A stretch of 64,000 nucleotides of DNA, from NCBI GenBank assembly GCA_011772755.1, contig WVYX01000291.1, positions 27,365 through 91,364 of the forward strand, written 5' to 3'. Origin of the DNA: Gemmatimonadales bacterium (GTDB taxonomy: Bacteria; Gemmatimonadota; Gemmatimonadetes; Gemmatimonadales; GWC2-71-9). The stretch's first letter is position 1, and each line of letters opens with the position of its first letter. This document shows positions 1 through 64,000 of the stretch, piece after piece. Below the pieces are notes generated by a model, which worked only from the letters and a program-made list of their open reading frames with translations, made no database searches and had not been told where the DNA came from. The position numbers were made by a program, and so were the translations under genes.

Positions 1-26
1 CGTCATCCCGGGGCGCGCTGCTCACC

Positions 27-866
27 ATGCTGGCGGCCGGCCTGGCCGGGTCTTGTTCCACGGAAGGGCCGTTCCTCAAGCGCACCGGGGACTTCGAGCT
101 GAGCTTCGAGCTGCACGGCCGGCAGCGGGAAGTCCAGGTGCATCTCCCGGCCGGATACACCGGTGCTGACCCGACCCCACTGCTGTTCGCCCTTCACGGC
201 GGCGGCGGCAGCGGCTCACAGATGCGCCAGACGAGGCAACTGGATCCGGCGGCTGACGAGCTAGGCTTCATCGTGGCGTATCCCGACGGCGTTCTGGGGT
301 GGGCCTATGCGGGAAGCGACCTCGAGCAGCAGGGCGTCGATGACGTGGCGTTCGTCGCCGAACTCATCGAACGATTGGACAACCTCCTCGTTGTGGACCC
401 GGATCGCATCTACGTGACCGGGTTCTCCAACGGTGGGTTCATGGCGCAAACACTCGCGTGTCGTCTCTCGAGCTCGTTTGCAGGGGCGGCGCCCGTTGCC
501 GCGACAGTGCCGCACGACATCGCCGGGGAGTGTCGGGTCGGAGGGAGAATCTCCATCCTCATGGTGAACGGTACGCGGGACCAATCCGTGCCGTACGACG
601 GTGATCCCAGTCGTGGGCTGTTGTCGGTCGATGAGTCGATCCGCATCTGGGCTGCGCGGAACCGGTGCGACAGTACACCTAATGTCTCCAGCGTGGTGAC
701 GGACTCCGTTTCAGGATTCGCCGCCCGGCGCGAGGCCTACCCGGACTGCGCGGCAGGCGTCGAGACCGTGCTCTATGCATTGGAGGATGTGGGCCACCAG
801 TGGCCCACGACGTTCTTCCCCACGAGCGTTATGATCGGAGAGTTCTTGCTGCGACACCACCGGTAG
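27..866 (+). CDS. PHB-depolymerase/LpqC-type esterase (alpha/beta hydrolase)
   Basis: 279-aa ORF with HGGGGSG and GFSNGG (nucleophile elbow) motifs and a lipobox-like LAGSC near the N-terminus. The frame stays open to base 3, so the true start may lie upstream of the window. Confidence 0.75.
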   Translation: MLAAGLAGSCSTEGPFLKRTGDFELSFELHGRQREVQVHLPAGYTGADPTPLLFALHGGGGSGSQMRQTRQLDPAADELGFIVAYPDGVLGWAYAGSDLEQQGVDDVAFVAELIERLDNLLVVDPDRIYVTGFSNGGFMAQTLACRLSSSFAGAAPVAATVPHDIAGECRVGGRISILMVNGTRDQSVPYDGDPSRGLLSVDESIRIWAARNRCDSTPNVSSVVTDSVSGFAARREAYPDCAAGVETVLYALEDVGHQWPTTFFPTSVMIGEFLLRHHR

Positions 867-996
867 GAGGCGTGGCTGGCACGGGGTGCTGGGTGCTCGG
901 CGCCAGGGCCTCGGGCGCCGACCTCGCGCATCCCCTAGAACCAAGCACCTAGCACCTACACCGACTTTGAATGCACACCACAGCGCCCGGCAGGAC

Positions 997-2916
997 TCAC
1001 TGGTACGCGCGAGTCCCCGTGCCAACAGTCCAGACGAGGACGGTGCCGCAGTCCGGTGTCTGTTCCTCCGGTGGGAGGTACGCCTCCGGGGTCTCGACGG
1101 CGTTGCGGAACACTTCGACTGCGGCTACCCACTCGATGGGCAGCGTCCTGAGGAACTGCCACGTCACCGCTGGATGTCCGTCGATGTAGACGGCGGGCGG
1201 ACAGCTACTGGCGTTCAGGGCGACTGAGCGCTGCTCGGGCGGCCCAGTCACGCGGGCCCCGTGCACGGTGGCGACCAGTGCCAACAGGGTTTCGGCGGCC
1301 CGCTCTTCGATTTCGCTTTGGTTGAATGAGAACAGCGTGATGCCGGATGCGCGTCGCTGGCTGAAGGCGGCCAGCGGCTCGACAACCCTGCGTGGCGCCG
1401 TGTCCGGCACGGCGGAGTCCGGTGGTGCTACGAGGTACCGCAGGTTCGCCCGCAGATCCACCATCTGACCCCGGGCCACTTCCAGCGGCTCCGACGAAAC
1501 GCCCCGGTATCCCCAGCGGCTCACCTGAAGGCGGAACAGCCCGGGACCGGGAGCCGTGAGTTCGAACCATCCTTGCGGGGTACTCTGAGTCACAGCGTGC
1601 ACGCTGTCGGAGGGGCCCAACAGCAGCACGGTTGCCCGGGCTACAGGCCCGCCGGCACCGAGCTCGGCCGCCACGCCGCGGAGAACGGGACCCGGCGAGG
1701 GTCGCATGAGGTCGGGGCTCGCGTGCCACTCGGTGTCCGGCTCGTCCGGGACGTCGCTGACGGCGACCGCCCCCGCACTCGATGCGACTGCGACGTCGTG
1801 CTGGAACTGAATTACGTATCCGCCCGTCTCGTGAAACCCCAGGAGTGTTGGCCGCCGGATGGGGTCTCGCCGGACCAGCACCGGCATGCGCAGCCACCAG
1901 TGGCTTACAATCCAGGGTCCGGTGGGGAGCTGCTCGAACTCGACGTGGCCACCGACATGTCGCGTGGGTACCGGCCACGGCAGCCGCGTGTACTCGAAAT
2001 CGACGTATCTGAGACGCGCGGTCTCCTTGCTGAGCCAGAGCACGCCCCTCACGTCCGGCAATTCGCGTCGGCGTACCGGCTCGAACCCGAGGCCCACCAG
2101 CTCGGCTTCGTCGCGATGTTCTCGCAAGTAGAAGCAGTGGTCGTTCGCGAACGTCTCCGACAGCAGCACGTCGGCGTCGGGACCGAAGTGCTCCCATGCC
2201 CCGTCTGCGTTCCGGCGGATGTATCCCGTGGCAGACAGCTCCGCCGCCGGGGCGCTGGCGAAGGGGGAGCCAGCAGTGGTGCCTGAGGCCCGGGTCGCCC
2301 TTCCGCCCACGGGCTTGAGGCTCCCCGGGTTGAGCCGTCGAGTGTAGTGGATGATCTGGTATTGGAGCGAATCCGACCGCTGGCTCCACGACACGGCCGA
2401 CAGCGCCTTGCGTGCCTCCTCCCACACCTGCGCCACGGCGGCACCGGCATCCGGGGTGACGCGGCAGCGGGCCTCTCCCGTAACCACTACTGCACTCAAC
2501 CGTATCGGGAGAAGTACCACCTCCATCCGGTACGGGAGGATCTCGTCGGCCCCGAGGACGAACGGGCGCGAGGTCTGGCTCTTGACGCCAATGATGGCCG
2601 TCTGCAGCCGGTACGTCCCTGCTTCCGGTGCTTGGAGGGCGAACCGCCCCAGCGCGTCTGTGCGGGCTCGCCCACGCTCGGCACCGGTGGAGTCCCGGAG
2701 CACGACGAACGCGTAGGCCACGGGACGCCCGCTACCCTGGGCCACTAGCTCGCCCTCGATCTGCTGCGCCTCGACGGCCGCCCACGGGGGGCAGACGAGG
2801 ACGCCGACTGCGAGGATCAGCCAGTGGGAGTTGTTCGTCCGACTCGAACGGCCTGTCCTGACCACGGTTTCAGGGCACCTCTCCTCATTAACCCGACTTG
2901 GCCGCCCCCGGTTCAT
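997..2916 (-). CDS. secreted CarboxypepD_reg-like repeat protein with C-terminal plug-like block (no barrel)
   Basis: 639-aa ORF with two Ig-like segments (e.g. GRPVAYAFVVLRDSTGAERGRARTDALGRFAL and GGPVARATVLLLGPSDSVHAVTQSTPQGWFEL). The C-terminal CPPAVYIDG...CGTVLVWT block is shared with 4999-5871 and 7393-8169. It starts 27 nt after the Clp1-like gene. Confidence 0.65.
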   Translation of the reverse strand: MNRGRPSRVNEERCPETVVRTGRSSRTNNSHWLILAVGVLVCPPWAAVEAQQIEGELVAQGSGRPVAYAFVVLRDSTGAERGRARTDALGRFALQAPEAGTYRLQTAIIGVKSQTSRPFVLGADEILPYRMEVVLLPIRLSAVVVTGEARCRVTPDAGAAVAQVWEEARKALSAVSWSQRSDSLQYQIIHYTRRLNPGSLKPVGGRATRASGTTAGSPFASAPAAELSATGYIRRNADGAWEHFGPDADVLLSETFANDHCFYLREHRDEAELVGLGFEPVRRRELPDVRGVLWLSKETARLRYVDFEYTRLPWPVPTRHVGGHVEFEQLPTGPWIVSHWWLRMPVLVRRDPIRRPTLLGFHETGGYVIQFQHDVAVASSAGAVAVSDVPDEPDTEWHASPDLMRPSPGPVLRGVAAELGAGGPVARATVLLLGPSDSVHAVTQSTPQGWFELTAPGPGLFRLQVSRWGYRGVSSEPLEVARGQMVDLRANLRYLVAPPDSAVPDTAPRRVVEPLAAFSQRRASGITLFSFNQSEIEERAAETLLALVATVHGARVTGPPEQRSVALNASSCPPAVYIDGHPAVTWQFLRTLPIEWVAAVEVFRNAVETPEAYLPPEEQTPDCGTVLVWTVGTGTRAYQ

Positions 2917-2943
2917 CCCGTAGCCACCGGCGCCTGCCCCCGG

Positions 2944-3837
2944 CTATCTGCCTCCGCCGGGCGGTCCGTAGTACAGCTCCCTCCCGTCTCGGTCGAGGCG
3001 GATCGACCCAAGCTGCACCGAGGCGACCTGGCTCGCTGCGAAGGGAGGTGCGTACAGCTCGAGGCAGCCTTCGTCGAGCCGCAGGCCTTCTATGATCCCC
3101 ATCACCACCACGAACCCACGCCGGTCGCACAAGGCGACGAGGCGCGTGCGGAAGCGTTCGGGACTATCGGTGGCCGGAACCATGCCGTGGAATCCGACGC
3201 CGTCGAGGGACAGTGTCCGCACCGCTGCCCCCTCGAAGTATTGCCTGAACTTGCGGTGTCGGTAAGCCCGGCGCTCTGTGGGATCTCGGCCCACCACGGC
3301 TTGGGAGATCGGTAGGCGGCACACCTCGAGGTCCACTCGGCGCGCGAAGCTCCCAAGCAGCGGCTCCAGCTCGTCTGCCTGCTGGAGGGCAACCAGGTAG
3401 TCGGGCTCGAGGAGGTCAAGCGTCTGATAGTGGAACTCTCGGAGGGCGCCGGTGGAGCCGTAGCCCGACGAGTCGAGGACGATTCTCTGAGCGCCGTCTT
3501 CGGACGCCCGATCGACGAGCCGCTTGACGCCTGTCAGCGTCTGCAGCAAATGCCCGCTGGGCGTCGTCGAGCCAACGAACCGCAACGCTGAGACGCGCTT
3601 CCCATCCCATGGCTCCCAAGCAAGCCCCAGTGCGGCAGGTGGTCCCAGCACCGATTGCCCGGGGTCACAGTCGATGGCGGCCGTGCGGTGGGACTTGGCA
3701 AGCTCCCTCCCCAGGTAGCGACACAGCGTCGTCTTCCCGGAGTCGACGGGACCGAGGACGATGATGCTGCGCCACTGCCGGTCGTCCTGCAGTCGAGCCA
3801 AGAGTGCTTGCCAGGAGCGTTCGACCCGGATCGTCAC
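2944..3837 (-). CDS. Clp1/Grc3-family P-loop polynucleotide 5'-kinase-like protein
   Basis: Motifs occur in Clp1 order: Walker A GPVDSGKTT, DCDPGQS, FVGSTTPSG, VLDSSG. Start placed at in-frame GTG 3837, which forms a GTGA overlap with the upstream stop (3834-3836). The track start 3981 would overlap the upstream gene by 148 nt. Confidence 0.7.
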   Translation of the reverse strand: MTIRVERSWQALLARLQDDRQWRSIIVLGPVDSGKTTLCRYLGRELAKSHRTAAIDCDPGQSVLGPPAALGLAWEPWDGKRVSALRFVGSTTPSGHLLQTLTGVKRLVDRASEDGAQRIVLDSSGYGSTGALREFHYQTLDLLEPDYLVALQQADELEPLLGSFARRVDLEVCRLPISQAVVGRDPTERRAYRHRKFRQYFEGAAVRTLSLDGVGFHGMVPATDSPERFRTRLVALCDRRGFVVVMGIIEGLRLDEGCLELYAPPFAASQVASVQLGSIRLDRDGRELYYGPPGGGR

Positions 3838-4721
3838 GCCTCGATGTGCCGCAGTCGCCCGGCGAGCCATTGCGCTTCGTCGTCGAAGCCGACCTCCCGC
3901 CAGAAGTCCCGCAGGCGTCGGTATCGATCCACGACATCGAAACCAACGCTGTGGTGCAGCTTGCGGAGGTCTGCCGGGCAAAGGTGAAGCGGCCGCGCAT
4001 CACTCTCGGTGACGTGGTTCGAGCCGTTCATCAGGCAGTGGAAGAAGATGCAGTGCTGGATGCCGAACATGTGCGCCGTCTCGTGCGCCAGCACCCTGCA
4101 ACTTCGACGGAGCATCACGTGCTCAGCGTGCCCCCGCTCCTCCCCGTAGAACCGGGGGTCGTAGCGGGCGAAGCTATACACAGCCACCCGTTCCAGTAGC
4201 GAGGCCTGGCCGAAGACGAAATTCCACGCCGGCTCCGGATAGAGGTCCGACATGGTGATCCCGAGGAGACAGAAGGCGTCGCTGGGGAGCCGGCGCGTGA
4301 GGAGTGTCAAGATGTCGGTGGTCAGCAGCTGTATCTGTCGAGTGTAGGGATTCCTTCTCGACGTAATGGGGTGCTGCCCCAGGCCGCCCGGCGACAGGAT
4401 GGTGACCTCGATGGCAAAGAAGGCTTGGGCGAACCGTCGAAGCTGCTCGAGAGATGGGCCCTCGCCTGCCGGAAAGTCCTCCAGCGGTTGGAGGTAGATC
4501 TTGCTTCGGGTTGTATCGGGCTTGTTGCAGCCGGCATTGACAAACTGTTCGAAGGTTTGACCCAACTCCGGGTGGTTCGCAAGCCAGTCATGGGGGGCCG
4601 GTTCCGGGATCGGCCGGAACTCATCGCCAGGTTCGCAGGCCCGCTGCAATGCTGGGGGGAGCCGGTCGACTGGTCCGATGGCTCGGTGGCGCATGTCTGA
4701 CGCAGGTGGAGTGAAACCCAT
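3834..4721 (-). CDS. archaemetzincin-family zinc metallopeptidase (MEROPS M54-like)
   Basis: HETAHMFGIQHCIFFHCLM matches HExxHxxGx3Cx4CxM. The distal site reads CPAD instead of CxxC. N-terminal DWLANHPELGQTFEQF block is also AMZ-like. Start is ambiguous (ATG at 4721, 4694 or 4904). Confidence 0.75.
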   Translation of the reverse strand: MGFTPPASDMRHRAIGPVDRLPPALQRACEPGDEFRPIPEPAPHDWLANHPELGQTFEQFVNAGCNKPDTTRSKIYLQPLEDFPAGEGPSLEQLRRFAQAFFAIEVTILSPGGLGQHPITSRRNPYTRQIQLLTTDILTLLTRRLPSDAFCLLGITMSDLYPEPAWNFVFGQASLLERVAVYSFARYDPRFYGEERGHAEHVMLRRSCRVLAHETAHMFGIQHCIFFHCLMNGSNHVTESDARPLHLCPADLRKLHHSVGFDVVDRYRRLRDFWREVGFDDEAQWLAGRLRHIEA

Positions 4722-4998
4722 GGCGCAGCTCGACGGGTCGCACGTCAGTATCAACGTATCGGTCGAGGGAGGTCTTGTCACGCCAGTGTCGCGCGGTGTC
4801 ACATTGCGGAACCCGAGTACTGGCATGCGCAACTGAGAGGCGGCAACTGCGGCGAGACCAGGTGTATTACGACTACGTGGCCGCGTGGAGTACCTGCCTC
4901 GCAACCCCTAATTGCGACAGTAGCCGTTGGGTTCGCTGACGCGGGGCGGAGGCGGCCTGGAGACTGCAAGCCGCAGGCCATGATGATGGAGGTGCCCT

Positions 4999-5871
4999 AT
5001 GCGGGTCCACGACGCCTCCCCTCGCCAGCAGCGACAAACTCTCAGGGCGGTCCTCGGCCTGATCGTCTCCCTTTCATTGCCACTCGCGCCGGCCTTGCTT
5101 GAGGCGCAGACCGACAGTGCCGTTGTCGTGACGGGGAAGGTTGTCTCCAGTGAGACGGGGGAGCCGATTCAGGGAGCCATTGTCGAAGTCGTAGCGCTCA
5201 ACCTGCAAACCCGGACTGATGCACAGGGCCGGTTCCGACTCGCGGGAGTACCCATCGGCCGGCACGAGTTCAGGGTGCGGCAGCTCGGCTTCAGAGCCCT
5301 CGTGCTGACGGTGGGAGTCCCCCAGCCTGGGCAGGCAGAGCTGGGTCGACTCGAGCTCACTGCGGGAACACCTGTGTTGGAGGGAGTGGTGGTGGAGGCT
5401 GAGCCCACGGTGCGGCACCTCGCGCAGGTGGGATTCTACGAGCGCAAGGAATCCGAGGTCGGCGCGTTCGTCGAGCGCAAGCAGCTCAGGGCTTGGGCGC
5501 CTCGGGTGACCACCGACGTGTTGCGGCACATGCCGGGGATCAGAGTCCTTCCCAATCCCAACTACGGACGGGACCTGCCACCACCCAGGTCGGCCATGGG
5601 ATTTGTGCTTGGCCCGAGCCCTGGCAGGGATTTGCGCCGATTCCTCATCTATTCGACACGGGCGCCGAGCGCCGAGCAATGTCCGCCGCTGTACTTCGTA
5701 GACGGCGTCTACGTCGGCGATGGACTCACCGTGGACTTGGACTCGCACGTCAGCGCGGCTCAGCTGGATGCCGTGGAGTACTACTCCGGCTCAGGCAGGG
5801 TGCCGGCGCGGTTCAACCGGCCGGGATCGGCGTGCGGCGTGCTGGTGCTGTGGCGGAGGGTGGGTCAGTAG
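4999..5871 (+). CDS. secreted CarboxypepD_reg-like protein with plug-like C-terminus
   Basis: 290 aa with a signal peptide ending LLEAQT. Ig-like segment VVTGKVVSSETGEPIQGAIVEVVALNLQTRTDAQGRFRLAGVPIGRHEF. C-terminal CPPLYFVDG...CGVLVLW block. Confidence 0.75.
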   Translation: MRVHDASPRQQRQTLRAVLGLIVSLSLPLAPALLEAQTDSAVVVTGKVVSSETGEPIQGAIVEVVALNLQTRTDAQGRFRLAGVPIGRHEFRVRQLGFRALVLTVGVPQPGQAELGRLELTAGTPVLEGVVVEAEPTVRHLAQVGFYERKESEVGAFVERKQLRAWAPRVTTDVLRHMPGIRVLPNPNYGRDLPPPRSAMGFVLGPSPGRDLRRFLIYSTRAPSAEQCPPLYFVDGVYVGDGLTVDLDSHVSAAQLDAVEYYSGSGRVPARFNRPGSACGVLVLWRRVGQ

Positions 5872-5910
5872 GGGTCGGAGGCCGCGCTGCCGAGCCGTGC
5901 CCGGTCGGAA

Positions 5911-6078
5911 TCACCCTTCCTTTGGCGGCGGCTCGTCGCTGGGAAGTTGAGACCCGCACTGACACGGAGCGTCGTGTCGCGTCGCTAGGAGACCGCTCTC
6001 TGTTGTCAGAGGAATTGACTTGGCGCTCACGTCTGGCGGCAATTCACCACCGCAGTTGGGGCAATGCTCCTTGGCCAT
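5911..6078 (-). CDS. small zinc-ribbon-like protein, 55 aa (hypothetical; below ORF-track cutoff)
   Basis: My own translation gives MAKEHCPNCGGELPPDVSAKSIPLTTESGLLATRHDAPCQCGSQLPSDEPPPKEG. A GGAGGA SD lies 5 nt before ATG 6078. It has CxxC plus CxC pairs. Codon third-position GC is only moderate. Confidence 0.35.
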   Translation of the reverse strand: MAKEHCPNCGGELPPDVSAKSIPLTTESGLLATRHDAPCQCGSQLPSDEPPPKEG

Positions 6079-6167
6079 GACAATCCTCCTGGTCGTTCCC
6101 GACGCTCGGGCGCCAATGGCCTAACATACCGTTCGATCGTTGCGCGGGATAGAGCGATTCGCGGCGG

Positions 6168-6740
6168 TCACCGGCGGTTCGGGGCGTCGCTCTCACCCAA
6201 GGCCTTGGCCTCACAGGAGGTGCAGATGCCGTGCGTCAGACGCGGCAGCCGAACGGCATCGAACAACTTCAGCCGGCGTACGGCGTCCTCGGGCTCGAGC
6301 CACTCCAGGTCAGATACTCGGATCTGCTTGCACCAACTACAGATTGTCAGGAGCTTGTCAACGCGAGCTGCTGACGGATCGAGGAGTGCGAGGTAGGGTC
6401 GCTGCTCCTCGCGAAGGAGGACGCCACGGAGCTTCACCTCCCCGCGGGGGACGGCAGCGATCCGGAGTTCCATGTGCCTCAGCAGCGTGGGCGAGTCGCA
6501 GCGAAACGGGAGCGTGACGGTTCGGCCTCGGGTTCTGACGGAGGCGAGCATCAGACGGTACAGGTACCGAGTTTCCTCTCCCGAGACGTAGTCCCAGAGA
6601 TAGGTGCCAAGCACGGCCCCCTCAGTGAGATGGGGTGCTCCGTTCTGCCGCGCGAAATCCTCCCAGGCCGGGCTCACCCAGCAAATGCGATCCTCGGAGT
6701 CCACCCTGTAGTCGTACGTAGTCGGGTAAGCCACTGGCAT
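6168..6740 (-). CDS. PAS-like domain protein with C-terminal CxxC-x32-HxxCxxC metal-binding tail
   Basis: 190-aa ORF with tail ICSWCKQIRVSDLEWLEPEDAVRRLKLFDAVRLPRLTHGICTSCEAK. The N-terminal ~130 aa have a PAS-like pattern. No obvious SD. Confidence 0.6.
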   Translation of the reverse strand: MPVAYPTTYDYRVDSEDRICWVSPAWEDFARQNGAPHLTEGAVLGTYLWDYVSGEETRYLYRLMLASVRTRGRTVTLPFRCDSPTLLRHMELRIAAVPRGEVKLRGVLLREEQRPYLALLDPSAARVDKLLTICSWCKQIRVSDLEWLEPEDAVRRLKLFDAVRLPRLTHGICTSCEAKALGESDAPNRR

Positions 6741-6973
6741 CCGGCCGGGAAGTGTTCTGACGAGTCAGCACGACAGCCGAGTCTCAGCCGGGCTGCGCCG
6801 TGCCCGGATTCAACATGCTAGCGGGGCTCCGATTGGCATGCAAATCACGCCCGGCAAGGCGCCTTGCGCAGGACCGCGCGCCTGTGCACGTCGTGCTGCA
6901 GCGATCCGGGATCAGGTCGGGTAAGACGGGTGGGCAATGACTTGGACCTCGAGCTTCGTAGGGAGGGACCGTC

Positions 6974-7204
6974 ATGGAGCGAGTGACCGGGATTGGAGGC
7001 ATCTTCTTCAAAGCCCACGATCCGGCAGAGCTCAAGGCATGGTACCGGGAGCACCTGGGTATCGTCCGGAAGCCGGATGGGTTCATTGCGTTTGAGTGGC
7101 GGGAGAAGGACGACCCCGATCGCACGTTGCGTCGTAGCCTCTGCTTGCGCGAGATGACATCATCGGGACCAGGTAGGAACCTGGCAGTGCCGCCCGGCGC
7201 TTGA
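6974..7204 (+). pseudogene. VOC/glyoxalase-family gene remnant (N-terminal ~45 aa recognisable)
   Basis: MERVTGIGGIFFKAHDPAELKAWYREHLGI is a typical VOC N-terminus with a GGAGGG SD. After about residue 45 the sequence becomes Arg/Ser/Pro-rich and stops at 76 aa, whereas the family is normally about 120-130 aa. Confidence 0.45.
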
Positions 7205-7213
7205 GTAGTTGGC

Positions 7214-7453
7214 ATGGGCGACCCGCGGCATAGGATACGCGCTGTGGCATATCAACCCATCGAGGACTACGGCGTGATCGGAGACATGCGCACCGTGGCG
7301 CTAGTGGGGAAGAACGGCTCGATTGACTGGGGGGCGGAGCTTAGCGAGTTCCCGCGTTCGCAGCCGTACAGCGATACGTATCTCAACCAGGCTCAGCTAC
7401 CCGGCTTCCTCCACACTGCGATCACCCCACACAGAGACTCGCGACCCGTGTAG
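7214..7453 (+). pseudogene. glycoside hydrolase family 15 (glucoamylase/trehalase-like) N-terminal remnant
   Basis: [27 protein letters not shown] matches the conserved GH15 N-terminus. Similarity ends near 7330, and the ORF then runs into the 3' end of the opposite-strand gene 7393-8169. Confidence 0.5.
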
Positions 7454-8169
7454 AACTCATCGGGCACGACGGCAGCGGTGTATATCTCGACGCCAGCCAG
7501 GTCACGGGGGAGCAACTCGAAGTCGGGGCCACGATCACCGGCATCGTCGATGGTGCCCCACCACTTCCCGTCTACGTAGAGCTGCGGTGGGCAATCGCCG
7601 CTGCGCTCGCCGCGGTGTCTCACCCCAGCTCGCTCGGCACCGGCGTGTGAGCCAGCGAGGCGTACCGTGAAGTAATCGCGGCTCCCGGGCAGCGGGACGA
7701 CGCTCACACCTGACAGGTGCTGCATGATGTCCGTGAACCGGTCCCCGCCCCGCTCCTGTATGTCTTGCGCCGTCAGGAACGTCCCGTTCCCCGTCGCCCT
7801 GCGCTGGTAGAACGCCTCCATCCAGCCGGTTTCACCTCCCACCGGCGCCAGTCGCACCTCCAGCTCGCTGGCCTCATCTGTCCTGAGCTTCATCGGCTGC
7901 GAGTCCCACGTGCTGTAGCCGGCACCACCAACGCGAACGGTATAAGTGTCGTTCTCCGGTATCGCGAGCGAGAAGGACCCGTCGGGTGCTGTGAGCGTCC
8001 CTCGGCGAATCTGGCCTTTGCTGTCAAGCAGCACGACCGAGGCGTCGGCGACCGGGTCACCGGTGGCAGCGTTGACCACCACACCCCGAACAGTTTGCGC
8101 AGCGAGCTCGCCCGCCGTCGGGAGGGCCAGAATAGCAGAGAGCGCAATGCCACAGATCATAGTCCGCAT
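7393..8169 (-). CDS. secreted CarboxypepD_reg-like protein with plug-like C-terminus
   Basis: Start moved to ATG 8169 ([17 protein letters not shown]...) because GGAGG lies 5 nt upstream; the track GTG start contains that SD. Ig-like [43 protein letters not shown]-terminal CPPQLYVDG...CGVIAVW. Confidence 0.72.
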
Positions 8170-8283
8170 TGTGGCCTCCACACTTTTTGAACTCCCGCCT
8201 AAAGATGCCGTCTTCCACGGTAACCGGTCAATCGAGAACAGCAGGGCCAGACCGGGAGCCGCGCATCACGCCGAGCAGTTGGC

Positions 8284-8976
8284 CTAGGCGAGGGCCCAAT
8301 CCACGGCCGCGCGCGCGTGGATCGTGGTGGTGTCGAAGAGAGGCAATGGCGAATGCTCGGGAGCGACCAACAGGGAGATCTCGGTACACCCGAGGATGAT
8401 CCCTTCGGCGCCGCGGGCAGCCAGCTTGTTGATGATGTCCACGTACTGCTCCCGGGAAACGTCGAGCAATCTCCCCATGCAGAGCTCGTCGTATATCACC
8501 CGGTGGATCAGCTCCCGCTCCGACTCGGCGGGGATCAATACTTCGAGACCGTGTCGTGAGACGAGCCGTCCTCGATAGAAGTCCAGCTCCATGGTGAACT
8601 TGGTTCCCAAGAGGCCAACTGTGTGTAGAGATGTGCCCTTGACCTCCTCGGCAGTGGCGTCGGCGATGTGCAGCAGGGGGATCCCGATCGCCTGCTCGAT
8701 TTCCGGGGCGACGCTGTGCATGGTGTTGCTGCACAGCAGGAGGAAATCGGCGCCCGTCGCCTCCACGCGCTTGGCGGCTTCGGCCAGCACCCTCCCTGCC
8801 TGGTCCCAGCGCCCAGCGTCCTGGAGACGCTCGATCTCGTCAAAATCCACGCTGTACATGGCGATCTTCGCCGAGTGAAGGCCGCCGCATCGCGCCCTCA
8901 CTTCCTGGTTGATCGCCTCGTAGTAGGTACGAGTGGATTCCCAGCTCATTCCCCCCAGAAGTCCGATGGTCTTCAC
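8284..8976 (-). CDS. aspartate/glutamate racemase family protein (aspartate racemase-like)
   Basis: VKTIGLLGGMSWESTRTYY N-terminus and two catalytic-Cys contexts (LLCSNTMH and ILGCTE). GTG 8976 is preceded by GGAAGG. Confidence 0.85.
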   Translation of the reverse strand: MKTIGLLGGMSWESTRTYYEAINQEVRARCGGLHSAKIAMYSVDFDEIERLQDAGRWDQAGRVLAEAAKRVEATGADFLLLCSNTMHSVAPEIEQAIGIPLLHIADATAEEVKGTSLHTVGLLGTKFTMELDFYRGRLVSRHGLEVLIPAESERELIHRVIYDELCMGRLLDVSREQYVDIINKLAARGAEGIILGCTEISLLVAPEHSPLPLFDTTTIHARAAVDWALA

Positions 8977-9152
8977 CGTGGAGACCTTCCTTGGTCGGAC
9001 GCCATCAGCTGTGCCACCGCCCGGTGGCGGCGTCAATATCTAACACTAACCATCCGCTCCGGTCGCCGCTGCAAGGGCGCTGGGTGGCATCTCTTGACAC
9101 GCCTGGGATCCGGCGGGCGTCTTTAGTTCACCGACCTAACAGGACGAGACGT

Positions 9153-10019
9153 ATGGCAAAGCGCCGCCTCAAGGACTTCGACGCTGCTGAGCGGCTCTAC
9201 CGGGCGCGGATCTTCGTGTACTCCCTCATTGCGGGGCCGATCTTCGGCGCGGTTGCCGGGTCCTCGATCGGGAGGGCTATCGGCGTCGACCCGTTCGTCG
9301 CCGCAGCTGTCGGCATTCCGGTAGGCGTGGCCCTGGTCTATTACACCGCCCTAGCTGTGGTCGGCGGCGCAGCCGCGAGTACGGAGAAGATCTACAATCC
9401 GTCCGGCGAGAGCACGCCTCGGGCGCGTGAGTATTCGTATGCCGCCTCGCTGGTGGCCCGGGGGCGCTTCGAGGCAGCGGCCGAGGCGTACGAACTGCAC
9501 GCCATCGAGTACCCGCAAGATCCCGAGCCGTACTTTCAGCTCGCTCGACTGTGTCGGGATCATCTGAACCGACCCCAGGACGCGATCACGTGGTTTCGCC
9601 GGGCACGGGCTGACGCGGAGCTCACTCAAGGCCAGGAGTTGCTCGCCGTTCAAGAGATTATCGACGTTTACATCCACAGGCTCGAGACACCGCGGAGGGC
9701 GATTCCGGAGCTGGTGCTTCTGTGTGAGCGATTCCCCAACACACCCGCCGCCGAGACTGCCCGTCGCGAACTCAGCGAAATGCGAGACATCCTTGCCCGG
9801 GAACACGAAGGCCTGGGGAGCTTCACCTCCCAGTTCCTGAAGAAGGTTGACCGAGGCAGGCTGTCGGCGGCAGCCGGGCTGACCCGGGAGGAACTGGAGA
9901 GACAGATGATCAGTGAGGCACTGCAGGAATGTGGCGACGACCGTCGCCGCGCCGCGGAGAAGCTCGGCGTTCCGTTGGAGAGGCTGGAACGGACGATGCA
10001 TGATCTCGGAATGCTGTGA
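9153..10019 (+). CDS. membrane-anchored TPR-like protein with C-terminal Fis-type HTH
   Basis: Start at ATG 9153. Two hydrophobic helices (IFVYSLIAGPIFGAVAG and AAAVGIPVGVALVYYTALAVVGG), then a helical-repeat middle. Tail LTREELERQMISEALQECGDDRRRAAEKLGVPLERLERTMHDLG resembles HTH_8. Confidence 0.6.
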   Translation: MAKRRLKDFDAAERLYRARIFVYSLIAGPIFGAVAGSSIGRAIGVDPFVAAAVGIPVGVALVYYTALAVVGGAAASTEKIYNPSGESTPRAREYSYAASLVARGRFEAAAEAYELHAIEYPQDPEPYFQLARLCRDHLNRPQDAITWFRRARADAELTQGQELLAVQEIIDVYIHRLETPRRAIPELVLLCERFPNTPAAETARRELSEMRDILAREHEGLGSFTSQFLKKVDRGRLSAAAGLTREELERQMISEALQECGDDRRRAAEKLGVPLERLERTMHDLGML

Positions 10020-10290
10020 GTTCTCGGTCCTACTGTCCTGTCCCTGAAGTCCGTTGCATCTCGCACGCGCCGGTGAGTCCCTTCGGGCACCCACGCGCCG
10101 GCGGACTCGACGCCCGCCCCTAGGTGAGCGATGGACGCCACGAGGGCAGTGTTGGTTCCGAGACCGCCGGTCGTCCGGCGGCCTGCGGGACGCACCGGCG
10201 CATGGCGTTTGTGCAACGAACTCCTGGGACGCCGCACTGGGAATGGGTAGCTATTGCCAACACCCTAGGACCCAGGACCCAGTACCTCGT

Positions 10291-11628
10291 CTACACCAGC
10301 TCCAGCCGCGCCGTGAAGTGACGCAGCACCGGCGCCTCGTAGGTGATCCGCAGACCGCGGATGGACTCCCGCTGCGCATAGAGCTGCGCGCAAACCTCGA
10401 CCACATACTCCAGGTGGCTCCGGGTGTAGACTCGGCGAGGGACGGCCAGGCGCACCAGTTCGAGCTCGGGCCACTCCCCGTCGGCAGCGAACATGAGACC
10501 ACCGATCTCCACGCCACGAACGCCGCCTTCCAGGTACAGGGCACAGGTGAGCGCTTGAGCGGGGAATTGCTCCTGGGGGAGGTGGGGTAGGAAGCGTTTG
10601 GCGTCGAGGTAGACGGCGTGGCCACCCACGGGCTTCACGATGGGGATCCCCGCCTTGCAGAGCGCCTGTCCAAACTCCTGAAGCTGCCCGATGCGGTGCG
10701 CCAGGTAGCGCTCATCCAGTACCTCATCGAGCCCCTGAGCCATGGCCTCCAAGTCTCGTCCCGCCAGACCTCCATAGGTCGGGAAGCCTTCGATCATGAC
10801 CAGCATGTTCTTGAGACGAGCGGCCAGGTCGTCGTCGTTCAGGGCGACGAAGCCTCCGATGTTCACCAGGCCGTCCTTCTTGGCTGACACGGTGCATCCG
10901 TCGGCCAGCTGGAAGAACGCCCGCGCGATCTCCGCGATGCCCTCGCTCTGGTTGCCGCGCACCTTGTTGAAGTAGGCGTTCTCGGCGAAGCGACAGGCAT
11001 CGTAAAAGAACGGGATGTCGTGTCGACGACACCAGTCGGAGACCTGGCTGGCGTTCTGGAGGCTTACCGGTTGGCCGCCGCCGGAGTTGTTCGTGATGGT
11101 GAGGACTACCAAGGGTATCCGCTCACGACCGACCTCGAGCAGCACGCGATCGAGCTTGTGGAGGTCCATGTTTCCTTTGAACGGAACCTCCTCAACGGGG
11201 TCGTAGGCTTCATCGATGACGCAGTTTACCGCCACGCCGTTGTTGTGCTCGATGTTCGCCCGCGTCGTGTCGAAGTGGATGTTGTTGGGCACATGGTCGT
11301 ACGGCTTCACCAAGTTGGTGAACAGGAGGTTCTCCGCCATCCGCCCCTGGTGCGTTGGGATCACGTGCCTGTAGCCCGTGATGCGGCGGACCGTCTCTTC
11401 GAGTCGGAAATAGTTGCGGCTTCCTGCATACGACTCGTCGCCCTGCATCAGGGAGGCCCATTGCTGATCCGACATGGCCGAGGTGCCGGAGTCGGTCAGC
11501 AGGTCGACGGTGATGAGGTGAGACGGAAGGTTGAAGACGTTGTAGCCCGCTTCCTGGAGCGCGGCCTGGCGCTGCTCCCGGCTGGTTACGGGGATAGTCT
11601 CAACGGCTTTGATCTTGAAAGGTTCCAT
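10291..11628 (-). CDS. beta-eliminating lyase, tryptophanase / tyrosine phenol-lyase family (PLP)
   Basis: 445 aa, collinear with TnaA/TPL: LLTDSGTSAMSDQQWA, PTHQGRMAEN, PLP-lysine context SAKKDGLVNIGGF, and C-terminal HFTARLELV. Indole versus phenol specificity cannot be decided by eye. Confidence 0.9.
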   Translation of the reverse strand: MEPFKIKAVETIPVTSREQRQAALQEAGYNVFNLPSHLITVDLLTDSGTSAMSDQQWASLMQGDESYAGSRNYFRLEETVRRITGYRHVIPTHQGRMAENLLFTNLVKPYDHVPNNIHFDTTRANIEHNNGVAVNCVIDEAYDPVEEVPFKGNMDLHKLDRVLLEVGRERIPLVVLTITNNSGGGQPVSLQNASQVSDWCRRHDIPFFYDACRFAENAYFNKVRGNQSEGIAEIARAFFQLADGCTVSAKKDGLVNIGGFVALNDDDLAARLKNMLVMIEGFPTYGGLAGRDLEAMAQGLDEVLDERYLAHRIGQLQEFGQALCKAGIPIVKPVGGHAVYLDAKRFLPHLPQEQFPAQALTCALYLEGGVRGVEIGGLMFAADGEWPELELVRLAVPRRVYTRSHLEYVVEVCAQLYAQRESIRGLRITYEAPVLRHFTARLELV

Positions 11629-11805
11629 GATGTTGACCGGATGAAGGACATGGTCAGCGGGTTCAAGGGAAGATATGCTGGTCGCCAGCCTGTCACGACC
11701 CAGGGTGCCTCCGGGGAGTCTTGCGAATCCGGGCCAGGCCGCGAAATTGGGCGACGCTAATTTGTCTGTTTGGCGCAGCTAAAGATTTGATGCCGGAGGC
11801 TGCCC

Positions 11806-12642
11806 TTGAGCTCACGGACGGCTCTCCTCCCGGCGGCGTCGCAAAGGGGGCTGGTGCTCGCGGTCGGGTTGGCACTCTGCGGCGCGGTGGCTGAGGCACA
11901 GACCCTGGGACCGCTGATCACCGACCGTCCGGACCAGACCGAGTCAGCGTCTGCGGTCAGGCCGGGGTTCGCGCAGCTGGAGCTGGGGTGGACCCTGAGC
12001 CAACACGAGGATGGCGGCGTCACGGTTCGCAGTCATGCAGTGCCCCAGGCCCTGGCACGCATCGGAGTGGCCCGGCGCCTGGAGGCTCGCCTGGGGTTTT
12101 CCGGCTGGCAGCGGATGCAAACGCGTGATGCCGGCGACACCAGGAGCGTGGCTGGCGTCGGCGACCTGGACGTGGGCTTCAAGTACATGCTGGCCCGGGG
12201 GGTTGGGCTGCGTCCTGGCATCGCACTCTTGGCAGGCTTGACTCTACCCACCGGACAGGAGGGGTTCGCTACGCCCCGCGTGGACCCCGTGTTGCTCCTT
12301 GCCGCCGCCCACGAACTCACGGAGCGAGTCGGGGTCGGATACAATGTGGGACCGTCTTGGTCCAGTGAAATCGTCCAGGGCGGTGACGAAGAGACGCTGG
12401 TGGATCTGTCGTACTCGGTTGCCCTGGGTCTCTCACTGCACGACCGTGTAGGTGCTTTCGTAGAGAGCTTCGGTTCGTTTGCCCTCAGTACCGGCAGTGC
12501 GTCGCGGCACTCGCTGGACGGAGGGTTCACCCTCCTGGTTCGCGACAACCTGCAGCTGGACGTGAGCAGCGGGCTCACGCTGACGGGAGGCGTCGACAGC
12601 TGGTTCGTTGGCGCAGGCGTGGCGCTGCGTGTGCCCCGCTGA
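11806..12642 (+). CDS. outer-membrane channel of the 'MetA-pathway of phenol degradation' transporter family
   Basis: Signal peptide ...AVAEAQT followed by LGPLITDRPDQTESASAVRPGFAQLELGW, typical of this family from memory. Amphipathic strands throughout. TTG start lies 6 nt after GGAGG. Confidence 0.6.
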   Translation: MSSRTALLPAASQRGLVLAVGLALCGAVAEAQTLGPLITDRPDQTESASAVRPGFAQLELGWTLSQHEDGGVTVRSHAVPQALARIGVARRLEARLGFSGWQRMQTRDAGDTRSVAGVGDLDVGFKYMLARGVGLRPGIALLAGLTLPTGQEGFATPRVDPVLLLAAAHELTERVGVGYNVGPSWSSEIVQGGDEETLVDLSYSVALGLSLHDRVGAFVESFGSFALSTGSASRHSLDGGFTLLVRDNLQLDVSSGLTLTGGVDSWFVGAGVALRVPR

Positions 12643-12793
12643 ACGGACCCGGGCCACATCGCAGTCGAGCCCTTGTCCGCTGTCCGTTCCAGCTGGACTG
12701 CCGCAATCGCCTACCATCAAATGAGTTGACTCGCGTGGGAGTTTCCCGTGGTCACTTGGTTGCGCGACTGAGGTCTTGCGCTTAGCCCAGCGG

Positions 12794-12822
12794 AATGATT
12801 AACTTAGTCAGGGCTAATCATT
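12794..12822. promoter_or_regulatory. AT-rich inverted repeat AATGATTA-N13-TAATCATT, candidate metalloregulator operator of the feo operon
   Basis: Perfect 8-bp arms at 12794-12801 and 12815-12822, ending 8 nt before ATG 12830. An inner TTAG...CTAA pair is present. The arms resemble the AATGAT/ATCATT core of Fur boxes. This is the only AT-rich patch in the spacer. Confidence 0.45.
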
Positions 12823-12829
12823 TGGCGCG

Positions 12830-13864
12830 ATGGTCGATCCCGCCCTGGCACTCCTGGTATTCGCGTTGGTCGTCACTGGCCTCGTCGGGCTCTTGTGGCC
12901 GCGTCGGGGGCTCGTTGCGCGGCTCTCGAAGCTGGTCCGACCCACCTGGCGCACACGGCTAGAGGACGCACTCAAGCGCCTGTACGACGCCGAGTACTCG
13001 GTGAAGCCGTGCTCGCTGGAGAGCCTCGCCGGCGCGCTGGAGATCTCCCGTACCAGGGCCGTAAAGCTGGTTGCCCACTTGGAGCTGGTGGGACTCGTTC
13101 GGTCCGCAGGGCCCGCGCTGGCGTTAACCGACCGGGGTCGGGCCGAAGCCCTCCGCATCGTTCGAAGCCATCGGCTCTGGGAGCGGTACCTCGCCGACCG
13201 AACCGGCGTGTCGCCGGCCGATTGGCATGACGACGCCGAGCGTCGCGAGCACACCATGAGTCCGGGCGTGGTCGAGGAGTTGGCGTCGGCCATGGGCCAC
13301 CCGCTGTACGATCCCCACGGGGACCCGATCCCCACGGCCCGGGGCGACCTGCCCCCCCAATCCGGCATTGCGCTCACAGCGCTTCGGCCCGGTCAGCAGG
13401 CCACGGTCGTCCATCTGGAGGACGAGCCACGGGAGGTCTACGAGCAGATCGTGGCGGCGGGGCTGGCGCCTCGCACACAGGTGCAGATGCTGGATGCCAC
13501 ACCACAGCGCCTCCGCTTCACTGCGGACGGACACCAGCGCGTGCTCAAGCCGGTGGTCGCGACTAACGTCACGGTTGCTCCACTGCCGGCAGAAGCCGTA
13601 CCCCACCGCCCGCTCGAAACGCTATCGGATCTACATCCCGGGGAGTCGGCCTCGGTGATTGAGATCGCTCCGGCATGCCAGGGATCTCACCGTCGGCGAC
13701 TTCTCGACCTGGGGTTGGTGCCCGGCACGGTGGTGCGTGCGGAGTTGCGGGGTGCTTTCCGTGAGCCGGTGGCGTATCGGATTCGAGGTGCGCTGATCGC
13801 GCTGCGTGCGCAGCAAGCCGATTGGGTCCGGATCGAGCGGCGGTCGCCGACCGGCGCGGAGTGA
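12830..13864 (+). CDS. DtxR-family metal-dependent regulator fused to two FeoA/SH3-like domains, with N-terminal hydrophobic helix
   Basis: wHTH region SLESLAGALEISRTRAVKLVAHLELVGLV, metal/dimerisation region RSHRLWERYL...HPLYDPHGDPIP, and two FeoA-like blocks (LRPGQQATVVHL... and LHPGESASVIEI...). The stop is 1 nt before feoB. Confidence 0.8.
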   Translation: MVDPALALLVFALVVTGLVGLLWPRRGLVARLSKLVRPTWRTRLEDALKRLYDAEYSVKPCSLESLAGALEISRTRAVKLVAHLELVGLVRSAGPALALTDRGRAEALRIVRSHRLWERYLADRTGVSPADWHDDAERREHTMSPGVVEELASAMGHPLYDPHGDPIPTARGDLPPQSGIALTALRPGQQATVVHLEDEPREVYEQIVAAGLAPRTQVQMLDATPQRLRFTADGHQRVLKPVVATNVTVAPLPAEAVPHRPLETLSDLHPGESASVIEIAPACQGSHRRRLLDLGLVPGTVVRAELRGAFREPVAYRIRGALIALRAQQADWVRIERRSPTGAE

Positions 13865-13865
13865 G

Positions 13866-16109
13866 ATGACCGGCGCCGCCGCTGCTCCATGTACGGGATG
13901 TGACGCCCACCGGGCCGCGACCCTCGTGCAGTTGGGGATCCGGCCCGATCGATGGGACTATCTCGTCGCGCTGGCCGGGAACCCCAACACGGGGAAGAGC
14001 ACCGTATTCAATGCCCTCACCGGCCTGCGGCAGCATACAGGCAACTGGCCAGGCAAGACGGTGGCGCGGGCGGAGGGGTCGTTCGCCCTTGAGGGGAGCC
14101 GCGTCAAGCTCGTCGACTTGCCCGGGACCTATTCTCTCCAGGCGGGCAGCGTTGATGAGGAGGTGGCACGGGACTTCGTCCTCTTCGGGCAGCCTGACGT
14201 CACCGTCGTGGTGGTCGACGCGACCCGTCTCGAGCGCAATCTCAACCTCGTCCTCCAGGTGCTCGAGATCACCGACCGGGTGGTGGTCTGTCTCAACCTG
14301 ATGGACGAGGCCAAGCGTCACGGTATTGGCGTCGACGTGGGGAAGCTCTCGGCGGAGCTCGGCGTGCCGGTGATCCCGACCACGGCTCGGCGTGGCCGGG
14401 GCATTCCACAACTCCTGGAAGCGATCCACGGTGTGGCCACACGTCGCACACCGACTAGACCGTTTCGCATCCACAACCATCCCCCTGAGCTGGCTGCGGC
14501 CGTGAGCGCTCTGGTTGGCCCAATCGAGGCGGCCTACCCTGACCTATCGAACGCGCGCTGGGTTGCGCTGCGCTTGCTGAACGCGGACGAGCGGGTAGAG
14601 GCCGCCGTTCGTGCCGGAGACCTCGGCAGCCTCACGGAGCGGCCTTGGGCGGCGGGTGAGACGCGTCCGGTCGGCGATGCGGTTGGCGCGGAGGCGAACC
14701 ATGCCCAGGCGATCCTCGATGCCGCATCCTCACTGCGCTGGAAGTTGAGTCCGACGTTTCATGACAGGCTCACCGAGAGCATCTACGCCGTGGCCCAGGA
14801 GATAGCGGCCCGCTGTACTGTGAGGGAGCTCGGGCGCGGAACGTTCGACATCGACGAAGCCATGGATCGGGTGCTCACGAGCCGCTGGTTGGGTTTCCCG
14901 GTGATGCTGATGATTCTCACCGTGGTCTTCTGGATAACGATCGCCGGGGCGAACGCGCCGTCCCGGTTTCTGGCCTGGGTGCTCCTGGACACCGTCCATC
15001 CGGCATTGAAGGCCTTCGCCGCCAGTGTGGGTGTCCCGTGGTGGATCGACGGATTCCTGTTCGACGGTGTGTACCTCGCCACGGCATGGGTGGTGAGCGT
15101 CATGCTACCGCCGATGGCAATCTTCTTTCCTCTCTTCACGTTGCTGGAAGACTTCGGCTACCTACCTCGTGTAGCGTTCAACTTGGATGGGCTCTTCCGG
15201 AGGACGGGCGCGCATGGAAAGCAGGCGCTCACGATGTGCATGGGCTTTGGCTGCAATGCCGCCGGGATTGTGTCGACCCGTGTGATCGATAGCCCCCGCG
15301 AGCGCCTCATCGCCATCCTCACCAACAACTTCTCTCTCTGCAATGGCCGCTGGCCCACGCAGATTCTCGTGGCAACTATCTTCGTCGGCGCGCTCGCACC
15401 GGCGTATCTCGCCGGCTTCGTGTCGGCGACTGCGGTGGTGGCCGTCGCCGTCTCGGGAGTGGTCGCGATGTTCGTAGCGTCGTGGTTGCTATCCCGCACG
15501 ATCTTGCAGGGTGAAGCGACGACCTTCAGCCTGGAGCTCCCTCCATACCGACCGCCCCGCATTCTTCATACGCTGTACACCTCGATCATCGACCGGACGA
15601 TCATCGTGCTCTGGCGGGCGGTGCTCTTTGCGGTACCTGCGGGTGGCGTGATCTGGCTCGTCTCCAACGTCAGTATCTCCGACACGAGCCTGGCGGAACA
15701 TGCTGCGTCGTGGCTGGATCCCATCGGGCTGCTTATCGGGCTGAATGGTGTGATCCTCGTGGCCTACGTCGTTGCGATCCCCGCGAACGAGATCGTCATC
15801 CCAACCGTCCTTATGTTGACCGTCCTGACCCTCGGAGTTGAGGGAGTCGGTGAGGGCGCAGGAGTGATGTTCGAGCTGGACTCCATCTCGGCGACTGGTG
15901 ATCTGCTGCGGGCTGGGGGGTGGACGTTGCTGACCGGCGTCAACCTGATGCTGTTCAGCCTGGTGCACAACCCCTGCTCGACGACGCTCTACACCATCTA
16001 CCGGGAGACGAGGAGCGCCAGGTGGACGGCGGTCGCCGCGCTACTGCCGCTGGCGATGGGGCTCACCGTCTGCTTTCTGGTGACTCAGATCTGGAGGCTC
16101 GTGGCGTAG
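13866..16109 (+). CDS. feoB: ferrous iron transporter FeoB
   Basis: G-domain GNPNTGKSTVFNALTG and DLPGTYSL, followed by the polytopic membrane domain. ATG 13866 lies immediately after the regulator stop. Confidence 0.92.
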   Translation: MTGAAAAPCTGCDAHRAATLVQLGIRPDRWDYLVALAGNPNTGKSTVFNALTGLRQHTGNWPGKTVARAEGSFALEGSRVKLVDLPGTYSLQAGSVDEEVARDFVLFGQPDVTVVVVDATRLERNLNLVLQVLEITDRVVVCLNLMDEAKRHGIGVDVGKLSAELGVPVIPTTARRGRGIPQLLEAIHGVATRRTPTRPFRIHNHPPELAAAVSALVGPIEAAYPDLSNARWVALRLLNADERVEAAVRAGDLGSLTERPWAAGETRPVGDAVGAEANHAQAILDAASSLRWKLSPTFHDRLTESIYAVAQEIAARCTVRELGRGTFDIDEAMDRVLTSRWLGFPVMLMILTVVFWITIAGANAPSRFLAWVLLDTVHPALKAFAASVGVPWWIDGFLFDGVYLATAWVVSVMLPPMAIFFPLFTLLEDFGYLPRVAFNLDGLFRRTGAHGKQALTMCMGFGCNAAGIVSTRVIDSPRERLIAILTNNFSLCNGRWPTQILVATIFVGALAPAYLAGFVSATAVVAVAVSGVVAMFVASWLLSRTILQGEATTFSLELPPYRPPRILHTLYTSIIDRTIIVLWRAVLFAVPAGGVIWLVSNVSISDTSLAEHAASWLDPIGLLIGLNGVILVAYVVAIPANEIVIPTVLMLTVLTLGVEGVGEGAGVMFELDSISATGDLLRAGGWTLLTGVNLMLFSLVHNPCSTTLYTIYRETRSARWTAVAALLPLAMGLTVCFLVTQIWRLVA

Positions 16110-16114
16110 ACGCA

Positions 16115-16154
16115 CCGGTGCCCAGGGCGTCAAGCTCGGCGTCCTGGGCACCGG
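16115..16154. terminator. GC-rich hairpin between convergent feoB and cytochrome c genes
   Basis: 12-bp arms CCGGTGCCCAGG / CCTGGGCACCGG at 16115-16126 and 16143-16154 with a 16-nt loop. No clear U-tract. Confidence 0.45.
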
Positions 16155-16177
16155 GAGCTTACTCCGAGGCTACGCTA

Positions 16178-16612
16178 TTATTGGGACTCCCTGCTGCGTA
16201 AGTACTCGAAGATGGCCCGCGCATCGTCGGGGGATACGCCCATGTCGGTCATCGGCGTGGGGTATTCCGCCTTTAGCTCCAGCGCTACGGGGTCATTCTG
16301 TAGCATCGAGTCGGGGTTCGTCACCATCGCCACGATCCAGCCGTACTCGCGACGATCGGTCACGCCCTGGAGGTCGGGACCGTTGAGCGGCCCGCCGCCG
16401 ACCGTGTGGCACCCGATGCAGCCCCGCGTCTGGAACAGCTGCTCCCCGCTACCCGCAAGCGCGGTGTCGATGGGGCCACTGGGGGCCTCTGCCGCCGCCG
16501 CCACTGCTGGAGTGGCAGCTTCCTCTGCGGCAGGCTGCTCTTCGGCAGCCTCTCCGCCGCAGCCGGCGAGTAGTCCCAGTAGCGATACGAAAGTACCAAA
16601 GCGCTTGATCAT
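16178..16612 (-). CDS. lipoprotein c-type cytochrome (monoheme)
   Basis: Start moved to ATG 16612 (MIKRFGTFVSLLGLLAGCGG, lipobox LAGC). Heme motif CIGCH, and distal Met in PMTDMG. Confidence 0.8.
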   Translation of the reverse strand: MIKRFGTFVSLLGLLAGCGGEAAEEQPAAEEAATPAVAAAAEAPSGPIDTALAGSGEQLFQTRGCIGCHTVGGGPLNGPDLQGVTDRREYGWIVAMVTNPDSMLQNDPVALELKAEYPTPMTDMGVSPDDARAIFEYLRSRESQ

Positions 16613-16638
16613 CGAACTGACTCCCCTGTCCGAGCCGT

Positions 16639-17040
16639 CTATTGTTGTTTGCGGCTTAGGCTCCAGACGTACGCCGCCACCGCCTTGAGTTGCGCTTCCG
16701 AGAGGCTGCTCCCGCCTTTCGGCGGCATGACGGTTCCGGTCGACGACTTGTCTCCGCTCACCCCTTCCATGATGCTCTGCAGAATCCCGTCGTACGAACC
16801 ATCGCTGTGCAACCACTCATCGTCGGTGAGGTCGGCCCCCAGGTTCGGCAGTCCCTTGGCGTCTTGGCCATGGCAGACCATGCAGAGACCCTGTCCTGCA
16901 AACAGGGAAGCCCCCTGGGCGACCATCTCCTTCGTCGCGCCTGGGGGGACGGAGTCGGATGCCTGCTGTGCCTGTGCCGCGGCCACCCAGAGCACTGCCG
17001 TGCCGACCGCAAGTGCCACCGAGCGATGAACGAGCTGCAC
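16639..17040 (-). CDS. class I c-type cytochrome (monoheme)
   Basis: Signal peptide ...AAAQAQQ, heme motif CMVCH, and a VMPPKG distal Met region. Confidence 0.8.
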   Translation of the reverse strand: MQLVHRSVALAVGTAVLWVAAAQAQQASDSVPPGATKEMVAQGASLFAGQGLCMVCHGQDAKGLPNLGADLTDDEWLHSDGSYDGILQSIMEGVSGDKSSTGTVMPPKGGSSLSEAQLKAVAAYVWSLSRKQQ

Positions 17041-17057
17041 GAACTAAACCTCCGGAG

Positions 17058-18266
17058 CTAGAACGCCGTCGTGAGACCGAGCGTCCAGCGTGCCTCTTTC
17101 AGCTCCAGGTCCCACGTGCCCTCCGCCAACACGCGGAAGTTACGGCGGAGGACGTAGCCGGCGCCAGCGGTCAGCGTCTGGTAGCGGGTCACGTCTTTCG
17201 GACCGCCCAGACGCACGTCGAGCAGCGGGAGGTTGGCATCGACCAGATTGTACAGCGCTACGCCGTACCAGCGGCTGCCCGGCGGGTGAATGATCAGTTC
17301 CGCCAGCCCGCCGTTGGCAACCGCCTTTGGCTCGTTGGCCACGAAGTTGGGAGCGTCGTCTTCCCGATGGACGTACTGGGCATTCACCTCAATCGGTCCC
17401 AGTGAGATCGTCGCGTCACCTCCCACCATCCAGAGGGTGTTCTGCACGGTCGGTCCGGGGTCGACGGTGCCGCGTTGACGACCGTAGTACCCCATCGCGC
17501 CAAGTCGGACATTGGGCGTGAGTTCCCGAGTCACGTGGCCGAACACGTTCTTGATCGGATCGTTGTCCAGCCGACGGTCCGGTTCCGCGGGTCCTTTGCC
17601 ATTCCCGTTCAGCAACTCGCCCGTGATGGTGAAGCCAGCTACCTCGGCGAGCACCATGATTCCCCGATCGTAGGTGAGGTCGGCGGGTTGTCGGCCGATC
17701 CGTGCCCTGTAGATGGCGTAGTCCTGGGATTCGAGCCGCAGCTCCCGCTTGAACATCGGGTCGGAGACTTGGAACTGACCGACGGCTACGTCGACGGGTT
17801 TGCCGCCTAGGTCATTCACGTATACGAAGGCATCTTCGATGCCGCCTATCTCGCCACGCTCGAAGAAAAAGAAGTACAGGTAGTACGACAGCTTGTTCGA
17901 GATCGTGCCGCCGGAGAGGATTTTCAGGTTGTACGGCGTCTGCAGGTCCGTAGCGGCGCTGCCGTTGATATATGCTTGGGCGTACGCGTCGAGCCGCATC
18001 GCTAGGGGCACGTCTCGAAAGAGCTGGAGCAGTGCGTCGCCGGTGTTGACGGTGTCCCTCGGGGTCTCATTGGGACTCATGCGGAACCCGTTTCCGGCGA
18101 AGACCTCACCGAACGGCGACACCTTGGGGATCACGGTGTGGCACAAATTACAGCTCACTCTGTACCGTCGCGCAAAAGCCGGAATCCCACTGGCGTGGGT
18201 CATTTGCGGGACGAATGCGCTGGACAGTAGGAGCAGGATGATCGGACCACTGCGGCACATTCTCAT
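17058..18266 (-). CDS. predicted outer-membrane beta-barrel protein carrying an N-terminal CxxCH motif
   Basis: Start at ATG 18266 (GGAGGG 6 nt upstream). Signal peptide MRMCRSGPIILLLLSSAFVPQMTHA, then RRYRVSCNLCHTVIPKVSPFGEVF. About 370 aa of alternating-strand pattern follow, ending ...LGLTTAF (C-terminal Phe). Confidence 0.6.
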   Translation of the reverse strand: MRMCRSGPIILLLLSSAFVPQMTHASGIPAFARRYRVSCNLCHTVIPKVSPFGEVFAGNGFRMSPNETPRDTVNTGDALLQLFRDVPLAMRLDAYAQAYINGSAATDLQTPYNLKILSGGTISNKLSYYLYFFFFERGEIGGIEDAFVYVNDLGGKPVDVAVGQFQVSDPMFKRELRLESQDYAIYRARIGRQPADLTYDRGIMVLAEVAGFTITGELLNGNGKGPAEPDRRLDNDPIKNVFGHVTRELTPNVRLGAMGYYGRQRGTVDPGPTVQNTLWMVGGDATISLGPIEVNAQYVHREDDAPNFVANEPKAVANGGLAELIIHPPGSRWYGVALYNLVDANLPLLDVRLGGPKDVTRYQTLTAGAGYVLRRNFRVLAEGTWDLELKEARWTLGLTTAF

Positions 18267-18358
18267 CGTAAGCCCTCCCTGGCGCGTGCTCTGCAAGACG
18301 ATGCGGCCTCGTCAGGCTGGTGACCCTAGTTCGGTGAGTGGCTAGGCCGGGATTCCGA

Positions 18359-18580
18359 CTAGTGGTGCTGCGGATGCGTATGACGGGCGCGTGTATCGAG
18401 GCCGAACAGCCCGTAGAACGGGCATTGGTGGGTCAGTGCCGTGGCGGCGAAGACGAGCGAGAGGAATGCCGCTACGAGCGACAGAATCGGCTGCCAATTG
18501 AAGACGACAGCAACTATCAGGAAGACGACCGCGAAGCCGCCCCGTATGCACGCATCGATCTTGCCAACGTTCCGCCGCAT
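18359..18580 (-). CDS. DUF2892 (YgaP-like) small membrane protein
   Basis: 73 aa: GKIDACIRGGFAVVFLIV...ALTHQCPFYGLFGLDT, which is the typical DUF2892 layout. Confidence 0.65.
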   Translation of the reverse strand: MRRNVGKIDACIRGGFAVVFLIVAVVFNWQPILSLVAAFLSLVFAATALTHQCPFYGLFGLDTRARHTHPQHH

Positions 18581-18674
18581 CGTCCCACACCTACCTACTG
18601 CGATGCCGGCAAGATCGCGGCGGCTCTATGAAAAGAGCCGTAACCGTTTGTGAAGGAGTGGTGAAAGCGCCCTG

Positions 18675-20066
18675 CTAGGCGGCCGGAGTGGTGCGGGGCA
18701 ACCGCAATGTGACGCGGAGCCCTCCCAACGCACTCCCGGCGGCCTCGATCGTCCCCCCGTGGGCATCCACGATGGCTGCGGCGACGGTAAGGCCCAGGCC
18801 GGCCGCCCCGGTTCGGGACCGAGCGGCGTCACTGCGGTAGAAGTGCTCGAACAGGTGGGGTAGCACCTCGGCGGGCAGGCCGGGCCCGTCGTCCTCAACC
18901 GTGACCGTCACGTCGGTCGCGTCGGCTGTCACCGTCGCCTGGACGCGGGTGTCGGGAGGCGTGTGCTTGATGCAGTTGTCCAGCAGTTGGTTGATCACGA
19001 CCGAGAGCATTTGGGCGTCGACGGCTGCGGTGGCGTCACTGGTGGGACCAGTGAACCGAATCTCGCGGCCGTCGGCACGGGCCCTTGCGTGCCCAGTGGC
19101 TCCGTCGACGATGGCGGCGACGTCCGTGTCCACCCGGTCCAGGGCGAGTTCGCCCGCGTCGAGTCGCGCCAACAGAACGAGGGAGTCACTGATCGAGATG
19201 AGGTGATCCACTTCTTCGAGCACGCTGTTGAGAGTGGACCGGTACGCGTCCGGATGCCGCTCCCCACGGAGTGCCACTTCGAGCTGGCCGCGCATGGCGG
19301 TGAGGGGCGTGCGCAGGTCGTGCCCGGCGTCGGCAATCATCCGTCGCTGGGACTCGAATGCTCGGTCCAGTCGCTGGAGCATCCCGTTCAGCACCTTGAC
19401 GAGGCCCGCGAATTCGTCGACGTCCGCGTGCGCCGTGATGCGCTGGTCTACCGGGCCCGCCTGGATGCCCTCTGCCTGTTGGGTGATCTCCTCGACTGGA
19501 GCAACGCTGGATCCTGCCAGCCAACCCGCCCCGAGGGCCGTGGCCACCGTTCCCAACAGCACTGTGCCCAGCAACAGGAAGAGGACTTCCCGACTGGCAG
19601 CCGCAAGGGGGCGAAGGGAAGCGGATACTTGCACCACGGCCTCGTCGGTGCGGTTCTCGGCTGGTGCCGGTCCGTAGAACGAGCGTACCCGGTTCCGTCC
19701 CCAATTCTGCGTCGTCCAGACTTGTTCCCCGGTGAGTGCCCGCTCGAAGCTCGCTTCGTCGAGTGGCAGGTCGAACGCGAGATACGTGTTGCTCGCTACC
19801 ACAGTTGTCTCAGCGTTCCGTACAGCAACGAACCGGTTCACCATATCGATGAATTCGTCCATGCGTGCGGGTTCGGTATGCACGGCGATGGGCAGGCCGG
19901 CGGCGAGTGCGGCTGATTGGAGTTGTGCCGCCGCGGCGAGGCTTCGATCGAGTTCCCGGCGCAACACGCGCTGCGCGCCCAAGTAGGCCCACAGCGCGAT
20001 GAACAACAGCGCGACGAAGATTGTAAGGGAAAACCGCACGGCGAGCGTGCGGCGGAGGGAGTACAT
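18675..20066 (-). CDS. sensor histidine kinase (HAMP-HisKA-HATPase; heavy-metal-sensor-like layout)
   Basis: Two TM helices flank a periplasmic loop. H-box DAGHDLRTPLTAM, plus N, G1 and G2 boxes (GPGLP, GLGLTV). Its ATG overlaps the regulator stop by 1 nt (TGATG). Confidence 0.87.
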   Translation of the reverse strand: MYSLRRTLAVRFSLTIFVALLFIALWAYLGAQRVLRRELDRSLAAAAQLQSAALAAGLPIAVHTEPARMDEFIDMVNRFVAVRNAETTVVASNTYLAFDLPLDEASFERALTGEQVWTTQNWGRNRVRSFYGPAPAENRTDEAVVQVSASLRPLAAASREVLFLLLGTVLLGTVATALGAGWLAGSSVAPVEEITQQAEGIQAGPVDQRITAHADVDEFAGLVKVLNGMLQRLDRAFESQRRMIADAGHDLRTPLTAMRGQLEVALRGERHPDAYRSTLNSVLEEVDHLISISDSLVLLARLDAGELALDRVDTDVAAIVDGATGHARARADGREIRFTGPTSDATAAVDAQMLSVVINQLLDNCIKHTPPDTRVQATVTADATDVTVTVEDDGPGLPAEVLPHLFEHFYRSDAARSRTGAAGLGLTVAAAIVDAHGGTIEAAGSALGGLRVTLRLPRTTPAA

Positions 20067-20755
20067 CAGCTCTCGTCGTTATTCATCTTCAGGCAGAAGC
20101 CAACGCCGCGGACCGTTTGAATGAGCCCGGTGAATCCCGATTCCCGCAGCTTGCGTCGCAGATTCCCGACGTGGACGTCTACGACGTTGCTCTCCGGATC
20201 GAAATGCATGTCCCACACCTTTTCCAACAGCTCGGTGCGGCGGACCACGTCCTCCGGGTGTAGCATGAAGTGTTCCAGCAGCTGGAACTCCCGCGGGGTG
20301 AGATCGAGTAGTATCTCACCGGCCCAAGCTTTGTGCTTGAGGCGGTCGAGCTCCAAGGGGCCGTAGCTCAGGCGGTCGAGTCGGGCGGCACCACCGCGCC
20401 GGACCAGCGCCCGCAGGCGGGCGAGAAGCTCGTCGAACTTGAAGGGCTTCGTGAGGTAGTCGTCCGCACCAGCGTCGAGGCCCCGCACAATGTCCTCGGT
20501 CGTATCCCGGGCCGTGAGCATGAGGATCGGGGTGCTCCGCCCCTCACGCCGGAGCTCGGAGGCAACCTGAAGTCCGTTCTTCTTGGGCAGCATGAGATCG
20601 AGGAGGATTGCGTCGTAGTCGTTGATGTGGGCAAAGACCGTGGCCTCCTCACCGTCCTTTGCGACGTCGACGGCATAGCCCTCCTCGCGGAGGCCCATCT
20701 CGATGAAGCCGGCGACCTTCCGGTCGTCCTCGACTACCAGGATGCGCATGGGCAA
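20066..20755 (-). CDS. OmpR-family response regulator
   Basis: REC domain MRILVVEDD...ILLDLMLPKKNG, and winged-helix C-terminus LTPREFQLLEHF...VRGVGF. Confidence 0.92.
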   Translation of the reverse strand: MPMRILVVEDDRKVAGFIEMGLREEGYAVDVAKDGEEATVFAHINDYDAILLDLMLPKKNGLQVASELRREGRSTPILMLTARDTTEDIVRGLDAGADDYLTKPFKFDELLARLRALVRRGGAARLDRLSYGPLELDRLKHKAWAGEILLDLTPREFQLLEHFMLHPEDVVRRTELLEKVWDMHFDPESNVVDVHVGNLRRKLRESGFTGLIQTVRGVGFCLKMNNDES

Positions 20756-20806
20756 ACCCTAGCGGTGTGCCCGTAAGTGGGCGTTAAAGCGACTGTTAAC
20801 GCGTCT

Positions 20807-22048
20807 TTATGAAGCCTTGGCGTAGCGGGGCAAGTGGAGGATGAAGCGTGCCCCGTGCCCCGAGCGGCTCTCGACTTTGAGGTCACCCCCCAGCAGCTGG
20901 GCCAGCTTCCGTGACAGGGCGAGTCCCAGGCCGGTCCCCCGCTCCGCCTGCCGCCCCGCGCGTTCGTATGCTTCGAAGATGACGGCCTGCTGCTCGGGGG
21001 CGATCCCCTCGCCGTGATCCACCACGTCGAACCGCAGCATTTCAGTATCGACCTTGAGCTCGACCGTGATTGCTTGGTCTTCCGGACTGTGTCGGACGGC
21101 GTTGGTGAGAAGGTTGATCAGGATCTGTCGGATTCGCTGGGGATCGGTGCGACAGGGGACGACACCGTCCGGTCCGACCAGCTTGACCTCGATGCCTTTC
21201 CGCTGCGCTGCCGGTCCCACCGTGGCGACGGATTCTTTCACGACTCTCCAAGCGTCGCTGTCCCGTACTACTGGTTCTAGCTTGTCGGCCCCTAGCCGGC
21301 TCAGATCCAGCAAGTCTTCCAACAGGGTGAGTGCACGCTCGGCGGATTCTTGGACTTCGAGCGCAGCCGTGGGTGTGTCCGGCGCCGTCCTACGAATCCA
21401 GAGTTCGGTCCAACCGTGCACTGCTGTCAGGGCGTTGCGGAGTTCGTGATTGGTCATGGCGAAGAAGCGGTCGCGTGACACATGTAGCTTCCGTAGCTCA
21501 CCGAGCAGTTCCTCTCGCTCCGAGTGGTACCGAGCATTCTCCACGGCGACAGCCGCGTGCGACGCCAGCATGAGCGCGATGGCTTCGTCCTCTGTGGTGA
21601 ACTCGTCTGCGCCCAGCTTGTTACCCAGGTAGAGATTTCCAATTGGCCCTGACCGCCCAACGATGGGCACGCCCAAGAAGGATGTGATGGCCGGATGATG
21701 CTCGGGGAAGCCAGAGGCCTTCGGGTGGTTCCTCAGATCCTTGAGTCGGAGCGGACGCGGATCGTGGATCAGCATTCCGAGAATGCCCCGACCCCGGGGA
21801 GGTTGCCCGATCTGGTCCTGCTCTGCCGGCGAGAGGCCGCTCGCAATGAAGGTCTCGAGTTCCGGGCCACTCTTGGCGAGAACGCCCAAGGCGGCGTATT
21901 GCGCACCGATCACCGCGCGTGCGGACTCGACGATCTCGTGGAGTACCTTGTCGAGATCGTGCTCCGCCATGATGCGGACCGTAGCCTTGGACAGGCTCTC
22001 CACCCGCCTCCAAAGCTCCCCGCTCGGTTCCTTGGAACGCGCTGGCAT
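20807..22048 (-). CDS. GAF-domain sensor histidine kinase (cytoplasmic)
   Basis: Start moved to ATG 22048. GAF region, H-box TNHELRNALTAVHGW, and HATPase GTGLGLALS. Confidence 0.85.
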   Translation of the reverse strand: MPARSKEPSGELWRRVESLSKATVRIMAEHDLDKVLHEIVESARAVIGAQYAALGVLAKSGPELETFIASGLSPAEQDQIGQPPRGRGILGMLIHDPRPLRLKDLRNHPKASGFPEHHPAITSFLGVPIVGRSGPIGNLYLGNKLGADEFTTEDEAIALMLASHAAVAVENARYHSEREELLGELRKLHVSRDRFFAMTNHELRNALTAVHGWTELWIRRTAPDTPTAALEVQESAERALTLLEDLLDLSRLGADKLEPVVRDSDAWRVVKESVATVGPAAQRKGIEVKLVGPDGVVPCRTDPQRIRQILINLLTNAVRHSPEDQAITVELKVDTEMLRFDVVDHGEGIAPEQQAVIFEAYERAGRQAERGTGLGLALSRKLAQLLGGDLKVESRSGHGARFILHLPRYAKAS

Positions 22049-22263
22049 ATGGCACAAGCTATGTGAGGCCCTACCGCGGGGCCAGGGCGCCAACGCCCCC
22101 CCAGGGAGCGGGCACGCCTCACCGTTGGCGGGCCAGCACTGTCTCAAGGAAGCCCGACGACGGTGTCGCGCTCTCTGGGAAGCGCAGTAGTTTACCTCGG
22201 AATGACGAACTGGTATTCCAGGGTCTTCGTAGGCCAGGGTGCTGCCGAGCGAGGAGGCCGACC

Positions 22264-22779
22264 ATGCGTTGGCGAGTGACAGTGTCCGGTGCCACTGTCG
22301 TTGCGGCCATCCTTGGGTGCGTCAGCACCCCTGCACCGGTGCCCCTGCGCACCAGGTCCCCAGGCCTGGCAAGTGTCGAGGGCAGGTGGGAGGGCGAGTA
22401 CGTGGGCGCCGGTAGGTCGGGGACCATCGTCTTCGTGCTTGCCGCCGGCGGGGATAGTGCCTTCGGAGAAGTGGTCATGGTTCCGCCGGCCGGGTTTCAA
22501 CCGGCACAGCCGGCACGTGAGCCTGATGTTGAGCCCGCCCGCCGGGAGCGATGGCGCGCAACGCCTCAGGTGCTGAAGATCCAGTTCGTGCAGGTCGTAC
22601 AGGGCCACGTGAGCGGCAAGCTGGCCCCGTACAAAGACCCGGAATGTGGTTGCACCCTCTACACCACGTTCGAAGGCCGGGTGATCGGCGATACCATCGA
22701 GGGCACGTTCACGATCCGCCATAAGGAGGGCGGCGACGTGCAGGCAGGGCGCTGGAAGGTAACCCGCACGCGGGACTGA
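22264..22779 (+). CDS. hypothetical lipoprotein
   Basis: Start at ATG 22264. Signal/lipobox VVAAILGCVS. 171 aa with no recognisable family. Confidence 0.5.
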   Translation: MRWRVTVSGATVVAAILGCVSTPAPVPLRTRSPGLASVEGRWEGEYVGAGRSGTIVFVLAAGGDSAFGEVVMVPPAGFQPAQPAREPDVEPARRERWRATPQVLKIQFVQVVQGHVSGKLAPYKDPECGCTLYTTFEGRVIGDTIEGTFTIRHKEGGDVQAGRWKVTRTRD

Positions 22780-22794
22780 CCCGCACCGTACAAC

Positions 22795-23517
22795 TTGGAT
22801 CCGACCCTAACGGTACTCTTGTTCTCGTCCGTAGCCGCTGGCTCGGCGAGCCTCGGTGCCCTCCCCCTTGTCCTGCGTGAGCGCCTCCCAATCGCCTGGA
22901 TCGGGTGGGCCAACGCCGTGGCCGCCGGGCTGATGCTTGGCGCCGCATACGCGCTGCTGGTAGCCGGGTTAGACCTGATGCCCGTGTGGGGAGCCACCGG
23001 TGCCCTGTTGGGCATCGCTTTCGTGTACTGGACACATGCGGTGTCGGGTACCGCAGACCTCGAGCTCAACCGCCTCGAAGAGACCAGCCCGGAGTACGGT
23101 TACAAGGTGCTGCTGGTGAACGCCCTGCATTCCGCGGCGGAGGGGATTGCCATCGGTGTGGCAATGGTGGAGAGCCTGTCGTTCGGCATCTTCATGGCGC
23201 TCGCCATCGCCGTGCACAACGTTCCGGAGGGGACGGTCTTGTGTGCCATCCTCAAGAGCCGCGGCGTGCGCTTGGCGGACGCCGCCGGTCTCGCCGTCGC
23301 CACGAACGTGAGCCAGGTGCTGCTCGCGGTTGCGGCGTTTGCGGTTCTCACGGCAGCGCCGTCGGCCGTGACGTGGGTATTGGGCTTTGGGGTGGGGGCA
23401 CTGGTCTACCTCGTCGTGTTTGAACTACTGCCCGAGTCCTACCGGCAGGCGGGAAGCACCAGCATCGCGCTGGTGACGATCGCCGCCATGGGCATCGTGG
23501 TGCTGCTCAGCGGCTGA
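22795..23517 (+). CDS. ZIP family metal transporter
   Basis: Polytopic protein with HSAAEGIAIG and AIAVHNVPEG motifs. TTG start. Confidence 0.85.
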   Translation: MDPTLTVLLFSSVAAGSASLGALPLVLRERLPIAWIGWANAVAAGLMLGAAYALLVAGLDLMPVWGATGALLGIAFVYWTHAVSGTADLELNRLEETSPEYGYKVLLVNALHSAAEGIAIGVAMVESLSFGIFMALAIAVHNVPEGTVLCAILKSRGVRLADAAGLAVATNVSQVLLAVAAFAVLTAAPSAVTWVLGFGVGALVYLVVFELLPESYRQAGSTSIALVTIAAMGIVVLLSG

Positions 23518-23522
23518 GGTCG

Positions 23523-24257
23523 GTGACGGTGCATCCGGCGCTCGTCGTCCTGTCCTACGGTCTAATCACAGCCCTCGCTACCGGACTCGGTGCCGTGCCG
23601 TTTGCCTTTGTCCGGATGGTGTCGGCGCGAGCGGTGGCGTACGCCAACGCCGTTGCCTCAGGTCTGATGCTTGGTGCGAGCTTCGGGTTGGTAGCCGAGG
23701 GGACGCGGCATGGAAGCTGGCAGACCATCGGCGGTGCGATAGTTGGTGTCGCGTTCATCCTGGCGACGCAACGATTCCTCGGGCGCTACGACATCCAGTT
23801 TGGGACAGCGCGGGGCGCCGGTGCTCGACGGGTGACGCTGGTGCTCGTGGTAATGACTGCCCATTCGTTTGCCGAGGGCGTGGCAGTCGGCGTGGCGTTC
23901 GGGGGGGGCATGACGCTGGCGGCGGTCATCACCGCAGCCATTGCCGTGCACAACATCCCTGAGGGATTGGCCATCAGCGCTGTGCTGCGTCCCCGCAATG
24001 TGTCGGTGTTTCGTTGTGCGGCTTGGAGCATCGCCTCGTCCCTGCCCCAGCCGCTCATGGCGGTACCGGCGTTTCTCTTCGTGGAGACGTTTGCCACGGC
24101 GCTGCCCTACGGCATGGGGTTCGCCGCTGGGGCCATGGTCGTCATGGTGTTCGTGGAGCTGTTGCCCGAGGCGTACGAGCAGGCGCGGAAACCGACCGTG
24201 GCTCTACTGGTGAGCGTCACTCTCGTCGCGATGGTGCTGTTTCAGCAGTACTTGTAG
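23523..24257 (+). CDS. ZIP family metal transporter (paralog)
   Basis: HSFAEGVAVG and AIAVHNIPEG motifs. GTG start 5 nt after the previous stop. Confidence 0.85.
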   Translation: MTVHPALVVLSYGLITALATGLGAVPFAFVRMVSARAVAYANAVASGLMLGASFGLVAEGTRHGSWQTIGGAIVGVAFILATQRFLGRYDIQFGTARGAGARRVTLVLVVMTAHSFAEGVAVGVAFGGGMTLAAVITAAIAVHNIPEGLAISAVLRPRNVSVFRCAAWSIASSLPQPLMAVPAFLFVETFATALPYGMGFAAGAMVVMVFVELLPEAYEQARKPTVALLVSVTLVAMVLFQQYL

Positions 24258-24306
24258 GGCGGTACCCCGCCGCCGCACACCGCCTCACCCCATGGAAGGG
24301 CGGAAA

Positions 24307-24339
24307 GACGGAAGGTGTGACTAGCCAACGCCTTCCGTC
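24307..24339. terminator. hairpin between convergent ZIP and oxidase genes
   Basis: 9-bp arms GACGGAAGG / CCTTCCGTC at 24307-24315 and 24331-24339 with a 15-nt loop. No strong U-tract. Confidence 0.4.
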
Positions 24340-24360
24340 CTTCCAACGTTCCGCCGTTCG

Positions 24361-25983
24361 TCAGAACGGCTTGAACCCCGGCGATCCAAACCGCTCCATC
24401 GCTAGATGGCTGGCCAGGGGGTAGGCGTACGCGATCACGACCAGCACGATTGCCACCACGACCCACAGCCAGATCCGATCGAAGATGAGTGGTCGTTCCG
24501 GCTTTCCTGCCAGTGGCTCGGCGAACTCCAACGCCGGCTGCTCACGACGCCGACCTGCCAGCACGGTGCCCAACATGACCAGGAGGAAGAACGAGGCACT
24601 CACGAACAGGAGGACGCCGCCCAAGGCCGACACCAGGGTCAAGTTCTGCCAGTGGGAGGTGATGGCGTTCCCAGCATAACCGACCTCGTACACGCGCCGG
24701 GGCATGCCCATGAGCCCGGTGACGTGGTTCGCGAGGGAAAACAGCAGCATGCCGACGAACCACAGGAACGGCTGTACCCGGGCGAGTAGGTCCAGCTCGA
24801 GATCGCGTCCCACCAGTTTCGGGACCAGCCAGTAGGCGCCGCCCATGAATGTGAGGGCCACTGCGCTTCCCACCGTCAGGTGGAAGTGGCCCTGGATCCA
24901 GGCGGTGTTGTGGACCACGGAGTTCATGCCGAATGCAGCGTTGACTGCCCCACCGATGCCGCCCAGGGCAAAGAGGATCATGCTTAGGATCACACTCGAC
25001 ACCAGTGGATTGCCCCAGGGCAGCCGCTTGATCCAATCCCACAGCCCGGTGGCACCACGCATCCGTCCGGCCACTTCTAGGGAGGCGGTCACGGTGAACG
25101 CGGTGACCAAACTCGGGAACAGAATGGCGGCAGTGTTCACCGTGTGCAGCATCTTCCAGCCGGCCGAGATGCCGGGGTCCATGAACTGGTGGTGGAAGCC
25201 GACCGGCGTGGAGAGGATGATGAACAGCGCAAACACCATTCGCGCCAGAGGATCACTGAACAGTCGCCCGCCCGCCTCCTTCGGTAGGACTGTGTACCAC
25301 ACGACGTATGCCGGAATGAGCCAGAAGTAGACCAGCGGGTGGCCGAAGTACCAGAACAGCATCCGGGCCAGGAGCGGATCGACGGTTTCCACCAGCCCGA
25401 GAGACCAGGGGATGAGCTGGAACAGCATCTCGGCCGCCACCCCGATGGTAGCGAGCAACCACACGATGATCGTCGCCAGGATGCCGTGGACGGCGAGCGG
25501 AGCGGGGACGCCTGGGTGCTCGCGGCGCCACGCGGCGTAGGTCCCAAGGGTCACGGCGCTCCAGATCCAGGAGCCGACGACCAACAGCGTCAGCCCGATG
25601 TAGAAGACCGGATGGGCTTCGAGGGGAGGGTAGAACGTGTAGAGCACCGTCGCTTTCCCCCAGAAGATGGCCCACAGCGCTCCGAGCGAGCCCACGGTGG
25701 CGACCCAGAATGCCAGCCAGGCAAGCCGCGGATAGCGGAGGGGACGGCCCAGCGCACGCGTGGTCAGGGCGACGCCGAGACCCATGATGAAGAAGGTCGT
25801 GAAGACCAGCGCCATCAGGACGCCATGACCGGTCACCGACAGGTAGTACATCTTCGGTGAGCGCCATGGGAGGTCGAGGGCCGCGCGAGACAGGGCCTGC
25901 ATGAAGGCCAGGAACGTGGCGACACCGAACGCGCCTACGGCCACGCCGACATTCGCCGTGGCAAGCTGTCGGTTGTGCATCAT
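24361..25983 (-). CDS. cytochrome c oxidase subunit I, B-family (ba3-like)
   Basis: 540-aa polytopic heme-copper oxidase. Start at the ATGATG pair 25978-25983, where one ATG shares ATGA with the subunit II stop at 25980-25982. The track's 687-aa version has a non-membrane Arg-rich extension. Confidence 0.9.
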   Translation of the reverse strand: MMHNRQLATANVGVAVGAFGVATFLAFMQALSRAALDLPWRSPKMYYLSVTGHGVLMALVFTTFFIMGLGVALTTRALGRPLRYPRLAWLAFWVATVGSLGALWAIFWGKATVLYTFYPPLEAHPVFYIGLTLLVVGSWIWSAVTLGTYAAWRREHPGVPAPLAVHGILATIIVWLLATIGVAAEMLFQLIPWSLGLVETVDPLLARMLFWYFGHPLVYFWLIPAYVVWYTVLPKEAGGRLFSDPLARMVFALFIILSTPVGFHHQFMDPGISAGWKMLHTVNTAAILFPSLVTAFTVTASLEVAGRMRGATGLWDWIKRLPWGNPLVSSVILSMILFALGGIGGAVNAAFGMNSVVHNTAWIQGHFHLTVGSAVALTFMGGAYWLVPKLVGRDLELDLLARVQPFLWFVGMLLFSLANHVTGLMGMPRRVYEVGYAGNAITSHWQNLTLVSALGGVLLFVSASFFLLVMLGTVLAGRRREQPALEFAEPLAGKPERPLIFDRIWLWVVVAIVLVVIAYAYPLASHLAMERFGSPGFKPF

Positions 25984-26456
25984 TCGCCCTCCTCTACGAT
26001 GAGGGTGGCGAACATGCCCTGGTGGCTCAGGCCACAGTACTCGTTGCAGACGATGAGATACTGCCCCGGCCGGTCGAACTCGGTGGTGAATTGGCTGACG
26101 TAGCCGGGCACGAGCATGGTATTCGCGTTCGTGCCGATGATCTGGAATCCGTGCAACACGTCGGCGCTGGTGAGCCGGAAGGTCACCGGCGTACCTGCAG
26201 GAACCCGGATCTCGTTCGGCTGGAAGGCGAACATCAGGGCGACCATGGTGACTTCGACGCTCCCGTCGGGGTTCGTCTTCACGCCGCGCTCGGCGAACCG
26301 TGGGTCGGTCCATACGTTGCGCGGATCCACTGTCTCTGCATGACTGGGCGGGACTCGCCCTTGCGAGATCGCGGCAAAGGCCGTGATGCCGAGGAAGATC
26401 GCCACGATGGCACCGGCGCCCCACATCCAGAACCGCTCATAGATGTCAACGTGCAT
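25980..26456 (-). CDS. cytochrome c oxidase subunit II (CuA, single-TM ba3 type)
   Basis: Start at ATG 26456 with one TM helix. CuA ligands are LHGFQI ... CNEYCGLSHQGM. Confidence 0.9.
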   Translation of the reverse strand: MHVDIYERFWMWGAGAIVAIFLGITAFAAISQGRVPPSHAETVDPRNVWTDPRFAERGVKTNPDGSVEVTMVALMFAFQPNEIRVPAGTPVTFRLTSADVLHGFQIIGTNANTMLVPGYVSQFTTEFDRPGQYLIVCNEYCGLSHQGMFATLIVEEGE

Positions 26457-26461
26457 GGCCG

Positions 26462-26602
26462 CTACCTCGTCACCGCTCCCCGCGGGAGGTAGATGAAGAA
26501 GAAGACAGCGAGCCACCCGACCAGGAACAGCAGGCCGTAGAGCCCCACCACAGCCAAGGTCCCGCGCGGGTGCTTGCCGAGGTCATCCTTGTGATCGCTC
26601 AT
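26462..26602 (-). CDS. ba3-oxidase subunit IIa-like single-TM mini-protein (46 aa; absent from ORF track)
   Basis: My own translation gives MSDHKDDLGKHPRGTLAVVGLYGLLFLVGWLAVFFFIYLPRGAVTR. GGAGG lies 4 nt upstream, and the stop is 5 nt before the subunit II ATG. Position and pattern match Thermus-type subunit IIa from memory. Confidence 0.55.
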   Translation of the reverse strand: MSDHKDDLGKHPRGTLAVVGLYGLLFLVGWLAVFFFIYLPRGAVTR

Positions 26603-26662
26603 GGGGCCTCCATGGTTTGGCTAGCGAAGGGGGGGAGAGTCATTTGGGATCGTGCGGCCGAA

Positions 26663-27064
26663 TCAGAGCTTGCCGGTGGCAACGGCGCGGACGATGTCGC
26701 TGTGTGAGATCACTCCGACGAGTTCGCTGCCCTTGACGACGAACAAGCGGTGCACGTTTTCCTCCAGCATCCGTTGCGCTGCGTTCTTGACGTCAGCGTT
26801 GGGGGAGATGGTCTGGGGGCGTGGGGTCATGATGTCACGGACGAGGGTTTGCCCGAACCTGGCATAGCCCTCTCCGGCGCTGGCGCCTTCAGCGGCGGTC
26901 TGCAGGATATCACTGGAAGACAGTACGCCCACGATCCGTCCCCTCCGGTTGACTACCGGAACGCCATGCACCCGCGCATCGGCCAGTTGAACCATCGCTT
27001 CAGCCATCGTGATGTCTTCGTTCACGACCGCGAGATCTGTGATCATCAAATCGGCGACTTTCAT
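26663..27064 (-). CDS. CBS-pair domain protein
   Basis: Start at ATG 27064 (GGAG upstream). Two CBS motifs: VADLMITDLAVV...GVPVVNRRGRIVGVLSSSDIL and VRDIMTP...LFVVKGSELVGVISHSDIV. Confidence 0.8.
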   Translation of the reverse strand: MKVADLMITDLAVVNEDITMAEAMVQLADARVHGVPVVNRRGRIVGVLSSSDILQTAAEGASAGEGYARFGQTLVRDIMTPRPQTISPNADVKNAAQRMLEENVHRLFVVKGSELVGVISHSDIVRAVATGKL

Positions 27065-27238
27065 AACTCTCCAGCCTTTGTGGGTCACGGCAGCGTTCCG
27101 GCCTGCCGTTCTGAGCGAGCGCGGCCAACTGCCCCGATTGGCTCGTCACATGGTACAGAAAGTAGCTGGGCGGACAAGGGCCGGGGCGCGTCTGCACGTA
27201 GAGGTTCGCCAGGCGCAGGATGCGGCCTGGCGGAGGAC

Positions 27239-28120
27239 TCACTTCTCCACAGCTGGTGCACGCATCGGAATCACCAGGACCGAGGTTGGCAGGCGGTTGA
27301 GCAGCCGTTCCGTTGCGCTGCCGAGCAAGACCCGGTCGACCCACCCCTTGCCGTGTGATCCCACGACCACCACATCCGCCTCCCAGGCCGCGGCTTCCTC
27401 CGCGATGGTGCGCGCAGCTGCCCCACGGCGGGTGACCGTTTCCACGGTCTCCGTCTCGGTGGCGCTTGCTACCAGCTCGGTGAACTCCTCTCCCGCGAGC
27501 CGGAAATACTCTTGTTCGTCGATCTGGATCGCCACGTCCGGAATGGGCGGAAACGATTCCACCACGTGCATCGCCCGGATCTGTGCACTGAACACGCTGG
27601 CGAATCGCAGGGCAGTCTCAAGGGTGGGTTTCCCGGCGTGGGAGAGGTCGATCGCCACCAGGATCCTGGCAATTTGGGGCCTTGGGCAGGCCGTCACGAG
27701 GATCGGAACGTCAATGGTCCGCACGGCATGATGGACCGTGCTGCCGCCGAACCACCGCACGGGAGCTGTGTGGCGCTTGCCACCGAGGACCAGCAAGCCG
27801 GCCTCGTACTCCTCAGCAACACGGCGCAAGATCCAGGCCGGGTTCCCCGCACAGATCTCCAGGTGGTCGACCACCTCGGGTGGGGCATTCCCCCTCAGAA
27901 CCTCCTCCACCCTTCGCCGGGCCCCAGCCGCGAGCCGTTGGGCGACCTCCGCCCCACCAGGTGCCTGGGCCACCACCGCTGGCACCTTGGCCATCTCCCG
28001 GGCGACATGGACCAGGCGATACTCCGCGCCAGCCGCTCGGGCGATGCTCCATGCCGTAGCGGCGGCCAGGGCCCCCTCACGGGACGCATCCACGCCGACG
28101 ACGACCGGACTCCAAGTCAT
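27239..28120 (-). CDS. tandem universal stress protein (two UspA domains)
   Basis: VVVGVDASREG... and ILVAIDLSHAG... halves, each ending in a G-x2-G-x9-G(S/T)-like block (VLGGKRH...GGSTVHHAV and VVGSHGKG...LGSATERLL). Confidence 0.85.
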   Translation of the reverse strand: MTWSPVVVGVDASREGALAAATAWSIARAAGAEYRLVHVAREMAKVPAVVAQAPGGAEVAQRLAAGARRRVEEVLRGNAPPEVVDHLEICAGNPAWILRRVAEEYEAGLLVLGGKRHTAPVRWFGGSTVHHAVRTIDVPILVTACPRPQIARILVAIDLSHAGKPTLETALRFASVFSAQIRAMHVVESFPPIPDVAIQIDEQEYFRLAGEEFTELVASATETETVETVTRRGAAARTIAEEAAAWEADVVVVGSHGKGWVDRVLLGSATERLLNRLPTSVLVIPMRAPAVEK

Positions 28121-28506
28121 GGGCTGTGCTCCTGCGTAGTTGCACCCCTCTGGCGAGCAGTCGCACCCCTGGCGACCGAGCCTGCATCGGGGGGCGTCTA
28201 AAGCTCTGCTCCAGGCCCAGTTAGCGCAAATCCAGGTGAAGCGGCATTCAGGCCGATTTCACCGCGGCTTCATACCCTGGGATCTAGGGTAGCTGTGTCA
28301 TCCTTGAAGGGTGGCCACTGCGGGCAAGCCCCAGGAGGGAGGGGCCGGCGTTCGCGACGCCGCTGAGCTTGCGAGGGGTTTCGAGCATCGGCCGCAGGCG
28401 AGACGATCGGGATCGTCGAGCAAGGAATCCGATGCAAGATCGGCGAGGCCCTGCACCCTGTCCGTTCTTGGGTGCCTAGACCGAAAGCTTGGAGGGCAAT
28501 CCCTCA

Positions 28507-28543
28507 CCCCCGGTGCACGGGAGGGCGCCGGGGGTTTTCTTTT
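28507..28543 (+). terminator. canonical intrinsic terminator on the plus strand with no plus-strand gene upstream
   Basis: 10-bp stem (28507-28516 / 28525-28534, one G-U pair), 8-nt loop, then TTTTCTTTT (28535-28543). The opposite orientation lacks a U-tract. Confidence 0.6.
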
Positions 28544-28554
28544 GGGTCCACGCC

Positions 28555-29952
28555 TCAGGTCAACTGCACCCGTTCTCCATCCTCTGCAACGACTGCAGAC
28601 CAGCCGAGACGATCCGTAATCAATCCCGCCAAGGTATCAGACGCACCGGGTTCGCCATGCACCAGATACGTTCGGTTGGGAGGGTGCTCGAACCCAGCGA
28701 GCCAGCGTAGTAACTCGCGTTGATCGGCGTGGGCGGATAGACCATGGAGGGTGTGAACCTTTGCACGCACTGGCACGTCCCGCCCGTGGATGCGGACCTG
28801 CCGCGCGCCGTCCTGCAGGGCCCGCCCCCGGGTTCCGGCAGCCTGGAAGCCCACGAGGAGAACGGTCGTGCGTCGCTGCGGAAGGCGCAACTTCATGTGG
28901 TGCAGGATGCGCCCGCCGGTGGCCATGCCGCTGGCCGAAATGATGATCACCGGACCTTTGACATCATTGAGAGCTATGGATTCCTCGCGCCCCCGGGCGA
29001 AGCGGAACTGTTCGGGACGGAGGGGGTGCTCGCCAGCTTCCATGAGGCGCCGCATGTCGGGGTCGTGCTCCTCCGTCCGTCGCCGATAGAGTTTGGTCAC
29101 GTCGATGGCCATGGGACTGTCCATGTAGACCGGTAGCTTGGGGATTCGACCATCGTCTTCGAGCTGCCGCAGCCGCCAGAGCAGTTCCTGTGTTCGTCCC
29201 ACGGCGAAGGCGGGGATGAGAATCGCGTGACCCCGGTCCGCCGACCGGCGCACGATGGCCGCTAGGTCCTCGTCTGGGTCTGCCTCGTGCATCCGGTTGC
29301 CGTACGTCGATTCCACGAGCAGATACTCGGCGTGGGGAATGAGTTCCGGATCGTGTAGGATCGGACGGTCCCACCGGCCTAGATCACCAGAGAACGCCAC
29401 CTGTATGGGCTTCTTGCCGTCGAGGCTCAGCTCGATGCTCGCGGAGCCCAGGATGTGGCCCGCAGTGCGAAACAGTGCTGTCACTCCATCCGCTACTTCG
29501 AAGGGCGTCTGATACGGGCGAGCCTTCAGTAGCCCGAGCGCGGCATCGGCATCGACGCGGGTGAACAGCGGCAGGGCTGGCCGGTGCTTGGTGCGGCCCC
29601 GCCGGTTGAGGTGCTCCGCCTGCTCCTCCTGCAGATGGGCTGCGTCCCGCAGTAGGATCCCTAGCAGGCCTCCCGTCGCGCCGGTGCATAACACCGGTCC
29701 GCTGAAGCCGTTGCGCACGAGCACCGGTAGGTAGCCCGTGTGGTCGATATGGGCGTGACTCAGGACGACGGCATCGATCGAACCGGGGTCGACCGGTGGT
29801 TCGCTCCAGTTGCGCAGCCGGAGCCGCTTCAGGCCCTGGAACATTCCGCAGTCCAGCAGCACCCGCTGCCCGCCGACTGTGACCAGGTGCTTGGACCCCG
29901 TCACCGTCCCGGCGGCACCGAGGAATTGGACACTCCGATGGTTCTGGGCCAT
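28555..29952 (-). CDS. beta-CASP family MBL-fold nuclease (RNA-metabolising metallo-beta-lactamase)
   Basis: Start at ATG 29952. VQFLGAAGTVTGSKHLV, HAHIDHTGYLP (HxHxDH), and SAHAD near the C-terminus, which is the typical beta-CASP layout. Confidence 0.85.
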   Translation of the reverse strand: MAQNHRSVQFLGAAGTVTGSKHLVTVGGQRVLLDCGMFQGLKRLRLRNWSEPPVDPGSIDAVVLSHAHIDHTGYLPVLVRNGFSGPVLCTGATGGLLGILLRDAAHLQEEQAEHLNRRGRTKHRPALPLFTRVDADAALGLLKARPYQTPFEVADGVTALFRTAGHILGSASIELSLDGKKPIQVAFSGDLGRWDRPILHDPELIPHAEYLLVESTYGNRMHEADPDEDLAAIVRRSADRGHAILIPAFAVGRTQELLWRLRQLEDDGRIPKLPVYMDSPMAIDVTKLYRRRTEEHDPDMRRLMEAGEHPLRPEQFRFARGREESIALNDVKGPVIIISASGMATGGRILHHMKLRLPQRRTTVLLVGFQAAGTRGRALQDGARQVRIHGRDVPVRAKVHTLHGLSAHADQRELLRWLAGFEHPPNRTYLVHGEPGASDTLAGLITDRLGWSAVVAEDGERVQLT

Positions 29953-30021
29953 GGGTGAGAGCGGCTCGAGTGAGGGAGAAGGGAGGGAGGTTCTCGTCAC
30001 CCCTCCCTCCTCCCTCCCTTC

Positions 30022-32184
30022 CTACGGCAGCAGGACCTCCATTGCAAGGTTCTCCACGAGGAACGCCCACCGATCGGCCTGCTCCTGGATGATCATGCTG
30101 GTGGGCTTCCCGGCGCCGTGCCCGGCCTTGGTCTGGATGCGGATCAGGACGGGCTTGGGACCCACATGAGCGGCCTGCAGTGCTGCTGTGTACTTGAAGG
30201 AGTGGCCCGGCACGACCCGGTCGTCGTGATCGGCGGTCGTGATCAGCACTGCCGGGTACGCCGTTCTCGGTTCGACGTTGTGCAGCGGCGAGTACGCGTG
30301 GATGAATGGGAAGTGCTCCGGGTTGTCAGGCGATCCGTAGTCCGAGACCCAGGCCCACCCGATCGTGAACTTGTGGAAGCGAAGCATGTCCATGACGCCG
30401 ACGGCGGGAAGCGCTGCCCCGAAAAGGTCGGGACGCTGGTTGAGCACCGCGCCAACCAGGAGACCGCCGTTCGACGCCCCGCCGATCGCCAGCTTCTCGG
30501 TTGAAGTGTAGCCCTCGCGTATCAGGAAGTCGGCAGCGGCGACGAAATCGTCGAATACGTTCTGCTTGTTCTCCAACATGCCGGCACGATGCCATTGCTC
30601 GCCGTACTCGCCTCCGCCGCGCAGGTTCGGCACTGCGTACACCCCGCCCATCTCGAGCCAGACGAGGTTGCTGATGGAAAATCCCGGTGTGAGGCTGATG
30701 TTGAAGCCCCCGTACCCGTAGAGGTACGTAGGATTGGAACCGTCGAGGCGGATGCCCTTGCGGTGGGTGATGAACATCGGTATCCGGGTGCCGTCCTTGC
30801 TGTGGTAGAAGACTTGTGTGGTCTCGTACCCCGACGGGTCGAAGTCAATATCCGGGGATTTGAATACCGAAGTCTCGCTCGTCGTGAAGTCGTAGCGGAA
30901 GATCGTCGTCGGGTAGAGGTACGACGTGAAAGCGTAGAACATCTCGTCGTCGTCCCGCTCACCACTCACGCCGCCCACGCTGCCGATGGTGGGAAGCTCC
31001 AGGTCGCCCAGGTGACGACCGTTCATGGCGAACAGGGCGATCCGGGTGTGCGCGTCATGCAGGTAGTTGGCGACGAACGTGTTGTGGACGATCTGCACGA
31101 AGTTGAGGACGTCTGAGCCTTCCGGGATGAGTTCCCGCCAGTGCTCCCGCTCGGGACTGGTGACGTCGATCGCGATCAACCGCCTCCGTGGCGCGTCGAG
31201 ATCGGTGTAGAAGTAGAAGACCGGGCCGTCATTGCCCACGAAACTGTAGCTGGCATCGAAGTCATCCAGCAAGCGCACCATGGGCCCGTTCAGTGTCGGG
31301 TTGTTGGCCTCCACTAGGTCTGTGTAATAGACCCGATTCCGCCGATCCGTCCCGTGCCAGACGCTTACGACTAGATACCGGCCATCGTCGGTGACGTCCC
31401 CGCTGAAGCCCCACTCAGGCTGGTCCGGCCGCTCGTACACGAGCACGTCCTCGGACTGATCAGTGCCGAGGCTATGGTAGTAGAGTTTCTGGTTGCGGTT
31501 GGTGGATTGCAGCGTGTCCTTGCCAACAGGCTTCTGGTATCGACTGTAGAAGAACCCGGCACCGTCGTGGGTCCAGGAAGCGCCGGAGAACTTGATCCAG
31601 CGGAGGTGATCGGGATGGTCCCGTCGGGCGACGACGTCCCGCACCCGGAATTCGCGCCAATCCGAGCCGCTGGCCGCCGTCCCGTAGACCATCACGTTGC
31701 CGTCATCGGAGAAGGCGAGGGTGGTGAGGGCCACTGTCCCGTCTTCCGAGAATCTGTTGGGGTCGAGCAGAATGGCGGGCTCCGCCTCCAGCGTCTCCTG
31801 CATGTAGAGCACCGACTGATTCTGGAGGCCGTCGTTCTTGAAGAAGAAATACCGTCCCCCCTCCTTGAACGGCGTTCCGTACCTGGGATAGTCCCAAAGC
31901 TCCGTCAGTCGAGCCCTGATGGCCTCTCGCTGGGGCAGCGCGTTGAGATAGGCGAAGGTCACGCAGTTCTGTGCCTCGATCCACTCCCTGGTGTCGTCGG
32001 CGTCCACATCTTCGAGCCAACGATATGGATCTGGTACCTTCGTGCCGTGATAGTCGTCCTCCAGGTCGACTTTCTTGGCGACCGGGAGGGTACAGTCCGG
32101 TTCCTGGGCGGGGACGGGTGTGGCGAGCGCGATGAACGCGCAGCCGACCCCTACCAGCCCCCAGTGCATGGCCCGCATCCTCAT
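30022..32184 (-). CDS. prolyl oligopeptidase (S9A)
   Basis: 720 aa with a signal peptide and beta-propeller. Catalytic GGASNGGLL, ...DHDDRV... and ...KAGHGAGKP (Ser/Asp/His order). Confidence 0.9.
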   Translation of the reverse strand: MRMRAMHWGLVGVGCAFIALATPVPAQEPDCTLPVAKKVDLEDDYHGTKVPDPYRWLEDVDADDTREWIEAQNCVTFAYLNALPQREAIRARLTELWDYPRYGTPFKEGGRYFFFKNDGLQNQSVLYMQETLEAEPAILLDPNRFSEDGTVALTTLAFSDDGNVMVYGTAASGSDWREFRVRDVVARRDHPDHLRWIKFSGASWTHDGAGFFYSRYQKPVGKDTLQSTNRNQKLYYHSLGTDQSEDVLVYERPDQPEWGFSGDVTDDGRYLVVSVWHGTDRRNRVYYTDLVEANNPTLNGPMVRLLDDFDASYSFVGNDGPVFYFYTDLDAPRRRLIAIDVTSPEREHWRELIPEGSDVLNFVQIVHNTFVANYLHDAHTRIALFAMNGRHLGDLELPTIGSVGGVSGERDDDEMFYAFTSYLYPTTIFRYDFTTSETSVFKSPDIDFDPSGYETTQVFYHSKDGTRIPMFITHRKGIRLDGSNPTYLYGYGGFNISLTPGFSISNLVWLEMGGVYAVPNLRGGGEYGEQWHRAGMLENKQNVFDDFVAAADFLIREGYTSTEKLAIGGASNGGLLVGAVLNQRPDLFGAALPAVGVMDMLRFHKFTIGWAWVSDYGSPDNPEHFPFIHAYSPLHNVEPRTAYPAVLITTADHDDRVVPGHSFKYTAALQAAHVGPKPVLIRIQTKAGHGAGKPTSMIIQEQADRWAFLVENLAMEVLLP

Positions 32185-32284
32185 GGTGCTTCCTCCTGTT
32201 GGTCCGGTATCCCCGTCGTCGATGTCACCACGATAGTTTTCCTAGAGGAATCCGCGGCGTCAATGGAGGAGCTGGCAGCCCGTC

Positions 32285-33400
32285 ATGAAATGGTCGTGGA
32301 AGCTCGGTCGAGTCTCCGGAATCAAGATTCAGGTCCACTGGACGTTCCTGATCATCATCGCCTGGGTCGTGCTGCTACACGTGTCCCAAGGCGCCAGCGC
32401 CGCAGCCATGGTCGGTGGGGTGGCCCTCGTGTTGGCGGTGTTTGGCTGCGTCGTGTTGCATGAACTCGGTCATGCGCTCACGGCCAAGCGCTTCGGGATC
32501 AGTACGCGGGACATCACGCTCCTGCCGATAGGGGGTGTGGCGCGGCTGGAGAAGATGCCGGAGAAGCCCAGGGAGGAGTTGTTGGTCGCGGTAGCCGGAC
32601 CGGCGGTGAATTGCGCGATCGCCACGCTGCTGGCCCTCGGACTCGGGCTCGCCCGTGCGCACCAGCCGGTTGCCGAGGTGACCGTGGTGGGCGGCAACCT
32701 GTTTGCCCAGTTGATGTGGATCAACGTCATCCTGGTCCTCTTCAATCTGTTGCCGGCCTTTCCCATGGATGGAGGGCGGATTCTCCGGGCGCTGCTCGCA
32801 TACCGGCTGGACTACCTCCGGTCCACGCGGATCGCCGCCGCGGTGGGCCAGATGATGGCAATCCTGTTCGGGTTTGTCGGTCTGCTCAGCAATCCTTTTC
32901 TCGTCGTCATCGCCATCTTTGTCTACCTCGGCGCCCAGGCCGAGGCACAGCAAGTGCAGGTCCGCTTCGCCCTCGAGGGGGTCAGTGTGCGGGAAGCGAT
33001 GATGACGCGCTTCCAGGTGCTCACGGCGCACCACACGCTGAATGACGCGGTGGGAGAACTGCTGGCCGGCGCACAGCAGGACTTTCCGGTGCTGGAGGAC
33101 GACCGCCTGGTGGGGATGCTGATTCGGGGGGACCTCGTGAAGGCGCTAAAGGATAGGACGCGGGACACGTCGGTCACCGAGGTCATGCGCCGAGAGTATC
33201 AGGTGGTCGACGAGAACGAGGATCTTCACAGCGCCCTGCTGCGAATGCGTAGGGGACGGTGTGCCTCAGTTCCCGCAGTACGCGGCCAGTCAGTGGTCGG
33301 ATTGCTGACGCTGGAGAACGTAGGCGAGCTGCTCATGGTCAGTTCCGCGCTGCGGGGTGTTAGTCGCGACAAGATGGCGGAGATCTTCGCCACCGACTGA
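32285..33400 (+). CDS. site-2 protease family (M50) metalloprotease with CBS pair
   Basis: HELGHAL and NLLPAFPMDGG motifs, plus a C-terminal CBS pair. Confidence 0.88.
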   Translation: MKWSWKLGRVSGIKIQVHWTFLIIIAWVVLLHVSQGASAAAMVGGVALVLAVFGCVVLHELGHALTAKRFGISTRDITLLPIGGVARLEKMPEKPREELLVAVAGPAVNCAIATLLALGLGLARAHQPVAEVTVVGGNLFAQLMWINVILVLFNLLPAFPMDGGRILRALLAYRLDYLRSTRIAAAVGQMMAILFGFVGLLSNPFLVVIAIFVYLGAQAEAQQVQVRFALEGVSVREAMMTRFQVLTAHHTLNDAVGELLAGAQQDFPVLEDDRLVGMLIRGDLVKALKDRTRDTSVTEVMRREYQVVDENEDLHSALLRMRRGRCASVPAVRGQSVVGLLTLENVGELLMVSSALRGVSRDKMAEIFATD

Positions 33401-33610
33401 AGCCAACCGGGTCAGCCGCGCGCGGGCTGGGACGGTGTGCGGTATGTCTTAGATCAGGAACCCACCAGACAGCTATATTCTCCCGTGTCGAGGCGCCTTG
33501 TCGTTCTGCAACCCAAGGCGCCGCAAGCACTTGGGCCGCGGCCCGTGTCCACTCGGCGCCGCCCACCGTAGCAGCGCCCGGAGCATGAGTTCGCGGTCAG
33601 GAACGGGGCC

Positions 33611-36600
33611 ATGACCGACCCGAAATCGCCTGGCGCACCCCAAGGCACAACCAGGCCTAGCCGGGCATCTCTCCTCGCCCGCGGGCCGGATGAGGTGCGG
33701 CGCGAGGGTGCCCTCGAGCAGCGGATCGAGGGCGAGCTCCGGAAGGTGCTGACTCGGCGGTTGCTTTCTGACAACGAGACGGCGGGGGCAGTGGACCTGG
33801 TGCTCCTGGTGGTGGTGGCGGTGTTGCTGTGGGGCAAGGTACCGGCCGTCTCGCTCGTCCTCTGGCTGGCGATCGTTGGGCTGGCGGGACTGGCGCGGGC
33901 TGTCATCAGCCATCGCTTGTCTGCCATGGACGTTGCGGCGCCCTACGCCACGAGGGCGCTGCGGGGAAGTGTGCTGGTGCATGGGCTCGCGTGGGCGGCG
34001 GGGACAGCCGTCATTGCCCCGGGACTCCCGCAACCTGACCTCGCCCTGATCGTGGTGGTGTTCGTCGGCTTGGTGGCGGCAGCTACGGTCACCCTGATCG
34101 CCGATGCCGTCAGCTTCTACGGATTCACTGCGGTGCTCCTCGGCCCCTTGGCCCTTACCATGTTGCTCAACGGACAGGGGCGTTTCCCCCTAGTGGCGAT
34201 CGCACTGGTTGCCGTCCTGGCGGTGGCCCTGGCGCTGCTATACCGCCGCTTCCGGGGTCAGCTGCTGGAGCATCTGCGGACTGCGAAGCGTCTGGAACTC
34301 AGTGAGGCGGAGGCTGCGAGGGATCGCCGGTTCCTGGATGCGCTACTGTCGAGCGCCCCGGACGCCATCGTGGCCGTCGGCCGCGACGGCCGCGCCCTGG
34401 GCATCAACCCCTCATTTGAGCGGCTGTTCGGCTACACGGCGGACGAGGTGGTGGGCCGTGAAGTGAACGATCTGATCGTACCGGAGTCGCAGCTCGATGC
34501 CGCGAAGTGGCTGCATGAGGAGCTGCGGGCAGGTCGAACCGTGGTCGCCGAAACAGAGCGGCGCCACAAGGACGGTGACCTCATTGCTGTGCGGGTTTCG
34601 GCGGCTTCGGCCGGTCGGGAGGCCGAGGGAGCAGCGTTTGTCCTCTATGAAGATCTCACGGCCGTGAAGCTGGCGGAGCGTGCCTTGCGTGAGGCCCAGG
34701 AGCAGTATCGGGAGCTGGTGGAGTCAGCGACCGATCTCGTTTGGCAGCTGGATCGGGAAGGACGATGGACCTTCCTCAACGCGGCGTGTGCGCGGATCTA
34801 TGGGGCGCCGGCTGAGGAGCTGCTGGGGCGACCGTTTACAGAGCGCGTGGATCCCGAGCACTTGGAGCGGGATCTGGAGGCGTTTCGCGCGGCTCTTCGC
34901 GGCGCCGGAGCAACGGACTACGAGACGGTCCATCGGGATGTGCGAGGAACCAGAAAGCACCTGAGCTTCGCGTCGCGGCCGGTTCGTGGGTCCACAGGGA
35001 CCATCGTCGGCGCCCGCGGCATCGCCCGTGACGTCTCCGAGCGCGTCGCGGCGCGGGAGGCGCTCGAAGCCGCCCGTGAAGCGGCCGTGCGAACGGCGCA
35101 AACGAAGAGCGCATTCCTTGCAACGGTGAGTCATGAGATCCGCACCCCCATGAACGGCGTGCTGGGTATGCTCGAGCTGTTGCTCGACGGTGAGTTGACC
35201 GGTGAGCAGCGCCGTTCTGCGGAGTTCGCCCGCAGCTCGGCCGAGGCGCTCCTGACGGTGATCAACGACGTCTTGGACTTCTCCAAGATCGAGGCGGGCC
35301 AGGTCGAACTCGAGGAAGTCACCTTCGATCTGCCATCCCTGGTGAGCTCGGTGGTTCGCCTCCTGGCGGTGCAGGCCTCCGAGCGTGGGCTGGAGCTGGT
35401 GTGCGACGTTCCTCCCGAAGTGCCCCGGCTGGTGCGTGGCGATCCGGGTCGCCTGCGTCAAGTCCTGACCAACTTGGTCGGAAACGCCGTCAAGTTCACG
35501 GAAAGCGGGGAAGTGGTGGTTTCCGTGTCGCTCGAGGCGCAGCGGGACGGCAATGCGGTGACGAGATTCGCCGTACGTGATACGGGTGTCGGCATACCGG
35601 CTGACAAGCTGGAGACCATCTTCGAGGAGTTCACCCAGGGTGACGTGTCCACCACGCGGGAGTACGGTGGCACCGGCCTGGGTCTCACCATATCCAGGCG
35701 GTTGGTTCGGTTGATGGGGAGCGACATCAGAGTGACGAGCGCGCCAGGGCAGGGCAGCGTTTTCGGTTTCTCTGTGGCATTCCCGGTGGAGCCCCTGCAG
35801 CCGGCAGCCGCGGCGCGGGAAATGGAGCGCCTGCGGGGCGTCCGAGCGCTCGTTGTGGACGACAATCCCACCAACCGCCGAGTCGTGCGGGAGATTCTTG
35901 GCCCTGCGGGTGTGGCGGTGGACGAGGTCTCGGCAGCGGGCCCTGCGCTGGAACGGCTGCGGCGGGCGCGGATGGAAGGTACGCCGTACGTCCTGGCCAT
36001 CCTCGATGCGTTCATGCCCGGGCAGGACGGGTTCGAGATGGCGGAGGCCGTTCGCTCCGACCCCGAGTTGCGCGACATCAAGCTGATGATGCTCACGTCG
36101 GCGGGCCAGCGGGGTGACGGGCAGCGATGTCGGGAACTCGGGATCGATGCGTACCTGACCAAGCCGGCCTCCCGGTTGGAGCTGCTGGAAGTCACCGCCG
36201 CTGTCCTGGCCGGGTCCGGTGCAACCGCATACCCCGGGAGGCTGATCACGCGGTATTCGATCAGAGAATGTCGGGAGCCGCGCCACATCCTGCTCGCCGA
36301 AGACAATCCCGTGAATCAGCAGATAACGGTCGCCATGCTGCGTAGGCGGGGGCACACGGTCGACGTGGTCGAGAACGGCCGGCAGGCGGTGGAGGCCGTG
36401 GCTAGGCAGGCGTACGACGCAGTGCTGATGGATGTGCAGATGCCCGGTATGGACGGAGTGGAGGCGACTCGGGAGATCCGCCGGGACCCCAAGTCTGTGC
36501 ACCTCCCGATCGTTGCCCTCACCGCCCATGCCATCGCTCCGGAACGCGAGCGCTGTCACGCGGCCGGCATGAGTGGATATGTGGTCAAGCCGTTCAAGCC

Positions 36601-37048
36601 ACACGAGCTGTTCGCGGTAGTCGAGGGATGGGCGCTGGCTACCGAGGTCGGGGACGCACCTGTGATGGAGGCCGCGGAGTCGGCGCCGCCCGTCGCTCTC
36701 GAGGAGCTTCGTGGAATGATGCGCGAAGCGGGGGCCGAGGAGGCCGTCGACCGCATGCTCGAGGTATTTGTGGTAGACGCGCCGGAGCGAATGGCCGCAC
36801 TGGAGGTAGCGGTAGCCAGCGGCGACGCTGAGCGGATTCGGGAAGCGGCGCACGCATACAAGTCGGCTGCGGGAACCATGGCGGCGTATCACCTGGCCGC
36901 TCTCCTGGAAGAGGTTGAGCGTGCCGGTCGGGCAGGCGATAGCGCGGGCGCGTCGCAGCTGCTCGGGCGTGTTCGCCAGGCGCACGACGCGGTCCTCGAC
37001 TACCTCGAAGCCAGCCAGGGGCAGGACAGCAGTACGACGAAACGATAG
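33611..37048 (+). CDS. hybrid sensor histidine kinase (membrane sensor, 2 PAS, HisKA-HATPase, 2 REC, HPt)
   Basis: N-terminal multi-TM region and two PAS segments. H-box SHEIRTPMNGVLG, HATPase GTGLGLTIS. REC Asp sites LDAFMPGQDG and LMDVQMPGMDG. HPt HAYKSAAGT. Confidence 0.9.
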   Translation: MTDPKSPGAPQGTTRPSRASLLARGPDEVRREGALEQRIEGELRKVLTRRLLSDNETAGAVDLVLLVVVAVLLWGKVPAVSLVLWLAIVGLAGLARAVISHRLSAMDVAAPYATRALRGSVLVHGLAWAAGTAVIAPGLPQPDLALIVVVFVGLVAAATVTLIADAVSFYGFTAVLLGPLALTMLLNGQGRFPLVAIALVAVLAVALALLYRRFRGQLLEHLRTAKRLELSEAEAARDRRFLDALLSSAPDAIVAVGRDGRALGINPSFERLFGYTADEVVGREVNDLIVPESQLDAAKWLHEELRAGRTVVAETERRHKDGDLIAVRVSAASAGREAEGAAFVLYEDLTAVKLAERALREAQEQYRELVESATDLVWQLDREGRWTFLNAACARIYGAPAEELLGRPFTERVDPEHLERDLEAFRAALRGAGATDYETVHRDVRGTRKHLSFASRPVRGSTGTIVGARGIARDVSERVAAREALEAAREAAVRTAQTKSAFLATVSHEIRTPMNGVLGMLELLLDGELTGEQRRSAEFARSSAEALLTVINDVLDFSKIEAGQVELEEVTFDLPSLVSSVVRLLAVQASERGLELVCDVPPEVPRLVRGDPGRLRQVLTNLVGNAVKFTESGEVVVSVSLEAQRDGNAVTRFAVRDTGVGIPADKLETIFEEFTQGDVSTTREYGGTGLGLTISRRLVRLMGSDIRVTSAPGQGSVFGFSVAFPVEPLQPAAAAREMERLRGVRALVVDDNPTNRRVVREILGPAGVAVDEVSAAGPALERLRRARMEGTPYVLAILDAFMPGQDGFEMAEAVRSDPELRDIKLMMLTSAGQRGDGQRCRELGIDAYLTKPASRLELLEVTAAVLAGSGATAYPGRLITRYSIRECREPRHILLAEDNPVNQQITVAMLRRRGHTVDVVENGRQAVEAVARQAYDAVLMDVQMPGMDGVEATREIRRDPKSVHLPIVALTAHAIAPERERCHAAGMSGYVVKPFKPHELFAVVEGWALATEVGDAPVMEAAESAPPVALEELRGMMREAGAEEAVDRMLEVFVVDAPERMAALEVAVASGDAERIREAAHAYKSAAGTMAAYHLAALLEEVERAGRAGDSAGASQLLGRVRQAHDAVLDYLEASQGQDSSTTKR

Positions 37049-37691
37049 CGGCAACGCCTCCCACCTGCGGAGCTATGCCGGCCTGCAGGCCATCTTCCCG
37101 TTGCTACACCGTCCCTACAGCTCGAACCCCGTGCTCAATCCGACGACCAATTGAGGCCCGGCGGGGAACTCACTCCCGGCGAGGGGCAGGCGAACACCGC
37201 CCTCCAGCCAGAGCGGATTGATGGCACGGACACCGCCGGCGAGCTGCAACGTGATGATACGGCGAACCCTCGCCATCGGAATGCCCTCCACGATCCATTT
37301 TCTGCTCGTGAACCCGATCTCCACCCCCAAGACACGAGTTCCGCCCCGCGGGACGTCGGCGTTCGAGCCGGCGCAATCTCGGGACGATCCGGGGACGGAA
37401 TCCCGTCGCGGCCCGGGACACCGTCGAACATCTCCGACTCGGGAATTGGGTAGGGTTCCCGCGGGAACCGTCAGGAACCTCCTGTGGTTCTCCTGGTCGT
37501 ATGGAACACCGCCAATTGCCGAACCCTCGCCCCGCGGCGCCCCAGGAAACCAGCGGTCTTTGCCGGTCTGGCGGCTCACCCGCCGTGGCCGCCGCCAGGC
37601 TTGCGGCGTGACCGGACCGCGAGGCCGCTGAAGCACATAGCAGGCTCCCATCACTCCGTTCAACCAGGCACCCTGTTTGAGGAGGAGACGC

Positions 37692-38087
37692 ATGGTAAGA
37701 CGTATGATCGCAGGACTTGGCGCAGGTGCCTTCCTGGCCCTCGCTCTCCCGGCGGTAGCCCAGGCCCAGATGATGGGCAAGGCGCCCGAAGGTAGGGAGG
37801 CGACGCTGTCCGGGACGGTGATCGACCTGTCCTGCAAGTTCCGGCATGGCCTGGCCGGAGCGGAGCACCGCATGTGTGCTCAGGTTTGTGCAGATAAGGG
37901 CGTACCGCTTGCAATCCTGACGGACGACGGCAAGCTCTACGTTCCAGTGAGCGCCGGGATGCCCGGTGGCAACGAGAGTGAGCGCCTGAAGGAGTTCGCC
38001 GAGCAGAAGGTGACGGTGAAGGGCAAGGTGTTCGACGCCGGTGGTGCCAAGGCCATCGAGATCGCCAGCGTAAGCAAGCGGTACTAG
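37692..38087 (+). CDS. secreted Cys/His-containing hypothetical protein
   Basis: ATG 37692 follows GAGGAGGAG; the track TTG start contains this SD. Signal peptide ...LPAVAQAQ. Contains DLSCKFRHGLAGAEHRMCAQVCADKG. Confidence 0.55.
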   Translation: MVRRMIAGLGAGAFLALALPAVAQAQMMGKAPEGREATLSGTVIDLSCKFRHGLAGAEHRMCAQVCADKGVPLAILTDDGKLYVPVSAGMPGGNESERLKEFAEQKVTVKGKVFDAGGAKAIEIASVSKRY

Positions 38088-38090
38088 GCG

Positions 38091-39641
38091 TTGCACGCTG
38101 AACGGACGGGCCGGGGCATTCCCCGGCCCGTGCTCTTGTTGGCCGGGTTGGCCCTCGTGGCCGGCCTGGCTGTCGCTGCGCTTGGGGTTGGCGACGGGGG
38201 CGGGCGGGGGCCTATTGCCGTGCCCAATCCCGACGTGGCGGCACCGGTGGAGTCTCTGGTGGGTGCGGTGCGGCATGTCTATCAGGCCGACGCGCCGGAG
38301 CTGCTGCTGCCGGACACGCTCGTGCCAGCTCAAGCGGTTCAGCTGCTGTGGTTCCAGGGACGTCCGGTCTCGCGGCTCCGTGGCGGCGGTTCGGTGACGC
38401 TGGACGGCGCTGGCGGCGTGGTGCGATTCGATACGCGCCTCACTGCGCACCGCGTCCAGCTCCGGCTCGAAGGCCGGGCACCGATCAGCGTTGCTGCTGC
38501 CGGCGACGGTGGGTTCTGGCTGGTGGATGGCGAGGGAAACGTGTTGCGCACGGGGCCGGGCGGAGAGTTGGTCCACACGCTACCCGCACCGTTCGACTAC
38601 GCAGCCGTGGTTGCCGATCCGCAAGGTGGTGCGTGGCTGGCCCGTTCGACCGAGCTATTCTCGTACCGCCTCGCCACCCACAGCGATCCCCTGCTCGTGT
38701 ATCTCGATCCCGGGGGAGAGCGATCGCAGACGATGGGGTCCGTTCTGCTTCCGGAACACGTGCTGCTCGTTGAGCTCGCGAACGCGGGCCATGTTACCGC
38801 AGGAACGAGCGCGGTCTATTTTGCGCCGTTCGTTCGGGATGAAGTCATCGCCTTCTCCCGCTCCGGCGATACGCTGTGGGTGGCGCACCGGGGCCTGCCT
38901 CAGGCCGTGGATGAGCCACGGTTTGAGCTGACCGATGATGGGCCTACCATTGACTACGCGCCGGTCAACCTGGGGATCGCTCTGGGCCCGGACGGAAGGC
39001 TCTACGTGCTTAGCATTCCCGGGTTCACCACTATGGAGAGCCGCCTCGACGTGTACGACACCGAGGCGGGACGGCTGCAGCGCACAGCCTGGCTGCCTAC
39101 GCCGCTTCCGACGCTGGGACTCGATGCTGAAGGACGGCTCTACCTCCTTGAGCCCTTCAGACTGCTCACCGGCATCGCTCCCCACGAGCGAGAGGCGTTC
39201 GCGCCGTTCGATCTCGAGACTCTGGGCGGCGAGCGGACGACGCTTGCCGACTTCCAGGGCAAGGTGGTGCTGGTCAATTTCTGGGCAAGCTGGTGCGCGC
39301 CCTGCCGAGTCGAGATGCCGGCGCTCGATAGCCTGTGGCGGTCGATCCAGGATTCGGATTTCGCGTTCATCACGATGAACGAGGACATCGACGTCGGGGA
39401 CGCGGGGGAATTCCTGGACGAGTACGGCTTCGAGTTTCCGGTGCTCCTAGGCCGCGGCAAGCTCAGGCAGCGATACCACTACCTGGGACTTCCCTTCACG
39501 GTGCTGCTGGATCGCCAGGGCCGCGTGGTACAACGCTGGATCGGCTTTGCCGGCGAAGATCAGATTGCGTCGATCCGGGCGGTGATCCGGGCGGAGTTGG
39601 ATCGGGGCGGCGGAATGTCACACGGGGGGCACGAGGAGTGA
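38091..39641 (+). CDS. beta-propeller-like domain fused to TlpA/ResA-type thioredoxin
   Basis: TTG start 3 nt after the previous stop, with an N-terminal anchor. Repeated GxxxV/L...DxxGxLY blocks. C-terminal VVLVNFWASWCAPCRVEMP redoxin domain. Confidence 0.75.
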   Translation: MHAERTGRGIPRPVLLLAGLALVAGLAVAALGVGDGGGRGPIAVPNPDVAAPVESLVGAVRHVYQADAPELLLPDTLVPAQAVQLLWFQGRPVSRLRGGGSVTLDGAGGVVRFDTRLTAHRVQLRLEGRAPISVAAAGDGGFWLVDGEGNVLRTGPGGELVHTLPAPFDYAAVVADPQGGAWLARSTELFSYRLATHSDPLLVYLDPGGERSQTMGSVLLPEHVLLVELANAGHVTAGTSAVYFAPFVRDEVIAFSRSGDTLWVAHRGLPQAVDEPRFELTDDGPTIDYAPVNLGIALGPDGRLYVLSIPGFTTMESRLDVYDTEAGRLQRTAWLPTPLPTLGLDAEGRLYLLEPFRLLTGIAPHEREAFAPFDLETLGGERTTLADFQGKVVLVNFWASWCAPCRVEMPALDSLWRSIQDSDFAFITMNEDIDVGDAGEFLDEYGFEFPVLLGRGKLRQRYHYLGLPFTVLLDRQGRVVQRWIGFAGEDQIASIRAVIRAELDRGGGMSHGGHEE

Positions 39642-39739
39642 GGGGTAAGGAGTGAGGAGTGTAAGCCATCTCGCAGCACTCCTTACTCCTCACCCCTTAC
39701 TCCTTACCCCTTACTCCTTACCCCTCACTCCATCACTCC
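39635..39739. repeat. inverted arrays of a 7-nt repeat (GGRGTRA): 4 units on plus strand, 9 units on minus strand
   Basis: 39635-39662 reads GGAGTGA GGGGTAA GGAGTGA GGAGTGT. 39676-39739 reads as tandem TYACYCC units. The arms can pair (GGAGTGAGGGGTAAGGAG with CTCCTTACCCCTCACTCC). The element spans both stop codons of the convergent genes. Confidence 0.75.
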
Positions 39740-40851
39740 CGAGCCACCCGCGTCTCTGGCTGGAACACGGCCCAAGCGAACCAGAAGTGGTTGCCGTGCG
39801 GAACGGGTTTGAGCTCGGTGCCAGCGAGTTCACCGCTGATGGCCCGTCCCAAGATGTTCCACGTGGACTTGGTTTCCCGGTCCCTGAACAGCCCCTCGCC
39901 AGCGGGCTCGAAGTTGAGGGTCCGGGAGCCTACCTGTCGGCTGAACACGCCGCTAGCGCCGACGTCTCGACCGCGGGCGATCTCCCGATCGTCCAGCGCG
40001 CTGGCGGTCCCGGGCGCCCACAATACGACGATGGGTTTGTCGCCTACCTCGTCGTTCACCACCCGCTTCTTCTGAAGGCTCGAAAACGGATAGGCCACCG
40101 TTTCCCAGCCGAGAGAAAGTGCCACCACCCGCTCCATGGCGGGGAGTCGATTGTCGGCACGTCGCCGGAACGCCCATGAGAACGGGGATCCGTGTGGGTC
40201 GTCGTAGCCTTGGTAGGGGTTGTCTCCGTAGGGCCGGCGGTGTCCGGTGTCACGGGAGAGTACCTTGCCGTGGGGGTGGGTGTCCTTGAATGTCTTCCAG
40301 TTCACCACCGGGGCGCTCACGAACTCGAGCTTCCTTCCCGCATAGTCGCCCACTATCCCCTTCCCCACCGCCTGTTGCCACCAGGTCTCCGTCTGGCGGT
40401 CGTACATCACGAGATCCGAGTGCCTGAGCCGACCAGTGGTGCCGAAGTCCAGAACGCGGTCATCGAAGCGGCGGTCGAAAGCGAGAGCCGTGTTGCACAA
40501 CGGGCAGTAGGTCACCGCCACAGGTATCCCGCCCACCAGGTCGTTCACAATCTCATGCCAGATCAGGATCTGCAGCGGGTACGCCTTGGCTTCGCCACCC
40601 AGAGAAACGACGGCGACAGGCTCCCGATCGTCGAGCCAGCGATCGGCTTCACGAATCGAGACGAACTTCGGGTTGTCGATGGCCGGGATCCCGTCCTTGG
40701 GCGGACCGCCGGAGACGATCTCCTCCAGCGGCACCGTATGGTTGGAGAAGTCAGTGCGCCATTCGCCACGGGACTGGGCCGACGCCGGAGCCGCCGCCAT
40801 GAGTGCAGTCGCCAAGATCGTCGATATGGATTGCAGCCGGGTTGTACGCAT
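39733..40851 (-). CDS. DUF3179 domain protein (secreted)
   Basis: Signal peptide, then GGPPKDGIPAIDNPKF...AYPLQILIWHEIVND...VTYCPLCNT. This is the typical DUF3179 pattern from memory. Confidence 0.7.
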   Translation of the reverse strand: MRTTRLQSISTILATALMAAAPASAQSRGEWRTDFSNHTVPLEEIVSGGPPKDGIPAIDNPKFVSIREADRWLDDREPVAVVSLGGEAKAYPLQILIWHEIVNDLVGGIPVAVTYCPLCNTALAFDRRFDDRVLDFGTTGRLRHSDLVMYDRQTETWWQQAVGKGIVGDYAGRKLEFVSAPVVNWKTFKDTHPHGKVLSRDTGHRRPYGDNPYQGYDDPHGSPFSWAFRRRADNRLPAMERVVALSLGWETVAYPFSSLQKKRVVNDEVGDKPIVVLWAPGTASALDDREIARGRDVGASGVFSRQVGSRTLNFEPAGEGLFRDRETKSTWNILGRAISGELAGTELKPVPHGNHFWFAWAVFQPETRVARE

Positions 40852-40974
40852 GGGAGCCCTGCCGTTTGGAGGCGTTGTGTCGTCTAGTTGACCTGCTGGT
40901 TGGGAAACGGTGCGCTTGGCTGGGAGGTTCCGCGAAGCTTCGTGGGTCGAGTGGGATGAGCGAGGGAGTCAGGC

Positions 40975-42768
40975 TCAATCCATGGGATCGGCCAGGCTAA
41001 TCAGGGTCTGCCCCGGCTTGGCAGCCGGCGGGTTGATCGCGGTGAAGATCAGCACCTCCCCCGAGTCACGGATGCCGAGCAGGGGGATGGCGCTCTCGCC
41101 GTACCGGGACCTGAAGGCTGCGAAATCGAACTCCTCGGTCAAGCGGGTCTTCTTGATGACGGCACCTCCCTGGAACCGGGCGGCAAGATAATCATGGGTC
41201 GCGTCGGACCGAAACAGGAAGCGGCCTCGCAGGTGCTTGGGAATCCAGCTCCGCTGGCCATCGGCCTCGGAACCCTCTGGGGGAAGCTGAAACAGCCGCG
41301 CCCGATCGAAAGCGTCGCTGAAGTGGAGAGCGGCAAGGGCGTTCACTTCGTCGTTGGGCGTGAGTGCCAGCAAGCGGCCGATCCCACTGAGGTCGAGGTC
41401 TTCCAATGCCCGCTCGGTGAGGACGTCCATGTAGTGGGTCTGGAGGCCTTGGCGACGGGCTGCGGCGACGTTGGCCCAGTTGGAATCGGCAAGGACGACG
41501 CGTATGCCCTGGTCCACCAGCGTCTTGGCCAGTGCCCTCACCCAGGGTGCGGCACCGATCATCAGCAGGCCCTGTGGATTGGGTGTGGCTACGGCCAAGC
41601 GACGCGCGACGATGGGCGTGAAGATCCCGTAGGTGGCGACGGTGCCAACGATCACCAGGAACGTCAGCGGTACCAAGCGCTCGGCCGAGGCGTACCCCAG
41701 CTCCACTAGCTTGAGGGCGAAGACTGACGCGACTGCCGCGGCGACGATGCCCCGCGGCGCGATGAAGCCCAGGAACGCGCGCTCCTGCCAACTGAAGCTC
41801 GATCTCCACGTGGAGAGCGCGACCGCCAGCGGACGCACCAGGAAGATGAGCGCGGCGAGGAACAGGAGGCTGCCCCCGCTCGTGTAGGCAGGATCTCGCA
41901 GCGGTAGACGCGCCGCGAGAATTATGAACAGGACCGAGATCAGCAGTACGCGCAGGTTCTCCTTGAACTCGACGATGTGCCGAACGGTGACGAACTTCTG
42001 GCTGGCCAGGGCAGTGCCCATCACTGTGACAGCGAGCAGTCCGGACTCTGCCTGGATCTGGTTCGACGCTGCGAACACCACCAGGACGACGGTGAGCGCC
42101 ACGGGGTTCTGCAAGAAATCGGGAATCCAATAATGCCGCAGTAGCAGCACAACAGCGCCGGCGCCGGCCAGCCCGAGGGCACCGCCGGTCGCTACGGCTC
42201 GGAGCACGCCCTGGGCAGCTACACTGATGCCTGCCTCGAATCCGCCTGCAGCCATGGCCTCGAACACCAGTACTGCGAGGATCGCGCCGATGGGATCGTT
42301 CACGATCCCCTCCCACTTGACGGCCGATCCGACGCGACCGTCCGGTCGGATGTGCCGTAGGAGAGGCACGATGACCGTCGGGCCCGTGACGACGAGAATG
42401 GCGCCGAACAGGGTGGAGAGGGCGAAGTCGAACCCGAGGAGGAGGTGAGCCAGCATGGCGGCAATGACCCAGGTGGTCAGCACACCGACGCTGACGAGAT
42501 TGCGCACCACGCGACCGATCTCGCGTAGCTCGGCGACATCGAGGCTCAGCCCACCTTCGAACAGAATGACTGCCACGGACAGGGAAACCACCGGTAAGAG
42601 TAGGTCGCCAAGTAGCCTGTCCGGGTCTATCAGGCCGGCGACCGGGCCGGCCAAGAATCCTACCAGGAGTAGCAGCAGGATAGCCGGCAGCCGTAACCGC
42701 CAGGACAGCCACTGGGCGCCGATGCCGAGTGCGGCGATTCCGGCGAGGCCAACCAGTATTTGCTCCAC
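40975..42768 (-). CDS. CPA1-type cation:proton antiporter with C-terminal RCK/TrkA-like domains
   Basis: About 400-aa polytopic Na_H_Exchanger-like region. Followed by GLLMIGAAPWVRALAKTLVDQGIRVVLAD (Rossmann-like) and a C-terminal TrkA-C-like part. Confidence 0.85.
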   Translation of the reverse strand: MEQILVGLAGIAALGIGAQWLSWRLRLPAILLLLLVGFLAGPVAGLIDPDRLLGDLLLPVVSLSVAVILFEGGLSLDVAELREIGRVVRNLVSVGVLTTWVIAAMLAHLLLGFDFALSTLFGAILVVTGPTVIVPLLRHIRPDGRVGSAVKWEGIVNDPIGAILAVLVFEAMAAGGFEAGISVAAQGVLRAVATGGALGLAGAGAVVLLLRHYWIPDFLQNPVALTVVLVVFAASNQIQAESGLLAVTVMGTALASQKFVTVRHIVEFKENLRVLLISVLFIILAARLPLRDPAYTSGGSLLFLAALIFLVRPLAVALSTWRSSFSWQERAFLGFIAPRGIVAAAVASVFALKLVELGYASAERLVPLTFLVIVGTVATYGIFTPIVARRLAVATPNPQGLLMIGAAPWVRALAKTLVDQGIRVVLADSNWANVAAARRQGLQTHYMDVLTERALEDLDLSGIGRLLALTPNDEVNALAALHFSDAFDRARLFQLPPEGSEADGQRSWIPKHLRGRFLFRSDATHDYLAARFQGGAVIKKTRLTEEFDFAAFRSRYGESAIPLLGIRDSGEVLIFTAINPPAAKPGQTLISLADPMD

Positions 42769-42774
42769 GGTCGG

Positions 42775-44304
42775 CTACTCCCTGGAGTGGGTGAGAGCGA
42801 GCCTGCTGCGCCTCCCCGAACGGGGCGCCGTGGTTCGCGCCCCCGGTCGCCGTTGCACCAGCGCGGCGACGCCGACGGCGGTGAAACCCAGTCCGAACAC
42901 CAAGGCAGACCCGGTCGGTGACGTACCGTAGCTCAGCAGGACGTGCGCCGCTACGGCGAGCACCGTGAGCCCGACCGTGCACTCGGCGAGGGCCTTCTTG
43001 GAAGCCGCGAGCCGGTACGGCGTCAAGCGCCACGAACCGTCGCCCTCTTGTCCCAGCCGATACTTAGGTGTTCGTAGGAACGGAGTGCTCTTGCGGGTGA
43101 GTCCACGATACACGGCCGCGGCCTGGCCGAGGGCAATGCCCACACCGAGCACCAGGATGACGGGCACCGTGGCAAGCCGTCGCCACCAGCGCGGTCCGCC
43201 TCGAACCCACGCTGCCACGCCGTAGAACACCGTTAGAGCTGCTAGCGCGAACGTGAGCAACGCCCCGTCCGCGGCGAGCAGCCAGCTTCGGTGGAGGGGA
43301 CCGAGCACCCAGCCCGCTGCAAGTCCCACCATCGCCAGGAGCACCATTGCCGGGTAGGTGAAGTGAGCTGTGAGGTGCCAGAACGCCTCGCGCCTAATCG
43401 AAGTCGGGATCTGCGCCCGGGCAAGTGTTGGCAGGATCTTGCAGGCGGTCTGTATACCGCCTTGTGCCCAACGTTGCTGTTGCGTGCGATACGCCGCCAC
43501 TTCGACCGGCAGCTCTGCGGGCACCTCGAGATCATCGCGGTACACGAAGCGCCATCCCGCGAGCTGGGCGCGGTAGGACAGATCGAGGTCCTCCGTGAGT
43601 GTGTCGGTGTGCCATCCCCCCGCCGACTCGATCGCCTGTCGCCGCCAGACACCGGCCGTCCCGTTGAAGTTGAAGAACCAACCTGCTGCCGCCCTCACGC
43701 CGTGTTCGACGGTGAAGTGAGCGTCGAGCTGGAGTGCCTGGGCCCGGGTGAGCAGCGATGACTCTGCATTGAGGTGGCCCCAACGCGCCTGCACCATGCC
43801 GACGGTGGGATCCCGGAATTCCCCCACGACGCGCCGGAGAAAGTCGGGGGTAGGCACGAAGTCGGCGTCGAAGATGGCCAGGAACTCGCCTCGTGCCTGC
43901 TCAGTTCCTGCCGCCAGCGCGCCGGCCTTGTATCCAACGCGGCTCGTTCGCCGGAGATGTACCGCCTGAACCCCCTTGGCCCGTAGCTGCGAGACGGCGC
44001 GCGCCACCGCCTGGCTAGTATCGTCGGTGGAGTCGTCCAGCACCTGCACTTCCAGCAGATCCTTGGGGTAGTCCAGCTTGCCGCTGGCGAGGATCGCACG
44101 CTCGGCCACGTAGCGCTCGTTGTACAGAGGGATCTGCACGGTCACCGAAGGCAGGAAATCTGGCTCTCTTGCCGGGACCGTCTGGCGGCCGCGGACGCGG
44201 CGCACGTAGCGCACGGCGAGCAGGAGCCGGTGCAGCCCGTAGGATGCCAACACCATGGCAGCTGCCAAGTGCAGACCGATTAGGACGGTGGTAGCGGAGG
44301 GCAC
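42775..44304 (-). CDS. processive family-2 glycosyltransferase (CslA/cellulose-synthase-like)
   Basis: VTVQIPLYNE, VLDDSTDDT, FDADF and QQRWAQG (QxxRW) motifs, with N- and C-terminal TM helices. Confidence 0.85.
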   Translation of the reverse strand: MPSATTVLIGLHLAAAMVLASYGLHRLLLAVRYVRRVRGRQTVPAREPDFLPSVTVQIPLYNERYVAERAILASGKLDYPKDLLEVQVLDDSTDDTSQAVARAVSQLRAKGVQAVHLRRTSRVGYKAGALAAGTEQARGEFLAIFDADFVPTPDFLRRVVGEFRDPTVGMVQARWGHLNAESSLLTRAQALQLDAHFTVEHGVRAAAGWFFNFNGTAGVWRRQAIESAGGWHTDTLTEDLDLSYRAQLAGWRFVYRDDLEVPAELPVEVAAYRTQQQRWAQGGIQTACKILPTLARAQIPTSIRREAFWHLTAHFTYPAMVLLAMVGLAAGWVLGPLHRSWLLAADGALLTFALAALTVFYGVAAWVRGGPRWWRRLATVPVILVLGVGIALGQAAAVYRGLTRKSTPFLRTPKYRLGQEGDGSWRLTPYRLAASKKALAECTVGLTVLAVAAHVLLSYGTSPTGSALVFGLGFTAVGVAALVQRRPGARTTAPRSGRRSRLALTHSRE

Positions 44305-44305
44305 G

Positions 44306-44773
44306 TCAGAATACGGGACCGGGTCCAGCGTCTCCGCCGCTCACCGCGAGGATCCCGTCGCAGCGCGAGCACACGACCCCCTGCTCGTCTCTGAGTTCGG
44401 CGGTCGAGAAGATCAGAGTCTTGCCGACCCGAACGGCACGCGCCTCAACCTGGAGTCGATCGCCGATCACCGGGCGGAGGTACTGGATGCCGAGCTGCGC
44501 GACGCCTGCCCGACGCCCAACGGTGTGAAGGTATCCGGCGAGGCCGATTGCGAGATCGAACACGCCAGCGATCGTGGCCCCGTTCACCGCGTCGGTTCCG
44601 AGCCCGCCGCGGTGGTGTGGCTGGATTGGGTCCACCACGGCGCGGACAGTGCCCGGCGTGGAGAGGTCGACTCGGGCTCCGAGGTGCTCCATGCCCGGGT
44701 GCTCGTTCCATAGCTTCTGGATCTGGGCGAGCTCGGTTTCGGACAGTTGCCAGGTCTGTTGATCCGGATTCAT
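44306..44773 (-). CDS. PaaI/hotdog-fold thioesterase
   Basis: Start at ATG 44773, 155 aa. Contains HHRGGLGTDAVNGATIAGVFDLAIG. The stop is 1 nt from the GT2 start. Confidence 0.72.
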   Translation of the reverse strand: MNPDQQTWQLSETELAQIQKLWNEHPGMEHLGARVDLSTPGTVRAVVDPIQPHHRGGLGTDAVNGATIAGVFDLAIGLAGYLHTVGRRAGVAQLGIQYLRPVIGDRLQVEARAVRVGKTLIFSTAELRDEQGVVCSRCDGILAVSGGDAGPGPVF

Positions 44774-44814
44774 GGCGCGCGCTGGTATTCCGCCTGCGAT
44801 ATGACAGGTTGAGG

Positions 44815-45600
44815 CTACGTTCTTGCGAGAGAACTGCCACCGTCGACCACAAACACGGCACCGGTGATCCAGGCACCGGCGGGACTCGCCACGTACACTG
44901 TCATGTTGCCAATGTCTTCGGGAGTTCCCCAGCGGCCAAGGGGAATGAGTCGTCGCATCTCCTCGTCGATCCCCGCAGTGCTCGTGTCGCCGGTCGCGAA
45001 TGCCCGCTGGGCGCCCTCCGTGGGGATCGGTCCCGGTGCTATCGCGTTGACGGTAATGTTCGCCGGCGCCCACTCCAGGGCGAGCGTGCGCGTCAGCGCA
45101 TCGATGCCCGCTTTCGCCGCTGTCGCGTGGGCCATCTGAGGCCAGCCCCGGTAGTGCAGGGTCATCGAAATGGCGATGATTCTGCCGCCGCCCTGGCGCG
45201 CCATGATGGGGTACACCGCCTGCGAACAGAAGAACGTGCCGTAGAGATCGGTCTCAACGACGGCCCGCCATCCCTTGGGCGAGAGATCCGCCGAGGGGGC
45301 GTAGAAGTTCCCCGCGGCGTTGTTGACCAGCACGTCGATGCGGCCGAACTCCTCCGCGGCGTGTTCGACCATGGCTCTCACGGAATCGGGCTCCCGGACA
45401 TTGACTCCTACTGGAAGTGCTCGAACGCCATGTTCCCGCAGCCGGGCAGCCGCAGGCTCGATGTGTTCGGGTTTGCGACTGGCGACGACCACGTCGGCCC
45501 CGCATCGGGCTAGCTGACTGGCCACGCCGAACCCGATGCCGGTGCCGCCGCCGGTGACCAGGGCCACCTGGCCAGTGAGCAATCTCTCGCGAAAGATCAC
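44815..45600 (-). CDS. SDR family oxidoreductase (dienoyl-/enoyl-CoA reductase-like)
   Basis: VTGGGTGIG, NNAAGNF and AAKAG motifs. 261 aa. Confidence 0.85.
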   Translation of the reverse strand: MIFRERLLTGQVALVTGGGTGIGFGVASQLARCGADVVVASRKPEHIEPAAARLREHGVRALPVGVNVREPDSVRAMVEHAAEEFGRIDVLVNNAAGNFYAPSADLSPKGWRAVVETDLYGTFFCSQAVYPIMARQGGGRIIAISMTLHYRGWPQMAHATAAKAGIDALTRTLALEWAPANITVNAIAPGPIPTEGAQRAFATGDTSTAGIDEEMRRLIPLGRWGTPEDIGNMTVYVASPAGAWITGAVFVVDGGSSLART

Positions 45601-45640
45601 AGTTGCTCCTTAGGAAGAGACCATCTGCAACGTCCAGAGG

Positions 45641-47002
45641 CTATTGGTCCTGGATGCGGGTCGCGCGCGCCCGCGCGCGCCAGAGGTAGAAGGCCGGTAT
45701 ACCGCTGAGGATCAGCGCTCCACCGAGGGCCGCGTTGCGGAGATTCCACGCCACGGTGCTGATAACCGTGAATGCCGCGGTTCCGACGAAGAAGAGTGGG
45801 ATCCAAGGGTATCCTGGTGTCTGGAATGCGAGACCCGCGTCTCGTCGGCGGGATCTATAATAAAACACTGTGGCACCCACCATCCCAAAGAAGATCCAAT
45901 CGCCAAACACGACGTAGTCGAGTAGCTGGGCGTAGGTCTTGCTCATGACGAGGGCGACGGCCCACCCCGCCTGGATCAGCAGCGCCGCTGCCGGAACGTG
46001 GTGCTTCCGATGGAGGTGGGCGGCCGCGCCGAAGAACACGCCGTCTGCGGCCATCGCCTGGTACATCCGCGGGGACGCCAGGATAGCGAGGTTGAGGAAT
46101 CCAAACGTGGAGATGGTAATCCCAGCGGCGATAGCTGTCCCGCCCATCGGTCCCAGCAGTGCGCTCATCACGTCGGAGGCAGGTGCCGTGGAGGTGGCGA
46201 GGCCGTGCACGCCAAGGACCCGAACATAGATGAGGTTCGCGAGAACGTATGCCGTCACGACGGCTGCTACGCCGAAAATGAGCGCTCTCGGCAGGTCACG
46301 GCGGGCATCCCGCAGCTCTGCTGCGACGAAGTTGGTGCTCTGCCAGCCACCGTACGCGAAGAGCACGGGAATGAGGGCGGCTCCCACAGCTGCGAGCAGC
46401 CCAAAGCGCGATGCATCAGTGACCGGCTCTGGTGAAGGCGGCCCTGGGCTAGACGACACGGCGATGCCGACCGTGATGAGGGCGGCGAGGGCCGCGAGTT
46501 TGAGTACCGTGAAGACGTTCTGCACCACGGCACCAGGGCGGATGCCGAAGTAGTTGACCGTAGTGAGCGCGGCTATGGCCGCAACGGCGATTGGCGCGGT
46601 GGCGGCTCCCGGTCGGCCGGCTAGTGTTGTGGCGTAGCTCGCGAACGTCATGGCCACGGCAGCGATGCCACCGCTGTTGATAACCAGGAGTTGGGTCCAG
46701 CCGTACAGAAACGCCGGGAGCGGGCCGAACGCGTCGCGCAGGTAGACGTAGCCTCCGCCAGCTAGTGGCTTGTGGGCACCGAGTTCCGCAAAGCAGAGTG
46801 CTCCCGCCAGCGCGACGGCACCGCCGAGGAGCCAGACACCGACGGCGAGTGTGGGGGTCGCCAGGCGCTGGGCGACGACGGCGGGGTTGAGAAAGATCCC
46901 GGCCCCGACAATCCCTCCAATGACCAGCATGGTGGCATCAAAGAGGGTCAGCCGCCGGACATATCCGACCGCTCGCGCTGCAGCGGACTGCGGGGGAGTC
47001 AT
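45641..47002 (-). CDS. APC superfamily amino acid permease
   Basis: 453 aa with 12 predicted TM helices. N-terminal LTLFDATMLVIGGIVGAGIF motif. Confidence 0.88.
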   Translation of the reverse strand: MTPPQSAAARAVGYVRRLTLFDATMLVIGGIVGAGIFLNPAVVAQRLATPTLAVGVWLLGGAVALAGALCFAELGAHKPLAGGGYVYLRDAFGPLPAFLYGWTQLLVINSGGIAAVAMTFASYATTLAGRPGAATAPIAVAAIAALTTVNYFGIRPGAVVQNVFTVLKLAALAALITVGIAVSSSPGPPSPEPVTDASRFGLLAAVGAALIPVLFAYGGWQSTNFVAAELRDARRDLPRALIFGVAAVVTAYVLANLIYVRVLGVHGLATSTAPASDVMSALLGPMGGTAIAAGITISTFGFLNLAILASPRMYQAMAADGVFFGAAAHLHRKHHVPAAALLIQAGWAVALVMSKTYAQLLDYVVFGDWIFFGMVGATVFYYRSRRRDAGLAFQTPGYPWIPLFFVGTAAFTVISTVAWNLRNAALGGALILSGIPAFYLWRARARATRIQDQ

Positions 47003-47155
47003 GGCCGCCGAGTATTAGCTGGTTCTTGCTCCAACGCAAGGCACCTCGGAGCTCATTGGGGCGCACCGGCCGACGGGTATATTGCACCGGGAAAGACAGG
47101 TACTGCGGCCAGCCGGGCGGACGCACAGCCGCTGCGCGGACGCAAGGAGGTGTTC

Positions 47156-48523
47156 ATGTCCATCGATTCGGTGAATCCCGCTACCGGCGAAACGGTGGCG
47201 AGGTATGAGGAGACGACGCCGGGCGAGGTTACCAGCATCCTCGAGAGCGCCGAGCGAGCCTGTGCAGCGTGGCGGCGAACGAGCTTCGAGCAGCGGGCGG
47301 CACTGATGAGGCGAGCCGGAACCGTGCTGCGGCAACGTGAGGACGAGTACGCAGCCCTGATGGCGACTGAGATGGGTAAGCCCCTGCCACAGGGGCGGGC
47401 AGAGGTAGAGAAATGCGCGTGGGTGTGCGAGTACTACGCAGAGGAGGCGGAGCGGTTCCTGGCTCCGGAGGAGGTCACGACTGACGCCTCCAGGAGCTTC
47501 GTCACGTTCCAACCGCTCGGCGTGGTTCTCGCCGTGATGCCCTGGAACTTCCCACTCTGGCAGGTATTCCGCTTCGCCGTGCCCGCTCTCATGGCGGGCA
47601 ATGCCGCGGTGCTCAAGCACTCCTCCAACGTGATGGGCTGCGCCCTGGCAATCGAATCGGTGTTCCACGATGCGGGCATCCCCAGGGATCTGTTCCGGAC
47701 GCTGGTCGTCGGGTCGTCGAGGGTCTCCAGCCTGATTGCGGCGCCGCAGGTTAAGGCTGTGACGCTTACGGGCAGCACCCCGGCTGGGAAGGCGGTGGCG
47801 GCTGCGGCTGGGGCGGTGCTCAAGAAGACGGTGCTCGAGCTCGGGGGGAGTGATCCGTATGTCATCCTTGAGGATGCGGACCTGGAGGGTGCGGCTGAGA
47901 CCTGCGTGAACTCACGTCTCATCAACAGCGGCCAGAGTTGCATTGCCGCGAAGCGATTCGTGGTACTGGAGTCTGTGCGGCGCCGGTTCGAGGAGCTGTA
48001 CGTACAGAAGATGCGGGCAAAGAGAATGGGCGACCCGTTCGAGGAGGGTGTGGATGTCGGGCCGCAGGCGCGCCGGGATCTGCGCGACGAGCTGCATCGA
48101 CAGGTGACCGAATCGGTTTCCCGCGGGGCCAAGGTGCTGTTGGGAGCCGAGGTCCCTGCGGGCTCTGGCGCGTTCTATCCACCCACCGTCCTGACCGATG
48201 TTGTACCGGGAATGCCGGCGTATGAGGAAGAGCTGTTCGGCCCAGTGGCTGCCATCATCGGGGTTCGAGATGAGGCAGATGCGATCCGCGTGGCCAACGA
48301 CACGTCGTTCGGTCTGGGTGCGGCGGTGTTTACGCAGGACGTCGCCCGCGGCGAGCGCATTGCTGCGGGGGAGCTGGAAGCGGGCTCCTGTTTCGTGAAC
48401 GCGTTTGTGAAATCCGACCCACGGCTCCCGTTTGGCGGTATCAAAGAATCTGGGTACGGGCGCGAGCTATCGATCTTTGGGATTCGCGAGTTCGTGAATA
48501 TCAAGACCGTATACGTCAAGTAG
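47156..48523 (+). CDS. NAD(P)-dependent aldehyde dehydrogenase (succinate-semialdehyde dehydrogenase-like)
   Basis: ATG 47156 follows AAGGAGG. Motifs VLELGGSDP and NSGQSCIAAKR (catalytic Cys). 455 aa. The track's 583-aa version has a non-homologous extension overlapping the permease. Confidence 0.9.
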   Translation: MSIDSVNPATGETVARYEETTPGEVTSILESAERACAAWRRTSFEQRAALMRRAGTVLRQREDEYAALMATEMGKPLPQGRAEVEKCAWVCEYYAEEAERFLAPEEVTTDASRSFVTFQPLGVVLAVMPWNFPLWQVFRFAVPALMAGNAAVLKHSSNVMGCALAIESVFHDAGIPRDLFRTLVVGSSRVSSLIAAPQVKAVTLTGSTPAGKAVAAAAGAVLKKTVLELGGSDPYVILEDADLEGAAETCVNSRLINSGQSCIAAKRFVVLESVRRRFEELYVQKMRAKRMGDPFEEGVDVGPQARRDLRDELHRQVTESVSRGAKVLLGAEVPAGSGAFYPPTVLTDVVPGMPAYEEELFGPVAAIIGVRDEADAIRVANDTSFGLGAAVFTQDVARGERIAAGELEAGSCFVNAFVKSDPRLPFGGIKESGYGRELSIFGIREFVNIKTVYVK

Positions 48524-48532
48524 GGATCCGAG

Positions 48533-49246
48533 ATGAACCTCCGCGATGCCACATGTGTTGTGACGGGTGCTACCGAGGGCATCGGTCGCGCCGTCGCTCG
48601 AGCCCTCGGCACCGAGGGTGGCAAGCTCGCCATCTGCGCCCGCAACGCCGCACGGGTGGATTCGGTACTGGCGGATCTCCGGGGAGACGGGGTCACTGCC
48701 ATCGGCCGAGCCTGCGACGTGTCCAACGAGGCGAGCGTCGACGCGTTCGCGCGATTCGTGCGGGAGGAGCTTGGCAGCCCGGATGTGCTGGTCAACAACG
48801 CCGGGATCGCTCATTTCGCCGCGGTGGACGAGATGTCGACGGCGGAGTTCGATGCTACGATGGCGGTGAATGTCCGGGGTGTCTTTCTCATGACTCGGGC
48901 GTTCCTCCCGGACATGAAGCAGCGGGGCCGCGGGCATATCGTGAATATCGCGAGCCTCGCGGGCAGGAATCCGGTGCCGGGGGCCGCGGCCTACTCGGCA
49001 TCGAAGCATGCGGTCCTGGGGTTCTCGAAGTCGCTGTTCGCGGAGGTGCGGAAGCACGGTATCCGTGTCATCACCATCTGCCCTGGGTCGGTGGTGACGC
49101 CGTTCTTCGAAAAGTCCGGCGGTAACCTGGAGAGTCCGGAGCGCAAGCTGCAGCCGGACGACATTGCGGAGACTGTGGTCGCGACCCTGAGCCTGCCGGA
49201 CCGCGCCCTCATTTCCGAGCTGGATATCCGGCCGACCAATCCGTAG
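48533..49246 (+). CDS. SDR family oxidoreductase
   Basis: VTGATEGIGRA, NNAGI and YSASKHAV motifs. Confidence 0.88.
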   Translation: MNLRDATCVVTGATEGIGRAVARALGTEGGKLAICARNAARVDSVLADLRGDGVTAIGRACDVSNEASVDAFARFVREELGSPDVLVNNAGIAHFAAVDEMSTAEFDATMAVNVRGVFLMTRAFLPDMKQRGRGHIVNIASLAGRNPVPGAAAYSASKHAVLGFSKSLFAEVRKHGIRVITICPGSVVTPFFEKSGGNLESPERKLQPDDIAETVVATLSLPDRALISELDIRPTNP

Positions 49247-49344
49247 GGCGCCGGGGAGCCGGCTCTGTTCATCTCGGCCCGTCTGCCGTGGTAGCGGCTG
49301 GAACCCCTCGGCCATCCGGAACGAGGCCGTATTAAGTTACCGCA

Positions 49345-51234
49345 ATGAGCGCGCCTATCATGGTCCACGGCTTTCCCAGTCGCGGACGGAGTGGGGACTC
49401 CCCCGGCAACGGCCTGCCCTCGTGGAGTGACCGTCTTGCGGCACTCAAGTACGTGCCGCCTCTCCTCAAGATGGTGTACCAGACCCACCGGGGTTACACC
49501 CTGGCTATCGTTGCCCTCCGAGTGGTGCGGGCTCTGGTCCCGCTCGGGCTCCTGTGGGTCGGCAAGCTCATCATCGAGGCGGTCGAGTTCTCCTATCGCG
49601 ATGCCCAGCCGGTGGACTGGTACCGCCTCGGGACTCTGGTTGCGCTGGAACTCGGGATCGCAGTGGCTGGCGAGGCCTTGGCCCGGGCGTCGGCGCTGTT
49701 CGAGAGCCTGCTGGGCGACCTCTTCTCCAATCGCGTCTCTGTCCGGCTCATGGAGCACGCCGCGCGACTCGACGTGGCACAGTTCGAGGACGACGAGACC
49801 TACGATCATCTCGAGCGGGCGCGGCGGCAGACGGTTGGACGGATCGGGCTGCTGGCGCAGATCCTGAGCACGGTGCAGGATCTAATCACGCTCTTGTCCC
49901 TGGCTGCGGCCCTCATCCTCTATGTGCCGTGGCTCCTCCTACTCCTCGCGGTAGCCGTGATCCCGGCCTTCCTCGGTGAGACGCACTTTGCCGCCCTGGG
50001 CTACTCGCTTCTGTTTCGGTGGACGCCCGAGCGGCGCATGCTGGATTACTTGCGGTTCACGGCGGCAAGCGACGGATCGGCGAAGGAGGTGAAGCTCTTC
50101 CGCCTCGCGCCGTTCCTGGTTGGGCGCTACGCAGGGTTGGCGGACGATTTCTACAGAGCCAACAAGCGACTCTCGACCAAACGGGCTACGGTTTCCACCC
50201 TGCTTGCGGCCGTGGGATCGGTGGGGTACTACGGTGCCTACGCCGTGATCATCTACCTGACGGTGATCGGCTATCGCAGCCCGGCAGGCCTGTTCACCAT
50301 CGGTGTGCTGACATTCCTGGCGGGTTCGTTCCGGCAGAGCCGCGATCTGATCCAGCGAATCCTGCTCATGTTGTCACAGGTGTACGAGCAGAGCCTCTAC
50401 CTACGTGATCTCTTCGCCTTCTTCGAACTCAAGCCGCGTGTCGTTTCAAAGCCTGGTGCAATCGCGGTGCCAAAGCCAATCACCAGGGGATTCCTGTTCG
50501 AGGATGTGAGCTTCAAGTATCCCGGCTCAGACCAGTGGGCAGTTCGCAATCTCAGCTTTGCCCTGCGATCAAACGAGTCGGTGGCCCTGGTTGGGGAGAA
50601 TGGGGCGGGGAAGACGACGCTGGTCAAGTTGCTGTCGCGCCTCTACGATCCGGAGGAGGGACGCATCCTTCTCGACGGCGTGGACCTGCGGGAGTACGAC
50701 TTGGGCAGCCTGTGGGCCAATGTTGGGGTGATCTTCCAGGATTTCGTTCGCTACGCGTTTCTCTTCAAGGAGAACATCGGTGTGGGACAGGTCGAGTACG
50801 TCGATGACGAGGCGCGCATACGCGAGGCAGCCAGGCGGAGCCTGGCTGATTCGGTGGCGCAGCGCCTGGCGGGCGGATTCGACCAACAGTTGGGGCGGCG
50901 GTTTGACGGCGGTGTGGAACTGTCGGGTGGCGAGTGGCAGAAGATCGCACTCGGTCGCGCATACATGCGGGAGGCCCAGGTGCTGATCCTGGATGAGCCC
51001 ACGGCATCGCTGGATGCCCGGGCGGAGTATGAGGTGTTCCTCCGCTTCACCGAGCTCACCCGGGGGCGGATCGCCGTGCTGATCTCCCACCGCTTCTCTA
51101 CGGTGCGGATGGCCGATCGGATACTGGTGCTGCAGGATGGCAGTCTGCTGGAGCACGGTACGCACGAGGAGCTCCTGACCCGCCGCGGCCTGTATGCCGA
51201 GCTGTTCAATCTCCAGGCGGCGGGATACCGCTGA
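49345..51234 (+). CDS. ABC exporter, fused permease/ATPase
   Basis: Six-TM N-terminal half. Walker A GENGAGKTT, signature LSGGEWQK, Walker B LILDEPT. Confidence 0.88.
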   Translation: MSAPIMVHGFPSRGRSGDSPGNGLPSWSDRLAALKYVPPLLKMVYQTHRGYTLAIVALRVVRALVPLGLLWVGKLIIEAVEFSYRDAQPVDWYRLGTLVALELGIAVAGEALARASALFESLLGDLFSNRVSVRLMEHAARLDVAQFEDDETYDHLERARRQTVGRIGLLAQILSTVQDLITLLSLAAALILYVPWLLLLLAVAVIPAFLGETHFAALGYSLLFRWTPERRMLDYLRFTAASDGSAKEVKLFRLAPFLVGRYAGLADDFYRANKRLSTKRATVSTLLAAVGSVGYYGAYAVIIYLTVIGYRSPAGLFTIGVLTFLAGSFRQSRDLIQRILLMLSQVYEQSLYLRDLFAFFELKPRVVSKPGAIAVPKPITRGFLFEDVSFKYPGSDQWAVRNLSFALRSNESVALVGENGAGKTTLVKLLSRLYDPEEGRILLDGVDLREYDLGSLWANVGVIFQDFVRYAFLFKENIGVGQVEYVDDEARIREAARRSLADSVAQRLAGGFDQQLGRRFDGGVELSGGEWQKIALGRAYMREAQVLILDEPTASLDARAEYEVFLRFTELTRGRIAVLISHRFSTVRMADRILVLQDGSLLEHGTHEELLTRRGLYAELFNLQAAGYR

Positions 51235-51264
51235 GCCCTGCCACCTGCCCTCCTCCCACCCCCC

Positions 51265-51315
51265 ACCCGGCGGTCCCCCACCCCTCACTACCCCCAACCC
51301 GGCGGTCCCCCACCC
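51265..51315 (+). repeat. 19-nt perfect direct repeat ACCCGGCGGTCCCCCACCC x2 (period 32) inside a C-run-rich spacer
   Basis: Copies at 51265-51283 and 51297-51315, with a degenerate third copy near 51326-51350. More than ten runs of at least 3 C between 51241 and 51335. Confidence 0.75.
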
Positions 51316-51331
51316 TACCCCGGCAACCCCG

Positions 51332-51373
51332 CCCGGCGGATCGGCGGTCGCGTAGAGCGACCCGACCGCCGGG
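51332..51373 (+). terminator. compound GC hairpin downstream of the ABC exporter gene
   Basis: Inner stem GGTCGC-GTAGA-GCGACC (51346-51362). Outer stem CCCGGCGG / CCGCCGGG (51332-51339 / 51366-51373). No U-tract. Confidence 0.4.
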
Positions 51374-51474
51374 GGTGGAGCGGCTGAGGTGTGGCAGGAC
51401 CGCCGTGGGCAGGGTTGCGGGGTGAAGCAGGCGGAGGCATGTTCCACGTCCCCTGATGCAGGAGGTGCGAGACC

Positions 51475-53574
51475 GTGAAGGTCTACAAAGGAGATGCCAT
51501 CCGGAATGTCGCGGTCGTCGGCCACGGCGCGAGTGGCAAGACAAGTCTTGTTGATGCCCTCGCGTTCGTGGCCGGCAGTAGTTCGCGACACGGTTCGGTC
51601 CAGGATGGGACCGCTCTTACCGATCACACTCCCGACGAAATCGAGCGACAGTACTCTATCAACCTCGCCCTCGCCCACGCTGAGTGGAACGGCGTCAAGA
51701 TCAATCTGATTGACACCCCAGGCTACCTCGACTTCATCGGCGATGCGGTGGCTGGGATCTACGCGGCCGATGCGGCCCTGATCGTCGTGTCTGCCACAGC
51801 GGGTGTCGAGGTGGGCACCGAGAAGGTCTGGGAGTATGCTACGGAGCGCGGCATTCCCCGGCTGTTCTTTTTGTCGTTGGAGGACAAAGAGAATGCCGAC
51901 TTCGAGAAGGTCTTCCAGGACATCAAGGCGCACCTGACCTCAAAGGTGATCCCGATCGAAATCCCGATCGGGGAGGGTCCGGAATTCCGTGGGATCATCA
52001 ACCTCTTTTCCCGGAAGTGCCACGTCTACAAGAAGGGCACCAAGACCGGGGAGTACGACGAAGAAGAGGCGCCTGAGGAATACCAGGAGCGGCTCGAACG
52101 CTACTCGCAAGAGCTCATTGAAACGATCGCCACCACCAATGACGAACTCCTCGAACGTTATTTGGGCGGTGAGGAGATTTCTCGAGAAGAGGCGATCACG
52201 GCAATGAAGGACGGTATGGCTCGAGGGGAGCTGTGCCCGCTGTTGTGCGGCTCGGCGCAGCTCACCTACGGCGTGCGGGGGGTCCTGACGAAGCTGGTGG
52301 AATTGGTCCCGCCGCCGTCGGAGCGCCCGGCTCTGCGGGGGGAGACCTGGGGTGAGGTGAAGCCGATTGACGTCAGCGCGGTCGACGACGCGCCGTTCGT
52401 CGCCCAGGTCTTCAAGACGGTGTCCGAACCCCACGTCGGCGACGTCTCGTTCTTCCGGATCTACTCCGGGGCTGTGTCCAACGGTGCCGTAGTGTTCAAC
52501 GCGCCGCGAGGTTCGGCCGAGAAGCTCAACCACCTGTCGGTCACCCAAGGGAAGGATCGGGCCGAGGCTCCCTTGCTGCACGCGGGTGATATCGGCGTGG
52601 TGGCGAAGCTCAAGGACACACACACCAACGACACCCTGTCGACGCAGGGCACACCCGTCGTGCTGTCGAAGATCCCGTTCCCGGACCCGCTCACGGTGCT
52701 GTCTGTGAAGGTGAAGCAGCGGGGGGAGGAGGACAAACTCTCCACCGGGCTGCACAAGCTGCATGAGGAAGACCCCACCTTCCGGCACGAGTACAACGGA
52801 GAGCTCCAGCAGACGCTGATCAGCGGTCGGGGAGAGCGGCATCTGGAGGTGATCGTGGGGCGCTTGGAACGGAAGTTCGGTGTGCACGCCGAGCTTGGGA
52901 AGCCACGCATCGCGTACCGGGAGACGTTTCAGAAGAAGGCCGAAGGGCAGGGGCGCCACAAGAAGCAAACCGGCGGACGCGGCCAGTTTGGCGACTGCTG
53001 GATACGTATCTCACCGCTCGCGCGGGGTGAGGGTTACGAGTTTGTAGACCAGATCAAGGGCGGCGTGATCCCCAACAAGTACGTTCCCGCTGTTGACAAA
53101 GGAATTCGGGAAGCAGCTCGGCGAGGGACGTTCGCAGGCTATCCCACGGTGGACTTCAAAGTCGAGTGCTATGACGGATCGTACCACGACGTGGACAGCA
53201 GTGAGCAATCCTTCAAGATGGCTGGGATTCTGGCGTTTCGGAACGTAGCGCCCGGTGCGCACCCTGTGCTGCTCGAACCGATCCTGGAAGTGGACATCTG
53301 GACGCCCGAGGAGAACCTGGGCGACGTGATGGGCGACTTGTCGGCGCGTCGCGGTCAGATCCTTGGCAGCGAACCGGACAACCGGCTCGCGAAGGTGCGT
53401 GCGTTCGTTCCCGAAGCCGAGATGTACCGGTACGCTACGCAGCTCCACTCGATGACGCACGGCCGTGGCACCTTCCGTTGGACGTTTTCCACGTATCAGG
53501 AGGTACCGCCCGAGATCGCGGAGAAGGTGCGCGAAGAGCGGCGAAAGGAGTTGGAGAAAGAGAGCGGCAGGTAG
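51475..53574 (+). CDS. elongation factor G paralog (EF-G2-like)
   Basis: GTG start 9 nt after GGAGG. G1 reads GHGASGKTS rather than the AHIDAGKTT of canonical EF-G. DTPGYLDF, and domains II-V collinear with EF-G. Not in a str-operon context. Confidence 0.88.
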   Translation: MKVYKGDAIRNVAVVGHGASGKTSLVDALAFVAGSSSRHGSVQDGTALTDHTPDEIERQYSINLALAHAEWNGVKINLIDTPGYLDFIGDAVAGIYAADAALIVVSATAGVEVGTEKVWEYATERGIPRLFFLSLEDKENADFEKVFQDIKAHLTSKVIPIEIPIGEGPEFRGIINLFSRKCHVYKKGTKTGEYDEEEAPEEYQERLERYSQELIETIATTNDELLERYLGGEEISREEAITAMKDGMARGELCPLLCGSAQLTYGVRGVLTKLVELVPPPSERPALRGETWGEVKPIDVSAVDDAPFVAQVFKTVSEPHVGDVSFFRIYSGAVSNGAVVFNAPRGSAEKLNHLSVTQGKDRAEAPLLHAGDIGVVAKLKDTHTNDTLSTQGTPVVLSKIPFPDPLTVLSVKVKQRGEEDKLSTGLHKLHEEDPTFRHEYNGELQQTLISGRGERHLEVIVGRLERKFGVHAELGKPRIAYRETFQKKAEGQGRHKKQTGGRGQFGDCWIRISPLARGEGYEFVDQIKGGVIPNKYVPAVDKGIREAARRGTFAGYPTVDFKVECYDGSYHDVDSSEQSFKMAGILAFRNVAPGAHPVLLEPILEVDIWTPEENLGDVMGDLSARRGQILGSEPDNRLAKVRAFVPEAEMYRYATQLHSMTHGRGTFRWTFSTYQEVPPEIAEKVREERRKELEKESGR

Positions 53575-53597
53575 GCGTTACGTGGGAATTGCTGGGC

Positions 53598-53628
53598 GGC
53601 AGTGGGGCGCCGCGCGCGCCCTACTGCC
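53598..53628. terminator. hairpin between convergent EF-G2 and kamA-like genes
   Basis: 13-bp arms GGCAGTGGGGCGC / GCGCCCTACTGCC (one mismatch) with a 5-nt loop, followed by GTTTGCGTCTTG on the plus strand. The right arm covers the kamA-like stop codon. Confidence 0.5.
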
Positions 53629-54820
53629 GTTTGCGTCTTGTCGGCTTCCGGTTGCCGTTTCCGGATCTGGCGGAGCGATTGTTTCGGCCGAGCGACACCT
53701 CATTGTTGAAGAGCGGGAGCGATCCGTAGTCCGACTCTGGCGCGCCCGCCTCGACCAGAGCCTCTTCCCGTGGCTGCGTCCATACGTACCGCTCGCCCCG
53801 GTAGTTTCGCAATACGACCTCCGATTCCGTGATGCTCTCGACGTACTCGGGGAGCAGGGGGATCTTGCCGCCGCCGCCTGGCGCGTCGATCACAAAGTGG
53901 GGAACGGCCAGCCCGCTGATCCAGCCCCGCAGACCAAGGATGATCTCTAGACCCTTTTCCACGTTCGTCTTGAAGTGCTCTACGCCAGCGACGTTGTCGC
54001 ACATGAAGATGTAGTAGGGACGCACGCGGGCGGTCAGGAGCCTCTGCATGAGTTCCCGCATGACTTCCACGTCGTCGTTCACTCCCTTGAGCAGCACAGT
54101 CTGGCAACCCAGCGGAATCCCGGCATCAGCGAGCATCTCCAGGGCGCGAACGGCCGCCGGGGTCAACTCGGCCGGATGGTTGAAGTGGGTGTTGATGTAC
54201 AGCGGGTGGTGCTTGGCTAGCACCTTGCAGAGGGCCGGTGTGATGCGCTCAGGCAGATGGCACGGGATTCGGCTCCCGATACGGATCACCTCCAGGTGCT
54301 TGATCTTCCGCAATCGACCCAGGATGAGACTGAGCCGACGGTCAGAGAGGAGCAGAGGATCCCCACCGGAGAGGATGACGTCACGAATCTCGACGTGCTG
54401 TTCGAGGTAGCGGAATGCGCTCTCTAGCTGCGCCATCGGAATCTTCTGGGGGTCACCCACCTTCCGGCGGCGGGTGCAGAACCGGCAGTAGGCTGCACAC
54501 ACCGGACTGACCAAGAAGAGCACCCGATCGGGATAACGATGGGTGATGTTGGGGACCGGACTGTCCGCGTCCTCGTTCAGACTGTCAACGACTCCGTCGA
54601 TTACCTCCAGCTCCTGGAGATCGGGCATGTACTGGCGCCAGATCGGATCGCCGGGTTCCTGAATGAGGTCGACCATTGCCGGCGAGATCCGGAACTCGAA
54701 GTTGTCCACCGCCGCCTGCAAGCGCGGCAAGTCTGGGAAATGCTCTGGCCCGAACTTGTCGACGAGCTGTCGCAGCGTACGGATGCCTCGGTCGTGAAGA
54801 AGCTTCTGCCATTCAGCCAT
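53621..54820 (-). CDS. KamA-family radical SAM 2,3-aminomutase (lysine 2,3-aminomutase-like)
   Basis: CAAYCRFCTRR (CxxxCxxC), SGGDPLL, and GxxxxAxPxFVIDAPGGGGK near the C-terminus. Collinear with KamA/AblA/EpmB. Confidence 0.9.
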   Translation of the reverse strand: MAEWQKLLHDRGIRTLRQLVDKFGPEHFPDLPRLQAAVDNFEFRISPAMVDLIQEPGDPIWRQYMPDLQELEVIDGVVDSLNEDADSPVPNITHRYPDRVLFLVSPVCAAYCRFCTRRRKVGDPQKIPMAQLESAFRYLEQHVEIRDVILSGGDPLLLSDRRLSLILGRLRKIKHLEVIRIGSRIPCHLPERITPALCKVLAKHHPLYINTHFNHPAELTPAAVRALEMLADAGIPLGCQTVLLKGVNDDVEVMRELMQRLLTARVRPYYIFMCDNVAGVEHFKTNVEKGLEIILGLRGWISGLAVPHFVIDAPGGGGKIPLLPEYVESITESEVVLRNYRGERYVWTQPREEALVEAGAPESDYGSLPLFNNEVSLGRNNRSARSGNGNRKPTRRKRQ

Positions 54821-55334
54821 GGTGCGCCGTCTCTGTCGTGGGAGGAGCGAGATGCTTGGTGTAGACGATCAAGTCGTCGCCAGGCGCGTAGTAGTCCGCG
54901 ATGTGAGCGGCTCGCGTGTAGTCCAGCACCTCGTAGAACGCACGCGTCGGCCCGTAGTCCGGACGAGATGACGTCTCAATGACTATGAGCCGGCCGCCGC
55001 GGGAACGAATGGCCTCTTCGCTGGCGAACATCAGCTGCCGGCCGATGCCACGGCGCTGCACCGCTGGGTCGACCACGATCCAGTAGATATCCCACGTTGC
55101 GAGGGTGCAGGGAGTCGGACCGTACAGCGAGAACCCGACGAGTCTCGAGTCCTCGAACGCCCCCAGGGCGGTGTAGTCAGCTTCTGGATCTGCGATGGCA
55201 TCGTCAAAGACTTCCAGTGCAACGGCGACTTCGTCAGGGCGAAACACGGCGGTGGCCTGTACGCTCTCCCGGACCCGCGGTCGGTCGGCTGCGCTGGGAG
55301 CGCGAAGCGTGATCACGGCGTCGCCGACGCTCAT
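54813..55334 (-). CDS. GNAT family N-acetyltransferase
   Basis: 173 aa with acetyl-CoA motif VQRRGIGRQL. Its ATG shares ATGA with the upstream stop, and its stop overlaps the kamA-like ATG by 8 nt. Confidence 0.85.
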   Translation of the reverse strand: MSVGDAVITLRAPSAADRPRVRESVQATAVFRPDEVAVALEVFDDAIADPEADYTALGAFEDSRLVGFSLYGPTPCTLATWDIYWIVVDPAVQRRGIGRQLMFASEEAIRSRGGRLIVIETSSRPDYGPTRAFYEVLDYTRAAHIADYYAPGDDLIVYTKHLAPPTTETAHHG

Positions 55335-56482
55335 GCCGGCTGGTGCTCCCCGGACCTGAGAGCCTGCCCGTCATGGCGGAGGACCGCGATCTGAGGGGCA
55401 GCCCCGACCGCCGCATGGGCGAGGGCGGCGTCAACGATATGGGAGACCAGGTCGTCGTAAGACCAGCCGAAGGCGCGTGCCATGTTGACCAGGCCGGCGT
55501 CGCTGGAGATGTCTGGACTCGGGTTGACCTCGAGGACCCAAGGCTGTCCGTCGGGATCGACGCGCATGTCCACGCGGCCATATCCGCGCCCGTGGACAGT
55601 ACGCCACGCCGCTCTGGCCACGTGGCGCAGGCTTTCCTCCAACGGCGCGGTGACCTTCGCAGGACAAACCGGCAGCGTGCCGACGTATTCATCGCAGCCG
55701 GGTTTCCACTTGGCGTCGAACGAGACGATCGGCCAGGCACCGTCGGGCATCGCGCCGAAGTCGATCTCCGATAGGGGCAGGATGTGGTCGCCCACGAATG
55801 CGACCGCGAGTTCACGGCCGTGGATGTACTCCTGGACCATGATCCCGCCATAGGACCGCGCCATCGAGGCCACCCGCTCCTCGAGCTCAGCGCGCGTCGT
55901 CGCGACGGACGCCTGCTCGATACCGACGCTGGCGTCTTCCTCTGCCGGCTTGACGATGGCGGGAAGGGGGAACGTCTCGGGCACCGTTTGATCGTGGGGC
56001 ACGTGCCAGCGCGGGATCGGAAGGCCGGCGGCCTGAAGCACGGCGTTGAGCAGCGGCTTCCGGTGGCAGACGGTCATCGTCCATGCCGAGCAGCCGGTGT
56101 ATGGCTTGCCGGCGAGTTCGATAGCTGAGGCGACCTTGTACTCCAGGTGACTGATGCCGCCGATGCCCTCGCAGAGGTTGAAGATGAGGTCCGCACCCCG
56201 GATGGCGTCGAACCATGCCAGGTCCGGCAGCACCCCGACCTGCTCGACGTCGTGACCGGCCGCGACAAGGGCGCGGCTAACCTCGGTCACGGGCTCGAGC
56301 ACCGACTGGATGTCCTCTGCGCTCCAGTCGTCGGCTCCGCCGTCGTAGATCACGGCGATTCTCAGCTGACCGCTCCAGCCAGGGTTGTCTTCAGCTCTTT
56401 GCCGGTCTGCCGGCGCCACGCGATCCGGGTGACCGTCTGGATCAGCTCGTCGTACGTCATGCCCGCCGCAGTTGCTGCGCAT
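55331..56482 (-). CDS. D-Ala-D-Ala-ligase-like ATP-grasp enzyme (second copy)
   Basis: LRIAVIYDGG N-terminal Rossmann-like strand, then KP...SVGI, MVQEYIHGRE and RVDMRVD...VLEVNPSPD. The true start is ambiguous (ATG 56482, GTG 56419, or near 56363) and in every case overlaps the upstream gene's end. Confidence 0.8.
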   Translation of the reverse strand: MRSNCGGHDVRRADPDGHPDRVAPADRQRAEDNPGWSGQLRIAVIYDGGADDWSAEDIQSVLEPVTEVSRALVAAGHDVEQVGVLPDLAWFDAIRGADLIFNLCEGIGGISHLEYKVASAIELAGKPYTGCSAWTMTVCHRKPLLNAVLQAAGLPIPRWHVPHDQTVPETFPLPAIVKPAEEDASVGIEQASVATTRAELEERVASMARSYGGIMVQEYIHGRELAVAFVGDHILPLSEIDFGAMPDGAWPIVSFDAKWKPGCDEYVGTLPVCPAKVTAPLEESLRHVARAAWRTVHGRGYGRVDMRVDPDGQPWVLEVNPSPDISSDAGLVNMARAFGWSYDDLVSHIVDAALAHAAVGAAPQIAVLRHDGQALRSGEHQPA

Positions 56483-57447
56483 GGAAAGCAGCTGTGCGCC
56501 ACGGGATCCGGCATGAGGCCGGGAAGCGGATTGACCTCCAGCACGTGGGGAATGCCTGCGGCGTCGAGCCGGAGGTCGACCCGAGCCCAGTCGCGACAGC
56601 CCAACACGTGATACGCAGCGAGCGCGGTCTCACGCAGCGACGCCGTGAGCCCTGCCGACACTTGGGCCGGACACTCGAGCACCTCGAAGTCGGCGTCCGG
56701 CTGATCCCACAGCCATTTGGCTTCGTACCCCATGATCGGGAGTGCGCCATCCGGAAGGACGCCGAAGCGGAAACGGATGATCGGCAGGGCGTCGGCATCG
56801 GCACCGTTGCCCAGTATCGCTGCCGTGAACTCCTCACCGGCGAGGTAGGTCTCGGCAAGCACCGGCTGCTCGTAGGTCGCCAGCAGGTGTCTGACGCGCT
56901 CGCGGGCTTCGTCCGGGGTCGTTACGTGGCTGGCTTCTGCTATTCCTTTAGAAGAGCCTTCCCACACCGGCTTGAGGAACAGCGGATAGCTCGCGACCTG
57001 GTCGAGCGCCGGTAGGTCAGCTTCGGATTCGATCAGCACCGATGGCGGGGTCGGCACGCCCCGCTGCGCGAATATCTCCTTGGCGCGGCCCTTGTGGAGC
57101 GCGAGGGCGAGCGTGAGCGGATCGCTCCCGAGGTAGGGGATGCCAAGGAACTCCGCGATGGCCGGCACGTGCGATTCGCGGCTCGCTCCGCTCGTGCCTT
57201 CGGCCATGTTGAACAGGAAATCAACTTCCGCGTCACGCAGGCGCTGGGGGAAGCCATTGACGGCTTCCAGGAATACGACCTCGCCGAAGACGCGAAGTGC
57301 GTCTCCCACGGCGGCGATCGTTTCTGGCTCGTCCCATTCGACGAACGCGTCGACAGGACGAGGAGGCTCGTGGGAGGGACGAGGATCAGCATCGCCATCG
57401 TCTGCGACACCGTCCGGTCGTTGATTGAAAGCGAGCCCTATGCGCAA
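56362..57447 (-). CDS. D-Ala-D-Ala-ligase-like ATP-grasp enzyme (first copy)
   Basis: TTG start 5 nt after GGAG. MRIGLAFNQ followed by an acidic/Pro-rich insert. FLKPVWEGSSKGI, AETYLAGEEF and RVDLRLD...VLEVNPLPG. Confidence 0.8.
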   Translation of the reverse strand: MRIGLAFNQRPDGVADDGDADPRPSHEPPRPVDAFVEWDEPETIAAVGDALRVFGEVVFLEAVNGFPQRLRDAEVDFLFNMAEGTSGASRESHVPAIAEFLGIPYLGSDPLTLALALHKGRAKEIFAQRGVPTPPSVLIESEADLPALDQVASYPLFLKPVWEGSSKGIAEASHVTTPDEARERVRHLLATYEQPVLAETYLAGEEFTAAILGNGADADALPIIRFRFGVLPDGALPIMGYEAKWLWDQPDADFEVLECPAQVSAGLTASLRETALAAYHVLGCRDWARVDLRLDAAGIPHVLEVNPLPGLMPDPVAHSCFPCAATAAGMTYDELIQTVTRIAWRRQTGKELKTTLAGAVS

Positions 57448-57617
57448 TCGAACTCCAATCGGAGTTTCTGTTGCGGCACACGATAAAAAATGATGGCGAG
57501 ATGCGCAATACTCTTTTTGTGATTTCCTGCCGCGAGTTTTCGGAGCGATACCCGCACGACCGCGTGTTCGATGCGGTCAACGGTGCGTTGTGACAGGTAT
57601 CGGAGGAAGGGAAAGAG

Positions 57618-58091
57618 CTATTTGGCGCTTGATCTTCGCAGGTAGAGTCGGAAGCTGTACGAGTGAGGATTGCGGTCGTCGGCCGGATGGTGGAGGTCAT
57701 CCTCGAGACGCCAGGCTTCCATATCCAGATGGGGAAAGAACGTGTCGCCGTCGACGACTGCGTGCACCACCGTGAGGTAGATGCGATCCGCGCGCGGCAG
57801 AGCGAGTTGGTAGATCTCTGCCCCGCCCGCCACGAACACCTCGTCCTCGCCCGCCACGCGATCCAGGGCTTCGTCGAGGCTGTGGACGACCTCGACCCGC
57901 TCTGGTCGGTAAGTCCTGTCGCGGGTCAATACGAGGTTTCGGCGGTTCGGCAGTGGCTTGTCCAGCGAGTCGTATGTCTTGCGACCCATGATCACGGCGT
58001 GGCCTGTGGTGAGTTGCTTGAACCGCTGCATGTCGGCAGGCAGGCGCCAGGGCAGGGCGTTGTCACGGCCGATCACGCGATTCTCGGCCAT
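57618..58091 (-). CDS. folA: dihydrofolate reductase
   Basis: MAENRVIGRDNALPWRLPADMQRFKQLTTGHAVIMGRKTYDS is the classical DHFR pattern. The expected first beta-strand (LIVSLIAA) lies upstream of ATG 58091, so translation may start at a non-canonical codon near 58115 overlapping the thyA stop. Confidence 0.85.
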   Translation of the reverse strand: MAENRVIGRDNALPWRLPADMQRFKQLTTGHAVIMGRKTYDSLDKPLPNRRNLVLTRDRTYRPERVEVVHSLDEALDRVAGEDEVFVAGGAEIYQLALPRADRIYLTVVHAVVDGDTFFPHLDMEAWRLEDDLHHPADDRNPHSYSFRLYLRRSSAK

Positions 58092-58111
58092 GGCGGCGAT
58101 GAGCGAGACGA

Positions 58112-58906
58112 TCAGACTGCCACCTTGGCCGCGATGTGGGGGTGGGGATCGTAGCCGTGTAGGGCGAAGTCCTCGAACTTGAAATCGAAGATCGATTCGA
58201 CCTGCGGGTTGAGCTGCATCGTCGGTAGCGCCCGGGGCTCCCGAGCGAGCTGCAGCTTTGCCTGCTCCAAGTGGTTGTTGTAGAGGTGGGCGTCGCCAAA
58301 AGTGTGGATGAACTCCCCCGGTTCCAGCCCGGTGACCCGGGCGACCATCATCGTCAGCAGCGCGTACGACGCGATGTTGAACGGTACGCCGAGGAAGACG
58401 TCGGCGCTCCGCTGGTAGAGCTGGCACGACAGCCGACCATCGGCGACGTAGAACTGGAACAGCACGTGGCACGGCGGCAGCGCCATCTTCTCCAGCTCAC
58501 CCACATTCCAGGCGCACACCATGAGCCGGCGAGAGTCTGGATCAGTGCCAATCTGTTGCACGACCCGCGAGATCTGATCGATGCTTCGACCACCCGCCGT
58601 GGGCCAAGAACGCCACTGGGCGCCATAGATCGGTCCCAGGTCTCCCCGCTCGTCCGCCCACTCGTCCCAAATGGTCACCCGATGTTCGTTGAGATACCGG
58701 ACGTTGGTATCGCCCTGGAGGAACCACAGTAATTCGTAGATGATCGACCTCAGATGAAGCTTCTTCGTGGTGATCAAGGGGAAACCGTCGCCGAGGTCGA
58801 AACGCATCTGATATCCGAAAATGGAGAGGGTGCCCGTGCCAGTCCGATCGCGCTTGGGAGCACCGTGATCCAGGATGTGCTGCATGAGGTCGAGATACTG
58901 TTTCAT
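58112..58906 (-). CDS. thyA: thymidylate synthase
   Basis: [31 protein letters not shown] and active-site [13 protein letters not shown]. 264 aa. Confidence 0.95.
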
Positions 58907-58984
58907 GCGACTAGGCGGACGTAGGGTACAGGGTCAAGGCTGATGGCTGGCGGCTGCAGGCTGAAAGGCTCGTCCCATACCCTA

Positions 58985-60661
58985 CTATTGCGCCTTCCCT
59001 TCAGCAAGCAACTCCAGCTTGGAAGCGCCCCAGCCACCGGTGTGCTCCATCTTTCGAAGTCCCCGAGCGACGTCGGCGGGAATGGCGGCCGCGCGAGACC
59101 CGACCTTGAGATTCGCGATGGGGACAGTCAGGGAGTCCGGGATGACCACCCCGGGATTCATGATGCCCGCCGGATCAAACACGCGCTTCACGAGCCGGAA
59201 AAGCTCCATGATCTCGGATCCGTACACGTGCTCCAGCACGGCGGCGCGCAGCCGCCCGTCGCCGTGCTCTCCGCTCGGGGTTCCGCCCAGCCGAGTGACG
59301 AGCTGGGTCACGTCCCAGAACAGCCGCAGAAGGCGCTCTTCGAATTCGGGCACCGTGGTGTCGACCACCGCGTTGACGTGCAGGTGTCCGTCGCCGGCGT
59401 GCCCGAAGGCCGCGATGTCGATGCCGGCATCCTGTGCGGCGGCACGCACGCCCGACAGGTATTCCCCGAGATGTGGGACCGGCACGCACCCGTCTTCAAT
59501 GATCTGCAGCGAGCGTCGGTTATCGGGCAGGGTGGCGAGGGCAGGACTGGCAGCGTGTCGTAACGCCCACAGCCGGGCGTGCTCCTCATCGCTCAACGCG
59601 CTCTCGGCATAGGAGCAAACATCCGAGGTCAGCCTCACCGCCTCGTCCACAGCCGCCTCGGCGGCCTGGACACTGGACCGCTCGAAGTCGACCAGCAGGA
59701 CGGCGGCCTTCTCCTGGAGCAACGGAAACGCCCCGCTGCTGGTCAGCGCGAGAAATGACTGGTCGAGTAGCTCAACGGCTGCTGGATCGAGCGTCAGCAG
59801 GCGATGGGCCACTTCGCCGAGGCCGGCGAGGTCGTCCACCGCGAGTAGCAGGCCCGCGACGGCCGGTGGGCGGGCTTCGAGAGTCAGCTCGACTCGGGTG
59901 ATCACGCCGAGGGTGCCTTCCGATCCGATGACGAGGTCGACCAGATCACCGGAGTGGAGATATGCGTCGAGGGCATAGCCCGAGGAGTTCTTGCGGGTGG
60001 CGGGGAAGCGCCGGCGGATGGTGGATTCGCTTCGCACGATCTTCCGATGGGCCTGCTGGCTGAAGCGCTGTTCGATCGGCCCACCCTTCGCCGGGAATGA
60101 CGCGTCCTGGGACTCGCTGGCCTCCAGTGCAGTGGTATCACGGCGTGCTAGCTGTACCACCTCGCCGTCGCTGGTGACGAGGTCGAGGCTGCGGACCCAT
60201 GGCCGAATGGAGCCAGCTCGCACGCTGCGAGCACCGGCCGCGTTGGTGGCCACCATCCCACCGATTGTGCAGAAGGTCCCGCTTGCAGGATTCGGTGCCA
60301 GCCGCAGCCCCAGCGGTTCGGCCTTGCTGTCCAGCGCGCCCCAGGTCACCGCGGCACCGACTTCGGCCGTCTCATCAGGGGAGATGCGGAGCGGCGAGTC
60401 CAACTCTTGGAGGTCGAGGATGATGCCCTGCCCCACATTGCCCCCTGCCATGCCGCTGCCTGCTCCCCGGGGTACCAGAGGCCAGCCGCGCTCCGCACTG
60501 AACCGCACGAGGCGCACCACGTCTTCGCAGTCGGCGGGAATCGCTACGGCGCTCGGCAGGATGCGGTAGGGGCCGGCACCCTCGCTGTAGGCGGCGCGGG
60601 CTGAGCGTTCGGTGAGGAATCGACCGCGGAATCCCTCAGGCGGGGTCAATCGGCTTCGCAT
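58985..60661 (-). CDS. FAD-linked oxidase (GlcD / D-lactate dehydrogenase / AGPS superfamily)
   Basis: PCMH-type FAD domain (VPRGAGSGMAGG, GTFCTIGGMVATNAAG) and C-terminal FAD-oxidase_C (GEHGDGRLR). Confidence 0.85.
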   Translation of the reverse strand: MRSRLTPPEGFRGRFLTERSARAAYSEGAGPYRILPSAVAIPADCEDVVRLVRFSAERGWPLVPRGAGSGMAGGNVGQGIILDLQELDSPLRISPDETAEVGAAVTWGALDSKAEPLGLRLAPNPASGTFCTIGGMVATNAAGARSVRAGSIRPWVRSLDLVTSDGEVVQLARRDTTALEASESQDASFPAKGGPIEQRFSQQAHRKIVRSESTIRRRFPATRKNSSGYALDAYLHSGDLVDLVIGSEGTLGVITRVELTLEARPPAVAGLLLAVDDLAGLGEVAHRLLTLDPAAVELLDQSFLALTSSGAFPLLQEKAAVLLVDFERSSVQAAEAAVDEAVRLTSDVCSYAESALSDEEHARLWALRHAASPALATLPDNRRSLQIIEDGCVPVPHLGEYLSGVRAAAQDAGIDIAAFGHAGDGHLHVNAVVDTTVPEFEERLLRLFWDVTQLVTRLGGTPSGEHGDGRLRAAVLEHVYGSEIMELFRLVKRVFDPAGIMNPGVVIPDSLTVPIANLKVGSRAAAIPADVARGLRKMEHTGGWGASKLELLAEGKAQ

Positions 60662-60694
60662 CGTCGTGCGGTCGCGGCGGGGGTGGGCCGTACG

Positions 60695-61777
60695 CTAGGA
60701 AGGTGTCGCTACCGGCGCTGGCGGGCGACGGCGCCACCAGGCATCTCCAGCCAGCCTCCGGAAATAGGTTCGCACTAGCGTGTTGCTGGGTGCGACGAAC
60801 CGGGTCATGGCGAGCGTCCGGTACACATCTCCCCGGGTGATCTTGACCTTGTGGTGAGGGTCTAGCAGGCGCTTGTCGCGCTCAGCGAGGCGCAGCGTTC
60901 GTACGGCGAAGTAGAGCGACGCCAGGCAGAAGCGGCGGATGCCGTACTGGGTGCGGGACAGGGTCGTAGAATAGTCGAGGGCGTCCAGTAGGTGGGTCTT
61001 GGTCTTGTCGATCAGCGCCAGCATGACCCGCCGACCCTCCTCGCGGTGGCGCTCGTCTTGGAGGTCCTCTGGGCAAATGCCGACGACTTGACAGAGCTGC
61101 CGCGGGACAAAGCTCCACCCCCGGCGGCGATCGTCGGCGACGTCCTTGATGATGTTGGTGAGTTGCAGGCCTCGCCCAAAGCTCGTCGCCAACGATTTGA
61201 GTCGTGCGTAGCGACGAGCACCTCCCGATCTGCCGTGCAGGTGGAACAGATCGGTTAGGAGATGTCCTACGGTACCGGCGACGTAGTAGCAGTAACGGTC
61301 GAGCTCATCGATCGTCGCCAGCGCCTCGAGGCCCTTGCCACCGGCGTCGTCCCTGCGCCTGGAGAACTCCGCCATTCCGGCGCTCATCTCCTTGACCCAT
61401 GGCCGGACGGCGTCCTGCTGGGCAGCGGGGAGTTGGCGAAACTCCCGCAGGATCGTGTCTGCCTCACGAGCCAGCAGCTCGTGATCGGAGCTGGGCTCAG
61501 CGAAAGCGGTCTGGAGCGGTTCGGCATCCGGCCCGCCAGCATCGAGGCATCGGCTGAAGTGCTGCAACAGGTGGTCCTTCTGTCCTGCGGCGAGCTCGAT
61601 CGAGTCCTCGATCGTGTCGGCGATGCGGCACAGGAGGTATGCGACCAACACTGAATAGTCGAGGGGCGCCGGAAGAAGGCGGATGCATATAGCGAACGTG
61701 CGGGAAACCCTGGGCAACATCTCGACGCAGAGAGCCCGATCTGCGGCACTCGACGGCGCCACCATTGTGCCCGTCAT
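60695..61777 (-). CDS. squalene/phytoene synthase family protein (squalene-synthase-like)
   Basis: Start at ATG 61777, which shares ATGA with the upstream stop. SRTFAICIRLLP, first Asp-rich motif RIADTIED, YCYYVAGTVG, and second Asp-rich motif IKDVADD. Confidence 0.8.
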   Translation of the reverse strand: MTGTMVAPSSAADRALCVEMLPRVSRTFAICIRLLPAPLDYSVLVAYLLCRIADTIEDSIELAAGQKDHLLQHFSRCLDAGGPDAEPLQTAFAEPSSDHELLAREADTILREFRQLPAAQQDAVRPWVKEMSAGMAEFSRRRDDAGGKGLEALATIDELDRYCYYVAGTVGHLLTDLFHLHGRSGGARRYARLKSLATSFGRGLQLTNIIKDVADDRRRGWSFVPRQLCQVVGICPEDLQDERHREEGRRVMLALIDKTKTHLLDALDYSTTLSRTQYGIRRFCLASLYFAVRTLRLAERDKRLLDPHHKVKITRGDVYRTLAMTRFVAPSNTLVRTYFRRLAGDAWWRRRPPAPVATPS

Positions 61778-63021
61778 CGCTGATGAGCCGCCGGACGTGC
61801 CTTCCACGGAATCCACCGCGGCGCTAGTAGCCGCCATGAAAACAGGGTGCGCGGATCGACAGTCTCGTTCAGCACTCCAGCCGCGGCGCGCCGGAGCGCC
61901 GGGTTTCGGCGTACCCGACGTGCAACGAAGTCGTTGACCCACGCCTTCGACAGCCAGTTTGCCGCGACCCGATAGCCGACGTAGCGGGGCGCGAGCTCAT
62001 CTCGAAGTACCCGAGGAAAGGTCGCGAGGGACCCAAGGTCGCCGCCTTTCAGCGCGCGTGTGATGTGGAGCGCAGCGAGTTCGCCGGTTTCCATCGCTTT
62101 GCCGATGCCCTCCCCTGTGAACGGAAACGTAGTACCGATCGTCTCGCCAATGGAGAGGATGTGGGCTCCATCATAGGATGCCTCCCGGTCCAGTCCACAC
62201 CGGAGTCGTGCCCCCTGAAGCCGGCTCACGGACTCCGCCGCGTCGAGCAGCTGGCGGGCCGGCGGGAACCCCTGGGTGAACGCGCTGAACGCGGCCCGTA
62301 GGTTCACTCTATTCGGCCACGTGCCTTGGTAGAAAGCCCCGCAGCCCACGTTGTACTCGTTGTTTCCGAGCGGAAAGATCCATGCATACCCCGGAATGAT
62401 CGATCGATGGAACGAGATGATGAGCTCATCAATCGTCAGTGGCGAGCGTACGTAGCAGCGGAGCGCCACCGCGCTTGGTTGCCGCTGGCGGATCATCCCC
62501 AGGCGGCTTGCCAGCGATATGTCGGCCCCCGTGGCCAGGACGCCGACGCGGGCGCGAACGCGGCACTCCGAGCCCACGAAGGCTGCGCTGATGCAGTCGG
62601 GCTCCGGACGCAGGCTCGCGACCTCGGCGACTCGAAACACAGCACCGCTCGCCACCGCCGCCTCTTGAAGGAGCTGGTCTAGACGGCGCCGCCGGATGGT
62701 GACGAACTCCCCTGGGACGTCAACGCGGATATCCGATGAGCTGAAGGCCGCCAGGATCTCAGCGGCGTAGCCGTGTGAGCGAATCCGACGGTAGAGCCCC
62801 GCTCGGCGGAGGGCTTGCAAGGCGTCGGAAATGAGCGCATCGCCGCAGACCTTGTCCCGAGGGAAGTGCTGCTTGTCCACCAGGAGCACCGTGTGGCCGT
62901 GCCCGGCGATGCAGCGGGCGGCCGTCGAACCAGCGGGGCCCGCGCCGACCACGACGGCATCCCATACGCGGTCCGCAACCTGGTGGAGGTTGGGCTCTGG
63001 CGGTTGCGGGCCGTCGATCAT
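61774..63021 (-). CDS. geranylgeranyl-reductase-family FAD-dependent oxidoreductase
   Basis: Start at ATG 63021, which shares ATGA with the upstream stop. WDAVVVGAGPAGSTAA...LLVDK...KVCGDAL is the typical GGR-family N-terminus. Confidence 0.8.
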   Translation of the reverse strand: MIDGPQPPEPNLHQVADRVWDAVVVGAGPAGSTAARCIAGHGHTVLLVDKQHFPRDKVCGDALISDALQALRRAGLYRRIRSHGYAAEILAAFSSSDIRVDVPGEFVTIRRRRLDQLLQEAAVASGAVFRVAEVASLRPEPDCISAAFVGSECRVRARVGVLATGADISLASRLGMIRQRQPSAVALRCYVRSPLTIDELIISFHRSIIPGYAWIFPLGNNEYNVGCGAFYQGTWPNRVNLRAAFSAFTQGFPPARQLLDAAESVSRLQGARLRCGLDREASYDGAHILSIGETIGTTFPFTGEGIGKAMETGELAALHITRALKGGDLGSLATFPRVLRDELAPRYVGYRVAANWLSKAWVNDFVARRVRRNPALRRAAAGVLNETVDPRTLFSWRLLAPRWIPWKARPAAHQR

Positions 63022-63572
63022 GAAGAGGGCCTTCCGAAGCGCGTGGTCACGGCATCCAGAATCCGACGCAGGATCTGATCGCCGGGGTGCCCTGGCGGCA
63101 CCATCATTTCCACTTCTCGCGGGGGGACCGACGGATCCAGGGTACGGCGTGAGACAGCCTCCGCCACGAGCTGCGTCTCGTTTTCTCCGACGGGATCGGC
63201 GAAGAAACGAAAGCGGACCGCCCGTTCCGGATCGCGGGCGTAGGCGCCGCCCGGTTGGCGCGCGACCACGTCGTACCAATCGGTTTCCAAATATCCCTCC
63301 TCCGGACTCGACCAGCGGAGTCTCAGCCCTTCCACCGCGACGAGGGCGGCTATCTCCCTGATGAGGGTGGCAGGATCCGCCGCCAGCGTGTCAGTCGGCG
63401 CGTCCGGGAGCGGGGTGAGGTACGGCCGTATACTGCCTGCGCCACATGCCGCTGTGGCCAGGACGGCTGCCACCCAGACGGCCCATGACCAAAGTTGCCG
63501 CGTGCGCGATACGACTTCGCTACTACTACTCGTGTTCGTGCTCCGGAGTGCCCGGCGGGTCCGTGTGGTCAT
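63018..63572 (-). CDS. hypothetical lipoprotein
   Basis: ATG 63572 is the only plausible start upstream of the signal/lipobox WAVWVAAVLATAACG. It overlaps the 3' end of the next gene by 47 nt. No recognisable family. Confidence 0.5.
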   Translation of the reverse strand: MTTRTRRALRSTNTSSSSEVVSRTRQLWSWAVWVAAVLATAACGAGSIRPYLTPLPDAPTDTLAADPATLIREIAALVAVEGLRLRWSSPEEGYLETDWYDVVARQPGGAYARDPERAVRFRFFADPVGENETQLVAEAVSRRTLDPSVPPREVEMMVPPGHPGDQILRRILDAVTTRFGRPSS

Positions 63573-64000
63573 CGCCCTGCGCGCTGGAATCTGCCTCCGC
63601 CGTGTTGTCGTCGTGCTCCTCACCGGGTTCGTGGGCGTGGCCGGCCGCTCGCTCGGCCAGCGCACCTTCGAGCACGGGCGTGGGGACTCCGCCCCCATAC
63701 CCATACACGATGGTGCCGCCGACATGGGCAGTCCAGAGCACTGCCAGCACGCCGACGGCGGAGATGGTGAGGTACGTTGGGCGCTCCTTGGGGCGGAGGT
63801 TGCCTTTTCGCCAGATGCGCCAGGCAGCGAGAACCCCGAAGAGGATCGCGACCGAAATGGCGAGTGTCTCGTGTCGTTCCATGACCAGATGGACGCTTCC
63901 GCCGTGCTCGATGCTCTCCTCGGCGATGAGCCCCGACACCAGGGCGAGGATGGTGCCCGCGGCACCCACCACCAGTAGCCAGAAGCCCGTGGCCCTTAGG
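63526..64000 (-). CDS. DUF2231-like membrane protein with His/Asp/Glu-rich C-terminal tail (5' end outside window)
   Basis: The frame is open to the window edge (...GFWLLVVGAAGTILALVSG...). TM helices plus ERHETLA...HVGGTIVYGYG. Tail HAHEPGEEHDDNTAEADSSAQGDDHTDPPGTPEHEHE. Confidence 0.55.
   Translation of the reverse strand, partial: LRATGFWLLVVGAAGTILALVSGLIAEESIEHGGSVHLVMERHETLAISVAILFGVLAAWRIWRKGNLRPKERPTYLTISAVGVLAVLWTAHVGGTIVYGYGGGVPTPVLEGALAERAAGHAHEPGEEHDDNTAEADSSAQGDDHTDPPGTPEHEHE

What the first reader, a model, noticed from the sequence alone, without database searches (positions are those of the whole stretch)
2944..4721. Translationally coupled archaemetzincin and Clp1-family polynucleotide kinase in a bacterium
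Seen: the metallopeptidase carries the archaemetzincin signature HETAHMFGIQHCIFFHCLM. Its TGA (3834-3836) overlaps an in-frame GTG (3835-3837) of the next ORF, giving GTGA. That next ORF has Clp1/Grc3/Nol9 motifs in order: GPVDSGKTT, DCDPGQS, FVGSTTPSG, VLDSSG. Established: Clp1-family enzymes are 5'-OH polynucleotide kinases of eukaryotic and archaeal RNA processing. No physiological substrate is established for archaemetzincins (M54) in any organism. Inference: obligate co-expression of these two archaeal/eukaryal-type families suggests a functional partnership, such as RNA repair/processing coupled to proteolysis or a nucleotide-gated protease. I do not know of such a pairing having been described. 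One detail: the distal CxxC of the AMZ signature reads CPAD here.
Basis: partly seen in the sequence, partly recalled or inferred. Interest (0 to 1): 0.65.

Follow-up and report, generated by a model that had tools for sequence, protein, structure and literature searches.

The report
Archaemetzincin–Clp1 kinase operon, clade-restricted
A zinc protease gene of the little-understood archaemetzincin family and a bacterial Clp1-type RNA 5'-end kinase gene overlap by four bases in this Gemmatimonadota-like genome; the same pair recurs in five other uncultured lineages, but most relatives of either gene lack it, so it is a modest lead to function and not an obligate partnership.

Summary
On the minus strand, an archaemetzincin (M54) gene (3834-4721) ends in a TGA that overlaps the GTG start of a 297-aa Clp1-family P-loop kinase gene (2944-3837). 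Sequence profiles and predicted folds confirm both families, and both proteins keep their catalytic motifs.

The pair is not unique to this genome. The order AMZ then Clp1, with an NTGA junction, recurs in five other diverged metagenomic lineages (Clp1 53-66% identical, GC 49-65%). These lineages share no other flanking gene.

The pairing is narrow, however. All six cases fall in one small Clp1 subclade, a single 50%-identity cluster, and at least one member of that subclade has lost or never had it. It is absent from 46 of the 52 Clp1-like loci examined, including an archaeal one. The four nearest archaemetzincin homologues I checked carry other neighbours (PadR, TPR). No fusion protein, RNA data or published report was found.

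Bacterial Clp1 kinases and bacterial archaemetzincins are each already known. "CPAD" is the norm of this AMZ subfamily.

Best reading: a clade-restricted, co-translated two-gene operon of two autonomous enzymes. A real partnership remains possible (about 30%).

The parts
3834..4721 (-). Archaemetzincin-type (MEROPS M54) zinc metallopeptidase gene, 295 aa plus its TGA stop. No signal peptide was evident by eye in the N-terminal sequence, so it is probably cytoplasmic.
   Evidence: PF07998 scores E 1.9e-11, 44.8 bits against a cut-off of 24.4. The NCBIfam archmetzin model gives 88.5 bits, below its 145-bit cut-off. PDB sequence hits are 2x7m, 4axq, 3zvs and 3lmc. The AF2 model has pLDDT 92.6, and its Foldseek top 3 hits are archaemetzincins with TMt 0.75-0.78.
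3969..4085 (-). AMZ metal-site motif: HETAHMFGIQHC-x4-C-x-M-x16-CPAD, residues 213-251. It contains the catalytic HExxHxxGxxH, the Met-turn, and a Cys3+Asp second metal site.
   Evidence: Read directly from the translation. CxxD with a 16-residue spacer occurs in 93 of 95 motif-matching homologues. H213, E214, H217, H223, C224, C229 and C248 are invariant across 73 homologues.
2944..3837 (-). Short bacterial Clp1-family polynucleotide 5'-OH kinase gene, 297 aa, GTG start, stop at 2944-2946. It has the PNK domain and a Clp1-like C-terminal beta domain but no N-terminal domain.
   Evidence: PF16575 CLP1_P scores E 2e-31 and covers the full profile, 1-188. A profile search of the PDB gives human CLP1 8hmy at E 3e-14. 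The AF2 model has pLDDT 95.5, and Foldseek ranks 1-23 are all Clp1/Grc3/Nol9 with TMq 0.57-0.74, 0.68-0.74 for ranks 1-21.
3730..3753 (-). Walker A / P-loop GPVDSGKT (residues 29-36) of the kinase.
   Evidence: Checked against the DNA. G29, G34 and K35 are invariant across 103 homologues.
3834..3837 (-). GTGA junction: the AMZ stop codon TGA overlaps the kinase start codon GTG.
   Evidence: The same NTGA junction occurs in L035 (ATGA), L037, L060 and L061 (GTGA) and L045 (CTGA).
4722..4998 (.). A 277-nt divergent intergenic region between the AMZ start and the + strand CarboxypepD_reg gene. It is the presumed promoter region of the pair (inferred).
   Evidence: ORF map. The consensus scan found no sigma-70-like site, so the promoter is not located.
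997..2916 (-). Downstream 639-aa CarboxypepD_reg-domain protein gene, 27 nt after the kinase stop. It may be co-transcribed in this genome only and is not part of the conserved module.
   Evidence: PF13620 scores E 1e-19. No terminator-like site lies between the two genes. The other paired loci have unrelated downstream genes.

Best explanation
This is a two-gene operon restricted to one small clade. Its first gene encodes a probably cytoplasmic, catalytically intact archaemetzincin-type zinc peptidase. Its second gene encodes a short bacterial Clp1-family kinase that most likely phosphorylates 5'-OH ends of single-stranded RNA, and more weakly DNA. That would make RNA fragments substrates for 5'-phosphate-dependent decay or ligation.

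Both genes are transcribed from a promoter in the 277-nt region upstream of the peptidase gene. Ribosomes terminating at the peptidase UGA restart at the overlapping GUG, so the kinase is made together with the peptidase and probably in no greater amount.

The two enzymes most probably act independently, on peptide/protein and on RNA substrates respectively, and share only regulation. The pairing arose once or a few times in one small Clp1 subclade. It persisted partly because a zero-length intergenic gap is hard to break.

Shown here: the families, the intact motifs, the overlap, and the recurrence and limits of the pairing. Inferred: co-transcription, reinitiation, kinase substrate, cytoplasmic location, and independence of the two activities.
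For: Families and folds.

Catalytic motifs are intact. Kinase: Walker A GPVDSGKT; Walker B D58..Q61; Lid R184-x4-R189 plus R193. G29, G34, K35, D58, Q61, D122, G125, R189 and R193 are invariant in 103 homologues; motif definitions come from PMC6777427. Peptidase: HExxHxxGxxH, Met-turn, and a Cys3Asp site.

A bacterial Clp1 (Ts-Clp1) has been shown to be an ssRNA-preferring 5'-OH kinase (PMC6777427).

The NTGA overlap is conserved in six lineages.

Each enzyme is autonomous in most lineages. Forty-six of 52 Clp1-like loci lack AMZ within about 6 kb. Pairing changed at least twice inside the subclade; for example, L040 is unpaired yet nested with L037/L060/L061 at 98/97 support. The nearest AMZ homologues have PadR/TPR neighbours. 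There are more than 4,300 AMZ hits against 126 Clp1-like hits.

No fusion proteins appear among the best 150 of 1,996 hits; all are 92-368 aa.

Other Clp1-like clades have different neighbours, an ABC exporter or a nitroreductase-like gene.
Against: The pair is the only synteny kept among six lineages as diverged as 53-66% (Clp1) and 62-70% (AMZ) identity, with GC from 49 to 65.5%. Conservation of that kind often marks interacting or same-pathway proteins. L037/L060/L061 cluster in both gene trees, so the pair is co-inherited. Monophyly of the paired set is not formally rejected (AU p 0.085), so losses may be few. Independence of the two activities is an argument from distribution and was not tested directly. 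No transcript data exist.
Confidence: 0.55

Rival explanations
1. True functional partnership. The peptidase and the kinase form a complex or act in one pathway in this clade, for example a clean-up or repair route in which proteolysis and RNA/DNA 5'-end healing are coupled, or one enzyme regulates or processes the other.
For: The gene order and the overlapping junction are retained in six deeply diverged lineages that share no other flanking gene. The pair is co-inherited in both gene trees. Translational coupling favours fixed stoichiometry (general knowledge). The closest unpaired relative, L042, has another protease (LonC/LonB-like) directly upstream of its Clp1-like gene; this is a single case.
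Against: The pairing is confined to one 50%-identity cluster out of about 235 clusters at E<=1e-30. At least one loss or second gain occurred inside that clade. Most AMZ and most Clp1-like genes occur without the other. No fusion proteins were found. A 4-nt overlap leaves no neutral breakpoint, so persistence alone is weak evidence. No literature link was found.
Confidence: 0.3
2. The P-loop protein is not a polynucleotide kinase in vivo. It would be a Clp1-fold NTPase with another substrate or a purely structural role, as in yeast Clp1, which has lost kinase activity.
For: The Clasp motif [T/S/L]xGW reads SSGY here, and the aromatic position varies across the family. The eukaryotic N-terminal domain is absent; it is needed for ATP binding in C. 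elegans Clp1 (PMC6777427). Some database records name relatives 'GTPase'.
Against: Walker A, the Walker B Asp/Gln and the Lid arginines are invariant in 103 homologues. Prokaryotic Clp1 enzymes without the N-terminal domain (Ph-Clp1, Ts-Clp1) are active kinases (PMC6777427). The fold matches RNA-bound Clp1 structures, e.g. 4oi0 at E 1.4e-18.
Confidence: 0.1
3. The pair is a mobile defence or toxin-like cassette (protease plus NTPase) spread by horizontal transfer.
For: The distribution is patchy across lineages of very different GC content and, by record labels and best hits, across phyla: Gemmatimonadota-like for the window and Latescibacteria for L037.
Against: PADLOC gave no match for the peptidase and only a sub-threshold P-loop hit for the kinase. 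The loci read contain no integrase, transposase or repeat signatures. Neighbours are ordinary metabolic or envelope genes. The AMZ subfamily is highly conserved (about 60-70% identity) across phyla, as a housekeeping enzyme would be.
Confidence: 0.04

Closest known systems
Prokaryotic stand-alone Clp1 polynucleotide 5'-OH kinases: Thermus scotoductus Ts-Clp1 and Pyrococcus horikoshii Ph-Clp1 (Saito et al. 2019, PMC6777427; Jain & Shuman 2009, cited therein)
   Same: [quoted passage not shown] Distribution among bacteria is rare and scattered. Some databases annotate relatives as 'GTPase'.
   Different: This protein carries a ~90-aa C-terminal beta domain that superposes on the Clp1 C-terminal region (Foldseek aligns about 300 columns), whereas Ts-Clp1 is reported to lack N- and C-terminal domains. 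The Clasp Trp is Tyr here. Its activity is untested. It is encoded downstream of, and overlapping, an archaemetzincin gene, which that paper does not mention.
Eukaryotic Clp1 / Grc3 / Nol9 (human CLP1 in TSEN, 8hmy; C. elegans Clp1, 4ohv-4oi2; Grc3-Las1, 7y17/7y18)
   Same: They are the best structural and profile matches, and the catalytic motif set is the same. All work with a partner enzyme (TSEN, Pcf11, the Las1 nuclease), so a partner-dependent Clp1 has precedent.
   Different: The known partners are nucleases or scaffold proteins, never a protease. The eukaryotic N-terminal domain is absent here. Sequence identity is only 13-21%.
Archaemetzincins (MEROPS M54): AmzA of Methanopyrus kandleri (2x7m) and Archaeoglobus fulgidus (3zvs/4axq), AMZ-tk, human AMZ1/AMZ2
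   Same: HExxHxxGxxHCx4CxM signature, the same fold (TMt 0.75-0.78), no evident signal peptide, and unknown physiological substrate (PMC3427221, PMC4681839).
   Different: It is about 100 residues longer at the N-terminus and has extra C-terminal helices. The fourth Cys of the structural metal site is Asp, and the spacer is 16 residues where the published signature has 17; this holds across the subfamily. It scores below the NCBIfam 'archmetzin' cut-off.
Other bacterial archaemetzincin gene contexts: PadR | AMZ - TPR protein (found here), and a sensor kinase - AMZ - sigma-54 regulator cassette
   Same: In each, an AMZ gene is embedded in a lineage-specific conserved neighbourhood.
   Different: The partners are different, and none involves a nucleic-acid enzyme. 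This suggests that AMZ context varies by lineage and does not point to one universal partner.

Membership tests
Clp1/Grc3/Nol9 polynucleotide kinase family (Pfam CLP1_P, PF16575) | Profile match above the curated threshold over the whole PNK domain | tested here: met
   109.7 bits against a 26.6-bit cut-off; profile positions 1-188 of 188.
Clp1/Grc3/Nol9 polynucleotide kinase family (Pfam CLP1_P, PF16575) | Walker A GxxxxGK[S/T] | tested here: met
   G29-PVDS-G34-K35-T36. G29, G34 and K35 are invariant in 103 homologues.
Clp1/Grc3/Nol9 polynucleotide kinase family (Pfam CLP1_P, PF16575) | Walker B [D/E]hhQ with the catalytic Asp | tested here: met
   D58-P-G-Q61 aligns to human ELDVGQ. D58 and Q61 are invariant.
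Clp1/Grc3/Nol9 polynucleotide kinase family (Pfam CLP1_P, PF16575) | Clasp motif [T/S/L]xGW (RNA binding) | tested here: inconclusive
   It reads S123-S-G125-Y126. The Gly is invariant, but Trp is replaced by Tyr in this subclade and the position varies elsewhere in the family.
Clp1/Grc3/Nol9 polynucleotide kinase family (Pfam CLP1_P, PF16575) | Lid motif RxxxxR | tested here: met
   R184-DPTE-R189. R189 and R193 are invariant. The region aligns to the human 'ERSKDFRRECRDER' segment.
Clp1/Grc3/Nol9 polynucleotide kinase family (Pfam CLP1_P, PF16575) | Clp1 fold (PNK domain plus C-terminal domain) | tested here: met
   The AF2 model has pLDDT 95.5. Foldseek ranks 1-23 are all Clp1/Grc3/Nol9, TMq 0.57-0.74. 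The next hits are SRP GTPases at TMq about 0.3.
Clp1/Grc3/Nol9 polynucleotide kinase family (Pfam CLP1_P, PF16575) | ATP-dependent phosphorylation of 5'-OH RNA/DNA | not testable with these tools
   Requires a biochemical assay. The only bacterial precedent found is Ts-Clp1 (PMC6777427).
Archaemetzincin (MEROPS M54, Pfam PF07998) | Profile match above the curated threshold | tested here: met
   Pfam gives 44.8 bits against 24.4, but the match covers only profile positions 97-193. The NCBIfam 'archmetzin' subfamily model gives 88.5 bits against a 145-bit cut-off, so that one is NOT met.
Archaemetzincin (MEROPS M54, Pfam PF07998) | HEXXHXXGXXH zinc site with catalytic Glu and a Met-turn | tested here: met
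   H213-E-TA-H217-MF-G-IQ-H223, followed by C224-x4-C229-L-M231. These residues are invariant in 73 homologues.
Archaemetzincin (MEROPS M54, Pfam PF07998) | Four conserved Cys, CX4CXMX17CXXC (second, structural metal site) | tested here: not met
   Three Cys are present. The fourth position is Asp (C248-P-A-D251) and the spacer is 16 residues. The same holds in 93 of 95 subfamily members. This is a subfamily variant of the site, not a loss peculiar to this gene.
Archaemetzincin (MEROPS M54, Pfam PF07998) | Archaemetzincin fold | tested here: met
   The AF2 model has pLDDT 92.6. The Foldseek top 3 are 3lmc, 2x7m and 3zvs (E 1e-9 to 2e-8, TMt 0.75-0.78). ADAMs and MMPs follow only at E>4e-3.
Translationally coupled operon | Same strand with stop/start overlap | tested here: met
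   GTGA at 3834-3837(-). An NTGA junction is present in all six paired lineages.
Translationally coupled operon | A single transcript spanning both genes, with downstream translation dependent on upstream translation | not testable with these tools
   Only DNA metagenome runs hold this sequence. No promoter or terminator signal could be located.
Conserved functional gene pair (neighbourhood method) | Adjacency retained across diverged genomes that have lost surrounding synteny | tested here: met
   There are six lineages. No other homologous gene lies within 7 kb of the pair in more than one of them. Clp1 identity is 53-66% and GC is 49-65.5%.
Conserved functional gene pair (neighbourhood method) | Adjacency or co-occurrence general across the families' range | tested here: not met
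   Six of 52 Clp1-like loci are paired, all in one subclade, with at least two state changes. None of the four nearest unpaired AMZ homologues is paired. Genome-wide co-occurrence could not be tested because the genome search was shut.

The most novel reading that the evidence does not exclude
In this clade the archaemetzincin and the Clp1-type kinase form a dedicated module that repairs protein-nucleic-acid adducts or damaged RNA. The zinc protease would trim a protein or peptide covalently or tightly bound to a broken RNA/DNA end, as SPRTN/Wss1-type metalloproteases do in eukaryotic crosslink repair. The kinase would then phosphorylate the exposed 5'-OH end for ligation or 5'-P-dependent decay. 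That would give archaemetzincins their first physiological role and bacterial Clp1 its first pathway.
Probability: 0.05. Interest if true: 0.75.

Novelty: new member of a known kind. Interest (0 to 1): 0.3.

Why it matters
Archaemetzincins have no known physiological substrate in any domain of life. Bacterial Clp1 kinases have a demonstrated activity but no known pathway. A conserved, translationally coupled pairing of the two would be a rare functional clue for both. This analysis shows the clue is real but narrow. It gives six natural AMZ/Clp1 pairs and matched unpaired relatives, which form a ready-made set for interaction and activity tests. The distribution also warns that the two enzymes mostly work without each other. 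If the partnership were real, it would link proteolysis to RNA 5'-end healing in bacteria, which my literature searches did not find described.

Tried and rejected
(1) The genome search and the fetch from genomes were shut. I therefore could not search the window's own genome for extra copies, nor test whether unpaired relatives keep AMZ elsewhere.

(2) The search for related loci with the broad alignment A1 failed for lack of a conserved stretch. The narrower A2 and A3 worked.

(3) No RNA-seq runs hold the locus; only three DNA metagenome runs of one study do. Co-transcription is therefore untested.

(4) Rfam found no RNA family anywhere in the window. The promoter/terminator scan found nothing useful.

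(5) PADLOC gave no defence-system match, so the defence-cassette idea was set aside.

(6) I looked for Rosetta-stone fusions of AMZ and Clp1_P. None was present among the best 150 of 1,996 HMMER hits, nor in the Pfam columns.

(7) Literature searches for archaemetzincin or Peptidase_M54 together with Clp1 returned no papers.

(8) I looked for residual synteny around the six pairs. BLAST found no shared flanking family, although GH15/MGH1-like genes lie near L035 and L061 and a GH15-like remnant lies in the window.

(9) I considered an artificial fusion or frame-shift trick to force a pseudo-multimer structure prediction. I rejected it as not legitimate with these tools.

(10) A reading of 'CPAD' as a degenerate site peculiar to this gene was rejected. 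It is the subfamily norm.
Full report
**Anatomy**

The finding sits on the minus strand. The ORF 3834-4721(-) encodes a 295-aa protein beginning MGFTPP, which is the consensus N-terminus of its family. Its TGA stop (3834-3836) overlaps a GTG (3835-3837). That GTG opens a 297-aa ORF running to 2944.

Relatives of the second protein start M-[IV]-x-[IV]-E-x-x-W at exactly this position, so the GTG is the likely start. An in-frame ATG 39 nt upstream would also overlap the first gene.

A divergent CarboxypepD_reg gene starts 277 nt upstream of the first gene. Another CarboxypepD_reg gene follows 27 nt after the second gene, with no terminator-like site between them.

An EF-G gene in the window is 73-76% identical to its closest organism-labelled hits, which are from Gemmatimonadota; unlabelled hits reach 82%. 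The host is therefore a GC-rich (65%) Gemmatimonadota-like bacterium known from a metagenome.

**Families**

The first protein passes the Pfam Peptidase_M54 threshold. Its only PDB sequence matches are the archaemetzincin structures. It folds with pLDDT 92.6 into a model whose three best PDB matches are 3lmc, 2x7m and 3zvs, with TMt 0.75-0.78.

It keeps HExxHxxGxxH, the catalytic Glu and the Met-turn. The published signature is CX4CXMX17CXXC. Here the last element reads C-P-A-D after a 16-residue spacer. Of 95 motif-matching ~300-aa homologues, 93 have CxxD, so this is a subfamily feature and not a defect of this gene. The protein scores below NCBIfam's 'archmetzin' cut-off. That fits a divergent long-form subfamily that is itself highly conserved, with more than 4,300 hits and 59-69% identity among the top 120, which include records labelled Chloroflexota, Chthonomonadaceae, Gemmatimonadota and Latescibacteria.

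The second protein matches CLP1_P over the entire profile at E 2e-31. A profile of its relatives finds human CLP1, C. elegans Clp1, Grc3 and Nol9 in the PDB. A pLDDT-95.5 model has Clp1/Grc3/Nol9 as its 23 best structural matches, with about 300 aligned columns, so both the PNK domain and the C-terminal domain align. SRP GTPases follow far behind.

The motif definitions come from Saito et al. 2019. Walker A, the Walker B Asp/Gln and the Lid RxxxxR are present and invariant across 103 homologues. The Clasp reads SSGY where the published motif has xxGW.

**Is the pairing conserved?**

I collected 52 distinct Clp1-like loci. They came from one-genome-per-species contigs (34 loci), metagenome contigs (14 loci) and exact-protein look-ups. 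I scanned all their ORFs with the window's AMZ.

Besides the window, five distinct lineages have AMZ immediately upstream on the same strand: L035 (also seen as L036 and L043), L037 (also L044, labelled Latescibacteria), L045, L060 and L061. The junction is GTGA in three, ATGA in one and CTGA in one.

These six lineages are 53-66% identical in the kinase and 62-70% in the peptidase, and their GC ranges from 49 to 65.5%. BLAST finds no other homologous gene shared within 7 kb of the pair. The adjacency is therefore not a one-genome accident, and it outlives the surrounding synteny.

**Limits of the pairing**

All six paired loci fall in one strongly supported subclade (100*, 12 of 52 rows). Six members of that subclade are unpaired.

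A careful tree with 13 extra sequences shows that well-supported branches force at least two changes of state. For example, L040, from a complete genome whose protein is labelled Latescibacterota, has a phosphoglucomutase gene upstream. It nests with the paired L037/L060/L061 at 98/97 support. None of the 200 bootstrap trees allowed a single change. An AU test of monophyly of the paired set gives p 0.085, which does not formally reject it.

An exhaustive HMMER search of 1.84 billion cluster representatives finds 1,996 relatives, 235 of them at E<=1e-30. The whole paired subclade collapses into a single 50%-identity representative, and no hit among the best 150 listed has fusion length.

Deeper Clp1-like clades have other recurrent neighbours: an ABC exporter in 10 loci and a nitroreductase-like gene in 6. 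None has AMZ, and that includes a Methanomicrobiales locus.

On the peptidase side, the closest homologues of the window's AMZ (P0124 at 69%, P0123 and P0130 at 67%) and P0209 (66%, from a complete genome whose protein is labelled Gemmatimonadota) are not followed by a kinase. They share a different synteny: PadR, and in two of the four MacB/FtsX, divergent upstream; and in three of the four a ~750-aa TPR protein downstream.

None of the long-contig AMZ hits shares a contig length with a Clp1-like hit, apart from the paired cases.

**Interpretation**

Co-transcription, and termination-reinitiation at the NTGA junction, are the natural reading of the anatomy. They remain inferred, because only DNA runs hold this sequence.

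The distribution says that both enzymes are autonomous in most lineages and that the pairing is facultative even within its own clade. A zero-length intergenic gap also removes neutral breakpoints, which inflates the persistence of any overlapping pair.

I therefore rank 'clade-restricted operon of two independently acting enzymes under shared control' first, at about 0.55. The kinase most probably acts as in Ts-Clp1 and Ph-Clp1, phosphorylating 5'-OH ssRNA ends and so licensing 5'-P-dependent decay or ligation (PMC6777427). The peptidase acts on still-unknown, probably cytoplasmic peptide or protein substrates.

A genuine partnership keeps about 0.3, because the pair is the only conserved synteny across deeply diverged genomes and is co-inherited in both gene trees. 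PADLOC gives no support for a defence-cassette reading.

**Novelty**

Bacterial Clp1 kinases are described as rare and scattered, and one has been assayed (PMC6777427). Bacterial archaemetzincins are known too (PMC4681839). Full-text searches found no paper that links archaemetzincin or M54 with Clp1.

Earlier AI notes of this scan (unchecked) list other bacterial contexts for both families: Clp1-RNase Z fusions, a Clp1 module in Riflebacteria, and a sensor kinase-AMZ-sigma54 cassette. These fit the picture of lineage-specific contexts with no single universal partner.

The genes are ordinary new members of known families. The pairing is, as far as my searches show, an unreported but narrow neighbourhood association.

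The whole-genome search tools were shut. Genome-wide co-occurrence of the two families could therefore not be measured, and neither could the fate of AMZ in unpaired relatives. No multimer prediction was available.

Noticed in passing
L056 4598-5506; L057 653-1552; L062 389-1279 / L063 2473-3363; L064 4001-4819: The closest AMZ homologues without a kinase share their own conserved context. A PadR regulator lies divergently upstream in all four lineages, with a MacB/FtsX transporter in two of them. A ~750-aa TPR protein lies directly downstream in three of the four, including the complete genome CP070823.1, whose AMZ protein is labelled Gemmatimonadota. This may be a better clue to AMZ function than the Clp1 pairing.
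   Followed up: partly
L042 1357-3825 (+), upstream of the Clp1-like gene at about 3995-4861: In the closest unpaired relative of the window's kinase (63% identity), the upstream same-strand gene is an 822-aa LonC/LonB-like protease (AAA_32, LonB_AAA-LID, LonC_helical, Lon_C). This is a second, different protease next to this kinase clade, but only a single case.
   Followed up: partly
L006, L008, L009, L012, L014, L018, L019, L024, L026, L030 (downstream of the Clp1-like gene); L006, L010, L018, L022, L025, L030 (upstream): In the deeper Clp1-like clades (Thermodesulfobacteriota, Chloroflexota, Poribacteria, Armatimonadota), a gene that looks like an MsbA-type ABC exporter recurs next to the kinase in 10 loci, and a nitroreductase-like gene in 6. 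Both names were judged from example sequences only; no profile search was run. No RNA ligase or RtcB was seen.
   Followed up: no
L005 6001-6831; P0066/P0067: Methanomicrobiales and Methanoculleus Clp1-like proteins are 41-45% identical to the bacterial short form and nest among bacterial sequences in the tree. This suggests transfer between the domains.
   Followed up: no
window 28555-30000 (-): A beta-CASP/RMMBL metallo-beta-lactamase ribonuclease gene (RNase J / CPSF-like) lies 24 kb from the kinase. Enzymes of this class are 5'-phosphate-sensitive and could use the kinase's products, but no linkage is shown.
   Followed up: no
window 7214-7453 (+); L061 1919-4027; L035 1-505: A truncated GH15-like N-terminus lies 2.5 kb from the AMZ gene in the window. 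MGH1-like or trehalase-type glycoside hydrolase genes lie upstream of the AMZ gene in L061 (18-nt gap) and L035 (4.6 kb). BLAST did not link them at E<=1e-6, so residual synteny is unproven.
   Followed up: partly
window 997-2916 (-), 4999-5871 (+), 7393-8181 (-): Three CarboxypepD_reg-domain paralogues surround the pair. Two were confirmed by Pfam here. None recurs near the pair in other genomes.
   Followed up: partly
L038 5766-6011 and 6881-7423: In an unpaired in-clade relative (55% identity), the kinase gene is overlapped upstream by an 81-aa ORF with no Pfam match and is followed, after 10 nt, by a THEP1-type NTPase_1 (PF03266) gene.
   Followed up: no

Follow-up and report, generated by a model that had tools for sequence, protein, structure and literature searches.

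A four-gene operon joining a lysine 2,3-aminomutase-like enzyme to two Ddl-like ATP-grasp ligases, a candidate pathway for N-acetylated beta-lysyl small molecules in a Gemmatimonadales bacterium

What could a lysine 2,3-aminomutase-like radical SAM enzyme be making when it is encoded together with two Ddl-like ATP-grasp ligases and an acetyltransferase? The question is raised by four genes on the minus strand of the window (the whole stretch of 64,000 nucleotides analyzed here), where the ligases G1 and G2, a GNAT N-acetyltransferase, and a KamA-family aminomutase follow one another with overlaps of 4, 4, and 8 nt (Table 1). All four open reading frames, and the CAAYCRFC motif of the last, were found where an earlier note on this DNA had placed them. 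Our reading is that the operon, transcribed from its own promoter, would direct the ATP-grasp-driven, non-ribosomal synthesis of a cytoplasmic N-acetylated beta-lysyl di- or tripeptide-like small molecule, likeliest a compatible solute or a polyamine-like cation, and we give it a probability of about 0.55.

Table 1. Features of the operon, in coordinates of the window.
Feature	Position	Strand	Remarks
G1: Ddl-like ATP-grasp ligase	56362-57447	minus	361 aa, TTG start
G2: second Ddl-like ATP-grasp ligase	55331-56365	minus	344 aa from CTG 56365 (most likely start)
GNAT N-acetyltransferase	54813-55334	minus	173 aa; ATGA overlap with G2
KamA-family radical SAM/PLP aminomutase, lysine 2,3-aminomutase-like	53621-54820	minus	399 aa; CAAYCRFC
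Promoter-like block	57480..57508	minus	TTGCGC (57508-57503), 17-nt spacer, TATCGT (57485-57480); then GGAG Shine-Dalgarno at 57456-57453

Two of the junctions could be read directly in the sequence just as described before, ATGA between G2 and the GNAT (55331 to 55334) and ATGGCTGA between the GNAT and KamA (8-nt overlap, 54813 to 54820). The overlap claimed for G1 and G2 also exists, but it amounts to only 4 nt (CTGA) and does not extend to the far-upstream ATG. The longest open reading frame of G2 starts at that ATG (56482), 121 nt inside G1, a start that is not conserved among relatives, while the homologous position reads CTGA in the window and in the relative L001, ATGA in L087, and TTGA in L086. 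For this reason CTG 56365 is most likely the start of G2, with GTG 56353, 8 nt past the G1 stop, as the alternative, and the long overlap was rejected. The TTG start of G1 is preceded by the GGAG, and L001 has an ATG at the matching position. Gene overlaps recur in other phyla and leave no space for additional genes. Upstream, the promoter-like block is kept in L001 and L002 as TTGCCA-17-TATCGT, while conservation does not extend to the stretch of the spacer nearest folA; a consensus promoter scan of the sequence gave no flag at the block, which may nevertheless be the operon's own promoter. The operon sequence was found in DNA runs only, with no RNA run holding it.

To evaluate how widely the arrangement is distributed, we used a sample of 80 species genomes bearing a G1 relative, all from phyla other than Gemmatimonadota. 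KamA was adjacent to G1 in 55 of them and the order G-G-GNAT-KamA was collinear in 33, with 3 to 4 more holding all four genes; the same genes in the same order were found in five Gemmatimonadota genomes. Since the order recurs in both sets, the arrangement is more than chance, and the synteny on which the earlier note had staked its proposal is indeed seen elsewhere. Altogether, roughly fifteen lineages of bacteria carry the KamA-ligase core, as do at least two groups of archaea, Bathyarchaeia among them, and the full set occurs in about nine bacterial lineages, Desulfovibrionales (as KamA-G-G-GNAT) also carrying the cluster. A lone ligase beside KamA was G1-like at 7/7 loci, G1 being the type found with KamA throughout, and the ligase in second position was G2-like at 29/30; the two ligases form old orthologous groups in a fixed order. 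Natural fusion proteins are also found, KamA-G1 (P0250, P0331, and P0381), G1-KamA (P0320), and many G1-G2 tandems, and the KamA/G1 fusions tie the ligases to the aminomutase.

Besides the ligases, KamA, and the GNAT, the gene families recurring at several of the 80 loci were RecG, sigma54-type activators, ABC ATPases, and a small number of genes confined to particular lineages; no transporter, peptide gene, or riboswitch was conserved alongside the set. In Gemmatimonadota the setting is one of housekeeping genes (thyA and folA), and the convergent neighbor is throughout a paralogue of EF-G. Locus L071 has a nearby gene with a mechanosensitive-channel TM-helix domain, and there is a marine vent habitat, each a single observation that hints at an osmotic linkage.

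The aminomutase is 50% identical to Clostridium LAM (PDB 2A5H; 3e-108) and belongs to the KamA family by its TIGR00238 score (279.1 bits, cut-off 199.2). It fell below the cut-off on every equivalog model, yet the AblA model TIGR03820 was the best-scoring subfamily (432 bits against 525.4) and the EpmB model TIGR03821 the lowest (229 bits against 369.3). In cluster KamAs from 10 other lineages the LAM/AblA model likewise ranked first (461 to 527 bits). Placement in the EpmB clade, which had been named beforehand as an outcome that would tell against the proposal, was therefore not what we found. In LAM, Asp293 and Asp330 bind the epsilon-ammonium of lysine. The window protein keeps both, together with C125, C129, C132, R134, and the PLP-binding K337; among the other 59 KamAs of the alignment, which come from clusters or fusions, the three cysteines are invariant (59/59), K337 is present in 58 (only the frameshifted L014 fragment lacks it), D293 in 57, and D330 in 58. 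The alignment thus bears out the expectation of a LAM-like enzyme with a lysine-type binding site, and formation of beta-lysine from L-lysine is likely rather than proven, because the AblA equivalog cut-off is missed.

In fold, and in the residues for ATP, Mg, and catalysis, both ligases match Ddl and Ddl-like L-amino-acid ligases. G1 matches Pfam Dala_Dala_lig_C (6e-30) and G2 is 32% identical to it; K97, K144, E187, K215, R255, D257, E270, and N272 are kept in ~30/30 members of both families, and both ligases match E180 as well. They differ from Ddl, however, in scores below the cut-off of 243 for the subfamily NF002378 (162.4 bits for G1, 138.5 for G2), in changed D-Ala-site residues, and in their context, with no Mur ligase, flippase, or dcw gene near the operon. 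Numbered and aligned on E. coli DdlB, the first 68 residues of which come from a provisional sequence, His63 is replaced by Glu and Tyr216 by Trp in both families. G1 keeps Ser281 and has Cys at 282, while the pocket of G2 carries S150A, Y210V, G276D, H280D, S281A, and L282G. As judged from these alignments, the two substrate pockets are remodelled systematically and differently in each ligase, and the donor and acceptor roles proposed below are putative.

The GNAT matches Pfam Acetyltransf_1. It had no match to the AblB model TIGR03827 at E <= 0.001, with only weak RimI- and AAC(6')-like matches, and identity as AblB was ruled out. Its family is instead that of PDB 2R7H (1e-28, ~42% identity over 150 residues), a structural-genomics entry described as a "putative D-alanine N-acetyltransferase of GNAT family," a name that appears to derive from neighboring Ddl-like genes; a protein 99% identical to 2R7H sits in a Desulfovibrionales KamA-G-G-GNAT cluster. 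The GNAT is found in about two thirds of KamA-linked clusters; those of archaea, Omnitrophota, Planctomycetia, and Clostridia lack it, and an acetylated product would therefore not be universal.

From enzyme families, residues, and gene linkage, a pathway of four steps can be proposed. The KamA-type enzyme, using radical SAM and PLP and a lysine-type site, would convert L-lysine to beta-lysine. G1, the ligase genetically tied to KamA, would take this beta-lysine directly, most likely activating its carboxylate as an acyl phosphate, and couple it to an acceptor resembling an amino acid, through the amine of the latter; it keeps the Ddl acceptor-carboxylate residues, and its donor site gains an acidic residue (H63E). 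G2 would then form a second amide bond, probably as a hetero-dimeric partner of G1, as many organisms fuse the two. Two Asp residues are new in its acceptor site and the Ser that binds the carboxylate is gone, so that the acceptor may be a cationic amine, e.g., a free amine on the beta-lysyl intermediate. Finally, the GNAT may acetylate a leftover free amine. The earlier interpretation, a ligase pathway built on beta-lysine or another beta-amino acid, gains support from the synteny, the LAM-like site, and the KamA-ligase fusions, and its product is a putative one. A point against our reading is that a beta-lysyl peptide left without an acetyl group would be a cation, and compatible solutes are not usually cationic.

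A precedent in logic is Ngg, a GNAT plus ATP-grasp enzyme that makes the dipeptide osmolyte N-acetylglutaminylglutamine amide (NAGGN) and in which the same two activities likewise yield an N-acetylated cytoplasmic small peptide. Ngg, however, is one fused protein that works with an amidotransferase (AsnO), and its ligase domain is not known to be Ddl-like, whereas the operon has separate Ddl-type ligases, a separate GNAT, and an enzyme forming a beta-amino acid; no amidotransferase was recognized among the annotated neighbor families of the 80 loci. The gene set is thus not that of the NAGGN pathway.

The same enzymology could serve a secreted antimetabolite or antibiotic dipeptide comparable to bacilysin or tabtoxin, with the GNAT for self-protection. 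Dipeptides of this sort are known products of Ddl-like ATP-grasp L-amino-acid ligases, and the GNAT weakly matches the tabtoxin resistance protein 1GHE. We nevertheless consider this unlikely, as no exporter, regulator, or resistance or immunity gene is conserved beside the core across the 80 loci, the ABC exporter of the window (49345 to 51234) is missing from the relatives L001 and L085 to L087, and the cluster lies within conserved housekeeping synteny throughout the whole order, unlike a patchy biosynthetic island.

Quite unlikely, too, is that a protein or ribosomal peptide is the target of the ligases, giving a beta-lysylated translation factor or a graspetide-like RiPP. Two ATP-grasp ligases and an N-acetyltransferase are also the enzyme set of microviridin graspetides (MdnB, MdnC, and the GNAT MdnD), RimK-like ATP-grasp enzymes modify proteins, EpmB/EpmA (acting on EF-P) likewise pairs a KamA-family aminomutase supplying beta-lysine with a ligase, and an EF-G paralogue adjoins the operon across Gemmatimonadota. 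But this neighbor was not found at loci outside that phylum, and no conserved small open reading frame was found in or beside the operon, whose genes overlap in several phyla. Unlike microviridin clusters, the operon has no precursor peptide gene and has an extra free-amino-acid aminomutase; its ligases are Ddl-type by Pfam, not of the RimK or graspetide type, nor are they lysyl-tRNA-synthetase paralogues as in EpmA. KamA keeps its free-lysine-binding residues, and EpmB identity, the worst-scoring of the subfamilies, was ruled out, with neither efp nor epmA in the operon or its annotated flanks (thyA, folA, and the EF-G paralogue).

A cell-envelope role, in which the Ddl-like enzymes would make a peptidoglycan stem-peptide or cross-bridge unit with beta-lysine, would fit the closest solved structures of the ligases, all of them D-Ala-D-Ala or D-Ala-D-Lac ligases (1e-29 and 1e-23). 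We regard it as decidedly improbable given the scores below the Ddl cut-off, the His63 and Tyr216 replacements in both families, the loss of Ser281 and Leu282 in G2, and the genomic context. Moreover, Bathyarchaeia and other archaea, which are not known to have murein, also carry the KamA-G1-G2 core. Of the two roles suggested in the earlier note, solute or envelope modification, the second is thereby weakened and the first kept as the most likely.

AblAB makes N-epsilon-acetyl-beta-lysine in methanogens and some bacteria, and the operon might be a plain system of this type, with both ligase genes as unrelated passengers. The LAM-type aminomutase, which scores best on AblA and keeps the Asp pair, and the accompanying GNAT are shared features. 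Genome papers routinely annotate KamA plus GNAT in this way, as for ablA/ablB of Pelobacter carbinolicus (PMC3543383). This is very improbable here, however, as the GNAT falls outside the AblB type and the aminomutase, with its shorter C terminus, does not reach the AblA cut-off. The two inserted ligases are the most constant partners of KamA, more so than the GNAT, and in several lineages form a single protein with it; clusters lacking the GNAT exist, but no KamA cluster in the sample lacks ligases. Lysine fermentation via beta-lysine, of which KamA is the first enzyme, is barely credible, since no downstream fermentation enzyme was recognized among the annotated neighbor families recurring at several of the 80 loci and two ATP-consuming ligases are ill-suited to an energy-yielding pathway.

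The N-acetylated beta-lysyl small molecule thus remains our preferred product. No published description of this gene set was found in the literature searched, in agreement with the earlier statement that no characterized pathway has this composition. More tentatively, the operon may represent a new and very widespread class of beta-lysine-based small molecules assembled by ATP-grasp ligases, either N-acetyl-beta-lysyl di- and tripeptides or short beta-lysine oligomers, which could act as a new compatible solute or a polyamine-like cytoplasmic cation.

The two Ddl-like ATP-grasp ligases (G1 and G2), the GNAT and the KamA-like aminomutase form a biosynthetic operon that is real, strongly conserved and apparently uncharacterised; no description of the four-gene set was found in the searched literature, from which subscription journals were mostly excluded. 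The four minus-strand open reading frames proposed in the earlier note were confirmed on the sequence, as were the ATGA junction between G2 and GNAT, the sharing of ATGGCTGA by the GNAT stop and the KamA start, and the CAAYCRFC motif of the KamA-like protein. The overlap that it described between the two ligase genes also exists, although the start of G2 had to be moved. The longest G2 frame opens at ATG 56482, a start that is not kept in relatives, while the codon at the G1 stop reads ATGA in L087, TTGA in L086 and CTGA in the window and L001 (L-numbers denote loci in other genomes, these three from related Gemmatimonadota), and the RIAVIYDGG encoded after the CTG aligns with the first beta-strand of Ddl. 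On these grounds, G2 would best be drawn from the CTG. The start codon of G1 is ATG at the equivalent position in L001, and since homologues are some 360 aa long and the position of the start codon (TTG/ATG) is conserved, the public G1 call in the source assembly (P0121, 315 aa, 87% of the ORF) is probably too short.

Coordinates of the operon, its neighbors and features of comparable loci in other genomes
Feature	Locus	Position	Strand	Remarks
ABC-type ATPase/exporter-like gene	window	49345-51234	+	629 aa; between SDR and EF-G paralogue
EF-G paralogue	window	51475-53574	+	699 aa with the full set of five EF-G domains; oriented towards the operon, 46-nt gap to the KamA stop codon
Spacer between KamA and EF-G	window	53575-53620		46 nt; opens with GC-rich palindrome GGCGCGCGCGGCGCC
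KamA-like gene	window	53621-54820	-	starts at the ATG of ATGGCTGA (54813-54820)
GNAT	window	54813-55334	-	start within ATGA (55331-55334), which holds the G2 stop
G2	window	55331-56365	-	CTG start, 4-nt overlap with G1; GTG 56353 as fallback start
G1	window	56362-57447	-	TTG start, GGAG 5 nt before
FAD-linked oxidase	window	58985-60661	-	FAD_binding_4 + FAD-oxidase_C; between thyA and squalene/phytoene synthase
Squalene/phytoene synthase, then FAD-dependent lycopene-cyclase or geranylgeranyl-reductase-like oxidoreductase	window	60695-63279	-	longest ORFs overlap
Mechanosensitive-channel TM-helix protein	L071 (Planctomycetia)	6233-6910		small; directly upstream of the two ligases and KamA
Sigma54-type activator	L083/L084 (Desulfovibrionales)	about 1860-3310		precedes the cluster
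GNAT + histone-deacetylase-like fusion	L084 (Desulfovibrio mangrovi)	7629-9386		585 aa; after the cluster
Both ligases without KamA	L033 (Myxococcota)	9271-11474
KamA in two frames	L014 (Candidatus Chrysopegis kryptomonas)	10621-11645		split near 11376

A spacer of 170 nt separates folA from G1. Its approximately 60 nt nearest G1 align well with L001 and L002 (the latter another relative) and the folA-proximal part does not, which suggests that the four genes are transcribed from a promoter of their own. The conserved block contains TTGCGC-17 nt-TATCGT in the window and TTGCCA-17 nt-TATCGT in L001 and L002; it emerged only from aligning relatives, as a scan for consensus promoters and terminators gave nothing above chance. 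The palindrome at the opposite end could be a hairpin terminator, lacking a T-run, shared with the EF-G paralogue.

To evaluate co-occurrence, one genome per GTDB species was scanned with a trimmed N-terminal G1 profile (its motif VFNIAEG is specific to the family and is not a Ddl motif). A G1-type ligase was present in at least 598 species-level genomes, and the 80 loci kept for analysis were tallied by tblastn with the four window proteins. The association postulated in the earlier note held widely: KamA adjoins G1 in 55 of the 80 loci, and the two ligases, GNAT and KamA are collinear in 33 (Ignavibacteriota/Bacteroidota, Kryptonia, Aminicenantes, KSB1 and Desulfuromonadales). All four genes occur in other orders in 3 to 4 loci (Chloroflexia, Anaerolineales, Auribacterota), adjacent ligases and KamA without GNAT in 7 (Omnitrophota, Planctomycetia, Peribacteria and two archaea), KamA-G1 plus an oppositely oriented G2 in 5 (Bathyarchaeia) and G1-KamA only in 6 (Clostridia, Lentisphaerae). 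About 15 loci, mostly from Myxococcota, have adjacent ligases and no KamA. In a neighbor-joining tree, the first ligase was G1-like in 28 of 29 loci, the second G2-like in 29 of 30, and the lone ligase beside KamA G1-like in all seven cases. An exhaustive profile search with G1 also retrieved KamA-G1 fusion proteins (P0250, P0331, P0381), a G1-KamA fusion (P0320) and numerous G1-G2 tandem proteins of ca. 650 to 720 aa. Enzyme classes and functional linkage are well supported. The split KamA of Candidatus Chrysopegis kryptomonas reflects a frameshift or an assembly error. In Myxococcota (L031, L033, L076 and others), the ligases are followed by a Peptidase_S58 (DmpA/BapA-type aminopeptidase) and by another ORF judged by eye to be glutathione-synthetase or RimK-type ATP-grasp-like, possibly a related pathway with a different amino acid.

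The only model whose cutoff the KamA-like protein exceeded was that of the KamA family as a whole (279 bits, cutoff of 199). Among the subfamily models, most of them suggested in the earlier note, AblA/lysine 2,3-aminomutase (LAM) scored best (432 bits, cutoff of 525), followed by those for glutamate 2,3-aminomutase (379, cutoff of 650), arginine 2,3-aminomutase (322, cutoff of 600) and AblA-like-2 (320, cutoff of 396); the EpmB model scored lowest (229, cutoff of 369), placing the protein outside that family. It shares 50% identity with the crystallised LAM of Clostridium subterminale (2A5H), of which it keeps Cys125/129/132, Arg134 and Lys337 as well as Asp293 and Asp330, the two holders of the lysine epsilon-ammonium that the earlier note had singled out. 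Cluster KamAs from ten other lineages likewise scored first with the LAM/AblA model (461 to 527 bits) and last with EpmB, and they keep the lysine-site residues in the alignment.

G1 and G2 are both Ddl-like (Pfam Dala_Dala_lig_C) and only 32% identical to each other; by sequence, both matched solved Ddl structures unambiguously. They fall outside Ddl itself, with 162 and 139 bits against an NCBIfam subfamily cutoff of 243 and with different D-Ala-site residues. The alignment to Escherichia coli DdlB included about 30 sequences per ligase family (DdlB residues 69 to 304 checked; residues 1 to 68 from a provisional sequence, with numbering consistent at E15, H63 and D69). K97, K144, E187, K215, R255, D257, E270 and N272 are kept in both, and E180 is kept in G1 and is Gln in the G2 of the window (Glu in 28 of 31 family members). 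In both ligases His63, from the provisional stretch, is replaced by Glu and Tyr216 by Trp. G1 keeps Ser150, Gly276 and Ser281, with Cys for Leu282, Met for Tyr210 (Tyr in 28 of 30 members) and His280, which is Asn in most members; the corresponding G2 residues are Ala150, Asp276, Ala281, Gly282, Val210 and Asp280. From this pattern, both look like active ligases. In Ddl, Ser281 helps to position the carboxylate group of the second substrate. In the alignment, the acceptor site of G1 is Ddl-like and its donor site is more acidic; the acceptor site of G2 is acidic and lacks a carboxylate holder.

No AblB match was found for the GNAT by HMM. Its sole strong relative of solved structure is 2R7H (1e-28, ca. 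42% identity), a structural-genomics entry that bears the name "putative D-alanine N-acetyltransferase" and is itself uncharacterised. A protein 99% identical to the GNAT fragment of 2R7H and its Desulfovibrio mangrovi homologue are both encoded in KamA-G-G-GNAT clusters (G-G, adjacent ligases). The fusion that follows the cluster in D. mangrovi hints at an acetylation/deacetylation cycle.

We propose that KamA makes beta-lysine, which G1 would use directly, as indicated by the KamA/G1 fusions and the minimal G1-KamA pairs, most likely activating its carboxylate and joining it to an amino-acid-type acceptor. G2 would form another amide bond, with a cationic amine as acceptor, and the tandem fusions suggest that it probably does so as a hetero-dimer with G1; GNAT, where present, would acetylate a remaining amine. 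Substrate order, product and physiological role are inferred from these data; the product would be a small molecule resembling an N-acetyl-beta-lysyl di- or tripeptide. The logic resembles that of the dipeptide osmolyte NAGGN, which is made by a GNAT and ATP-grasp route. The operon would work like the AblAB pathway for N-epsilon-acetyl-beta-lysine extended by ligases. KamA plus GNAT pairs are commonly labelled ablAB in genome papers (e.g., PMC3543383), but this label would be wrong here, given the AblA score below the cutoff and a GNAT that is not of the AblB type.

A cytoplasmic role, as compatible solute or polyamine-like cation, is favored, although it is the weakest step, because the operon lies among housekeeping genes and neither an exporter nor an immunity gene nor a precursor is conserved with it. 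A secreted antibiotic is less favored; the exporter-like ABC gene of the window is missing at the equivalent place in L001 and L085 to L087 (related Gemmatimonadota) and is therefore probably a local insertion outside the operon. Protein or RiPP modification is also less favored: no RiPP precursor or conserved small ORF was found, the genes overlap in other phyla too, and, unlike graspetide clusters, the operon has no precursor gene. Catabolism ranks below the cytoplasmic role as well, and so does a cell-wall unit, since the operon genes occur in archaea.

Upstream on the same strand are folA, thyA, the FAD-linked oxidase (also in L087 and not in L001, L085 or L086), squalene/phytoene synthase and the FAD-dependent oxidoreductase, the last two being an isoprenoid gene pair conserved in Gemmatimonadota. 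The arrangement SQS_PSY-(oxidase)-thyA-folA-G1-G2-GNAT-KamA/EF-G recurs in four further Gemmatimonadota genomes; the position of the EF-G paralogue is not kept in other phyla. A folate link (thyA-folA in the window, folC in five loci) was rejected because the Bacillota loci resemble valS-folC synteny (valS judged from the size of a large neighboring gene) and folC lies 5 to 7 kb off elsewhere. Clustering of flanking ORFs showed RecG (in Ignavibacteria), sigma54 activators and ABC ATPases to be lineage-specific and not constant partners. Pfam matches of co-directional neighbors were unrelated or single cases (AI-2E transporter, HcyBio, S58 peptidase in Myxococcota and a mechanosensitive-channel TM-helix protein); the last, in L071, fits an osmotic role in that one case. 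Rfam searches of the whole window and 11 related loci gave tRNAs and a 5S fragment only, with no riboswitch or leader. Hydrothermal-vent metagenomes contain nearly identical sequence, and the sequencing runs matching the window were DNA metagenomes only.

The automatic names "ddl," "rimI-like" and "kamA" hide this four-gene unit. The question is directly testable, since the cluster occurs in lineages with cultured members (Desulfovibrio mangrovi, Ignavibacterium album, Desulfuromonas). Should a new beta-lysine peptide be made by this operon, it would represent a new family of beta-amino-acid metabolites, 2R7H would gain a function and two new ATP-grasp ligase specificities would become available for enzymatic beta-peptide synthesis. 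Such a peptide would probably also be new as a stress solute or polyamine analogue in the poorly studied Gemmatimonadota, Ignavibacteriota, Kryptonia and Bathyarchaeia.
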